A stretch of DNA of 55,742 bases, counting the filler, from Sphacelaria rigidula (lineage: Eukaryota), in the NCBI GenBank assembly GCA_964200075.2. It is 6 parts of 6 records of this genome, joined end to end, with 100 filler letters (N's around TTAATTAATTAA, not from the genome) between each part and the next. Parts side by side here need not be neighbours in the genome. Positions count along the whole stretch, not along the records: positions 46,538 to 55,742 come from CAXNAA020009046.1; 5 more parts are not named here. One strand, written 5' to 3'. Every line of letters starts with the position of its first letter. The stretch's first letter is position 1. The position numbers were made by a program, and so were the translations under genes. The notes under the pieces were generated by a model, which saw only the letters and a program-made list of their open reading frames with translations, ran no database searches and was not told where the DNA came from. Below, piece by piece: positions 1-55,742 of this stretch.

Positions 1-3000
1 CAAACAGTTCGCAAGTCGGGTTGCCCACTTGAGCCTCAATTCAGAGTTAAACCTCAATTCGCACAATTGGCTGTTTGTTGAAGAATTTGACCTCTTTTGC
101 CCATTTGATATATGAGTTGGGGGCAAGAGGATGAATATTCAACAATTTCTGTTGCCTCTCCAATCTCATCTGTTGATTACGGTACCGTATGTGTGACTTG
201 AACAGCGGAGGCTGCTCGCAAATAAGTTCCTTTTTTGCCCAATTTCAGAATGAATTGGTGAGCATAATGAGGACTTATTCCGAAAAGCTTCTGCTGTACA
301 AACCCCATCTGCCAGTGCATATGGGATTTGTACCGCCTCTGCTGTTCGGATTAAATCCTTTATGCCCGATTCCAAATTTAGAATCGGGCCTGAAGGATTC
401 ATTTCGAACAGCAGAGGCTGTTCAAATTCCGGATTTCCATAGCACGCATGCCTTCAAAAACAATCCAGAGGATTGAGATATCGACAGAATCCTTCCAGAG
501 GGGGAACCTGACTCCCAGAGGACGCGATATCGTTGAAAACCCTCAAGAGGATTGCGAATGCCTAATATTCTCTAGGGGGAAGTTTCAAAACGGACGGCTA
601 CGAGAGTGACGCTTCCTAAATCCACTACAGGGTAGCCGAATGGCCGCGTGCGGACTGGCAAGCGAGAAGCTTTCAAAAGTCAGACCAGGAATATGTTTCA
701 CTAGTATTATCCGTATTCGGCAGATAACTCATGTGTATAATGTGAACGAACGAAAGCTAGACCCGTGGTTCGATTCTCCCCATGTAATGATCGTTGACGG
801 TCGATTCGAGTTGAGGTCGAAGAAGAGCCAGAGTAAGCAGCACAGACCCTGAAGATCAGCAGTTTTGTTAACAAGAATGATACTCGTCGGGACCAAGGAG
901 AAAAGCGTATAGGGAGCAAACCAAACGTCGAAAACCAGTCTTTGATTGGTCGTCGCAACCATAGCGCCCATGGTTAACCGGATCGCGTATGGTTGCGGCG
1001 ACCAATCAACATGTTGCTTTCCGACGCTCGCTTCGCTCCTCGCTTCTTGTGTCTCGCTAAAATATGACCCCTAACTCCGAGGCGAAACGGAGGATTGCTA
1101 GCAGCTGGAATTGACACCGAGATTGACCCCCGCCTGCCCCCCCAATCATTCTGATTCCTATACAAACCACATTTTTATTTCCAACACACTAAACCTTTGT
1201 ACACTCTATTTTCTTTACAACGCACATGTAGTCTATTTTCTACCCGAAGCGCTCATCATTTCCCTTACAAACACCCATTTACCCCATTTTCCATATTAAA
1301 TACCCGCGCACTTCATGTCCTATACAAAACTAATCGAGTCGGAGATCTTCCATGTCGTTCCTTCCGAGAATCTCTGCGCATCTATATGTTCCCGAACATG
1401 AGTGATTTCATGCTTGGACGAGCTCGCCCTGGACTCCGCCGAGGATCGTTTCGTACGGGGTGGTATATCAGGTGACCGTCTCACCGGCGCAACACTATCG
1501 TGACTATTCATCATGAAGATACTGGTTTTCGGTACATTATTTTGGTACGTTATCGACTTGTGCGTTCTGATTACATTATTTAATATCTCACGGAGTTTAC
1601 GCCAGATTCGAGAGTCTCACGAATGATTGAGAGTGAGTCTTATGATTCGCTTTTACTCGACCAATTTTCATTTTGCTTGAGTGATGTCCCCCATGTCAGT
1701 GTCGTGTGCTGACAGCTACACGTCGATAGTCTACTCAGAGTTGTGAGAGACTGCAGTGCCGAGCTACTGCTCACAGGATATAAGGCCTCGTATAAGGCCT
1801 GGAGAGGAACTTCGGCAATGAAACTGTATCAGGCATTATTCGACCACTTATAGACATATAAAGTTTCAGGGTCCTGCTCATTGACAAGTCCGAAGTAATA
1901 TACATATACGACGCTTTCTACGATAGCCGCCCCCCAAAACCAGCCCAAACGTTTCACGAAACAAATGACCATACAGCGCCTACTGTTTGGGTTGAGGCTG
2001 TATGAAGCACCTCATATTGGCGACATTGGCGATCGGGGTATCAAAAGAAGCCAGGGAAACGAACGATGCGACCCCTTTGGAAACAGATACAAACAGGTCC
2101 GGAGGGAAAGGGGTAACAGAATCAGTCACAGTAGCAAAATCGGAGCTTCAGATTGGCGAGCAAAGAATGGGGTCAGTTACAATTGTCGAGTGCAATCAGT
2201 TGATAGTCATTCCAGACGACGTAGCTGATGTCTCGACGTTAGTTCACACTCTTTCGCGTCTTCTTCGCTACTGTTGGAATAACTCGCGGTGTGTAGCACT
2301 GTCCTTGCGACAGGCTGACTACCGTTCAGCGAACAGTATTATGCAGAGGTTGCACCGTGGTTGTTAGACCACTGATTCTGCAATTCAAAGTAAGAACCAA
2401 TATTAAGACATATGGTTGATTGGGCTCTTCATCCGGCCAAGACAAAACAGAACGCACAGTCTCTTCTCAAAGCAGAGAACTGAAGGTAAAGAACGAGAGT
2501 GACTGTAAGTGCGGTGAAGACCACCGATTACAAGTATCTCAATCCTGGAACACAAAACAAAGACCTCTACACGTGCGTAGGCTGAAACGCATCCATAACA
2601 CTGACGTGTTGGTCGCCAGCTCACAGACTGGATTCTTACTCAACCTACGATACTCACAAACAATGGCAGCACACTATCGTATCCTACGATCTTACGTGAT
2701 ATCTAACATCAAGGGTCCACATAAAATGGTACTTTGATCCTTGGTCAATGTTGGGGGCTCCTGGCTGAACCGAAACCAACTGTGCCGCTAATATGCTACG
2801 GAGTGAAAAGCCCACACAGAAACGGACAGCTAGCTTACTGGCTGTATGAACGTTCAACGTCCCCCCTGGGTTATACGTCGCTGTAAATCAACTTCCGATC
2901 AAATCGTGAATTAGACAAATGAATTAAGAGTACGACAAGGCACGCTGTACTGATGCGTGAAAACCAGCCTGTGTTTTCATGCGTGCAGGTGGTATACGTT

Positions 3001-3213
3001 TACTTCAAGAGATGCCGTTACAATCGAAATTTCGTCCCCAGACACATACATTCGGACTATTTGCATGGCATCAAAGTTTTGGAGCCTGTAATGTCATGTA
3101 TCGCGGCGTAAGGGTGGAGAGGAAATACAAGGATGAGCCCAGCTATTCGACTGACGGACTCGAAGGGCTAGTTGATGTGACCTACGGGCATTCCAACTAG
3201 AGGAGAGGGAGGG

Positions 3214-5971
3214 TGTCCGTTTGTAGCGGTTACAGGCACGCCTTCGAGTGCGCCGTGGTTGCGTTACACGGCGCCACCCCTGGTTTTACTCTCTCTATAC
3301 GTGAGCAAAGCGAGCTAAGAGCTTATGTGACTGTATTGATGAGGCAATCAAAACCACCACCACAAAAGAGGAATATCATCGCCTGAAGCCGTGATTACGA
3401 CACCCTGACATTCAAGATGAATTGTTCTGCGTTGAACTGATCATTCTTCGTGCTGGAGACCGTTTGCGGTCATCATCCTGCGATTTTGCCGTCTGTAGCC
3501 AAATGATACCAAGCCATAGGTTTCAATATACTCGCATGCATGATTGGAGCAGTTGCAGGGGACAGGGGATCCTGGATTGATGACCCTTATCTGTGTGGTT
3601 CTTTGCTGTTTAGCTCTTGATGTAGTCTGTTGAGGACCACTCCGTGATAATATCAAGTCAGAAGAAAAGACTTGTCGAGCACGAGGCCAGTGGTACTGGA
3701 GGAGTCCCTCGTGGATAGCCCCCTTGTCCAGATCGACTGACAGAGGCCATACTATCTAGATATTCTTCCGGCACTGTGTTAGAGGAGTTCGGCTGAGGAG
3801 AAAGTGGGCTGCAGCTGAGAGCCAGTTTAGCCCGCAGACAGGAGGATACCAATTTGAAGCGCACAACAGTGGGGGGCGCTCCGTGGGCTGGAGGACGCAC
3901 AAGGTAGGTAAGAGTCTCTCCGTGAAGTGTTGAACTCTATTTGACATGGCTCAAGCGGCAGCAGCACCGCTGGTGTTGGATGAGCCGTTCGAATCGTCTA
4001 AGTATGGTGAAGTGTGGACAGAGGAGTCATCACGCGTTTTTTTCGCAGCATATCTGGACTACAAACAGCGTTTGGATCTCGCTAATTCTCTAGGAGTTGT
4101 GAGGCATGAGAGGGTGAGCATAGATCAACTCCTCCCTACATACATTCATCGGTGTTTTGAGGCATGTACAAGGAACGTCGGGCTATGACCCCCGACGATT
4201 TGCTAGATGTTGTGAAGCAGCATGCCGGGTACACCACAACCGGCGGCAAGCATGACGCTGCGCGGGGTACAGCAGAGCTACGTAGAGTTCTTATTATGCC
4301 ACAAAGCAGTGGGAAATCTGTCAAGGACCGTGCGATGATGGTCAGTTCATCGATGGAACGGGTTTTCGCAGAAAACCTGACGGTGCAAGCCATGTACCGT
4401 GCGGAGGAGAGGAGTTGATTGCCAGGCCCGGCCGAATCGGTTTCCATAGCTTTGGTGGACGGGATTTACCTCCGGAGTTCAACGCGCATGTTTGAAGTGT
4501 ACTAACGTATGTTGACGGCTGGAAAAAGAACCCGAGGGTGTTGTTCAAAAACATAGTTGGGGCCGCAGACCAGTGGAAGTTTATTGAAGCACATAGCCGC
4601 GCGATTCTGCAAGAAGTGCAGGTAATGCTTGCCACAAACAGCAACAGCAACAGCAACAGCAGCCGTCTTCGCGAGCGTCGTCCACTCGCGCGTGTCACAG
4701 CTGCGGCGACACCGGACACATGATCAAGGGCTGCCCCAAGCCTCGCGCTTAAGGCGCTGCGCATGGCAAAGCGTGAGGTTCATCAGGATCTCGGGGCGGT
4801 CGTCACGGTGGACGGGGCCGTGCCAACGAGGGACGCGGGCGCGGTGGCCGCGGTAGCAAGCAATCGGCAGCGGGTGGTGGTTCCTCCGCTGCTGTCTATT
4901 ACACTACGTCATCAGGTGGTGACTCTGGATCTTATGGTTCGTCCGTAGCGGGGCGGACTGTGTACGTAGGAGATGCAAATACTTCGGTGGGGAGTGCTGG
5001 AGCGAATAGTTCGCAACCCCTCGGCCAGGCAGGATCCGTGACTGGCGCATCTCTTACGGCTGCGACGGCTGTAACAGCACCGTCTGCATATAAACCAACT
5101 TGGCCTGGTTGGACTGACGATTCGCAGCTATCGATGCCAAGTGCTGGAGGGCAGCCTTGGCGTCAGGTGACTCTTGGTAAAGAACAGGGTTCTCCGGCAG
5201 GCGTGGTACCTGTCGATTGCAAGGCTGAATGCTTACGTGCAGATTTATCCTTGCCTGGCACTGTAGGTTCGTTCATGGCCCGCATTATTCTGGATTCTGG
5301 GTCCTCTCTCACGTTGATCGGTGTCGCGTTGCTTGAGCAAATGTCTTCGCAGTTTGGCGGCGCTCAGCTTCAGATTCCGTTCGAAAACGGACCGCAAACG
5401 GCGCAGACCGTCACGGGTGCTCCCGTGACGGTTACACATAAAACGGTGCTGATTACTGTTAGCGTGCGTATGCCGTAGGGGGCTGTGGAGTTGCAGCCCA
5501 TTACTTTCGCTGTCATGCCCGGGAGGGACAACGTGGTTCTATTTGGGATGGCGACGATGAAGGATATTGGGGTTGATTTGTACCCGCTGGCGTTGGAGAA
5601 GTTACGTCCGCGTGCTGTGCCGGTGTACACCGGCGTGGAAAATCCCAGCTACCTTGCTGCAAGGCGTAGGATCGTATCCATACGGTCATTTGTCTCAAAC
5701 TCGCTTTGCGGGTGCTGTGCCCAAACGATACAAAGCCGTAGGGTTTAGTGTAAGCGGATGCATGATTGGAGTAGGGGCAGGGGACAGGGGATCCTGGTTT
5801 AACGACCCCTATCTGTGTGGTCCTTTGCTGTTTAGCTCTTGATGTGGTCTGTAGAGGATCACTCCGCAGTAATATCAAGTTAGAAGAAAGGACTTGTCGA
5901 GCACGAGGCCATTGCTACTGGAGGAATCCCTGGTGGATAGCCCCCTTGTCCAGATCGTCTGGCAGAGGCCA
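3214..5971 (+). mobile_element. Degenerate Ty3/Gypsy-type LTR retrotransposon (gag plus protease; RT, RNase H and integrase absent)
   Basis: Diverged direct repeats at about 3466-3749 and 5682-5971, both ending GAGGCCA. A disrupted gag starts at ATG 3946 and has a CCHC knuckle CHSCGDTGHMIKGC (4693-4734). An aspartic protease follows: IILDSGSSLTLI (DSG at 5293-5301) and VVLFGMATMKDIG. Confidence 0.85.
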
Positions 5972-5977
5972 GACGTC

Positions 5978-6241
5978 CGAGAGAGTGATGCTGCGATAGG
6001 GTCTGCACTTTTGGGGTCAAAACCGGCCTGATTCAGACGTTCCTAGAATTAGGAACTACACAAGGATTTGTGTCAGGATATCCCCGTTTGCAAATTCATT
6101 CGGGATATCCCTAGCAAATTGGAAGAAATACCCTGGCGTACTCTAACCTATTTCGAAAGTCGTGTTTTGGATGAGATAAAGGGTTCCTAACAACTCTACT
6201 CTCAGGCCGTAAAAGTGCTGACCCTATCGCAGCATCACTCG
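5978..6241. mobile_element. About 265-bp MITE (Tc1/mariner-like), copy 1
   Basis: TIRs GAGTGATGCTGCGATAGGGTCTGCACTTT / AAAGTGCTGACCCTATCGCAGCATCACTC. The internal sequence is homologous to 17414-17679. Confidence 0.75.
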
Positions 6242-7802
6242 AGAATGGTGAGCCAGTGTAAACAGTCAAATTATACGTGAGTAAATATGCCGCATGTTGG
6301 TTCACGTAGCAATTTTCATGTTTTGCCCCGTCCTGTAAAGATCCGCCGTCACCGTGCCTGCGCAGCGATTATGATAACCAACGCAATGGAGACAATAACG
6401 AACTAGTGCGCGGACAAGCCAGAGAGTCTTACCAACTAGTCTGTCCATAACAGCAGCAGCCTAAAACATTTTCCCGTAGCATTCAACGCCAGATATACCC
6501 CGCATATATCAGAGAGCATGTAGCTTCGTTATGCGAAACCCTCAAACCCAGCTATGTTACTCATATATCAACATTGCGCACTCATGACCCCAAATCCCAT
6601 AGATACACTCAAGTCTCTACCGTACCTAGATAGCCTCGTGGGATATCGTGTCGACTGCGTTACCTACTGTTGTTGATACTCGACTCATCGCATGTGGTCT
6701 TGGTGAGCGATCGTAAATTCTGTACACAGGTTGATGAACAAATCAAGTACATACGATGTACTGCAGTCATGATACACAGTTTTTAAATGAATGGAAATCC
6801 TGCATACAGCCCTATGATTCCGAACTGTTCGCAAGTCAACACATATATCCTGTACGCAAGTCAATACATACATCAAGTGCGTACGGTACATTACTTACGC
6901 AAGACAGATTGAAAATAGAGCAAGCTAGGTTCTGTATACAGACCCATGTATTAAAAATAGTAACGAAACCTCATATCAATTTCGACATGTTTGCCAACCA
7001 TGCGCTATGGTGTACCGTACAGACAATCTCCCCTTGAATACGTTTTCCAAAAATTCATGGTACTTGCTTACAGTCAACAGAAAGGATATACGCACCATGT
7101 TGTTTTGAGCTTTGACCGCTCCCGGTCAAGCATCATTTAGCTAACATTGTGTAGTGTTGTAATGGCGTTCGTTGATCTCGTTCTGTCCGTTCTCAGAAGT
7201 GATGTTGTAGCTGTAGTAGCGTTCGTTAATCTCGTTCGGTCCGTTCTCGGCGGTGTTTTAGTATAGCTGCCCCCCTCATTCCGTGCCCTCACTCGGTCGT
7301 AGTTGCTGCAGCATGTAGTAGTGGTCTAAAATCCTGAAAGGTGAAGTACGGCGACCTGATCGCACGAAGTGTTCTGTTTCAAATGGAGCGCATAAAGTTC
7401 AACTGACGTGACGATGCTGCAGTACGTCCTGTGCTCCGAAATAGGTGATGCTTCTGGCGATGCTGAAGTGTGCGGAAGATGTGTCTCTGGATGCTGGCTT
7501 CTTGATAGTGGATGCTGTCCTCAGACTCATTGGAGTCACTTGGGATGATTGCTTCTTGAAAAAGCAGGTGATCTTCATTTGTTGTTGTGATGATTGTGTT
7601 GGCTGGTAGAGATTTTCTGTACCGCAAATTTTGCCCTCGACGTTTCTTGGAGGTTGAATTGCCCCGCTTTTTCCGTGTGCAGGTAGGGTATCTAGCACCT
7701 GCTGCAGTACTGATGAATCTGCTTTCTTGATGTCATGTATTTCTCTGACATACCCTGTTGTTGTATCTATGATGCCGGAACTACCCTGGTATGGTACCTT
7801 GG

Positions 7803-7894
7803 GCTGCTGCTGCTGCTGCTGCTGTCGCTGCTGTTGATGATGATAACGATGGTGGTGGTGGTGGTGGTGATGATGGTGATGATGGTGATGATGG

Positions 7895-7933
<39 letters not shown>

Positions 7934-7950
7934 CGGTGACGAGGAAGATG
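7803..7950. repeat. Compound trinucleotide microsatellite (GCT)n/(GGT)n/(GAT)n
   Basis: Read directly from the sequence. Confidence 0.95.
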
Positions 7951-8369
7951 ATCGCAATTCTTCTACGATGAATTCGGCGATATTTTCGTTTTAAAAGTGG
8001 CTAAGCCTCAGTTCTTGTACCCCTGCCGTAATTTCCAAGTCTATTGAAGTTGACATGTTTGTTCTTTTCGTAAAATTTCGGGTTTTCTCTACTATTTGTG
8101 CTGTTGTATGCAGATGAAGGCTTGTCCCATCAAGATATGTATTGTGCAGTAACTTCTACCCCTTCTCATTTTCCCCGGTGAACCGCACGATATTATCACT
8201 GTTCTGCCTGAAGGTGTCGAAGGTGGTTCGGCTATCTTAACTGCTCCTGTCGATTTGATGTCTGGGGGAGGCACAGCTGCTGATAATGCTGTGCCCATTC
8301 CCATGAATTCTCCGGACATTGATTCAGTCGTAAATGCTGACCCGGTGTTTGTGCTGAAGTTTCTTGAGT

Positions 8370-8760
8370 TCCGAATAATCTCATGTTGATGAAGTGGAGC
8401 GTACCGTTGTTGTTTTCGGTGTGTGATGGAATTTTGAATTTTCCAAAGTCGACGTGAGAGTCGACGGAGAATATGGTTGAAACACCTTTTGTCAATGCTC
8501 CAACAGGTGAGAAAATATGTTTTGCTAGGCTCGAAACACTAATGGCTGGAACGCGAACAGAGTGCTGATTACCCTGCTGATCACAGACGATGGAGTGGAG
8601 CACCACTCTTCCTGTTCTTCTACGTAGATGGCGACCTGCTGTAAGAATTCTCGTGGGAGGATCGGGTTTCACACAGTCAATAATCTCTTCTTCAATATTG
8701 GGCAGTAGCTGATCATCAATGTAATGGTGGCTGGCCCCGAAATCACATAACCATCTTGAA
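8370..8760 (-). mobile_element. Ty1/Copia pol fragment (protease region), degenerate
   Basis: WLCDFGASHHY (8721-8753) matches the Copia W(I/L)LDSGASHHM motif. It is followed at the usual spacing by VSSLAKHIFSPVGALTKG, similar to V..L..NL.SV..L...G. Confidence 0.75.
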
Positions 8761-9209
8761 TGATATAAAACCCAGTGACTGAGTGTTGTCCTTGTCTGCA
8801 GGATCAGCAAAAAACTAAAGCCTATGCCGCTTGGTGGCGAGCTTGTGTCAGTCAATGTTGGTGCTGCCGATCCGCTAGTCTCTTGAATTTGGATGTTGGA
8901 TGGTACAGTCCTAGATGCAGAATCCACGGTGACGGTGTTTGCATGCTGTTGATGTCCGTCTGTGATATGATGTGACTGCAGCATGTAGCCATGATCTTGG
9001 GCAAAGGTGACATGGAATGATGGACATTTTCATATTCAAATAGCGGAGGATTAGCTGCCCCTTGAGTTGACTTTCTGCGGAGAGCATGTATTTGAATAAA
9101 AAAAAAGGTAGTGACCCACCCATGGCATGTATTGCAGAGCTCGGCTCTTGGATTTTGTGGTATGACCTCAGTTTATGATGATTAGGGGGCGGCGAAACAC
9201 GTTTGAAGC

Positions 9210-9309
9210 NNNNNNNNNNNNNNNNNNNNNNNNNNNNNNNNNNNNNNNNNNNNTTAATTAATTAANNNNNNNNNNNNNNNNNNNNNNNNNNNNNNNNNNN
9301 NNNNNNNNN
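9210..9309. other. Artificial scaffold linker (also 18519-18618, 27827-27926, 37133-37232, 46438-46537)
   Basis: Each linker is exactly 100 bp: N44-TTAATTAATTAA-N44, which puts stop codons in all six frames. Confidence 0.98.
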
Positions 9310-9681
9310 CATGATCCACAGAGACTAATTTCGCGGTCTAAGGATCCAGAAAGACTAATCTCGCGGTCTAAGGGTAGGGCTAGGCTTAGACCGCGAGATT
9401 AGTCTTTCTGGATCATGCATACTTTTTTTTCACTTGAAATTGATGCCGACTAACCCTTAGACGGCGAGATTAGTCTTTTTGGATCATGCATACTTTTTTT
9501 CACCTGAAATTGATGCCGATTCAACAGAAGACTTACCTCGCGGTCTAGGGGTTAAGCAAAGCATTTCCGAGCGTTAACCCTTAGACCGCGAGATTAGTCT
9601 TCCTGGATCATGCATACTTTTTTTCACTTGAAATTGCGATGCCGATTCAACAGGAGACTAACCTCGCGGTCTAAGGGTTAA
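9310..9681. mobile_element. Cluster of about 100-bp piggyBac-like MITEs
   Basis: The best copy (9578-9677) has TIR CCCTTAGACCGCGAG(A/G)TTAGTCT and TTAA on both flanks (9574-9577, 9678-9681). A second copy lies at 9454-9551 and partial copies at 9310-9450. Confidence 0.85.
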
Positions 9682-10140
9682 GATTTGGGACGTAAAACAG
9701 AAATTGTATGTATCTCCGGGTTTAACGCTTTCAAGGCCAGGTCGGGTGCGGTATATACAGTGCCCGATCCTTCAACGAGTCGTGGATCACCTGGATAAGT
9801 CTCAAAAACTTGTTGGTATGGGCTTTGAACCCTTTTGACCGAGTGTAAGTTATTCGCTGAATCAGCATCAATTTCACTCGAAAAGTGGGTGCATGACCAG
9901 ACGACCTACCCTCGAGATCAAATAGTCAAAGATGTCGGGAGACAGGGAACAAATACCGAAAAACGGTGAAGTTTATCGGCGGTCGGTCGCAGTAGTTAAT
10001 GGAATAACGAACTATCACAAAACTTAGCAGCGGGGATATTTGAGGATACCAATTTTGAAGGTGTTTGTCCGTGACCGGGGTCGTGCTGTATCATGAGAAC
10101 TGAGAACTAAGGACCAAGACCTGAAAACGCTTTTTGCTGC

Positions 10141-13100
10141 CTAGCAGCAAGACGATCGTTTTCTTTTATCTGGCGCACTTTCAACCCTTCCTCTCCCTTC
10201 GGATGAGTTCGTGGATTCGGGGTATGGTGTTGTCTCTTCCCCGGTGCACGCCTTGCATTTGCTATAACAGATTCGATCAGCACTTTCCAACCGGATCGAC
10301 CCTGTGTAGATGTAGATCAGGAAGAAAAAACTCTTCCAGTCTGCTGTTTTCAACAACGGGAAGCAGATACTTTGAGGGGTAAAAATCCTCATCTGCAACG
10401 CGGATGACTGAGAGTGACGCAACGTGCCCAGCGCGGTGATACGGCATGCCACACGATTGCGTTAGATGGTGTTGATTGACATGAATCAACGAGCTCATTC
10501 CTGGCCGCGAGCTATAGAGGATATACTTGCCCCATTTTTGAACCCCTCGTATGTGCTTCAGAAAAGGATGTTCACAGACCTTACGGCATAACGGCGAACA
10601 TCGGTTCAGAACAAAACTACGGTACAGTCAGGGAGTGCAGTACATGTGAAGACCGGGCTACATGAGGCGCAGACAGCTGTCGTCTGCGTTTCAGTACGTA
10701 ATGTTGTCTGTTGGATATCTTAGATGCAGCACACAGGATGTTGGCAGCAGATTCCGGCGCTGTCGATGATGAGATCATTACGTTACCTTTGTCACCATCA
10801 GTGCCTCGCCGTTGCTCCACCACTTGCAGCTTCGCTGTGTGAACTGCAGACAGCTGAGGCAGTAATAAGGTGGCGCAGAAAAAGCACATCATCACGTAAT
10901 CGTTTTTGAAAACGATTTTCAAATAGATGGACTGTCGTACCGGAGTAGCGTGACGGCATCGCGTTCGCGTCTAAGTAAGTGCATATTCCGAGAGTGCAGA
11001 GGACTGTTTGTCTGGGGTCCCTGAAAAGGTCAAGGTTAGACCCGGCTGCTTTCATCAAGTGTCATCGGATAGCAAAAAATCGCCAGTCGACGCAGCGGGG
11101 TGCAACATTCCTACTGACGATGCATTTTCAAAAAACAGAATCTGGGGGGGTTATCGGATAAAATCGACGCAGGAAACGGTCGACGTGTTAGTGCGTCCGG
11201 TGTGTCGGTCGACCTTATCACTACTGCGTGTACGGCACACGTCAAGCAAATACCGGGTACCGAAAACACGAAAGCAAGAAGCGAGTCGCATCTACTACAC
11301 ACCGCATAGTCACCTGCTTTTATGCACTGTGCACTACGGTACAGGTGGGACGTAACGGTACGGTGTAGCTCCCAACGCAATCTGCAAACTGCAGCACGTA
11401 TGGTCAATGTCAGGGGCGTGACTTGGTGCGTTGTTATCTCGTTCACTTGCAATCGATGCGCTTGGAAATCACCACTGCAGTAAGCATGTGCATGCACCGT
11501 GCATGCCCTTCTCCTCAACATGAGGCAGACCATGCACGGCGCTTCCTCATCTAGGCCCGCAGGAAACTCTCCACGGGGTGAAGCGAGCAGTGATACAATA
11601 TTGGAAGTTGTCAACTCTCACAACACGCAGCATCGTGCCGTGCGGAATTGTTGTGTGAAGCGGAACAGCATGGTCAGCGAAGACACTTCAGCACAGTAGT
11701 CAACAACGTCCTGTCAACCCCACAACCCTACCTTGCCGGCAAATCAAATACGCGTAAGGCAGTTGGCGGACGGAATCAATTCAGGTAGTACTGAAGCAAG
11801 AAATACATGCGCACAGCCACACGCGGGTAATCCATGAGCTATAATAGCAGTCATCACTAGATGCCTCAAACACTTCACCGAGCAAGTAGCTTCTTCCCCG
11901 TTTTCCGTTTGTTTGCTACTGCTGTGCTATCAACGAGAGAGACAGCCGAGAGGTCTCCAACTGGGGGGGTCATGGGGCCCACGATGTACGAAAGTTTGAA
12001 ACATGGAATGGGACCTGGAGGCCCGGAGGACAGGATAAACGCCGTCGAAATCCGGGTGCTGAAGTGCTACAGCCGAAAGAAATGACAGTTGTCGGGAAAA
12101 TACTTGCACAGAAGGACATGCCGAGGGTGAAGGTACCAATATTTCTTCCTCGAGTTGTGTGCCTGCGCTATTGACTGATAGCCTAGTGCAACGCAAGTCG
12201 CCCATGCGATAACAGGAAGTGTAGCCGAGTCGCTAAACCAGAGGCTGCTGCTAACGTATTTGTCGACGAATCCGCCCGGCCAAGACGCAACAGGACGGGA
12301 GGAGCTGTGAAAAAAATATACCCGCCCCTTTTTGACTTTTTCAAAAGACACAGCCGCCACTTTCAGTTTTATCTTGGAAGAGAGAAAAAGCAGGTGAACG
12401 GAAAAGGGGGCCTTCAAGAGACACATGCACGTGCAGCAGCAGTCGGTTGAGTACAATAGCGGCGCCTGTTTCATGACGATGACTTTCTCGGAGGCTAGTC
12501 AAATCAACTGTTTCAGCCAAAAGTAGATGCACCTACGCCCTTTGACGCAGGGTGTGGGTTCAGGAGAAGGGTCCGTGGCCGGCGTCGACTACGCTCGTCG
12601 AAAGTTCCGACTGTTTGAAAAAGGAGGTTACATTACTTATCTCATCAGCTTTCCAGGAATACCCCCACTGTCCGTCGTTTGCGTGCGTCGGCTATCTGTG
12701 TGCCTGCACCAGACAGATGTAAACTTATAGATTGCAAAAGAAAATCAAAACGGACTCCGGTCTTGGTCTGGTCCTGCAGTTTCATTCTCTTTTGTATAGC
12801 AGCTGGCGTTGGCACCGTGCATGACCCCGCGTCACCCCCTTCGTCTGCCTGAGACCCGCCCTTTCGTGCACTCCGTTGCAATAATGCATTCATGATCAAA
12901 TTTACAGTACAGACAGTGGTGCGCTTCAGAAGGGGAGAATCAGGGGCTTGTGGCCAGGAAGCGTGTGCAGTACAGTGAGTGCGTACGGCGTACGGTGTAG
13001 GGGCCGAATACATGATTCCTCAGTGTACAAACATACAGCCCAATTTCCCGTCGTTGGTCGTATGATGGGGACACTTCTGCCACAGGTAGGTGCCGGTCAC

Positions 13101-14433
13101 AGGGCAAACACGAGATGCCTGTCAGGCTGACGACCGATAAATGTACACATAGTGACTTGCGTCCTGGCCTTCCATCGTGGAGGAGTGTCCTGTAGTACAT
13201 TCGCTTGTTCGGGCAACGAGGAAGGTACGCATGCCCCTGCCCGTTTCACGCTTCAACGCAAGGATAGTCGCTGCAAAAGCTGTCGAAACGTCAACCCTGG
13301 AAGTCCATCTGTACCGAGCATATTTTTATCAAGTGAAATTGATGGCGATTCAACATATATGACCTCTTCTCGCCGTCCAAGGGTTAAGAACCCCGTCACC
13401 ATCACCATGAATCAGCACCACACGGTAGACGCCGGTCATCACCACCGGTCTCGAAAGCTTCATGCATTTCACAACAACAACCGCCACGAAGCATACCTGG
13501 TGCACTGAGGCCATTGCAAGCCAGATGTAGTCCACGTCCACGAGCGGATCCCATTGCTCAAGGCCGCCAACGTCTGTGCTCACCATCTCGCGGTCATGCC
13601 TATACCCCATCTCAAAATATGCGCCGACGCCGGGCCCGGCTGCCAAAGCAAGGCTATTAGCCTGTATTATCCCGATCAGATGGTCGCAGAGTTTGGTACG
13701 CCACAACAGCAAAAACAAAACCGAAAGCTGCAGCAACGTGTAACCGCCGCACCCTCCAAAAGGTGGGGCGCGACGGCAGACGCAAAATCGATCCGACAGT
13801 TTGACTCCCCCGATTCCCTGGTACAGGTACAGACTGTACGCGTTGCTACTGCACAGTGTCAGACAGTGGGGCCAGTTGTGTTATGCTGATGATCCCTCAC
13901 TGTTATACTGTATGCCATGCGCAAAAATTCATTGCGGTGGTTCCACGCGTGACCGGCTTTCTGTGTAACAAAATCTCCGTCTTCGTTCAAAATATTAAAA
14001 TATTAAATATATTGTTAATGGATCTTCAACCACCAAAGAAACCTTTGCACCTGTACTGGAGAAGGTGAACCAAAAATAATAAAGGTTGAACCGTTTCGTG
14101 ATGAAGAACCAATGATGAGACCGTTTTTTTGTTGTTATTGGTTGGGGTCTTTATTTGCACCGAGATAAATACTCGTACATCATCCAGTTCCTGTAAAATT
14201 CCACCCGATTTTTCCCCGGGTTGAGGGCGAGGGACAGGGAGACACGGAGGGATGGGCTGTATCGATAACACAATATGACCGGACCTTGATGAGTGTGACA
14301 GTTTTGGTGGACCCAAGTTGTGAAACGTTCCGATCGATAACTGCGTCCACTGTTGTTATACGGTCAATAGTGTGTGGTGTGTGGTATATAGTAGTTTGTC
14401 GTCGGTCAATAGTGTGTGTTATACGGTCAATAG

Positions 14434-14496
<63 letters not shown>

Positions 14497-14896
14497 CTTC
14501 ACATTAAAAAAACGTTCCGAGATCTGCGCGGTACATTCGTACTGGGCATCTGATACGGACGCCTCCAGTGGTCACAGCCTCGCAAAAAACACAAAATAAC
14601 AAAATAGACCCAGATTCAAAACCCACAAAACGCGATACAAGCTAAACAGGAATAAATAATAAAGAAGAAAGGCAGTACATATGGCTAATCTCAGAAGATC
14701 CGGTGCCGCAGGTGGCCATTCGGACTTCAGGGGGTGGCACTCGGTTTTCCAACTCGACGCGCGACAAGTAGAATCACAGGGTCTGACTACGGGCGAGACT
14801 CAAGGCCCCAAATACCGCCACACAGAGAACTAAAGAACTAAGAATCGCAGCGTTCCATCTTGGGGCCTCTCGAGGGGCAGCCATACGTAAAAGCAT
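10141..14896 (-). pseudogene. Multi-exon pseudogene, possibly for a signal-anchor (type II membrane or secreted) protein
   Basis: N-terminal hydrophobic segment AAILSSLVLCVAVFGALSL followed by an in-frame TGA (14774). AG/GT-bounded exons at 14179-14256 and 13497-13661. The exon starting at 13308 has two TGAs (13291, 13246). A phase-compatible chain of short exons between about 12070 and 10141 ends ...GSIRLESADRICYSKCKAC...RSSCC*. The frame of the middle exons is ambiguous. Confidence 0.45.
14434..14496. repeat. (GTT)n microsatellite
   Basis: About 21 uninterrupted GTT units. Confidence 0.95.
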
Positions 14897-15578
14897 ACCA
14901 GGTGTATCAAGACAAGAACTGCATGACATAACGACACCCCTCATCGGGGGGGTTGACCCCCCACCCCCCACTTCTCTGGACCGTCGTCATTGCCGTGCTA
15001 TATATTTAGGCTTCGTTGGTAGTGCATACAACATAATATTTGTATTATACACTCGGTTCGTACAGGATAGGACCTGCAGTAGATGGATGCGACTGCCTCG
15101 AACGGATGGGAGGGGTTTTGGAGTGATCAGGTTCAGCAGTCCCTCTTATGTACCACGCATATACCGTACAGCAGTAGTAGCGCATGCAGTGTATATGCGA
15201 GTAGTTTGTAGTCGAACAAGGATCCAAAGCAACTTTTACTTGTACTACTATATACCGGAACTACTATCCCGAGCAGCTACTATCCCGAGCAGCGTCCGAT
15301 TAAATTCATGGAAATTACATCAGTAGTCTACGCACGAAAATATCGCTTCGTATGCAGTGCGTGTACCTCTGCCGCGTGCGTGTATCATGCGGACCTCCCG
15401 CAGTAGGGAAATGATCACCAGATTGGTGCGAAAATCCTCTGAGAACGTACCGGGCGGGGATACCAGCGCCGAGTGGAGCACCTACAGATCTATGGAGCGG
15501 CATACCATCATCATTACCAGCGCAGAATTGTGTCCGTTAATTTCTGAAGTCCTACCCTTTGTCCGGCCTGTGCCTGCA

Positions 15579-15862
15579 CACGCGGCCATTTGGCTACCTC
15601 CAAACTTCCTCCAGGTGGGTACACTTTTCGAGGTTCCAGAGAAATTGAACGCCTCCGGAGGGATGCGCGGCCCTCCAGAGGAGATTTTTTCGTTTCCTCC
15701 AGAGGGGTTGAACGCCTCCGGAGGCATATTACTGCTCCTGGAGGGCCGCGCATACCCCCAAATTCCTTCGGAGGGGTGGAAGGCCTCCGGAGGATTGTTT
15801 TCCCCCTGGAGGGCCGCGCATCCCTCCGGAGGCATTTGGGGGTGTAGCCAAATGGCCGCGTG
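15579..15862. mobile_element. MITE with CACGCGGCCATTTGGCTAC TIRs and internal GCCTCCGGAGG subrepeats, copy 1
   Basis: Perfect 19-bp terminal inverted repeats; the body is made of reiterated GAGGGCCGCGCA and CCTCCGGAGG motifs. Confidence 0.8.
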
Positions 15863-16301
15863 TATGGGTTACAATCTTTCGTCTTGTGACCTCTTCCGCG
15901 CCGCAATCTGATATTCGTGCCAATGTTCAATGTTCTTTGAACGAATGGCTACAATTAAGTTAAGGGTAGTATTTATAATACCACGATATTATTGCGAACG
16001 ATTGCGAAGTTACCCAGTACTGGATAGGTACGCGATTTAATGCAATAAACATGGGGTATCAGATGAGGCAGGTGTTGCTTTAGTAGGAGGAGGATTTGGT
16101 TGCAGTACATACAGTAGTTTGAGGAGAGTTCCGCAGCGAGTCGCGGGGCATTTGGTGGTCGCCCGCGCGAGAAGTACACAGGTGCCCAAGGGGAACTTGA
16201 GGATACTTTGATGTGCAACACGGCATTGCTGGGATAAGCAAGAGTACACACTCGTCCCATGTTTCGGCTGTACAATGTGCCCACAATGTACCAAGCTCAC
16301 A

Positions 16302-16630
16302 CACGCGGCCATTTGGCTACACCCCAAAATGCCTTCGGAGGGATGCGTGGTCCTCCAGGGGGAAATCAAGCCTCCGGAGGGCTTCAATCCCTCTGAAGGG
16401 AACCAAACTCTACCGACCCGGAGGGCCGCGCACCCCTCCGGAGGAATTTGGGGGTATGCGTGGTCCTCCAGAAGCAAAAATAAGCCTCCAGAGGCGTTTA
16501 ATCCCTCTGGAGGAAACCAAAAAATCTCCTCTCGAGGGCCGCGCATTCCTCCGAGGGCGTTTAATTCCTCTGGAGGCTCGAAAAAATTATCCACCTGGAG
16601 GAAATTTGGAGGTAGCCAAATGGCCGCGTG
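16302..16630. mobile_element. Same MITE family, copy 2, opposite orientation
   Basis: Same 19-bp TIRs; the body is the reverse complement of 15579-15862 with one extra subrepeat. Confidence 0.8.
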
Positions 16631-17012
16631 AGCATTGTGCATTATTACTGTACGAGTAGTAGGGAGGGGGTCTCACGACACTAATTTGAAATCTGGTTCA
16701 TCTTACTATAGTACTATTATATCATATCTATCCTCCCCCGCCGCCCCTTTTGTCTCACTTTGAACCCCTCCCCTTCCTCAGGACGAGTCCGTGGTCTCAC
16801 AGCATCAACGCATCTCTCCCCAATACCCCTTACTGAAACATTATCCTGTAACCATTATCTTGTAACCAACATCCTGTTAAAAGGCGCAAAGGTGTGTTTC
16901 GATCCACCTCGTGTCTTCTTGCACGAAGGAGAAACATTGAAGCGTCCATGCACGAAGAAACTTTATTTCTAATTGTCCCTGTTTCAATAAAAAACAATTC
17001 CATGACTCTCCG

Positions 17013-17938
17013 GTCGCCCCGGTGGCTCAATTGATACCCTGGAAACCCTCTGACGGGTGGGACGTGGATTCCAACCTCGGTGAAGTCACACGATGTAGAA
17101 TTTTATCTCATATTCGTTATGCCCAAGAGTTGAAATCGACCATGTCGTGGAAACACAAAGTTCGACTTCACGATCGACGAGGGAAGGGGACCGCCGAACC
17201 CTTCTCGCGATGAAAAGGGAGGCAAGGACCGCAGAAGGAAATGAGTAAACTGCTACTCGTACAATAAAACAAGACAGAAGATGAAAAGGTCCCGTGGTGA
17301 CCTTCCTCCTGTACTCGTATGGTCCCGACTGATGCACCAGCATATATATGTGCGTGTTGTGTGTGTGTGTTGTCGTCCCATCTATTCTGGACGCCGGTCT
17401 ACACCTTTCGGTATGAGCAATGCTACGGTAGGGGTGCACTTTTTTCGCGATATTATGTCTAGTTCAGGGTCTCCAAACGATTCAAGATGCACAAAAATAT
17501 GGGTCAGGACATCCCCATGTGCAAATTCATTCGGGATATCCTCCTCAGCACATTGGAGTAGTAGTCCTGGCGTACTTTCACATATTTTCATGAGTCGCAT
17601 TTTGCTTGAGATGAAGGGCTTCTAACAATTATAACCTCAGAAAATATTTGTGCACCCCTACCATAGCATCACTCACTCGTATAAGTGGGCGCATCAGCCG
17701 GGGTCACACAGGAGAAAGGTCAACACAGGAGCTTTTTCTTTTTTATTTGTGTTTAGTACCCCNNNNNNNNNNTTTATCGCGAGAGGGGCCCAGCAGTCCC
17801 TTTCCCTCGTCAACCGTGAAGTCGAATTTTGTGTACCCACGACATAGTCGCTCTCCACTGTTGGGCATGAAAAAAAATCCCAGATCACTCCAGGAATAAT
17901 TGAACCCACGACCCATCCGTCGGAGCCACTGGGGCGAC
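17013..17938. mobile_element. Two SINE family 1 copies, tail to tail (17013-17348 plus; 17350-17938 minus, interrupted by a MITE)
   Basis: Both start GTCGCCCC(G/A)GTGGCTC and share the body motifs ATGTCGTGG, TTCGACTTCACG, GAGGGAA and TGACCTT.CTCCTGT. Confidence 0.75.
17414..17679. mobile_element. About 265-bp MITE, copy 2, inserted at a TA inside a SINE
   Basis: TIRs ATGCTACGGTAGGGGTGCAC / GTGCACCCCTACCATAGCAT, with TA on both flanks (17412-17413, 17680-17681). It interrupts the minus-strand SINE copy. Confidence 0.75.
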
Positions 17939-18927
17939 CGTTATACAGACTATACAGATAGCGACAGATGTTAAGAAACTCTTATTTGGAGCGAGGCTCG
18001 GGTTCTTATTTCCTCTCCGATTGTTGCAGAAATGCTTAATTAAATCCAAATTCTGATCATTCGAAGAGGTGCAAAACGCCAAATGCTTAATTTTTAATTT
18101 CTAATTTTTGTACAGGCATCCAATACGGCATTTGTTTTCCCTGAGCGCTTGTCAAGAATCATGTTTGACACATTGCATCCATCATGCATACTGTGTTTCA
18201 CCAGATTTTCATTATATGACGAAGCTCTCTAGGACAGCAGGGGTGAAAGTTCATGTTGCCCACCTCCGACGACTACAAAACTGGTGAAGCACTGTTGTAC
18301 TACTACTGTAGCCAGAAGAGCCACTCAATCGACATGGTCTATATTACGCACGTTCGGCATTAATACCCTCCCCCTGCTACTGACTGCCGGTTTTTTCGGG
18401 CCTGTTTCTGGATCTCCGCGCTGGCTGTTCTACCCGCCCCTTCCGACCGTTGAGAGAGGGGATAGGAATGAAAAAATTGTTGCATGGTCCAATGGACGCT
18501 GCGAAAAATATGAAATTGNNNNNNNNNNNNNNNNNNNNNNNNNNNNNNNNNNNNNNNNNNNNTTAATTAATTAANNNNNNNNNNNNNNNNNNNNNNNNNN
18601 NNNNNNNNNNNNNNNNNNAAATGTATAAAAGAGCATGGGCCTGCAAACTTCAAATCCGCCTCTAGGCTGGCCCAGCTCGTAGCTCCCCCGAGTTCGACGG
18701 GGAGAGAAAGGAGAGAAAAAAAAACGAACTCTGACTGCAAATAAGTGAAGAGGGACACAAAAAGGATCGAAGTGCCCTCGTTTGCAGAGGATACTGAGGG
18801 ACAGGTGCAAGTGGAGTGAAACGATCCCGGTTGGAATCTCACTTCCGTTGGGAGCTGATGAGATCACGGAGGGGATTCTGCTGGGAGCTGACTAACGTAC
18901 GCACGGGTAAGATGCGCCCCACCTCAC

Positions 18928-19072
18928 CAATAATCCAGAGGCACGGACGGGATCGCCGCAAAAGCACACAACACATAATTTTCAAGTTCCGTTGTTGGTG
19001 GAAGAGCCATGAGAAGGCACTCATCATTGACAAACGCGTTGGAGGTGTTACAGGCATCTCCAGGTTCGAACC
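18928..19072 (-). other. Possible orphan exon
   Basis: TTTCAG acceptor and GTGAGG donor around the open frame FEPGDACNTSNAFVNDECLLMALPPTTELENYVLCAFAAIPSVPLDY. No convincing partner exons were found. Confidence 0.3.
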
Positions 19073-20443
19073 CTGAAATATATCACGTCGATCGGGGGTC
19101 CATGACATTGGAATGACTTTCCAGTTTTTGCTCAAGTTTTTCCTCGCAATGCATTGATGTAGACCTTCACGACAGTCATGCTGATCATGCACTGTAGTAA
19201 CACCGCCATCACAGTGTGGGGCGGGCACATGATGACTAAATTGTCACGAATGGGTCGCAGCAGAACTCCGCTCAGATCATGAATAGATGACCTGACACCC
19301 CTCAACACTCCATTTTGACATACGCAGTATCGCAGGACACAACAGTCATCACGGCAAAAAAAGTCACCGAGCGACGGCGCCCCTCGAGAACCGAAAGGAT
19401 GTCATCACCATTCCCCCGCAAGTTGGGACAAGAGACAAGCTTCATCACGTTGTTAAAAACTTACAGTGGGATCCACTGAGCGCAAGGAGCGCTACTGCGT
19501 TCCGTTACCTACCGTGTAGACTTCACGTCTCGCGGCCTTCATATCAAGCTTGAATCAGGTGGCAAAAGCCTCAAGTGGGCACAACCAACACACACAAAAC
19601 TGCACGCCAACGAGATTGCACCCGAACAGCACGAGCAATACCTCACACATATTTCCTCCTGCTTGACCACGAAGGGGCCCCTCCGTATATATATATGGAT
19701 AAATATATATTTGATTCGGAGGTAGAACGGCGAGGCTCGGGCCTCGAGAGGGAAGGATTGTGCAAAGCCCAAGTGGTCAAACATCCCCCTCTACCCCCGT
19801 GGGTTTACACCACAACGTGCACGAACGGTGTTTCACAGAAACACATGACACGCCTACACCTACAAAATTATGTCAGACGAATACGAACCTGGAGTGGAGG
19901 TCAGCTGGTATACCGCGCTGATATATCACATCAGAGGGTAGCGCATGAACGATCCATCCTACCGCGGGAACTGTGACCTACATGGTGATACGAAAGGGGC
20001 GTATACAAGGAAAACCTCACAGTTTCGAGACTAATATTGGAAAGAACCAAGAAAAACTGATGATAATTTTCCACCGATACAACAGTTCGACGCTGTTGTC
20101 CACAACCCGCAAGTGATCCCCCCCGGGTATCAGAACGATATTAGTCCACCTCTTCCACCTCCCAATGCAAATGAGCACCTCGCTCGAGCCACCTTCACCG
20201 ATTTTCGCACGCTCAAGCTCGCCCTATTGCAAGAAAAAGACCGTCATCCTACAACCCCAAAACCGTCCAGTTTCAAGAAGTTCAACACCTCCATCCGCCT
20301 GTTGTCCCCCACGGACTCCTTCTCACAACCCCTGCACCCCACGCCTTTCCTCACTGCAAAAAAATCAAAATTACATATAATTTGTTGTATGTTCACTGCA
20401 CTATTATAAGGGGTATCACAGTCTTCGCTTTCTCGAAACATGG

Positions 20444-20692
20444 CTATGGTGCCGTCGCCTCCTTGAGGTAGGCGATGAGATCCTTCCGCTCCGCCGGCTT
20501 CTTGAGCCCCGCGAAAACCATCTTGGTACCCTTGATGTACTTCTTCGGAGCCAGCAGGTATTCGAACAGTGTGTCCTCTCCCCACAATACACCCGAATTC
20601 TTGTTAGCGGCGGAGTACGAGTAGCCTTCGCCAGTCCCTGCCGTTCGGCCGAATAGCCCGTTGAGGTTTGGCCCCTGCTTGTGGGGCCCGTT
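20444..20692 (-). CDS. CYC1: Cytochrome c, exon 2
   Basis: After a CAG acceptor (20695-20693) the frame reads [82 protein letters not shown]. It has the GPNL motif and the GTKM axial Met. It joins exon 1 in phase 0 to give 104 aa. The intron is 20693-26393 (5701 bp). Confidence 0.96.
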
Positions 20693-22540
20693 CTGTACAG
20701 TGTGTTCGAAGGTGGGGAGAAGGAATCAAGTGGTCAGTAACTATACAGCGGTGGGTGGGAGACCGGTGGCGAGAATATCGCGTGAAGTACAGTATTTACA
20801 TGCGGGGCAACGTCAGGTTCCTTCAATTCCTGTAGCCTTTATACTGGATGTCTCCGATATGGTACCAACCAATGGTGTCAAACTTGTTTGCATCGCGGAA
20901 ACGCCCGCCAGTACCGTGACTGATGAACCGCCAAGATTGTTCGAGTCGGCATCCATCCGACACGAGGCCGCATGCAATTTCTCGTCTACGCCTCAAGTAC
21001 TGTGAGTGCGGTCGGTCACTTGTGGTCGTGTCACCACCACAATGCTCGACAGGGTCTTAGGTGCCAACTGGAGTACGTCAAGTGCGATCGATAGCCACCA
21101 CCTTCAGCCATACAGTCAAATACTCAACGACATGGAGAATATTGTTTAATGTTGTGTCCCACAAGGGTGTTCCTCTGAAAGAAGGGAATACTCAGTCAAA
21201 TGACGGCGCCGAGTTCGTGTCGGCAAAGGGAAGCTCAGATCTCGAAAAGAGAATGCGTTAGCGCGCGAATCACACTGCACCGCCACCATGAGAATTGTGG
21301 GAGTAGTTGAGCGGCGAATGTTACGCACTGAAAGCACTTTTGCAATAATGCATTTGTTTACAACTGTGGAGAGGACCGTGACAGATCGCCCGTTACACAC
21401 GTGTGAAAAACGTGCCGAGGGCAGTGCTGCCGCCACCAACAGTACACTCCACGATTTGACGGCATCTTGGAGGACCACTATACACTAATGTTGGCGCCGA
21501 TGCGGATTTTCGCAGCTCCCGAAGCGTTGGGTACATTCAGCTGAAAACAGCTGTCTGCAAGTAGATGAGCAGGGGCGGACCTTCATCCCGTCTACTCAAA
21601 ATCCTCACGCGATGACCCATGCGTGCACTGGAGCCATCGTTGCTCATACGCTGAAAAACGTCGCACACGCACAGCGCGGAGACCAAACCGCGACGTGTTC
21701 AGCTACTTCTTTGCAAGTTCAGCACATTCCAACGTGCAAACAGTTTTACCCTCGTGCTTTGCTGCTCCATCATTCGATATACGGCTGAAAACGTGGTGTG
21801 CGTTAAACTGTATTTGTGGGTGGTGAAATTAGCCTATTGGCTTGCGTCGCTATCGAGATTTCCATCACGTTCAGTATTGTCCTGGGTAGGTATCTTGTAC
21901 ATAACTACCCCACTCGAAACATACGCCTCGATGCTGGAAATCGGCGAATGTAACCGCAGGTTCATGAAAAAACCCGCAAGTTTCATCCTATCTATTTTCG
22001 GGTGCAGGGTACGCATCGAGTGGTGTACATCTGATGAGGCAAGCAGTATGTGTTGCTTTCGAGAGCTTTCAACGGGATGCGGCGACCGGCGGGGCGCCCG
22101 CCACTTGTAGCTCTACATGATACTATTGTTCTCATCACCTTGCCACACAGCCCTTTGTGGTCGGGGTGGGCCACCATTTCCCCCTTTTCTACATGCGGCA
22201 ATTTCTCATCGAAGGGTCTATTGCGGCGCGCATGCAAACAACTGTACGCCTCTCCTACTACAAACTCCTTGCAAGTTCTTCGCAATTCTCAGCTACCGAG
22301 ATCAACTGCCTGTATACCGCTTTTTCATCCCCGCACCACATGCATACTGCAAGTCATCTGCAAAGGGACATGCGAATTCATGACGGTAGCTCCTTTCGTC
22401 CTTCAACGTCCGACCTGGGTCTAGTGTCTATTAAAAATGATCACCTTGTAGCATGTATACTGCTTCCCGGCTTTTCCGGTCGACTCTGTGTTTCAACAAT
22501 TACAAGCTGGGCCGACGAAAACGCCAGAATTTAACCAATA

Positions 22541-22815
22541 TCGCTGTGCCCCGCTCAGTTTTCGGAGTTCGGGTCTGAAATTTGGACACGTGATTCAGAG
22601 CCGTTTGCTGAACAAATTACTTGGAGGTCGCAAAAAAAAAGTTTTCTTCTATACTTTTGTCAATAATGTGATCTTGAACTTCCTTAGTTCGACCGAAAGT
22701 CGGCAAGATTATTATTATTTTTTTGCGGCCTCCAAGTTTTATTTTCATCACACTACTCTCAATCGCGTGGCAAAATTTCAGGTTCCAAATCCCAAAAGTG
22801 AGAGGGGCACGGCGA
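22541..22815. mobile_element. Foldback MITE in the cytochrome c intron
   Basis: TCGCTGTGCCCCGCTCA...ACTTGGAGGTCGCAAAAAA is mirrored by TTTTTTGCGGCCTCCAAGT...TGAGAGGGGCACGGCGA. Confidence 0.65.
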
Positions 22816-25800
22816 ATCTTGCGATGGACGCTTCCCCTCAGGAATTCCATGGAAAACCTGCAAGTGTTTGCATAAAAATCAGCGAGAAAGTCTCGAATTA
22901 TGTTGCCTTTTGTGAGTGCTCCTTACGGTGGATGGTGATTGCAAGGAAGTACAGTTAGGACAGCTACAGGGGGAGTGTTCTTCACCCACTGCATGATATC
23001 TGGCGTGTGCAGGGTCAGCAGAGAGCTCTTGCAGGGAAGAAACTGCTGCACTGCTGAGCTGTCGTCTGCTGTAACACTTGATTGCACCACGTTTTTTGAA
23101 AATTTAACGAAAATGATCGTTTCGCGCCTCAATTACGCCGCACCATAGCGGGCTGTGATTGGTCAGAAATACTTCAAGTGCAGAACGTGCTCTCTGCGGG
23201 ATCTGGAGGGTTTGAGCTTCAGCGATGAGTTCACAAATTGCAGCAATGTTTCCGGTTTGAGCTACAACCTAGAGGAAGTAGAGATATGGCGATCTGACAC
23301 ATTGTGAGCTTTCCGGTCGGCCCAGCTTGTACGTTTCAGTGTGAACTTATGACCCAAAAACCCATCTGAAAACTCGGGAACGCTGTTGAGTCCAAGTGAT
23401 ATCATATGATCAAGTTCCGACCGCCCTGCGCTTGGAAACCTGGGAAGGCTTATTGAACCCTTAGAGCACGAGATAGGTCTTTCTGGATCATGCACACTGT
23501 TTTTCACTTGACATAGATGCCGATCCAACAGAAGACGAACCTCGCGGCCCCCAAACGATTTTTGCAGTGGCATCACACTCGCCAGCAATCCCCGCGATTG
23601 TCGTTTGGGTCTAGTCGACAAATTTCGCCTCGACGTGATTGGGCAGGTTGCTCAAGAAATTCTTCAATTATTTCACAATTACAGAGTCGACCGTGTGTTG
23701 GTGGGGGTCGGTCCCAAAAGGATTGAAATTGTTATTTTTTCCCGCAACGAGCAGTGACTCGAGTGTTCGCCCTATTTATTCCTACGGCCAACGGGCAGCC
23801 CAACGAGTGCGAGTACCACGTCTCACTCGTACTCGTCCGATATGTGTAGCATTTTTATATTGTGGTTACCCGGGTCCACCGCACGCCAAAAAAAAATCAG
23901 ACACTCATTCAGTCATCCTACATGATTACCACGATAATACTTCCCCCGCGGGGTGGGAGGGATGGGGAACGAAATCGCCTGCTGCGCTGCTTGACGGCAT
24001 TGCTGGATAAAAGCTGTGCTGTACTGGTGTTTTACTATATTCTCATGTACCTTCCTTCTTTACTCCCTCTTTCGTATTTTCCCACATATTTTCTCGACCA
24101 CGCTCAGTCCGATTCCTGCTTCTCTGTAATCTGCTGCACTGTGTAACGATTTGTACCGATACACAGACCGCAGATCCCGCTACGCTCCGATCCTTCACGT
24201 TATGGCAGTCATCAAAGTCGATTTTCTTAATATCGGGGAAAAAAAATCGGGGGACGCATTTCACTAACCCCGATTTCAACCAAAATCGTTCCGAGATCAT
24301 GACTCCCCTCAGTTCTCCATGAGGTGACGTACCTGCATTGACGTGAAGTGGGAGGGTACGAGGCATTTGATATTTTTGCAACCGCAGCAGAAGACAGCCT
24401 CGTGACGGGGCGTATGCCTGCCGGCGCCAGCTGCTGAAGCAGCTTCGCACGGAGTTTGTGAAGCGGAGAAAAGTGTTGACGCCGTACCCTACGGCGGTGA
24501 TGTTTGATACTGCATTGCGCTGCCGTTCGCATCACTGTAACGAGCGCTACTGCACTCTCCCGGTGTGTTGTCGCTGTACTTGCAGGGTGATGTATGGCAC
24601 TGCACGAACTCTTCTTGCGCACTGTTAATTTCCCGTGCTCGCAGTACCAACCGTGCCATCATGTGCCACCATGCGGCATCATCATCTGTGGGTGGTCCAA
24701 GGATTGACTGGAACTTTTTGAAAACATAGAGTATACCGATACATGTACTGCCAACCCAGAGAACAGGTCATTGCAAGGCATGGAGAGGTTTCGGGCGTTC
24801 CGCGGTTACGCAGCCGATCGGCTGCAATCGCAAGAACCACGGATTGTCGGTGGAACTTCATGGTTGCTCCCTGTAGGACAAAACCATTCGCTTGTTCAGG
24901 GCCATATCTTGCTTTTGCTTTCAATTCGAGGGGGAACAGAACTCTACAATGCTCTTGCTTCTCATGACGGTTTGTCGGAAAGGATGGCAGGTCAGCGATC
25001 ATGAGATGACAGTTTGAAAAATATACGTGGGTATGACGACAGTACAGCGGAGACAGCCCCTGCTTGAGGCATCTCGGGTTGTTCGAGGCGTCTCGCGGCT
25101 ACGCAGCCTCTCGGCCGGAAACGAAACACTTGGGATCGTTAGTGGGACTCCAGTGCAGGTAACCGTACGGCACACCCATGTTTCGCGCTTACGGTTCCAC
25201 GTAGCTGCAATGCGGAAGAAGACGAAACTGTACAATGCTCTCGCTCCCGCCTGGAGGAGATGGGGAAGAGCTCAACGCTTGTGTTGTACCGTTACTTCGT
25301 ATAGTCAGTCATCCTGATCAGTCATGTCATGGGATTACAACCGAATGTCGCCAGATGAAAACAGCACGAGATACACTGGCAGGGAACACCCGCTGCGAAT
25401 AACACAAAAGAGGCTTGTCTTCCCGGGTCGATCAACCGCTACACGCAGTTCCAGCTAGTGAACGAAGGCAAAGAATGCGTCGGCGAAAATAACGGATGCT
25501 CTGGTTTTGCGCAACGTTGCAGAAAAACACTCGAACAACCAACAGGCGCGGACGAACGTCAGTCAGCAAAGACATAAATCCGCTCAGGCCGAAATCATCA
25601 CGAGGGGATACTTCGAGCAACGAGCCGCCGGTTGTCGTGGCCATGGTGTCGGGGGACAGTTGAATGTGATACACCATGTGGGGTTATGTGTCATATGCCC
25701 CCATCACCTCCAGAGTCCATGTCTATTCGAATCGTGTTCCAACCCTGACGCGCAGCATACTTGCAACTGAGCGGACGACAGATGCACGGCACGAGTGGTG

Positions 25801-26393
25801 GACAATTACTCCAACTCGAGGAGGCGAGGTGGGGTTTCATCTGGCGCATTTAGACGTGCCTCTTGGAGGGATATCGCGAGCAAAGTCTCATTCGAGGTCA
25901 ATCCCAAGGCTCGACAAAACGCAGTCGCGACTGTAGTCTGTCATTAACCTGACGCATTTTCCGTGTTATTATGCTGCGATATCAGGGCGTGTAATTGTGT
26001 TCGTGATATGCCGACCGTGCGGTCCGTGCTACGGCCTACTGATATAGAACGAAGTAATCCAATATTTTGAGAGCCCTACACCCCTTCCCACGCAAACACA
26101 CCGCATTTCTGCGCTGAGAGAGGGTTTTGGGATACAAGCGGGAGGCATGGTGTGTACTGTTTGCGGTGGCAACGGCACTAGGGAGGTGGAGCAGAATACA
26201 GTGGTCATGGCGCGCACGTGCTACAACAAGTTTGTGTATGGTGTGTGCAAATACATCACAGCAGGACAAAGCAGTTGTCGACACGCCAGGCTGTACGATT
26301 GCGTTGCCAGTCTTTCCCACGAAAAAACAGTGGAGAGAACAGAAGGTCCACGAGCTGATGGCAGCCCCGAGAAATATTTCCTTCGAAACATAC

Positions 26394-26459
26394 CTTCTCG
26401 ACTGTATGGCACTGCGAGCATTTGGTCTTGAAGATCTTAGCTCCCTTATCGGCAGACAT
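26394..26459 (-). CDS. CYC1: Cytochrome c (mitochondrial-type, nuclear encoded), exon 1
   Basis: ATG at 26459 encodes MSADKGAKIFKTKCSQCHTVEK, which contains the CxxCH haem-binding motif (CSQCH). A phase-0 GTATGT donor follows at 26393. Confidence 0.96.
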
Positions 26460-27619
26460 TGTGCAGTGGTTCCTGTGTAGTGTACGGATTCTCTTGGGTA
26501 CTTCGGGCTCGGGGACGTGCAGGTGTGTAGTGAACGCGGTTTGTACGAAGGACCTGGGAGGACCAGCGTCGTTGTTTCCGTTTCAGTTTTGCCACGTCAA
26601 AGACAATACACGAATCTCCGAAGATCTGAGCCGAGGACGTGGTATGCACATTATAGCGAAGGGATACCCACTGTTACGCCGAAAGAAAAAAAACACGATT
26701 CGGAACAGAATCCGACATCTTTTCGCCCCGATACGCACGCACCCACAACGCCACCCTGGATTCAGCAACATGAGGTTGTTGCCCATGGTCTACATGACGT
26801 GCGGGCGAAGTTTCAGCCCGTAAAAGTGCTGACAGTGCGTGCATGGCCGTGCCTCCTGAATTGAGCACCTATAAAGACAAGAGGAAGATTTGTCCCGCAC
26901 AGAATGTCATGATCCAGAATGTGTGCCGCTACATATCGATGTTTGTTCTCACGGCGAAGAGGCTGCGTAGTAGGTCATGACGTGGAAGTGAGCGCACCCA
27001 CGTGTCAGCACATGTATCCAGCAATGTCTCAAGCAGCCCGGGCTGCAGAGACGCCGTTTTCAGGCTGTATGGACGGCATAACGCACAACCCGTGTTCGCT
27101 CTGTGTTCAATCCACACTCCCGTTCACGTGCCGCCGAATAGCGTGAATGCTTATATGCTGTCTGTGTTGTGCTGGACCTCTGTGCCAGGTTTGAAGCCGG
27201 ATGGTGTGGACACGGTGGAGAAATCCACGGACGAAGAAATGCTTCGAAAGTGGAAAATGCAGTACTGAACCGTGGAAAGACTTGTGATACTTCGTATGCG
27301 GTTACGCCGCACATCACCAGTCACAGATGCGGTCAGTTACCGCCGTCCTACTTGCACTCCTTCGGCCACCCGCCACTCATTACAATGGCAACAAGTGCAG
27401 GGTCCGCGAACGCGTCGGGTCTTGGGTGCGATGGCTCACCCTCCGTTAGTTTCTCGTTCTAATGATGTGTACAGCAAGAAGTACTGCGGGCCGTGGTGTC
27501 GCGCAGATGCGAAACTGTACCCCAGTGTGGGTGTGTATGTACGCGAGATATTATGTCGATGCCGTCGCAAAGGTCAGGTTTATCGAACGCCTTTTTTTCG
27601 TGTCCAATTGTTTGAGCCG

Positions 27620-27826
27620 GTCGCCCCGGTGGCTCAGTCGGTAACCTCGTAACCTTCTTATGGTTGAGTTGTGTGGTTCGATTCCCGGAGCGATCTGGGA
27701 TTTTTTCTTATGCCATGCTCAACAGTGGAGAGCGACTATGTCGTGGGTACAAAAAATTCGACTTAACGGTCGACGAGGGAAAGGGACTGCTGAACCCCTC
27801 TCGCGATAAAAAATAAAAGGCAAGCA
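27620..27826 (+). mobile_element. tRNA-derived SINE family 1 (best-preserved head; cut by the linker)
   Basis: Pol III A box TGGCTCAGTCGG (27630-27641) and B box GGTTCGATTCC (27675-27685) in a tRNA-like head. The non-tRNA body is shared with other copies in the window. Confidence 0.8.
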
Positions 27827-28064
27827 NNNNNNNNNNNNNNNNNNNNNNNNNNNNNNNNNNNNNNNNNNNNTTAATTAATTAANNNNNNNNNNNNNNNNNN
27901 NNNNNNNNNNNNNNNNNNNNNNNNNNTAAAAACAAATAAAAAAGAAAAAGCTCTTGTGTTGACCTTCCTCCTGTGTGACCGCGGCTGATGCACCCACATA
28001 CACGGAAAGGTGAAGACTGGTGCCCAGAATAAACGGGACGATAACACACAACAAGACACACAGA

Positions 28065-28276
28065 TTCGGGCAGCACTCCCGCACCGGGTCAACTCTCGCC
28101 GAACAAACTCTCAGCCACTTTTTGTTCACTCACGTGGCCATGCTTCCGATCGTGGAGATGAGATACTTTGGAGAAGGGAAAAAAAATGCATCGGGGATCG
28201 AACCCACGATAGATACCTCCACCCTAACGGTGACAGCTCGGACCATTTTAATTTTACACCACCGGGGCGCGGCGGC
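28065..28276 (-). mobile_element. tRNA-derived SINE family 2, second copy
   Basis: The reverse complement aligns by eye with 33541-33735, including B box GGGTTCGATCCCCGATGC. Confidence 0.65.
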
Positions 28277-28810
28277 GGCAACATGCCTACTGCGCTGCTC
28301 AGCACCAACACGCTCACGCGGTCTCTGGTGTGCTGTAGCTTTCACTAGACTGTGGTGTGTGTCGAACCTTGCGAAGAAGGTTTGGCCTCCGCTTGGATCG
28401 CCTGGGCTGTTGTCCCGTTGTTACGTTCTGCTCTGTGTAACATAATGAAGAACGGTAGTCTGTGTTGTGTCCCGGTCTGTACAAAAAATGTGGGTCAGCA
28501 GATGGTGTTTCTGCACACCGTCGAAAGCTGTTGAAAATGCGTGTTCGCTGCTGTCTGCCGTCCTAAAACGACGAAGGCGAGTCTTGCGTGCCTACGCACA
28601 TCGTTTCTACGCTGTAGTTGCCGTTGTACTCTGGTGCGTTTGAACCCTGCAAATACAGTTTGATCTGCGCTAAAGATCGGATTGAGCTGTTGTACTCCTG
28701 CCGCGTCCCGGTTCGTACAGAATTGAGGTGGAAATGAATTGCTGTCTGTTCAAGGTTGATGAAGCGAAGTGATTATATGTCAGGGCAATATACACAAAAG
28801 GGTTCACCCT

Positions 28811-30021
28811 GGTATTTCTGATACAAAAAAAGGGCAACGCATTTTTCGCTATGGGGCGCGGCGCTGCACGGGAGCTAAACACCTCGAAAACACGTTCCAG
28901 CGCCCCAGCCCCACGCCCAAGGTGCCTGGGCAGCATACCCGTCCATTTTTTTTCATTTTCGCAAGTGTGAGTGGGCTGAACCACCGCGCCGAAAATGAGA
29001 GCCTGTGAGAGTACCTTTTTTTGTCAACAAACCAGGAGGGTACACCTTGCCCCCTGTTTAACCCTTAGACTGCGAGGTTAGTCTTCTGTTGAATCGGCAT
29101 CAATTTCAAGTGAATAAAAAGGGTGCATGATCCAGAAATACTAATCTCGTGGTCTGAGGGTTCAAAGTTATATTTCACCCTTTTCTGAGAAGAGGCCACC
29201 GTCTTCTGTGAAGTGGTGGCCGTACCGTCTCTCAGCACAAGATACGCCGAGCAGTCACAACCATAGCCATTTTCGGTAAAATTACACTTTCCCGAAAAAG
29301 GGCCGGAACCCAACGACCAGAAGAGTGTAGCCCCCCTGTTGATTGGCCCGAAGAGCCGGAAGATCCAACGATGCATACAGGTCGCTTGTATGCCGGAGAA
29401 GACAAAGATCCAACGAATATGGGTGAACATCTTGTCGACACACCAGCCCGAACGGAATCATGCAGCGTCAACATCAGACCGTTGCCGGATTTGCAATTTG
29501 CGGCTCGGAAACGAAGATGGACACCGACCGGATTCCGGATTGGAGCGAGAACGCCTGAATCCAACGGCGTAGACTCTACAATCGGGTGTTGTCCTCTGAT
29601 CGTTGCCGTTGCGCCCACGAGGCCACCACTCGGAATACTCGAAGGTTTAATTTTACCGAAAGTGATTATGGTTGTAACTGCTCGGCGCATCTTGTGCTGA
29701 GACGACGGTACGGCCACCACTTCACAAAAAAGGGTCAACAGTAAAACAAAGAAAGAGTCAGATATACACTTTGAGCAGAGGGCAGGGTGTACCCTCCTGG
29801 TTTGTTTTCAAAAAAAGGTACTCGCACGGACTCTCATTTTCGGCGCGGTAGCTCAGCCCAGTAACACTTGTGAAAATGAAGAATAAATGGTTGGGTATGC
29901 TGCCCGGATACCTTGGACGTGGGGCTGAGGTGCTGGAACGTGTTTTTGAGGTGTTTAGCCTGCGTACAGCGCCGCGCCCCAAAGCGAAAAATGCGTCACT
30001 CTTTTTTGTATCATAAATACC
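28811..30021. mobile_element. Non-coding foldback element with about 380-bp inverted arms
   Basis: 28811-29290 (minus the nested MITE) is a diverged reverse complement of 29641-30021, around a spacer of about 350 bp. No clear TSD. Confidence 0.8.
29062..29160. mobile_element. piggyBac-like MITE copy nested in a foldback element
   Basis: TTAA-CCCTTAGACTGCGAGG...CTCGTGGTCTGAGGG-TTCA; absent from the opposite arm of the host element. More diverged copies occur at about 9827-9930, 23458-23550 and 35085-35290 (two in tandem). Confidence 0.8.
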
Positions 30022-30556
30022 GTAAGAGTTGGTCTCAGCTTTCATGTTTTTTGTAACAATCGGTCTCCTCAACTTTCATCAGCCCTTACCGAGTATAGTG
30101 ACGTAGTGCGAAATGGTGAACGCCCGAAAGATCGATCATATCGGGCGGCGCACTAGTACTCCGGGTAGATACGCGGTAGCGAGGAACGTACTTTTTTGCG
30201 CTGTATTTTGGTTCTACTCGGAGTTTTTGCGCCGGAGTCTCTTTTCCCTTTCATTATGTCATGGTAGTGCGACCAGTTTCGTGATATGTTTGACTTGCGT
30301 ATGAACTTGATAGAATCTGCAGTCGGGCGTCGGGCGCAGCACAGCAAGACCCAGGACGTAGTGCAGTATCTGGAGGTCATTTCAGGAAGACATGGTGGGC
30401 CCTCGCTGCTTCCACTGTTGGACGTCACACCATGTTGTACCCCCTAGTCTACCGTCTCTGGACACTCCGTGGTTAATCCTTGGACAGCGACCCCCACGCA
30501 GGTGGGCTGAGTTGGACTATGCTACATTTAGTTCGGGGTTCAAAACAGCTCTTTTC

Positions 30557-30914
30557 TCGCTACACAATTGATCACTGCGAACCCCTCTGAAGGTTGGGTC
30601 GTTGCTTCAAATCTCGGAGCGGTCTGGGATTTCTTCTCACACTATGCCCAACAGTGGATACCGACTATGTCGTGGGTACACGAAATTCGACTTAACGGTC
30701 GACAAGGGAAAGGGACTGCAATACCCCTGTCGCGATTTAAGAAAAAAGAAGGCGAGCACCGCAGACGGAAGGTGGGGTACTAAAAACAAATAAAAGAAGA
30801 AAAGGCTCCTGTGTTGACCTTCCTCCTGTGTGACCCCGGCTGGTGTGCCCACATACACCGAAAGTTGTAGACCGGCGCCCAGAATAGATGGGACGACAAC
30901 ACACAACACACAAG
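30557..30914 (+). mobile_element. SINE family 1, near full-length body with degenerate head
   Basis: Contiguous body ending GGGACGACAACACACAACACAC. The 3' half also occurs at 27927-28060. Confidence 0.75.
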
Positions 30915-32115
30915 AAACGCCGTTGTCATGAACATGTGGATGTTTGGTATCTAAATAGAAAATAGTCTCTGAGAACTCCTGACCAGTTCTTACCCTCCAG
31001 CCTGTTGTGTGCAGGGTCAGTATGTGTGCTGTACGAACTGGGCCAGCCAAGAGTAGGTGTGAATCTCGCTCAGGCGACGCACGGCGCGATATTAGGAGTT
31101 GGACGCTGAAATTTTGACAGCAGCTTTTTATGATGAAATGCAGATCACGTGAGCAGCAGAGAAAGAAAGAAAAGAAGAAAAAGTTACGGGCATTTGAAAC
31201 TTGAGCAAGAACAAGGTAATGTCTCAAGTTCAGGAAAATAAGGAGAATCTGCAGCTGGACACGTAAAGTATCAGTTCCTTGGGTGCAGAAGGTCTTCCTG
31301 AAATTTCAGCTCAAGACTCGTCGAATTGGGCCGTGCGTCCAACATTTTCCGTGACGCTGTTTACTCCTATAAATCAAGTGATGGGAGACTCCAATTGTGG
31401 AGGTCATGAGTTCGAATCCCGACAGATTCTCTTCTTTATCTTCGTCCGTCGTTATTGTCACACATCACGCAGTACATTTTTTTCAATTTTTTATCTTCGT
31501 TCAGCGGCGGTGCCATGTCTTACCAGGTTGGTCTACACTTCACAGTGATACGCTTACATCGGGTTCAGTCGGGAAACTGGGGAAGCTGTAGTATGAGCAA
31601 GTTTAAGCAGTTTTTGAGCTGGCCCAGCTCGTATGTCTTCGCTGATACGGCGGCAAATATGCAGCAAGCTTGCCATCGCTCTCCATCAGATCGGAATTCT
31701 TGTTTTCCACCGCACTTTTTCGATCGAAAAATGATGTCTCAGATACGACATGATTCAATCCCGCTGTCGAATGATCGCGGTCCGATACGTGAGCTGCGGG
31801 CCTCGATTTTATTCTCAAGCTTTTGACCACCAGCTTCGCCTCGGAACACTATCATGGCTAAAATTCCAGTAGTCTTCTTGAAGGAGATCCTCTCCGAGTG
31901 TGGTGGTGGTGTGTGTGTAGGCATGCGTGAGTGCGGATCACCAGATCGTTAGAAGGACCTTCTACACCCTCTATGGCTACCGACCATTTCGTTGGCAGTT
32001 GCCTCCTTCGGAGGTAATTTCAGCTGTAGTTGCCTTCTCGGAATTATTTTTTCTGTTTTTCCGAGGGCTGACAAGCAAATGGTCGAAAACAAGGGTAAAT
32101 ATGAATGAGGTGCCG

Positions 32116-32146
32116 CTAACCCTAACCCTGACCCTAACCCTAACCC
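32116..32146. repeat. Short interstitial telomere-like (CCCTAA)n tract
   Basis: CTAACCCTAACCCTGACCCTAACCCTAACCC, five units with one variant. Confidence 0.8.
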
Positions 32147-32504
32147 AGATCGAGACATGCGAGAACCCTCGGGCACGGGGGGTGCGGGGGGTGTCCTAAG
32201 AAACGGTCGCGTTGGTGGACCTCAAATCGACGCCTCCGGTGCCGATTTTGGACAAAAATATCTTCTGGACGAGCTTTTATAGTTTAGGACCACTGGGGAC
32301 CGTCAGCCCCTCCAAAGATCCGAATGTCGATGTTCAAGCTGAAATCAAATTACGACCATTGTTTCCGACCATTTGGTAATCTTTGTTGGGTTTTCCATCC
32401 GTGGGATGTCCATGGGTAAGTACAATGGTCGAATGTTTTTCATCGAAGAGTTGTCTACACGTACCCCGGTGCGGTTTCCAAAGTGGAATCCAGTATCTCT
32501 TCTG

Positions 32505-32789
32505 TTTTCGTGAGATTGAGAGTAGAGGATACTATTGAGGGTGAGAAGCGGTCATTTTGTACATGAAGCGTTTCAGCTCCGAAATGCCCCCTCCATGAGG
32601 CCCGATATGCTTTCTGTAGTAGGTCGCCACCGAAGCCCTTGATATCCCTGAGTAGGATATCTACGTGTAGCTGTAATCACACGCCAGTGATACAGGCAAA
32701 GAAGAGCTCACGCGGAATAAAAAATTGACCATTTGAAGCGAATGATGAAACCCACTCTCAATCAGCGCTCTACTCTCTATCTCACAAAA
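32505..32789 (-). mobile_element. About 290-bp MITE (TTTTCGTGAGATTGAGAGT TIR family)
   Basis: TIR at both ends; the body is the reverse complement of 35736-36031. Confidence 0.7.
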
Positions 32790-33540
32790 ACATTGTTAAT
32801 ATTATAGTTGCCACAGGCAACTCGATTAGTTGCGGAACATTTTCATCCAGTACTGTACTTGTCTGGTTGTTGTCTGCAGGCAACCAGTCCCGTAACATTG
32901 ACGTGTTGATAGCTGTATGATCGTAACCAGTCAACTCTTTGGGAACCCTTCCCTTCCGTCCCCTGGCCAGACACCTCATTATTTCAAGCCTTCTCAGAGG
33001 AGAAAGGATGGGAACAGAAGAGACCGGCGGTAACCATTGTCACGGCAGAAGACCACAGGATAATCCACCAGCGTACGTCATGCGCGCACCAAAAATGTCA
33101 CCCCGGTGCGGTTGCATTGGTAATGTCCAGTGAGGGACGCAACGAGTCAAGCTTGTTCAAGTTTGTGCACACAGCCAAAACCAGCAGTTTCGTCCCTGAA
33201 GTCTATACAAACAAAAATCAGCATCACCTCTCTATTCTCTACTCTGTGAGTCCCGTGCGGCACTGTGGCACATATCTATGCGGGTCTGAAAAACACGCTT
33301 TGCCCCGTGTATTGTTTGTGCTGCTGGGGTATCCAGCCTGAGCGTTGTGAGAAACAATATGCCACGGGACGAGTGCGATGACTCTGATTTACCGTCCCGT
33401 GGTACTCACCCGCCACGCTGACTGGTGAACTGTGGCACGTGGACTGATCCGCCACGAGTCATCATCCAGCTGTGGTCACCAAGATGAACAAATATAAACG
33501 CTCACGGAAGGAAACTTTATATAAGAAGGTAGGGGGGTTG

Positions 33541-33735
33541 GCCGCCGCGCTCCAGTGTAATGGTCCGACTGGCGTCATCAGGATGGAGAGAGCCAGGGTT
33601 CGATTCCCGATGCGTTGGGTGTTTTCTTCGTAGTATGTGATTTCCACCGTGGAAAGCGTGGGAACGTGAGTAAATGAGGTAGTCGACTGAGCTTGTCAGA
33701 CATGAGTTGACGCCGTGCGGGAGTGCTGATCCTAT
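33541..33735 (+). mobile_element. tRNA-derived SINE family 2
   Basis: GCCGCCGCGC..GTGTAATGGTCC (A-box-like) and GGGTTCGATTCCCGATGC (B box). Body motifs ACGTGAGT, GAGTTGAC and GTGCGGGAGTGCTG are shared with 28065-28276. Confidence 0.65.
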
Positions 33736-34284
33736 CCGCGAGACCAAAATGTTTGGCGTGTACCGGGGGAGGGACGGGTTGATCCCTTGAGACTGCGGAC
33801 ATGTCCCGAGGAAGGGGAAGGGTTCAAAGTGCGACAAATGAATGAAAAAAAAAATTGAGGGAGGGGAGAAAGGAGCGGAGGGAAGGGGAAATGAGGGGAA
33901 GAAGGAATACATGTAGCGGTTAAAAAAAAAACAGAAAAAGGAAGAGAAGACAAGAACACGAAAAACGCTGGGCTATAACATCGCAGTGGTTGTGGTGCCG
34001 AGAAGGATCTCAACAGACCCCTGCCTAGTTGCCGGGTGAGGAGATCCCACGAAAAGCAAGGCCGTGAAAGCGAGTTGCAACTCAGCTATCCAGGCACCGT
34101 ACTATCTGGGTAGGGATATTTATCCGCCTTCGTGAGGTCGTGGGGCAAACAAACCGTGCAGCGATGCTTCTACCGCTAGTAGTTGCCATGTTTGCCTTGA
34201 CAAAAAAGACGTCAAAACCGCGGAAATGCAGGGCGGACAGCGTCCGTTGTTCGTACTGCTGAAAGTATTTTTCACACGTAGGAC

Positions 34285-35595
34285 AGCTCATGAGCTAGCT
34301 CATCTGCGGGCGGTAGCTCACTTGTAGTCAAACATGTACATGTGAGCTACGTCCGATAGCTCAACACAAGGCGAACGTGCGCTGATGAGCTACGAGTTGG
34401 TAGCTCACCCAGGAAAAACATGTGTAGCTCATGCAGCTCTCATAGCTCCCCAGGGCTAATATGAGCTGATGAGCTATGGGTTGGTAGCTCACCCAGGACA
34501 AACATGCGTAGCTCATGCAGCTCTCGTAGCTCACCCAGGGCTAATATGAGCTGATGAGCTACGGGTTGGTAGCTCACCTATTGCAAACGTGCGTAGCTCA
34601 TACAGCCCTCATAGCTCATCCAGGGCGAATATGAGCTGATGAGCTACGGGTTGATAGCTCACGTACGGTAAACATGTGTAGCTCATGTAGCTCTCACAGC
34701 TCACCCAGGGAAAACATATGCGGATGAACTACGCTCGATAGCTCACCCGAGGCAAACATATGTAGTTCACGCAGCTGTTGTAGCTCACCCGGGGGGAAAA
34801 CATGAGCGGATGAGCTACGCCCGGTAGCTCACCCCAGGGACACATGGTCGTGGCTCCTCACGTCATATGCCTAGCTCGCCGCTGGCAAACCCTGTGCGCT
34901 TATGATGCAACATTCTTGTTCGAACGGATGGTGCCACATATCATTAGGTTGATGTTTTACCTCACTCTTCGCGATAGGAAGAAAAAAAGTCAGGACATCC
35001 TCGTTCGCTTGGTCGGATGGATAAAAAAGTATTAGTATTCAGCGACAACAATAATAATCGACTGATTCATTTCTTTTGATCGGTTGGCCGCGAGGGTTCT
35101 AGTCCATCTGGTTATGCATACGTTTTTCAAGTGAAATTGGGGCCGATTCAACAGATGACTTATGCTCGCTGTCAAGGGGTTAGCCCTTTGACCGCGAGGG
35201 TTGGTGATCTGATAAATCAGCATAATTCACTTCATTTTTCGGGTGTGAATGACGCCGATTCAGAGACCTCCTACCCTCGCGGTCAAAGGGATAGGCAATC
35301 GTAGCTCTCACAGCTCTCACAGCTCTCATAGCTCATCCAGGGCAAACATGTGTAGCTCATGTATCTCTCGTAGCTTACCCAGGGCTAATATGAGCTGATG
35401 AGCTACGGGTTGGTAGCTCATCCGGGGCAAACATGCGTAGCTCATGCATCTCTGATAGCTCACCCAGGGCTAATATGAGCTGATGAGCTACGGGTTGATA
35501 GCTCCCGTACGGTAAACATGCGTAGCTCATGTAGCTCTCATAGCTCACTAGGGAGCTACGCTCGAAAAGAGCTAGCTCGAGCTTTAGGGAGCTGA
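34285..35595. repeat. 85-bp AGCT-rich tandem repeat in two blocks (34285-34845, 35301-35595)
   Basis: Unit GAGCTGATGAGCTACGGGTTGGTAGCTCACCCAGGACAAACATGCGTAGCTCATGCAGCTCTCGTAGCTCACCCAGGGCTAATAT, built from two related subunits of 42-43 bp. The array is interrupted by about 450 bp that contains piggyBac-like MITEs. Confidence 0.9.
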
Positions 35596-35735
35596 TCCGT
35601 CCGACGTGTGGAATATTTGTCTGTTGCGATAGACGCAGTAGTCGATACGGTTCGCAGTGCACTTTCTTACAACGTGATATTTCTTTCTCTCAACATTATC
35701 CCAGCACGCATTCCTCACTGAAATGAACGACAATA

Positions 35736-36031
35736 TTTTCGTGAGATTGAGAGTCTAGCGTTGATTGAGAGTGTGTTCTATTATTCGCTCCAACTTGACC
35801 GATTTTTCAATTCGGGTGCGCTTTTCTTTGCCTCGAACACTGCCGTGTGCTTACAGGTACACGTCGATATCCTAGTCAGTGAAATCGAAGGCGTCAGTGA
35901 CAACAAGCCACTACAGAAGGCGTATCGGGCATAAGGCCCGGAGGACCATTTCGGAACTCAGACTGTTTCATTAATCAATTGACTGCTCCTCACTCTCAAT
36001 CGTATCCTACACACTCTCAATCTCACGAAAA
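35736..36031 (+). mobile_element. About 290-bp MITE, same family
   Basis: TTTTCGTGAGATTGAGAGT ... ACTCTCAATCTCACGAAAA. A more diverged, truncated copy lies at about 1596-1850. Confidence 0.75.
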
Positions 36032-37375
36032 AACTGTCGAAAGTCGTTTTGCCTACTGCCAGAACAAAGAAGACCAAAAACAGTTTTACATCTTCAAAAA
36101 TCAGCTCCAAGTCCAAAACACGTATGCCCCCCCGTAAGCTAAGCCAAAGCCAATCACGACCAACAACCAATACATTTTTCCATCCAAACTATACTACTCC
36201 GGAATACCCCCTCGATCGCGTGGATACTTCTCGAGTGCCGTTGACCTCGATTTTTGGGCCACGACTTCAGCAACAAAAAATATGTCGCATTCGCTCGGTT
36301 CTGTGAACTTACAGAGATGGAGCAAAATCCTCCAATAAGAGGGAAAAAATCACGCGATCGAAAAGTGTACTAGGCCGGGGGGACGGGGGGCGGGAGGGGG
36401 TACGCATTTGTTACTTGCCTTTGTCATTTGACAGTTGACCACGTATCCCTTTCGAGACGAAGAACCTTTCTGAGTGTTGCTGCGGTAGCGGTTGCATTTT
36501 TTCAACGAAAAAGTTTCTCGGGGTGTTGGACGGGTAATTGTGAGAATCGCCTTCATTTTTGCTTGAGAAAGACTGAAAATGAAGACGATTCACGAAAAGG
36601 CCCCCTGCGTGCAAACACCATGTTTCTTGAAGTCCGGTCCTCGGAGATTTGGGTTGCGCAGTAAGCCCCATATACTTGGACTCTTACAAAAAAGAGACCC
36701 CAAAACAAAAATTGCGACCCCTATGGTAGCATCGCTCTTCTTGCTTTTGGACAGACTTCTAGCATTTTGAGCGCTCATGAAGTTCCGTCTATACACGACA
36801 CAAAAACTTGTACATGTCTCATCCCCTTCCTGTTACGCCGTCTGCGGCCACCATGTTTCTCTCAGTATAGCGATTGTCTAATTCCCGATGTACCAAAACG
36901 ATTTTCATGTCACCTTCGTTAATTTCCTACAATTCACCCTCTTACTCATGCGTCTGCATGCCGCAGTCACAAGAGCATTGACCTCGCGTCCCTACAAAGC
37001 CGGGACGCAACATACCGGGTTTTCGCAGTATCAGGCTCGGCGTGGAGGGAGGAGGAGGGCATACTCATTTGTTGCTTGTCTTGGTCGTTTGACCGTTGAC
37101 CACGCATCCCTTTCGAGACGGAGCACCGTTCCNNNNNNNNNNNNNNNNNNNNNNNNNNNNNNNNNNNNNNNNNNNNTTAATTAATTAANNNNNNNNNNNN
37201 NNNNNNNNNNNNNNNNNNNNNNNNNNNNNNNNGACTTCAACCTCATATTATGTTTCAACCCCAAAAATTAGGATCGGCTGTTACTATGATTGTATCTCTG
37301 TTTGTACAGTCAGACGTATGTAGTTCGTCCGTTACTTTATAATTTCCTGCACGCGTGGATGTTATATATCCTCAC

Positions 37376-40300
37376 CCATCAGGAGGGTGAACGGCACTTG
37401 CACCAACCAAAGCGCCACCACCGCCTACTGCCATAGAACTGCCCGCCCTCCCATCCCTGTGGTGTTCGCTGACGGCGTCGTCGGGTCCCGAGTGGGAGGG
37501 TGATTCGGATCTGCTTGAGTCATCTTCATCGGATGAATAGACGTCACTTTTCTTGTGTCGCTTCTTCATGGAGACCATCGACTCCTTATTGTTCGGATTA
37601 CTGTCACAACTATCCTCTTCACGGTCTCTGTCTCCGACGACATCGTTGTCGCGGGAGTCGCCCACATCAAATTGAGCCATCCTACGATAGGGAGGGGGGT
37701 ATTTTGGGCGATTTGTTGCACGAAAGTCCAGGTCAAATCGTCGTTAAAAGCAGCAACGGTTGCTCGGATAAGCTTCTTATAGATACGTGACGCTCATTCA
37801 TGCCGATTAACATCGTTTCGAACCAAATACAAACGCACCGCGAGTGTGGTAGATCGTCTGACACACTTATAAGCCTCTTTTTTCGTGCAACCAAATACCC
37901 CCCCCCCCATCGTAGGATGACTCAATTTACCTCCCCTTCTGCGCGCACTTCCCTCGCACGCCGCGCCGCCGTCATTGTTACGCCTGTTGACGTCATCTCC
38001 ACTATCGGTACCACGAACAGCGACAGTGCCATCCTCCGATGAAGAGACGGGGTTCGGCGGTTGTGAAGGAGGCACCGATGAGGTTTTGTCTGAATTAGGG
38101 GCTGGGGACACACAGCGCTTGTCCCCCTTCCCCCGCTTAGCGTTAGGCGCGCGTGTGCCTGCGCCACGTCTGTTGTCGGCGGCACGTCTGCCCGTCAGCA
38201 AGCTGTTGTCGGAAGTCCCAACGCTGGTGTGCCCCCCCCCACTTGGTGTTGTATCCACGTCGATAATCCCATCGGCAACGGCATTACCGCGCCCGGCATC
38301 CTCCATACCACCATCATCACACTCCGTAGGCTCGTTCACATCGCCGGGGGGGGGGGATCAGAGTTTGATGCTCCTTCCCTTTACCCTTTTTCTGCTGCTC
38401 GAGCGTGTACGATTTTGATGGGTTCCTGTCGGCATAGCAGTTGACATGAGGGCGGCGATAAGACATCGTGATTATTCACCGTCGATGGTGGTCCTGTGAT
38501 TTCCAAGCTGACGAGGAGTTTGGGTCATCTGCGTCGTGGTCATGTACACCTGTTTTGCATACCGCACCATATTCCGCGTCAAACTTGCAATAGCTACCAC
38601 CGCATCGTCAGCATTCAAACATCGTCTTGAACATCTCATCGTCTCCACTGTAACACATCGGAAAATCAACATCATCCCGCCCACATGTCGCAGTACACAG
38701 CAGCATTTGATATTATCTTATCCCATTATCAAATCGAGGGTAGAGAGGGGGGTGGTAGCGTTAGGTCAATGATGTCGCTAGAATAACTCACCAGTGGGTC
38801 TTATTTTTCTGCACCCTGAGGTGAATCCTACCATCGGACCCGCCAACGACCTTCTCGAGCGCCTCACATAAAGGAAGAGGTACAGGCATCGTTGTCGGCG
38901 GAGACTGGTCGTCGTCGATCCTGAATTCAATGGTGCGCGCCTCAATGTTGACGTCTGTGCAGAGATAAGAGAGTGAGGATGAGGGAGTGTGTGTTGCCCT
39001 TGTGTGTTGTTGGATTTATTATGTGTGTTAAATCTTGTGGCATGTAACAAGATTCGCCTACCGCGATGAGTGAGTATAACCGATGAGGACATATTGTGAC
39101 TCCGCGTTGTGTGTATGAACATCCCCCGTTTATCCAACAGCTGGTGAGATCCGTGGGTATCGAGCATTCTCTCTCCCGGTTTCAGAAAGCGACTGTCGGT
39201 CTACAGTTGTGCGTGATACACACAATTTTGCGAGTAGTGATGGAATGATGAACGTATTGAATAACGAGTGAGTAGATGACCACCTCCCACCCGATATTCG
39301 GACGTGAAGTGAGTATGGCAGCCCATGATGCTCATCACCATTATGGACTATATATAGTGCAATACGCCGTGCACCACGTAAGTTATGAACGCAAACGATC
39401 TGTCGTGCTTCTTACTGAAACGTCGCCCCCGCGTGTCACCCGCGAACACATGTACACACCTAGAATAATTATATTTTATCGAGGGGTTGTAACAACTCAC
39501 CGGGTAGGGTGGCTGCTCGTTCGGTGGTGGGGGCAGCATCCGCCTTCGTGGTCACTACGTCGCTAATGCCGCCAGGGAATATTACGCCTTTGATGTACTT
39601 CCTCTGCGTCTCAGTCAGGAAATGTGGGCCACCGTCATATATCTGGTGTTTGGGCGGATCACTCACCAACAGCTTGTTGAACTTCAGGGCATCATCCCCA
39701 CATTTGAAGATATTTACTACGGCTCTAGAGTCGTCGCATACATCCGTAAACCCTTCCGCAAGATGCTGCGTGTGCAGCATCCCCAGAAGGGCGTAGATGA
39801 CGACGAGCTTCCGTCTGGTCGCCGCCTTCGTCGTGTCCTTGGCTCCTTGTGGTGTATCCGTCATCTGCTCCAAGGTATGGATATATCAGACAGTGGCTGC
39901 ATGAACCTCAACTTGAAAACGGAGAGAATATCTGCAATATGTATGGGGATGGGCGATTGCTAGTTATATGTCATTCTTGCTCGTGAGGCTTGTGGGACTG
40001 AGTTGTCGATGGTAGCCTTTACATCCCAGTTAATCCGCCGGTATACTGCTCTGTGGATAAAGTAAGTCATGCATCTCTAGTTGACTATTGGCATCACACA
40101 CAGGGACGCACGAACTCCCAAATGGCATGCCGGTAAGCGTATAACTATCGGAGTTTGAATGATGCATAATACATTTATTTTTTACGATTTGAATGATGCA
40201 CGCGGATCGGTTTCAGAAACCGAGTCTCGTATGTCTTTGTTATCGTAAGACATTCGTTCCCCGTTAGACTGGGAGTGCACCCATTCGATGTCTGCGTCGG

Positions 40301-43300
40301 ATATAGTGACGTCGCTGCTAATATATTGTTTAGGTTTCACATTATCTGCATATTATGTAAACCGGTCGCTGTTGCGAACACCTCATGCACTCACGAATTC
40401 GTAGATGGTGATACTGTCGAAAATGTGTGGGTGCGCCCACGCAGACACGTGGGGCACTTCCCTCATTCCCATAGTGAACGAATTCTTGTTGCTGTGGCGC
40501 GGGTTCTTCTTTTGAATCCATCCCTGGGCTTTCGTCGGAGTCGTGGACTTCGCCCCGCTGAGTGCGTCCTTGAACACCTGGTGATATGCGACGTACAGCC
40601 AATCGAAGACGTTCCCGGTTGCTCCCTTCGCCCCGTCCGACGTGTTGGGGTTCTTAGCCGTGTAAGTGTATTACTGTATCGCCTTACGGCTTTCCTGCTC
40701 ATTAATCCACGTTGCGGATGCCGTAGCAAAATCAAACTGAAGTTGCTGCCACCGCAACGCGGCTATCTTGTCTGCATCTTCCTTATCGTCTGTCGCCACC
40801 CGCAGACTCAACCTCAAAATACGACCGGTCTCGTCTAGTTGACTATGATGACCTCTGTCCATGCGTGCTCCGCTGAAGAAGGTGGATGCAACATCGTGCG
40901 CGAGATGCAACGGCTTCAATACCTGACAGTAGGTCATGACCGCTTGGTTGATGCCACTCTCCCGGACAAGCTTGTGCAGGTGACCATCAGTCAAACAGCG
41001 TTTGTCGAGACCAAATAAGTAAGAGTAGGCTTGGAAATTTTCCAGCGACGACCCCTGCATCGGCTGTCGAACATGACGCGTATGAGGCAAAATCGGCGAG
41101 ATGACACGAGATGGCTACAGGGCTAGGTTAATCACGCAGATCATGTACAATGGGGCCCACGTTCATTTATAGGCACAGGCAGCGAGCGTAACATCACACA
41201 GCTATGATCTGAACAAGCGATGTCGTCCTGGGTGTGACATGAAACAGGGGCGTGTACGCCGACCCGAGCAGAAGGAAGACTATAATTTATTTGGACACCA
41301 AAACTATCATGGGAGCATGGCCCACTATATAGTCCACTCAATGTCGCACAGGCGGCGCTCACCGGTTTGATCTCTTCCTCCTCCTCGAATGCGAGGCGAT
41401 CGAGGACCACGCCTTGCAATGGCCAGTCTCGGTCGTGAAGTGCCACGGAGAACACGAGCGTCACCAGCGACCTGAGCTTAGGCGGTTCGTTCTTCGACGG
41501 CGCCCCCCCTGGGGGTGTGAGGACGAATCTCACCACATATCCCTTCACGTCATCGAGGAGCTTCCTCCATGTCTCGTTCGCGTCTTTCTTCCCACCTCTC
41601 TTCTTTCCGCCTTCCTTCCAGAGGTTGTACTCCCAATTACTGCCCAATACTTCAGTCAACTGTGCCGGTGTGCTGACTTCTTCTCTGCGGCACGCTTGTC
41701 GGACGATAGGGACAAGGACCCCAATGGCTGAACTAATGCAGGGCTTCTGTTATCGAAGACGAATGGAGAAGAGATGTATCCCGCACGGTCCATGTTGCCG
41801 ATATAGCATGAGGTTGGTTGCATACTCAACACCAACAACTCTTATGCACAATAGCATTCCACTCCTACCGATGGTCTTATTATTACCGGTTCTAACATTG
41901 AACACAAGCGACATACATGCAATTACGAAAGACACACGACAGGCATGCATTATGATGGCCTCGCTTCAAAAATGGGAGGCGAGACGATCTCCGTTATCGG
42001 GATGATGTATCTCGGCAACGTTCTGTATAGGTATTCGCGTATGCCGCTGTCAAGATAACACATCACGGCCTTGTGAGGGTTGAGAATGTCGTGGGTCGAT
42101 TTCCGGAACTGACTACTTCGATCCAATGTACGTTTATCGGATGGTAATGTCGGAAGAGGTGCATGTGAATGTTGAAGGACATGGTCACCATCCTGTGCGT
42201 TGTCAGGGATATCGTTTCTTACATATCGGAATCGCTTGGCTATCCAATGACGATATTATTCATCGGACCACTCTCAGAGATCGTATATTCGGCCAACGGA
42301 TTCTCCATCCTTTTACAAGGAGACATTATTCACATTACAAGTGGACTACAACGTATAGCCTGCGTCTGCGTTTGTATCTCCAAATGTAGCAGCTTATTTC
42401 GAGTATGATATGATGTTATGTTTCTGGATAATTTGAACTTTTGATATGATGCCGGTAGGGGAGTGGTCATACAACAACAACTGTTTTTTAGGGTTACGTT
42501 GTATCCCGCCATGAGGCCAGTTATGTTGTATGTCGCTCATCGGGGAACGGTTTTTCCAAACCGACTCTAGTACTCCACATCGCGTATCTGTCTGGCGGTG
42601 TGAGAGTAGGATGGTGCGCATGTTATGTGAATGTGTAGTGTATGTAAATATGTCTGTTAAGGTTGGCCGATTTTCATGTTGTTTACGGGAAGGTGATTAA
42701 GCGAATCGGCCTTTGTATGTCATAGATATTTACCCTTCTTCGAAGCGGATATGCACCACGACAATCGTCGATCGTCGGTTTTAAAAACCGATCGAGAATA
42801 TGAGGTACTCCTTGGGATCCCTTGTATTGCGGACAACGGTTGATCCCACTGTTAGGATTGACCGATGTCATAGGTACGGCTGGTCATATGCCTCACCGCA
42901 TCTTAGATTGGAAGATTCGAATCTGAGAAATCTGGGCGGATGTCGGGGGATCTTCACCAGTCGGAATGCTATGGCTGATTACATAGATGTGGTATTTGCT
43001 GCTATTACGATGACGTTAGCCTCTGGCTTCGTCGTCACAAAGCGCCCGTTCTGTTGCCTGCGTGCTTTGGTGTCATGTTTCGATACTCTAGCTGGGAATG
43101 GTGCCAGTTCAGTGGGCACCAGGCTAGCGGCTCAAACACAATCATTAGTATCGAAGCCATTGAGCTCGATTTGCTAGGTGGGGAGTCAACCCACACACCA
43201 ATGACCCGGCGCATGCCCATGGTTCACGCCGGAGACACGACCCATATGATGCGTCCAATGCGGGCTTACGTTTGTGAAGCCCAAAGACTCCTCTGAGATA

Positions 43301-43387
43301 GCAGTCCGTGATAGTGTTGATGCTTCTTGTATTATTGGCAACCGGCTGATAGCTGCTATTCGCGCGTTGAGATAAGTTCCCAAAAGA
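37376..43387 (-). pseudogene. Multi-exon pseudogene of unknown family with a Cys-rich motif and a low-complexity C-terminal region
   Basis: Exons with AG/GT boundaries: 43270-43387, 42897-43173, about 41955-42310, 41363-41727, 40395-41114, 40112-40144, 39501-39864, 38792-38954, 38480-38647 and 37376-38425. Most adjacent pairs are phase-compatible. In-frame stops at 43132, 42979, 42274, 42256, 40671 and 38608. There is also a frameshift in the C11 run near 38350 and a MITE insertion at 37674-37923. Confidence 0.6.
37674..37923. mobile_element. 250-bp MITE with GAG...CTC termini and AATT flanks (Sola-like)
   Basis: TIR GAG(C/T)CATCCTACGAT.GGG.GGGGGTATTT, with AATT at 37670-37673 and 37924-37927. 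Removing it restores the surrounding reading frame. Confidence 0.8.
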
Positions 43388-44456
43388 CTGTGCCTGAGTA
43401 GGGGGCACCCTCGAAATCAATCAGACTCAGAATGGCCCATGACATGTCGGGCTAGACAATGCAAGAGTATAACACATGGAATCTACTCGACTGGACCATA
43501 ACCGATATATCCGGAACACCCACCTAGCCTTTTAATAAGGCTAAGCGGTACAAATGTGGGACAGCCTGTGCATCAACACCTGAAATAAGGAAACGAGAAA
43601 AACCTGCAACTGATGTTGCAGGGGGAAACTCGGTATCTAATAGATAGGTAAACCCCGTTAGACGGGGGAAACCCTATCCGTTAGGAAAGGAAAAACATCT
43701 CTAGCGCCCTTTCCAATCGATAGAAACCGCAGACAAGTGCGATCGCTGTCGTTTTCCCGGGATCTCAGTTAGACCGGAGAACGATTAGCTTATTAGCTTC
43801 ATCGCGCGTCGACACCCTGGATCAGTTACACTGAATTCCAGGGTAGTGCAGGGCTTTAACCACATCCAACTTACGTTGGATTCGCTAAAAACAACCTTTC
43901 CACGAACCCATCAGTAGTTACAGGAGTGCAGCTTTTGGGAAGTGCTTCCCTGTAACTACTGATGTTTATGCTACGAAGAATAGAGCCCACGCGCCTTGGC
44001 TCATAAATGTATTTGCATGTTACAAAATGGGAACCAGACAAGGCCAAGGAACGACAAAAAAAGAAGAAACAAAAACAAGCACACTCGCAATTCACATTGA
44101 AGAGTACCGTACCAACAATTCTTCTTGCTTATTTTACAACCGTATTCCTCTCGCAATGATATCGTATACCACATCACACAACAGCCATTCGTATACGTCC
44201 ATGGCTGCAGTCTATCTTTGGCTCCTCCGTTCCAGCTGGGGACGCTCAACTTTCAAGCGAGATGGCTGTTTCCAGTCTCCATCTTCGTATCGTACTCGCC
44301 GAAAGAAATTCCCATAATCATACACGTGGTGCTTCAGCTTGGCACTGCTGTAGCCTTTCCAGGAGGTAGCACCTATGGCGAAAGCTTCAAGGCATCGCTA
44401 CGTGGGGAAGCGGGGTGCTTCGAGTGCGATGGTGGGGTCGAAGAAACTGTGGGGTG

Positions 44457-44897
44457 ATACAGGTGCAAAAGGCTCATGACGCATGAGGAACTGTGATCAA
44501 AGGAAAGGTGTGGACGATTAAGACGAAAGAAATGTGCCAAAAGTGCGACGATGCTAGACAGGGAAATATCGAAATATTTTGATATTTTGCAAGGAGTCGC
44601 ACCAGGATGTACGTTATCACCCTCTCTAACCGAGGTATTCTTTGATGACATGATACAAGCATGAGACATGGCAAAGCAAGGGGTGAAGTTGATGAAACAA
44701 CTGGAAACAGTGCAGCTGGCCGCAGCTAAGAGAATACTTTGATGCGGAAACGGTGCAAATGGCAGCATAGAAAATAATACTTGGATGCAATAAAACTAGT
44801 GAAGAAGATGAAAACAGTACAGAGTGCAACAGCTCAGACACTACTTGAATAAAGTGAAGTTGGTGAAGGAGTTGGGGATCAGTGCAGATTACAGCCT
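44457..44897 (+). mobile_element. LINE (non-LTR retrotransposon) reverse transcriptase fragment, deleted and rearranged
   Basis: VQKAHD (DxxKAYD motif) and ISKYFDILQGVAPGCTLSPSL..VFFDDM (GVxQGxxLSP motif), fused directly to post-RT sequence KQLETVQLAAAKRIL. The catalytic (Y/F)ADD motif is missing, and there are stops and frameshifts. Confidence 0.8.
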
Positions 44898-47110
44898 ANN
44901 NNNNNNNNTTGTCCAAAAAAAAAGGTCCCCCCCCCCCCCCCCCCCCCTTTGAAGTTTTTCCCTTTTTCCCACCCGTCAGTGCCTGAAACAACGTAGAGTT
45001 CTCGACAATTCAACATGGTGACAGATACACGCAATGCAGTCGAACACGACACAAATTCAGGGGTCAGGTGGAATGTGGGTGTGGCGTTCCAGTTTGGTCC
45101 CCCTCGGGGTGTGACGCAAACACTTCGGGTATGAGGTGTTTCGGATGGGGTGGGCGGATATGGAAGGAACTTCTTGCTATTGAGACAGCGGTGGTACGTG
45201 TATAATTTTTAAGGCCAGTTGAGTGCTCGAAGGGGAATGTGTCAGACGGTAGCATGGCGTCAGGTCGTCGTGTAGGGTACGATTGCGCAAGACTGTGCTT
45301 GGAAAGTACTCTCTCTGGGGCCAATATTTGTACAATTCTGTAACCTTTTCAGCTACAATCCCCCTAGGTTTTCGAATCCTGTGAAACTGTAGACATAATC
45401 ATGGCGAGAATACAATAGACAAGGCATGCTGAGTAAAAATATAATAATGAGGTACGCTGTACTAAATATACCGAGACAAAGCACAGAAATGACAAGAAAC
45501 ATGCCCTTACACGCATGACTTGTACATTGATGCTCACTGGGCGAGAGTCTAGTTCGTATGCCATATCCTAGCTGAGCCACCATGAGACGACCGGATTGTG
45601 GTGGTAAAGTCTTGCTGCACTTATACGGCACAGGAGTTTGACAGCAAAAGTAGAGCGCGCGTTTGCCTACATCGTGCAGCAATACTGTTGGCTTTCCTAC
45701 TTATTTAGAATATCGGTCAGCAGGGCGCCTAGAATGCTACGCTCCTGGACAAACTGTCCAGGGTACCTGGTGGCTTTAGAAACGAACGTGGTTTTTCGAT
45801 TGTATGGACGTGACGTCTGAGCAATTGCGTCGCAATTGGAGGGGGCTGGTTGTATGCCGGTATTATCGATTAACAGGCTAAGGAATCTGTGAGACCCTGC
45901 AGTAAAGATATATTTGGCGAACTTGGCGAATTTTACTCAACATAAAATCGTGTAGTCGACAAACTTTGTCGAGGAAAGTTGGGTGAGCAACACCTCGGTC
46001 AAGAAGCTTGTATATTTCTTTTCTGATCATGCGGCGTTCTCATGGTGGGAAACCACGTTGTTTTGTGGCAAAGGGTGTGCACGCGAGACAACAACCAGCA
46101 AAACTATGGAATTCGTGCTTCGCCCCCCCCGAGGGGGTTCAGCGACCACATCGGCAGAATGAGTGTCTGAAAACCATATGTAGGGTCTGTAGGAAATGTC
46201 AAAGACACGGTATGTAGTCGCGCCGTCAACTTGCGTGGTAGGCTGGGCATGAAGGGCAAAAAGGCAAAATAGGGACACTACGTACGTCTGCGTACTGAAT
46301 AAGTAATGGCAAGGCAATCCACGGGAAGATGAGTGGCAGCATGATATCGAAAACCAAGTTTGAAGCAACTGAACAATGTATTATTCAACTACGGTACCGC
46401 GAAGGAACAAGGTAGTATCCAACTACGGTACAGGGTGNNNNNNNNNNNNNNNNNNNNNNNNNNNNNNNNNNNNNNNNNNNNTTAATTAATTAANNNNNNN
46501 NNNNNNNNNNNNNNNNNNNNNNNNNNNNNNNNNNNNNAAAAAAACCTACTTCTTAGCTCCCCTCCGCTGCCTGTGGGGGTGGGGTTGTTGCGCCGGCGCT
46601 CCCCCCGGCGGGGGGGGGGGGGGGGGGGGGGGTGCACGTTGTGCGCCTGCAGGACTGCACAACGTCTTGGGAGAGCTTCAAGCACTACTATTTCACCCAT
46701 TAGATCAACGTGTACGGCGAGAAGTAAGAGTGGGCCGAATCAGATGGCCGTACTTTCGTTCAACTGTGTACGCTACTTGAGGTACATGCCGGCTATGGCG
46801 AGGGTGTCGACCTAGAGAACATCGCAGCCATCGAGAATCTGCATTGCATGTTGAACGCGTTTGATGACAGTGCGTCTCTAGCGCGGTGTAACTCACCGTT
46901 CAATAAAAAAATAATACAAAAATAGTACTCGCGATGGTGCTGGCCATCTTATGCTGGTCGCTACCATTTCTGCAAGTGTGACCAACAGATGCAAGCCATG
47001 AACACTAGATATGTCATAGATTATCATCATTGCCAGCAACAGCAGTATTTCCACCCCCACCCCCGCCCCATCACCAACAGCAGTAGAAACAACAATAGCG
47101 ACGGCATCAC

Positions 47111-47259
47111 CTCGTGACAGGGTAGGTGGAAGATGACAACTTCCCTGCCATGTTCTCCGCGCGTGACTGATTGCCTGGAAACGTTGCCCAGATTATCTTG
47201 AACGCGGCCTGTCTTCCCGTGTCGATAACAGCTGCAACCGCGCGGAGGTCTGAGGAACC
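47111..47259 (-). CDS. Exon of the same gene; downstream exons not resolved
   Basis: CAG acceptor, phase 0, open frame GSSDLRAVAAVIDTGRQAAFKIIWATFPGNQSRAENMAGKLSSSTYPVT, then a GTGATG donor. Confidence 0.6.
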
Positions 47260-47552
47260 CTGTAATGGTTTCGGTCCGGGGCGTGGAGCAGTCGATCATC
47301 GAATTCATCATAACGATGTCGATAGCTTGTGTGAAGCATAACCGGTGACTTTCAGTACCGACTTTCGTCAGCTTTCCCAAGGCAAGCTACTACTGTAGAA
47401 GGGCATGGTACTAAATATTCACAAGCTAACAGGTAAGTTTCTTTGTTTCGGCATACGCTAAGTGATTACGAGACACGCACGAAGTAAACACGAGGGAAAA
47501 CTCAAGACGAACACTTGCGTAGTTTCCTTCCGAATCCCACCGTCGAGCGTAC

Positions 47553-47758
47553 CTCGTACCAATTAATGAGGGAAGGGAACTCCTCTTCACCCGTGATGAC
47601 GCTCATGATCCTCCGCCGGTCTACTGCTGATTCTAACCCCAGTTGCAACAGCTTAGCGTCTCCAGCCGCTGCCGCCGCTCCTGATGCGCCACCCGTCCCT
47701 CTCCCCCCGTCTGCGATTGCAGCTGTTCCTCTTCTACCCACCCGCGTCGTGGCGCGAC
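47553..47758 (-). CDS. Exon of the same gene (SAM-like C-terminal helices)
   Basis: CAG acceptor (phase 1) and GTACGC donor (phase 0). ...DAKLLQLGLESAVDRRRIMSVITGEEEFPSLINWYE resembles the SAM pattern LxxLGIxxxGHRxKILxxI. Confidence 0.65.
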
Positions 47759-49126
47759 CTGGTATTGTCGGTGGCGGATTATAACATACAGTAGACCCGC
47801 TCCATGATGGAGATTTCCGTCCTCAAGTTCATTGAGAGGGTGGGAACCATCGCACCCTCCCGTGACAAGGGACGTCTTCAACCTCGAACCTCTTATCAGC
47901 GGACGAACATGATAACCCCAGTAGTGAGCGGCGATCTCACACACAATTGTTCGGGGAAAATCTCGGTCTGTGTGCCAAGCTTAAGGAGATGCTACTGGTA
48001 GACAGACGGCAAGCTCTAGCGCGGGGGTGAGCGTACTCATGCCTTGCATGCCTCAGCGATCGGACCAGAGACTATGTGTCCTCCGCTGGGGCACATATTC
48101 ATGTATCGCCAATTCACAAATCGCGATCGTGAGCACCAAGCAGTTTTTGGGTTAGTCACCCACCAGCTGTGCCACCCCTGCTGCTTGAACTCCAAAGCCA
48201 TGACCGGAACGCAGCGCATCTTTTCGAGGATTGTCACACAAAAATTGAGCGAAACACGAAGAGAACGAAGCCGGGCGGCATCACCAGTACGATCAAAACG
48301 TTCGCATAGGGTGAGGGTCGAGGCAAAGAATTAATGTAGCTGACGCCAGCACTGCAGGATGGGTGCGGAGAGCACCTAGAGCGTCAAGAATATGCAACGG
48401 TAGAGCGGAGAGTCATGATGCGTGGCCAGATGTTAGAGCCCACGCTCTGAATCGATCAGGAGCAGATTGTAAGGGACAAGTTGTTCAATGATTTACATGT
48501 ATTTGCAAGTGAGCAGGAATGTGAAGGGAGTGCTATAGACAAGGATGTTCGAGAATTTAATCACAGTTTCCGTGCTAGAGTTTTCGCATGCAATGGCAGG
48601 AAGGCGGGGACGGGTATGCTTGCTTTCTCGGCCTCTACGGGGTGTTGGAGAAGTCTTCAGCATACGTGTTATTCCAGACTAGCCATAAGTGTAACCAACA
48701 CCAGTTTTACTCCGTAAGCGTAGACGAATTTCGGCTCAAGAAGATGACCCCAACACGAAATCAATCCCTCCGCATCGTGGTAATATAGATCGAGAACGTC
48801 GTAACATAAATCGAAAACGAGTTTCCGCGTTGTGTCACGTCTTCATCAACGGGAGGGCAGGGAATCTTCAATCTCGCCGAAATCTTCTTGCTCTGCAACA
48901 AATACGTCAAAAACGTATATTCTCATACTTATCGATCGACCGATTGTCTCTCCCTACGCGCCATGTCACTGAAAATGATCGTGTTACTCCGCACACGAAC
49001 ACATTCCACAGCCGCCTTACCCGATGGAAGACGGGTCGATCCGGCGACGACCACCACTGTTTCCTCTCCACGTCTCGCGCGCCCCGCCCCCTCCTCCCCT
49101 CCCGCCTCCGCCTGCGACCGTCGTAC

Positions 49127-49244
49127 CTCCTGAACGTGCTGCCGATAATTGGGCCAACACCTTGTGGGCGGCTGCGGCCACTCGATGAGCATCAGCGGGG
49201 ACAACCCCGAGTCTTAAAAGCCACATTTTAATGGTTAGTCCCTC
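49127..49244 (-). CDS. Exon of the same gene (start of SAM-like segment)
   Basis: CAG acceptor, phase 0: EGLTIKMWLLRLGVVPADAHRVAAAAHKVLAQLSAARSG. The GTACGA donor (phase 1) fits the next exon. An alternative GTAAGG donor at 49020 is possible. Confidence 0.6.
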
Positions 49245-50580
49245 CTGATTAACATAACAGTGACGAGCACACGAAATCAGAAACGCAAGTGGGGAAGGGT
49301 GGGAAGGGATACCGATGTTTTGATTCCCTGTAGCCTAGATCTCAACTCCGTCTACATTCGCGAGGCATGTAGGATCTAGGATCAAGGAGGAATCTTGTGC
49401 GTACAACAGCCCTTATGCCACAAGGTGGGGAAGGGGAGTGCAGGCTGTATATCTGGACACCCACTCATCACATCCCCAAGAAGATGAATTCGCGGGTGAA
49501 ATCACGTATAAGGAAGAGTGGTGACTAATATGTTATATCCAGCATCGCGGTCTCCAAGTGCCCAAGAGGAAAAGAGATCAAAATGGCATTGGATATCAAA
49601 GAACGTGCCATGGAGGGGTGGCGTTCTTCTTTTTCGCCACATTTTCAATCCCGTCGAGTCTGTGGTTTCAGGGCATCGGCCCATTTCTCCGCAGGTATAT
49701 ATAGTGAGTAAATGCTGCTTCACAGTAAGTACATCTTGAGTACGCATCGGGGATCAGTACAAATTGTAGGTAACAAATTTCATACACTGGGTAATGACAA
49801 TATGTGATCAATAGTTGCAAAAGACACAGAATGTACTGCGTAAAGTATAGGCTTATTACAACTATTGTCGGCCGACAATAGTTGCATCAAGCCTGTACGT
49901 GTGATGCAGTACATTTTTGTCCATTGCAACTGATTGATTTGATTTGATTGATTGTCGTACTTCAACTGACCTCCCAGGGGTCATAATCCAGCCGTGGTCA
50001 CGTGATAGACGTACCCAAGACAAAAAAAACTGAAACACTGGCTGAAAAAAAAGAAGGAATAGCACCAAAAAAAGAGTTGAACTGAACGACATAGTAATTG
50101 TGATACATTCTATGGTGACCTGACCGTTAAGGGGTTCCTCAATCGAAGCACTTCATCCGCAACCCCTCGTGACTAGTAGTACCACACGCCGATAGGTGCC
50201 GAGATAGTCACGTTCGATGTCTGGAAGCATGTGCCTTCTCAGCACGTGCTTTGGCATGGTGGTTACCACTGTATGCACAGAAGAGTTGAACGTTGTATAT
50301 TCCACCTTCTAGACCCCCCCTTCCCCCCCCTTGTTCACTTTGTAGGCAGCTCACCTCTCTGTATAACCAATCCAAGACTTTAAGACGGCCCTGAAAAGAT
50401 AACCTAAAATGCGTCCATTCCAACATCACCCTTTTCGGCTCGATATGGAGTAGTAGTGGGACTGACGGTACCACTCAAACACCCTGACGCTAGCCTACAC
50501 TATCGATTCTCTCCAGAATACATGTTTGTACCACTGCAAAAAAAGAAGATCGTATGAAGTCCGCATCAGTTTTTGCGTAC

Positions 50581-50746
50581 CTCTTTGTGTCCAACCCAAG
50601 CGTGTGAAGCTGCCTCATTGATGCAGCCGATGCACAAGCCTCGCATGCTTTCGTTGGCCAGCTTCTGGCGGAATGCTCTCCTGCCCTGGAGACCCCCCCA
50701 TGCCGCCTGCACCTTCCTGGCAGCGGCGACCTCATCAAATGTGTAC
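50581..50746 (-). CDS. Exon with IQ calmodulin-binding-like motif
   Basis: CAG acceptor and GTACGC donor (phase 0). YTFDEVAAARKVQAAWGGLQGRRAFRQKLA matches IQxxxRGxxxR except for G at the first R position. Confidence 0.75.
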
Positions 50747-51022
50747 CTGTTTGTTGCGTGAGTCGGTGCGGGTGCATAACAATACACACTTTTAGAAGTA
50801 TAACGTGTCAAGCACTCCGATTTCAGTCGGGTGCAAACGTCCTGAGCCATTGTGCCCCTAAATGACGCTTTCCTGTCACAGCCTGACAGTGTTGCAAGTT
50901 CAGCTTATTCTCGGACGCTGTTTTGCAGGACATTTTTATTAAGGTGGGATCATTCATTTCCGACGGGCGACGAGACTGTGATCATAGAAGTGGAAATGCA
51001 CTCGCAACGCATCGCCATTTGA

Positions 51023-51896
51023 CAATGGATTCTCGAAAACGGGGTTTTTAACGATTTATAGGCAACCGATTAGACTGCCGTACAGTCAGCGCTGACTGTA
51101 CGGTAGTCGAATCGGTTGCCTATAAACCGTCATAAAAGTTAGTCGTGGGGGTCCAATCCCCGTCGCTCTCACTCCGAGGAGGGCGACTCCACTTGCCAGC
51201 GCTGTTCAACTGTTCGCGCTCACGGTATCGGTCTAATGTTGCCACACGTATCCATTCGGAGTTACTCGTCTCCCCCACTCCTTTCCAGAGTGTGTGCACT
51301 GGGGTCCCTAGCAGTTAACTCGGGGATTGGACTCTCCCCCATCACCCTCTTTTTTACCGGAGGTAAGGTTTTCCTCTTTTTCTTCAAAGGAAGTGCGTCC
51401 GATGAGAATCGAGCCAGCGACTAACCATTGTGACGATCTATAAGCAACCGATTAGACTACCGTACAGTCAGCGCTGACTGTACGGTAGTCCAATCGGTTG
51501 CCTATAAATCGTCACACGAAAAAAAAATGAGGCTCAACTATAGAGCCGTGCTTCCCCTGACCTGATTTCATAACAAATAACTTTCATATGGACGACCCCA
51601 TCCCTCCCGACCTGCCTAAAACTATTTCGGGGAATTTCGAGCCTTCCGTTCCCCCCAAAGGGTATGTGCAAAAGCACGATTTGGGGTCCTTCTTTCACCC
51701 CGAAGTCGAGGCAAAAGTGTGCTTTCGCACATACCCTTTGGGGGAACGGAAGGCTAGAAACCCCCGAAATAGTCTGGAGGAGGTCGGGCGGGGTCGTCCG
51801 TATGAAAGCCGTTTGTCATGAATTCAGGCCAGGGAAAGCACGGCTTTTGTGTTTAACCTCATTCTGTTTTCCAACCCCATTTCCGAGAATCCACTG
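51023..51896. mobile_element. Foldback MITE with CA(G/A)TGG termini (Tc1/mariner-like) hosting the 470-bp element
   Basis: 51023-51046 plus 51517 to about 51680 is the reverse complement of about 51715-51896. The right flank is TA and the left flank is GA. Confidence 0.75.
51047..51516. mobile_element. 470-bp element with 88-bp palindromic direct terminal repeats and no TSD
   Basis: Repeats at 51047-51134 and 51429-51516, each self-complementary about AGC|GCT. The empty site is visible in the opposite arm of the host foldback. Confidence 0.75.
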
Positions 51897-52349
51897 TATT
51901 TGAAGAAACCCAATCGCAATCCTTTGAATCCCATTAGAAACATTGGAGTTGACCGCAACATTAAGGTGCCTGTAGTTCAGTTGTAACAAAGCGACAGCCG
52001 AATTAATTGCCACGGCATGCTTACAGCACTACACACCCGGCCAAACGCAGCACCCCTAGAGATACCGTACACCACGAATAAATGTTGTATGGACGGGCTG
52101 TCGTCAGCTGGTGAAGTAATATTTGTTCTGTTCGCAAACGCTTGAATATCAAAAACGACGGGAAAGTAGTTGTACTCCCATCATCTTCATTTGGGGATAT
52201 CATGATACGTAGTTTCTGTTTATAGCCGTACATGACACGGCACTGCATGACGAAATTGCCCTCAACCATCGACATCGTCACCATTGCATAACTGGGGGGA
52301 TAGCTGTCCGCAAACGGCACCCTCGAAAGCAGAAAGTACCAGATAGCTT

Positions 52350-52797
52350 TGGCATAAACAGCAGATGATCGAAATTGAGAACGGAGCTTTTCATTGAGGA
52401 TGAGAACCCGGAGGATCAAAATCTTCGTATCGACACCAAATCTTCGAAATAGGGTTCCATTCCTTCACCTGCTGGTGGCTATCGACAAGTACTACACGTC
52501 ATACATATTTGGATTTCAATAACCGAAATGTTGGGGTCCTGGGTGAAAAAAAAAATTGGGGAATTTCGGCGACCCAATCGGATCACTTAAATCCCCCAAA
52601 ATTGTTTATTTATCTAGGACCCCAACATTTCGGTTATCGAGATCCAAGTTTGCAGGGCGTGTAGCAGTTGTCAATAGTACATGAAGAAATGGAACCATGT
52701 CTCGGAGATTTAGTGTGGATACGAAGATTTTAACCCTTCGGGTTATCATCCTCAGTGAAAAGATCCATCCTCAGTTTCGATGATCGATTGTTCATAG
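52350..52797. mobile_element. Foldback element, near-palindromic over about 450 bp
   Basis: Arms share, for example, ATAACCGAAATGTTGGGGTCCT / AGGACCCCAACATTTCGGTTAT and AAAATCTTCGTATC / GATACGAAGATTTT. Confidence 0.75.
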
Positions 52798-53264
52798 TCG
52801 ATGTCACGATGGGGCACAATGCTGTGAAACGTGGCAACCAGGATAACTTTTCGGTTCTCATTCATGTACAGCCCCGTACTGCACCGGGCTGACGATACTA
52901 TACTCTACAGTGGTAAAGACGGTGTTGCAGAAAATAAAACGGTGGTCAATCCGCTCTGCATTGAGTGTCTGATCCTGGCTAACCTTTTTTCACTGCTGCT
53001 ACGCTGGCATCAACTACTGATCTGACACTGTAGCCTTTGGGTTGACACAGCACTAGCTGATGCAAGGGGATAATTGTGAGTACTGCATATCGATGAAGAG
53101 GAAACTAGACGCCGCACCCGGTTCTTACGGTACAACTGTCACCCATTAGGTTAAAAGCACGTTGGTTCGATTCCTGCTAGATACCTCTCGTTTGGCTTTC
53201 TTCTCTGCAGTCGATGATTGCCGCCGTTGGAACCATGAAGACGTACGTACGGCGGTTTACATTT

Positions 53265-54140
53265 GATTTGGGCGATTTTCCTAGTACTTTTTCGTTGCCG
53301 AGGATACTCGAAAATGTTTTTGCATGCCACTGATCATCCAAGTGAGCATTTGATCCCAAAGTTTGGGGATCGGGAGATGTTAGGCATCCCTCCCCATTCC
53401 GAAATAAGGTCACATCTGCGCTCATTATCGAACGACTTACAGGATGACCGGTTTTCGGGGGTTCTCAGACTGCCCAACCTCAGGTTCTGACCCTTGAGTA
53501 TTTTTGTTCGATTGAAGCAATCCCATTCGTTTTCGCGGAAGAATGAGAATTATTGTTTTTTTATTTACTACTTATTTTTTGCGCTATGGCGAAAAGATTG
53601 TGTTTTTTGCACCAGTGACGGTCGATCGCACTTCTTGATGAACAAAGTACTTACTCCGCATCACCCGGACAACACCAAATGGGGATTGAGTTCTGAAGTG
53701 CTTCTCTTCCCAATACCTATCGACGCTAGGACTTTCAAGTGCCAAGAACGGGTACTACACGGGAAAACTCAAAGAAGTACCCAAAAACGAAAATTGCCCA
53801 ACCGAGCTTTGTATCGCACAGGCGGGGGTGAACCAATGCCGATCACTTTCCTGAATGATTTTACGGATCCATATATTTTCGTCTCGACCTATTCATTGCG
53901 CTAGAGCCGACAAAAAACCGTGTTTTAGACCAAAGACTGCCAATAAACCCCCCGTCAATTCACCTCGGAAGTCGTTCGATATTGAGCGCAGAGACGAATT
54001 TTGTTCCGGAATGTGGAGCGGGTGCCTACTATCTCTTGCCCCCCAAATGTTGGAATCAACCGTCCGCTTGGATGAGCGGTGGCACGCGAAAAAAACATGT
54101 AAAATCGTCGACTACGAAAAAATTGCAAAAATTCCCTATT
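53265..54140. mobile_element. Old foldback element with diverged inverted arms of about 200 bp
   Basis: TCTGCGCTCATTATCGAACGACTT (about 53415) versus AAGTCGTTCGATATTGAGCGCAGA (about 53969), with colinear flanking similarity. Confidence 0.6.
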
Positions 54141-54522
54141 TCAGATGAAAACTGCGTAGGGAAAATGAGCTCGTTTGGCTTAGTTTGCACGACAATCAAC
54201 GCGGTACGGGGGCGCTGATCCAGCCCGCGATACCTAGATGTAAGGCGTGTACCGGGGGAGAGAGAATACTTGATGTCCTGAGAACACCAACGTTTCTCGT
54301 CGAAGGGGAATGGGTAGAACTGAGAAGGAAAAACAGATGGACCAAATGGTTGGTACACCCAGATTGCCAATAAATTTTTATTCACTTGGTAAATCTGCGT
54401 GTTTGGTCTTACACGGTACCTGAAAAGCACTTAAAATTTCATCTCTTTGATATTTCATACCGAGGATAATTTTTGGAAACACTAGCAATGGCGCTTACAG
54501 CTATTTTGGCTCGATCACGTAC

Positions 54523-54700
54523 CTCGGGCGGCATCTCGTGACGGCACCGGTAATGCTGGATCTCCACAGGACTGTCCCAGAAGACATTCGGACTTCAATA
54601 TATCCGAAGCGGGTGACCTGGCGCGTGTAGTCAATTCTGAGTTCTATTTTCGCGCGTGGGCGCGTTTCCTCTTCCATCCTTACCGCGGCTTCGATCATGG
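54523..54700 (-). CDS. Exon of a WW-like/IQ/SAM-like motif protein (WW-like segment)
   Basis: CAG acceptor and GTACGT donor (phase 2). Peptide ...FGYIEVRMSSGTVLWRSSITGAVTRCRP resembles a degenerate WW domain. Joins the 50746 exon in phase (R-Y-T-F). Confidence 0.65.
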
Positions 54701-55191
54701 CTGTCGAGGTTCACGGGATTTTGTACCGGGTGATTTTTTTGGTATAATGCCGTTTCGTTCGCATTTGTTTTGGTTATTGTCTAGACCCAGACACACGGGA
54801 TAAACACGGCAGAGCACATGCGATGCTTCTCAAAACTATGCGAACAACAAGTACAAAGATAGACGTACAATGACGTTTTCCGCACTTGCAAGGCTTATCT
54901 ACTCCGGGAAAACACGAATTGTACTCAGCATCACCGATTAGCGACCTCCGGTAGAATCCACGGTACCCACCGCCACGGCAAGATCGCGCACGATACACCG
55001 CACGCCATCCAGCAGCGCTAACTCAAGAGGGACACTATGATTTGCGACGACAGTCGTAGGTTTACAAATTGCACCCCAAGCCAAACTCCGTGCTCCAATT
55101 AGGCGGGGATTGCAGACCACCGTACGGCGAAGCAGTGACGCTACCCTTTTTTCAACATCTCGCCCGCATAAGACACAGCGCCTACTCAAAC

Positions 55192-55560
55192 TCAGCGGGT
55201 TCTTCCCCTGCCCCCTTCCCAAAACGACGTGGTCCTCAGATATCTCAGCCGCCTGGTCCTCAGGCATCTGAGTCGCAACCTGCTCCCGCGGCCCTGTTTC
55301 GTTTCGCTTTGCTTTTGTACGATTTGATTGCCCGAACCCATGCAGCAAAGACCAGCCAAGCTGCTCTGTTTTGTTTTTCGGGACCGGTGCTACATGCTAC
55401 CCTGGCGGTTTTTCGTTTCCGTTTGCAGAATATATAGTATTTGCTTCCTCTTCCTTCTGCATATTTTCCTGTTCGTCGAGATTTCCCTCGGACACGTTTC
55501 CCCGATTATGCGCCTTGGGTACTTCTACCTCGTGACCATGGTGAATTAGCAGCGGATTGT
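55192..55560 (-). pseudogene. Probable upstream exon of the WW/IQ/SAM-like gene, with an in-frame TAG
   Basis: CAG acceptor at 55563-55561. ORFs 55397..55585 and 54938..55348 share a frame and are separated by a single TAG (55397-55399): ...NEKPPG*HVAPVPKNKTEQLGWSLLHG... Several phase-1 GT donors are possible, so the 3' boundary is uncertain. Confidence 0.45.
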
Positions 55561-55617
55561 CTGTTGTTGGGCTACAACCACACAATCAAACGACCGAAGA
55601 GTCAAGCAATTCAACAA

Positions 55618-55742
55618 ATTTATCTATAGTTTCGGTAATAGTTTTAAGCCCACAGAATTGACGAGACTAACGTTCTAGGCCAATGAGCTGTTACGCTATC
55701 TTTAAAGAATGGCTGCTTCCAAGCCTACCTTCTGGCTGTTTC
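55618..55742 (-). rRNA. rnl: Fragment of large-subunit (23S-like) rRNA, GTPase-associated centre; probable NUMT, cut by the scaffold end
   Basis: Minus strand reads ACAGCCAGAAGGTAGGCTTGGAAGCAGCCATTCTTTAAAGATAGCGTAACAGCTCATTGG...GGGCTTAAAACTATTACCGAAACT. This matches the conserved helix 42-44 region (GGCTTAGAAGCAGCCATC..TTAAAGAAAGCGTAATAGCTCACTGG in bacteria). The AT-rich, divergent form suggests mitochondrial origin. Confidence 0.85.

What the first reader, a model, noticed from the sequence alone, without database searches (positions are those of the whole stretch)
51047..51516. Small element with self-complementary 88-bp direct terminal repeats, inserted without target-site duplication
Seen: two 88-bp copies (51047-51134, 51429-51516) are each a loopless palindrome. 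The right copy pairs at 41 of 44 positions and runs TGTGACG...CGTCACA. Both copies carry an arm mismatch at the same position (left GATTAGACT, right AGTC[G/C]AATC), which orients them as direct repeats. The 294-bp core has its own inverted ends (GTTAGTCG / CGACTAAC) and an inner inverted pair (GTCCAATCCCCG / CGGGGATTGGAC). On the minus strand, TGGTTAGTCGCTGG starts 1 nt after the repeat, like a primer-binding site. The element sits in one arm of a foldback MITE, and the other arm gives the empty site: GGGGTT|GGAAAACAGAATGAGG versus GGGGTT|element|CGAAAAAAAAATGAGG, colinear with no duplicated bases. Known: TRIMs and LTR elements make 4-6 bp TSDs and most DDE MITEs make 2-10 bp TSDs, whereas tyrosine-recombinase elements (DIRS, Ngaro, Crypton) and Helitrons make none. 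Inference: a non-autonomous element mobilised by a tyrosine recombinase or a hairpin-processing (protelomerase-like or HUH) enzyme. It fits no standard category I know.
Basis: partly seen in the sequence, partly recalled or inferred. Interest (0 to 1): 0.78.

Follow-up and report, generated by a model that had tools for sequence, protein, structure and literature searches.

The report
Palindrome-ended mobile repeat in an alga
A 470-base non-coding repeat whose two ends are each an 88-base palindrome sits inside another repeat without the usual duplicated target bases; it is real and belongs to a repeated family in a marine alga, but the enzyme that moves it is still unknown.

Summary
The sequence features are there: two 88-bp loopless palindromes (51047-51134, 51429-51516) flank a 294-bp core. 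Removing exactly these 470 bp restores colinearity between the two arms of a host foldback repeat, so there is no target-site duplication. The host foldback itself keeps a perfect 5-bp duplication.

- The palindromes cannot be oriented as direct repeats. They show 8 direct against 9 inverted mismatches, and the family's majority letter makes the "diagnostic" position pair perfectly.
- The "primer-binding site" is the mirror image of the sequence beside the left palindrome. It is part of a roughly 99-bp inverted end, and its TGG is private to this copy.

Contigs from four public runs show that the palindrome, and its junction with the core, recur in many diverged copies. Most of the core (51127-51360) is a far more abundant MITE-like unit, so the element is a mosaic. 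No other copy could be fetched with its flanks, and no enzyme gene was found.

Best reading: an old copy of a symmetric, non-autonomous DNA element that inserted as one block without a staggered cut. It most resembles hairpin-ended rolling-circle elements (Helitron2/Helentron-HINE) but fails their asymmetry test. Rivals are a composite of palindromic MITEs, break-repair capture, and tyrosine-recombinase or telomere-resolvase action.

The parts
51047..51134 (.). Left 88-bp loopless palindrome (outer arm 51047-51090, inner arm 51091-51134).
   Evidence: I3; 39 of 44 positions pair; -37.7 kcal/mol, z -13.5.
51429..51516 (.). Right 88-bp loopless palindrome (inner arm 51429-51472, outer arm 51473-51516). 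It is the copy closer to the family majority.
   Evidence: I4; 41 of 44 positions pair; -38.3 kcal/mol, z -14.0.
51135..51145 (+). Inner extension of the inverted end, left side. It is the mirror of 51418-51428.
   Evidence: I1: arms 51051-51145 and 51418-51512, 95 nt, 91% complementary; measured from the palindrome centres inward, 48 of 55 positions match in this copy and 52 of 55 with the majority letters.
51418..51428 (-). Inner extension of the inverted end, right side.
   Evidence: The majority letters at 51426 and 51427 are T and T (table 3).
51127..51360 (.). Very abundant MITE-like unit ('X') that makes up most of the core. Its imperfect inverted ends are 51127-51162 and 51321-51360. 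Its left end overlaps the last bases of the left palindrome.
   Evidence: summed contig depth is 22,630-490,483 in run X1, against about 21-36 in the flanks; inverted-end alignment scores 29, against a shuffle mean of 15.9 and a maximum of 25 in 300 shuffles.
51361..51417 (.). Lower-copy right part of the core, lying between unit X and the right inverted end.
   Evidence: depth is 5,622-10,202 in X1 for the bins 51358-51451.
51022..51046 (.). Host foldback repeat: outer part of its left arm, cut off from the rest of the arm by the 470-bp block.
   Evidence: (I8: 25 nt, 88% complementary to 51873-51897).
51517..51897 (.). Host foldback repeat: the rest of the left arm, the turn and the right arm. 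The site equivalent to the insertion point lies between 51872 and 51873.
   Evidence: searches (I2, I5-I7; 76% over 363 nt on the opposite strand), and (summed depth up to 1,320,371 in X1).
51017..51021 (+). ATTTG, the left copy of the host foldback's 5-bp flanking direct repeat.
   Evidence: It abuts the arm that starts at 51022.
51898..51902 (+). ATTTG, the right copy of the host foldback's 5-bp flanking direct repeat.
   Evidence: It abuts the arm that ends at 51897.

Best explanation
WHAT IT IS
- It is an old, slightly decayed copy of a non-coding, symmetric mobile DNA element from a repeat-rich marine alga. A cytochrome c ORF elsewhere in the window points to a stramenopile near the brown algae.
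- Each end is an inverted repeat of about 99 bp: an originally perfect 88-bp palindrome plus 11 bp. These are not LTRs.
- The middle is mostly a relative of a far more abundant MITE-like unit of about 235 bp, whose own end sequence continues into the palindrome arm.

SHOWN
- The 470 bp lie as one block in the arm of an older foldback repeat with no duplicated target bases.
- The palindrome, and the palindrome/core junction, recur in many diverged copies, including in a second labelled organism.

INFERRED
- The block was inserted by a mechanism that makes no staggered target cut. Each end can snap back into a 44-bp hairpin, so I think the likeliest machinery recognises end hairpins on single-stranded DNA. 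That would be an HUH rolling-circle enzyme of the Helitron2/Helentron kind acting in trans.

MY ODDS
- Member of a mobile repeat family that entered as a unit: about 0.7.
- Symmetric inverted ends rather than LTR plus primer-binding site: about 0.9.
- The enzyme is HUH-type: about 0.3.
- The confidence given is for the whole statement.
For: - Anatomy.
- Block insertion without duplication. Removing exactly 470 bp scored best of the 625 deletion end-point pairs tried. The six bases before the site match the other arm at 6 of 6, and the 16 after it at 13 of 16.
- Erosion is an unlikely excuse for the missing duplication. The older host foldback has arms only 76-80% alike yet still carries a perfect 5-bp flanking repeat, ATTTG. 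The four palindrome arms have only 9 substitutions in 176 nt.
  - 7,283, 5,386, 4,809 and 22 contigs of runs X1, X2, X4 and X6 lie on the 1.4-kb stretch.
  - Summed depth over the palindromes is 1,399-28,075 in X1, against 21-36 in the flanks.
  - 25, 38 and 27 contigs carry the majority T at 51109.
  - 13-15, 9-11 and 5-7 contigs carry the majority letters at the core/right-palindrome junction (51426-51427).
  - Listed contigs bridge an arm and the core on both sides: X1 51079-51221, X6 51092-51227, X1 51327-51466 and X2 51327-51475.
  - One 84-nt contig of X6 covers nearly the whole right palindrome.
- Independent contigs reproduce the left flank into the left palindrome with 0-2 differences (X2 50700-51088, X1 50700-51084).
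- Elements with hairpins at both ends and no target modification are known from passages of PMC3627910 and PMC4067079.
Against: - Only this one copy could be seen with its flanks. The 'empty site' is the other arm of the same foldback at 76-80% identity, not a true empty allele.
- No listed contig confirms the junction between the right palindrome and the foldback.
- Depths differ by 10-100 fold between unit X (up to 490,483 in X1) and the palindromes or the right part of the core (1,395-28,075). The element may therefore be a mosaic assembled from separate repeats.
- Several low-copy joints (depth 20-68) put a half palindrome next to other core positions. The half palindrome starts within 4 nt of a palindrome centre, and the joints are 51388->51095, 51158->51093 and 51208->51472. 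Units bounded at the centres also exist.
- The abundant unit X spreads without full palindromes, so the palindromes may not be what the transposition machinery needs.
- Helitron2/HINE asymmetry is absent: those elements have a 3' tail with a separate stem-loop and 8-15 bp terminal repeats. The target is not a clear T|T.
- No Rep/helicase or any other enzyme gene was found. Of 260 distinct ORFs of 75 aa or more in the window, 2 hit Pfam, and both are cytochrome c.
Confidence: 0.35

Rival explanations
1. The block is a composite of separate repeats. The 88-bp palindrome is a MITE made only of terminal inverted repeats, like human Made1. Two copies of it flank an X-type MITE. The block either moved through its outermost ends, like a composite transposon, or arose by successive insertions.
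For: - MITEs made only of inverted repeats, which are near-perfect palindromes, are known. The Made1 abstract (PMC1784062) describes two 37-bp repeats plus 6 bp.
- The palindrome and unit X have very different summed depths, as separate families would.
- Depth over the right palindrome (14,881 at 51491 in X1) exceeds that of its junction with the core (1,395 at 51426-51427).
Against: - Neither palindrome has its own duplication, and neither does the block.
- The inner flanks of the two palindromes are mirror images for 11 bp, and this junction recurs in 5-15 contigs per run. Independent insertions would need a strict target preference.
- Successive insertions exactly at both borders of the core are unlikely.
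Confidence: 0.2
2. The block was not transposed. It is a piece of a tandem array or of extrachromosomal DNA from the X-type repeat, captured during end-joining repair of a break in the foldback arm. The palindromes are junctions between neighbouring units, or products of cruciform or hairpin processing.
For: - Joints suggest head-to-tail X units: 51355 + 33 letters -> 51110, and 51388 + 1 letter -> 51095.
- Head-to-tail copies of a unit bounded at the palindrome centres (51091-51472) would create exactly such palindromes at their junctions.
- End joining leaves no duplication.
- Palindrome centres behave as breakpoints. One joint, 51471 -> 51102, is a palindrome with a 10-bp central deletion.
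Against: - Both borders fall exactly at the outer ends of two complete 88-bp palindromes. This is unexpected for random breakage.
- The tandem joints are low copy (depth 41-57).
- The four arms look equally old.
Confidence: 0.15
3. A tyrosine recombinase or a telomere resolvase acts on the palindromes. For example, the 382-bp unit between the two palindrome centres could be a hairpin-ended cassette exchanged at a palindromic resolution site.
For: - There is no duplication.
- The palindrome was ancestrally perfect and has a 6-bp palindromic centre, AGCGCT.
- Three low-copy joints begin within 4 nt of a centre.
- Cutting a solo palindrome at its centre and fusing both hairpin ends to a hairpin-ended unit would give exactly arm-arm-core-arm-arm (my inference).
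- Endogenous giant viruses of brown algae encode both a tyrosine-recombinase integrase that leaves no duplication and a telomere resolvase that acts on a palindrome (passages of PMC13236599).
- The nearest named relatives of the window's cytochrome c are brown algae.
Against: - No such gene was seen.
- The arm 22-mer and the centre 24-mer have 0 matches in the viral contig collection.
- Centre breakage is a general property of long palindromes, and de Bruijn contigs end at palindrome centres for technical reasons.
- The model still leaves unexplained how the first palindrome reached the foldback arm.
- The viral integrase junctions reported use CC, and no CC is present here.
Confidence: 0.1
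4. It is a TRIM or other LTR retroelement, with 88-bp LTRs and a primer-binding site.
For: The repeats begin with TG and end with CA. A TGG-led string lies one base from the right repeat on the minus strand.
Against: - No 4-6 bp duplication is present.
- Any palindrome that starts TG ends CA.
- The 'PBS' is mirrored at the other end, and its TGG is private to this copy.
- No purine tract lies beside the other repeat.
- No tRNA gene in the window is available for comparison.
Confidence: 0.02
5. The palindromes, or their arrangement, are an assembly artefact.
For: - Long palindromes are a known assembly hazard.
- No listed contig spans the whole stretch or the right outer junction.
- The window is a concatenation of blocks.
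Against: - The palindrome sequence recurs in contigs of four runs from three studies.
- Independent contigs reproduce the left flank into the left palindrome with 0-2 differences.
- The spacers lie far from the element; the nearest ends at 46537.
Confidence: 0.03

Closest known systems
Helitron2 and Helentron/HINE rolling-circle elements (PMC3627910 and PMC4067079, passages read)
   Same: They are non-coding derivatives in high copy number. They have hairpins or palindromic subterminal repeats at both ends, plus an inverted repeat linking the two ends. No target-site modification is seen. The element starts with T, and runs of T lie at the borders (a T5 run spans the left border here).
   Different: - Their repeats are 8-15 bp, not 44+44+11 bp.
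- They are asymmetric: the 3' repeat lies 20-60 bp from the end and is followed by a separate short stem-loop. Here the two ends are mirror images and the right palindrome ends at the insertion border.
- Their target is T|T or T-rich. Here the site is GGGGTT|GGAAAA as judged from the other arm.
- No Rep/helicase partner is known here.
Palindromic MITEs made only of terminal inverted repeats, e.g. human Made1 (PMC1784062, abstract read)
   Same: They are near-perfect palindromes of about 80-90 bp, present in many copies, that fold into stable hairpins.
   Different: - From recall, Made1 is mariner-derived and flanked by TA.
- Here there is no duplication.
- The palindromes come as a pair, with mirror-image inner flanks, around a core.
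Spy DNA transposons (PMC4122938, abstract read)
   Same: They have terminal inverted repeats and insert without a target-site duplication. This shows that a DDE enzyme can also leave none.
   Different: - Spy inserts between AAA and TTT, which is not the site here.
- It has been described from invertebrates.
- Its ends are ordinary inverted repeats, not palindromes.
Parvovirus-type inverted terminal repeats (recalled, not from a call)
   Same: Each end is a terminal palindrome followed by a short non-palindromic inner part that is inverted at the other end. The 'flip/flop' ambiguity between direct and inverted register also applies. Integration leaves no regular duplication.
   Different: - No Rep gene, Rep-binding repeats or nick site were identified.
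- The element is a 470-bp genomic repeat in an alga.
- The palindrome has no internal T-shaped arms beyond a small CGGTT/AACCG pair.
Telomere-resolution sites (telRL) of phage N15 and of brown-algal phaeoviruses (PMC13236599, passages read)
   Same: Both are a long perfect palindrome with a 6-bp palindromic core. The enzymes that act on such sites leave no duplication.
   Different: - Known sites are single and internal to a virus genome, not paired around a 294-bp core in a dispersed repeat.
- No sequence match to viral contigs was found.

Membership tests
TRIM / LTR retroelement | Two terminal repeats in direct orientation. | tested here: inconclusive
   8 mismatches in direct register against 9 in inverted register, over 88 positions. 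The repeats are palindromes, so orientation is undefined.
TRIM / LTR retroelement | A primer-binding site beside one LTR only, and a purine tract beside the other. | tested here: not met
   The string beside the right repeat is mirrored beside the left repeat. The majority letters at 51426-51427 remove its TGG. The matching position on the other side is not purine-rich.
TRIM / LTR retroelement | A 4-6 bp target-site duplication. | tested here: not met
   the best colinearity with the other foldback arm comes from removing exactly the 470 bp. This rests on one copy only.
Helitron2 / Helentron-HINE | A hairpin or palindrome at both ends. | tested here: met
   both ends fold at about -38 kcal/mol, and 0 of 200 shuffles fold as well.
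Helitron2 / Helentron-HINE | Asymmetric ends: short (8-15 bp) terminal repeats, with the 3' one 20-60 bp from the end and followed by a separate stem-loop. | tested here: not met
   The ends are mirror images, 95 nt at 91% (I1). The right palindrome ends at the insertion border.
Helitron2 / Helentron-HINE | No target modification, and insertion within TT or T-rich sequence. | tested here: inconclusive
   No duplication is present. The left flank ends in TT and a T5 run spans the border. However, the right flank starts with CG, and the site in the other arm reads TT|GG.
Helitron2 / Helentron-HINE | An autonomous partner with the same ends that encodes Rep/helicase. | not testable with these tools
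   No genome is held. Pattern scans of three collections found nothing.
Cut-and-paste MITE / foldback element (DDE) | Terminal inverted repeats, small size, no coding capacity, many copies. | tested here: met
   I1; depths and contig counts; no Pfam hit for the ORFs overlapping the element.
Cut-and-paste MITE / foldback element (DDE) | A target-site duplication of fixed length. | tested here: not met
   By contrast, the host foldback has ATTTG on both sides.
Spy (DDE without duplication) | Insertion between AAA and TTT. | tested here: not met
   The flanks are GGGGTT and CGAAAA, and the other arm reads GGGGTT|GGAAAA. The family feature is taken from the abstract of PMC4122938.
Tyrosine-recombinase elements (Crypton, DIRS, Ngaro) | No duplication on insertion. 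| tested here: met
   one copy.
Tyrosine-recombinase elements (Crypton, DIRS, Ngaro) | A recombinase gene in autonomous copies, and the family-specific terminal arrangement. From recall, that is split direct repeats, or inverted repeats plus an internal complementary region. | not testable with these tools
   No related longer copy could be fetched. The terminal arrangement here (a palindrome at each end) is not one I recall for these families.
Telomere-resolvase substrate (telRL-like) | A long perfect palindrome with a short palindromic core at which the DNA is cut and sealed into hairpins. | tested here: inconclusive
   The palindrome was ancestrally perfect, with AGCGCT at its centre. Three low-copy joints begin within 4 nt of a centre. 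Centre breaks are also expected from general palindrome instability, and contigs end at centres for technical reasons.

The most novel reading that the evidence does not exclude
The 88-bp palindromes are telomere-resolution-type sites, and the 382 bp between their centres (51091-51472) is a hairpin-ended linear cassette. A resolvase cuts a chromosomal palindrome at its centre and fuses the two hairpin ends to the cassette's hairpin ends, which recreates a full palindrome on each side. The resolvase could be the one encoded by endogenous giant viruses of brown algae. This would be a new way for a eukaryotic element to move: a small parasite of a viral enzyme that leaves no duplicated target bases.
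Probability: 0.1. Interest if true: 0.85.

Novelty: new variant of a known kind. Interest (0 to 1): 0.45.

Why it matters
Almost all small non-coding DNA transposons in eukaryotes are recognised by terminal inverted repeats plus a fixed duplication. Elements that leave no duplication point to different enzymes: HUH rolling-circle proteins, tyrosine recombinases, or blunt-cutting DDE proteins. They are easily missed or misfiled by annotation pipelines.

Here the ends are long, originally perfect palindromes. That makes the family a clean test case. A census of its copies in the source genome would show quickly whether a hairpin-based mechanism is at work in stramenopile algae, and whether it is tied to their endogenous giant viruses.

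If the element turns out to be a mosaic of ordinary MITEs, the finding is still a useful warning. Self-complementary repeats mimic LTRs, and a "primer-binding site" can be just the inner part of an inverted end.

Tried and rejected
ACCESS AND SEARCHES THAT GAVE NOTHING
- The whole genome is not held.
- No other copy lies in the window. BLAST of each palindrome, the core and the foldback found only themselves (the best other hit was 16 nt, E 0.14). More permissive scoring and motif searches found none either.
- Exact-pattern scans found 0 matches each time:
  - centre 24-mer in metagenome and viral contigs;
  - core 22-mer in metagenome, genome and viral contigs;
  - arm 22-mer in viral and genome contigs.
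- No RNA holder was listed among the sequencing runs.
- The window has no tRNA gene and no Rfam family at gathering score. A permissive Rfam scan of 50900-52000 gave only sub-threshold miRNA-hairpin matches and no tRNA match.
- Pfam hit 2 of 260 distinct ORFs of 75 aa or more, both cytochrome c. None lies near the element.
- The longest frame of the core (51136-51315) has no protein homologue.

READINGS REJECTED
- The core is not a foldback. Its self-complementarity has z 1.5.
- The palindrome arm is not derived from the host foldback or from the 49845-49898 palindrome. The scores fall within the shuffle range.
- The TRIM/PBS reading is rejected (see the membership tests).
- A tRNA origin for the GGTCCAATCC-type motif in the inverted ends was considered but is unsupported.

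LITERATURE
- Six searches gave no description of an element with palindromes at both ends and no duplication in algae.
- I read passages or abstracts of six papers only. I opened no supplements, and these may list repeat families.
- In particular, the supplementary family lists of the Ectocarpus transposon paper (PMC12477816) were not seen. Its main text contains none of 'palindrom', 'hairpin' or 'Crypton'.
Full report
WHAT IS IN THE SEQUENCE

The two 88-bp copies are at the stated coordinates. Each is a palindrome without a loop. The right copy pairs at 41 of 44 positions and the left at 39 of 44. As single strands they fold at -38.3 and -37.7 kcal/mol, and none of 200 shuffles folds as well.

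This is far beyond chance. A hairpin scan of the 55,742-base window found 7 hairpins, and these are two of them. A 19-nt arm motif with up to 3 mismatches matches only the four arms, with no match in 100 shuffles.

The core's inverted ends, its inner 12-nt inverted pair and the minus-strand string beside the right copy are all present.

The window itself is six blocks of about 9.2 kb, separated by 100-bp spacers of 44 N, TTAATTAATTAA and 44 N. The real neighbourhood of the finding is therefore only 46538-55742.

THE REPEATS CANNOT BE ORIENTED, AND THE ENDS ARE INVERTED

Three results go against this.
- The two copies carry different bases at that position.
- In contigs of other copies, the majority letter at 51109 is T, which restores pairing. 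It is carried by 25, 38 and 27 contigs in runs X1, X2 and X4.
- The whole 88-mers differ at 8 positions in direct register and 9 in inverted register.

All four arms differ from their majority by one to three private substitutions, 9 in 176 nt. They descend from one perfect palindrome.

The similarity between the two ends continues beyond the palindromes in inverted orientation. The arms 51051-51145 and 51418-51512 are 95 nt long and 91% complementary. Measured inward from the palindrome centres, 48 of 55 positions agree in this copy, and 52 of 55 once the majority letters are applied.

The "primer-binding site" is this inner part of the right end. Its mirror image lies beside the left palindrome, and the majority letters at 51426-51427 remove its leading TGG. 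No purine tract lies on the other side. The LTR/TRIM reading is therefore rejected.

INSERTION WITHOUT DUPLICATION

The element interrupts the left arm of a foldback repeat (51022-51046 plus 51517-51897). I tried 625 combinations of deletion end points against the other arm. Removing exactly 470 bp (51047-51516, or the same shifted by one base) scored best. The alignment shows 6 of 6 matches before the site and 13 of 16 after it, with no repeated bases.

The host foldback is older, with arms 76-80% alike. It still carries a perfect ATTTG on both sides of its arms (51017-51021 and 51898-51902). Erosion is therefore a poor explanation for the missing duplication at the younger insertion.

Two limits apply.
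- This is one copy, and the "empty site" is a paralogous proxy rather than a true empty allele.
- None of the 32 listed contig pieces covers the junction between the right palindrome and the foldback. Independent contigs do reproduce the left flank into the left palindrome with 0-2 differences.

A REPEATED FAMILY, AND A MOSAIC

No genome is held, and seven pattern scans of three collections found nothing. The only view of other copies is the lay of Logan contigs from four runs. On this 1.4-kb stretch, 7,283, 5,386, 4,809 and 22 contigs were laid.

Summed depth in run X1 varies strongly along the stretch. The tool warns that summed depth is not a copy number, but the contrasts are large.

| Region | Summed depth in X1 |
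|---|---|
| Unique flanks | 21-36 |
| The two palindromes | 1,399-28,075 |
| Right part of the core | 5,622-10,202 |
| 51123-51357 | 22,630-490,483 |
| Host foldback | up to 1,320,371 |

The abundant stretch coincides with a unit, 51127-51360, that has imperfect inverted ends. Their alignment scores 29, against a shuffle maximum of 25 in 300 shuffles. Its left end overlaps the last bases of the palindrome.

The palindrome/core junction is a family feature.
- 13-15, 9-11 and 5-7 contigs carry the majority letters at 51426-51427.
- Listed contigs bridge an arm and the core on both sides.
- One contig from a differently labelled organism (X6) covers almost the whole right palindrome.

Some low-copy joints (depth 20-68) attach a half palindrome, starting within 4 nt of a centre, to other core positions. 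One joint is a palindrome with a 10-bp central deletion. The family is therefore heterogeneous, and the centres behave as breakpoints. Contigs also end at palindrome centres for technical reasons.

WHAT ORGANISM

Of 260 distinct ORFs of 75 aa or more, 2 hit Pfam, and both are cytochrome c. The better one (20447-20725, in another block of the window) has brown algae as its nearest named relatives, at 83-87% identity. The runs holding the stretch are labelled algae, protist or marine. I take the source to be a stramenopile alga near the brown algae.

MECHANISM

What is shown:
- symmetric ends of about 99 bp, each containing an originally perfect palindrome;
- block insertion without duplication;
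- membership of a repeated family.

What is inferred is integration without a staggered cut, by an enzyme supplied in trans.

The closest described architecture is Helitron2 and Helentron/HINE. These have hairpins or palindromic subterminal repeats at both ends and no target modification (passages of PMC3627910 and PMC4067079). However, their short asymmetric repeats, their 3' tail with a separate stem-loop and their T|T target are not met here. I say it may work like them, not that it is one.

The rivals are as follows.
- A composite of palindromic MITEs made only of inverted repeats. Made1 is a precedent (abstract of PMC1784062).
- Capture of a tandem-array or extrachromosomal fragment during break repair.
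- A DDE enzyme that leaves no duplication. Spy shows this is possible, but its AAA|TTT target is not met (abstract of PMC4122938).
This gains some plausibility because endogenous giant viruses of brown algae encode both enzymes, and their resolvase acts on a palindrome (passages of PMC13236599). I found no sequence link to viral contigs.

VERDICT

The LTR-like details do not hold. The enzyme class remains open. The element is best filed as an unusual variant of a non-autonomous DNA element, worth a genome-wide census. Six literature searches turned up no description of such an element in algae. I read only passages and abstracts, and no supplements.

Noticed in passing
window 9210-9309, 18519-18618, 27827-27926, 37133-37232, 46438-46537: Five 100-bp spacers (44 N, TTAATTAATTAA, 44 N) lie at intervals of about 9,307 bases. 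The window is therefore six blocks of about 9.2 kb joined artificially, and neighbours across a spacer are not real neighbours. Two 10-N gaps lie at 17763-17772 and 44899-44908.
   Followed up: partly
window 51017-51902: The host foldback repeat has ends ACAATGG...CCACTGT and a perfect 5-bp flanking direct repeat, ATTTG. It belongs to a family with summed contig depth up to 1.3 million, against about 21-36 in the flanks. From recall, a 5-bp duplication with ends of this kind is reminiscent of Transib-type elements. This was not tested.
   Followed up: partly
window 20447-20725 (-) and 26259-26582 (-): Two cytochrome c-like ORFs lie 5.8 kb apart on the same strand. The first appears uninterrupted over 88-98% of the query length and is 83-87% identical to brown-algal cytochrome c. 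The second is below Pfam's cut-off. They could be a tandem gene pair or a processed copy.
   Followed up: partly
window 326-427, 9343-9414, 49845-49898: Three other long hairpins were found.
- 326-427: 47-nt arms with an 8-nt loop.
- 9343-9414: perfect 30-nt arms with a 12-nt loop, preceded by a similar subrepeat at 9310-9342.
- 49845-49898: a loopless palindrome with 27-nt arms, unrelated in sequence to the 88-bp one.
   Followed up: partly
window 51145-51162, 51321-51338, and the complement of 51395-51417: The inverted-end modules carry a GGTCCAATCC-type motif. With the family's majority T at 51153, it matches the tRNA T-loop / B-box consensus as I recall it. ARAGORN and Rfam give no tRNA match, so a tRNA origin is only a hint.
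   Followed up: partly
window 51090/51091 and 51472/51473: In other loci the palindrome centres behave as breakpoints. Examples are joints 51388->51095, 51158->51093 and 51208->51472, and a palindrome with a 10-bp central deletion (51471->51102). Each has a depth of 20-68, which suggests one to three loci.
   Followed up: no
window 37233-37281: The block after the fourth spacer begins with a weak partial match to the outer end of the foldback family (67-79% over 28-46 nt). This is consistent with the blocks coming from one genome.
   Followed up: no
window 44909-44950: Directly after a 10-N gap there is a run of A followed by a run of about 21 C.
   Followed up: no
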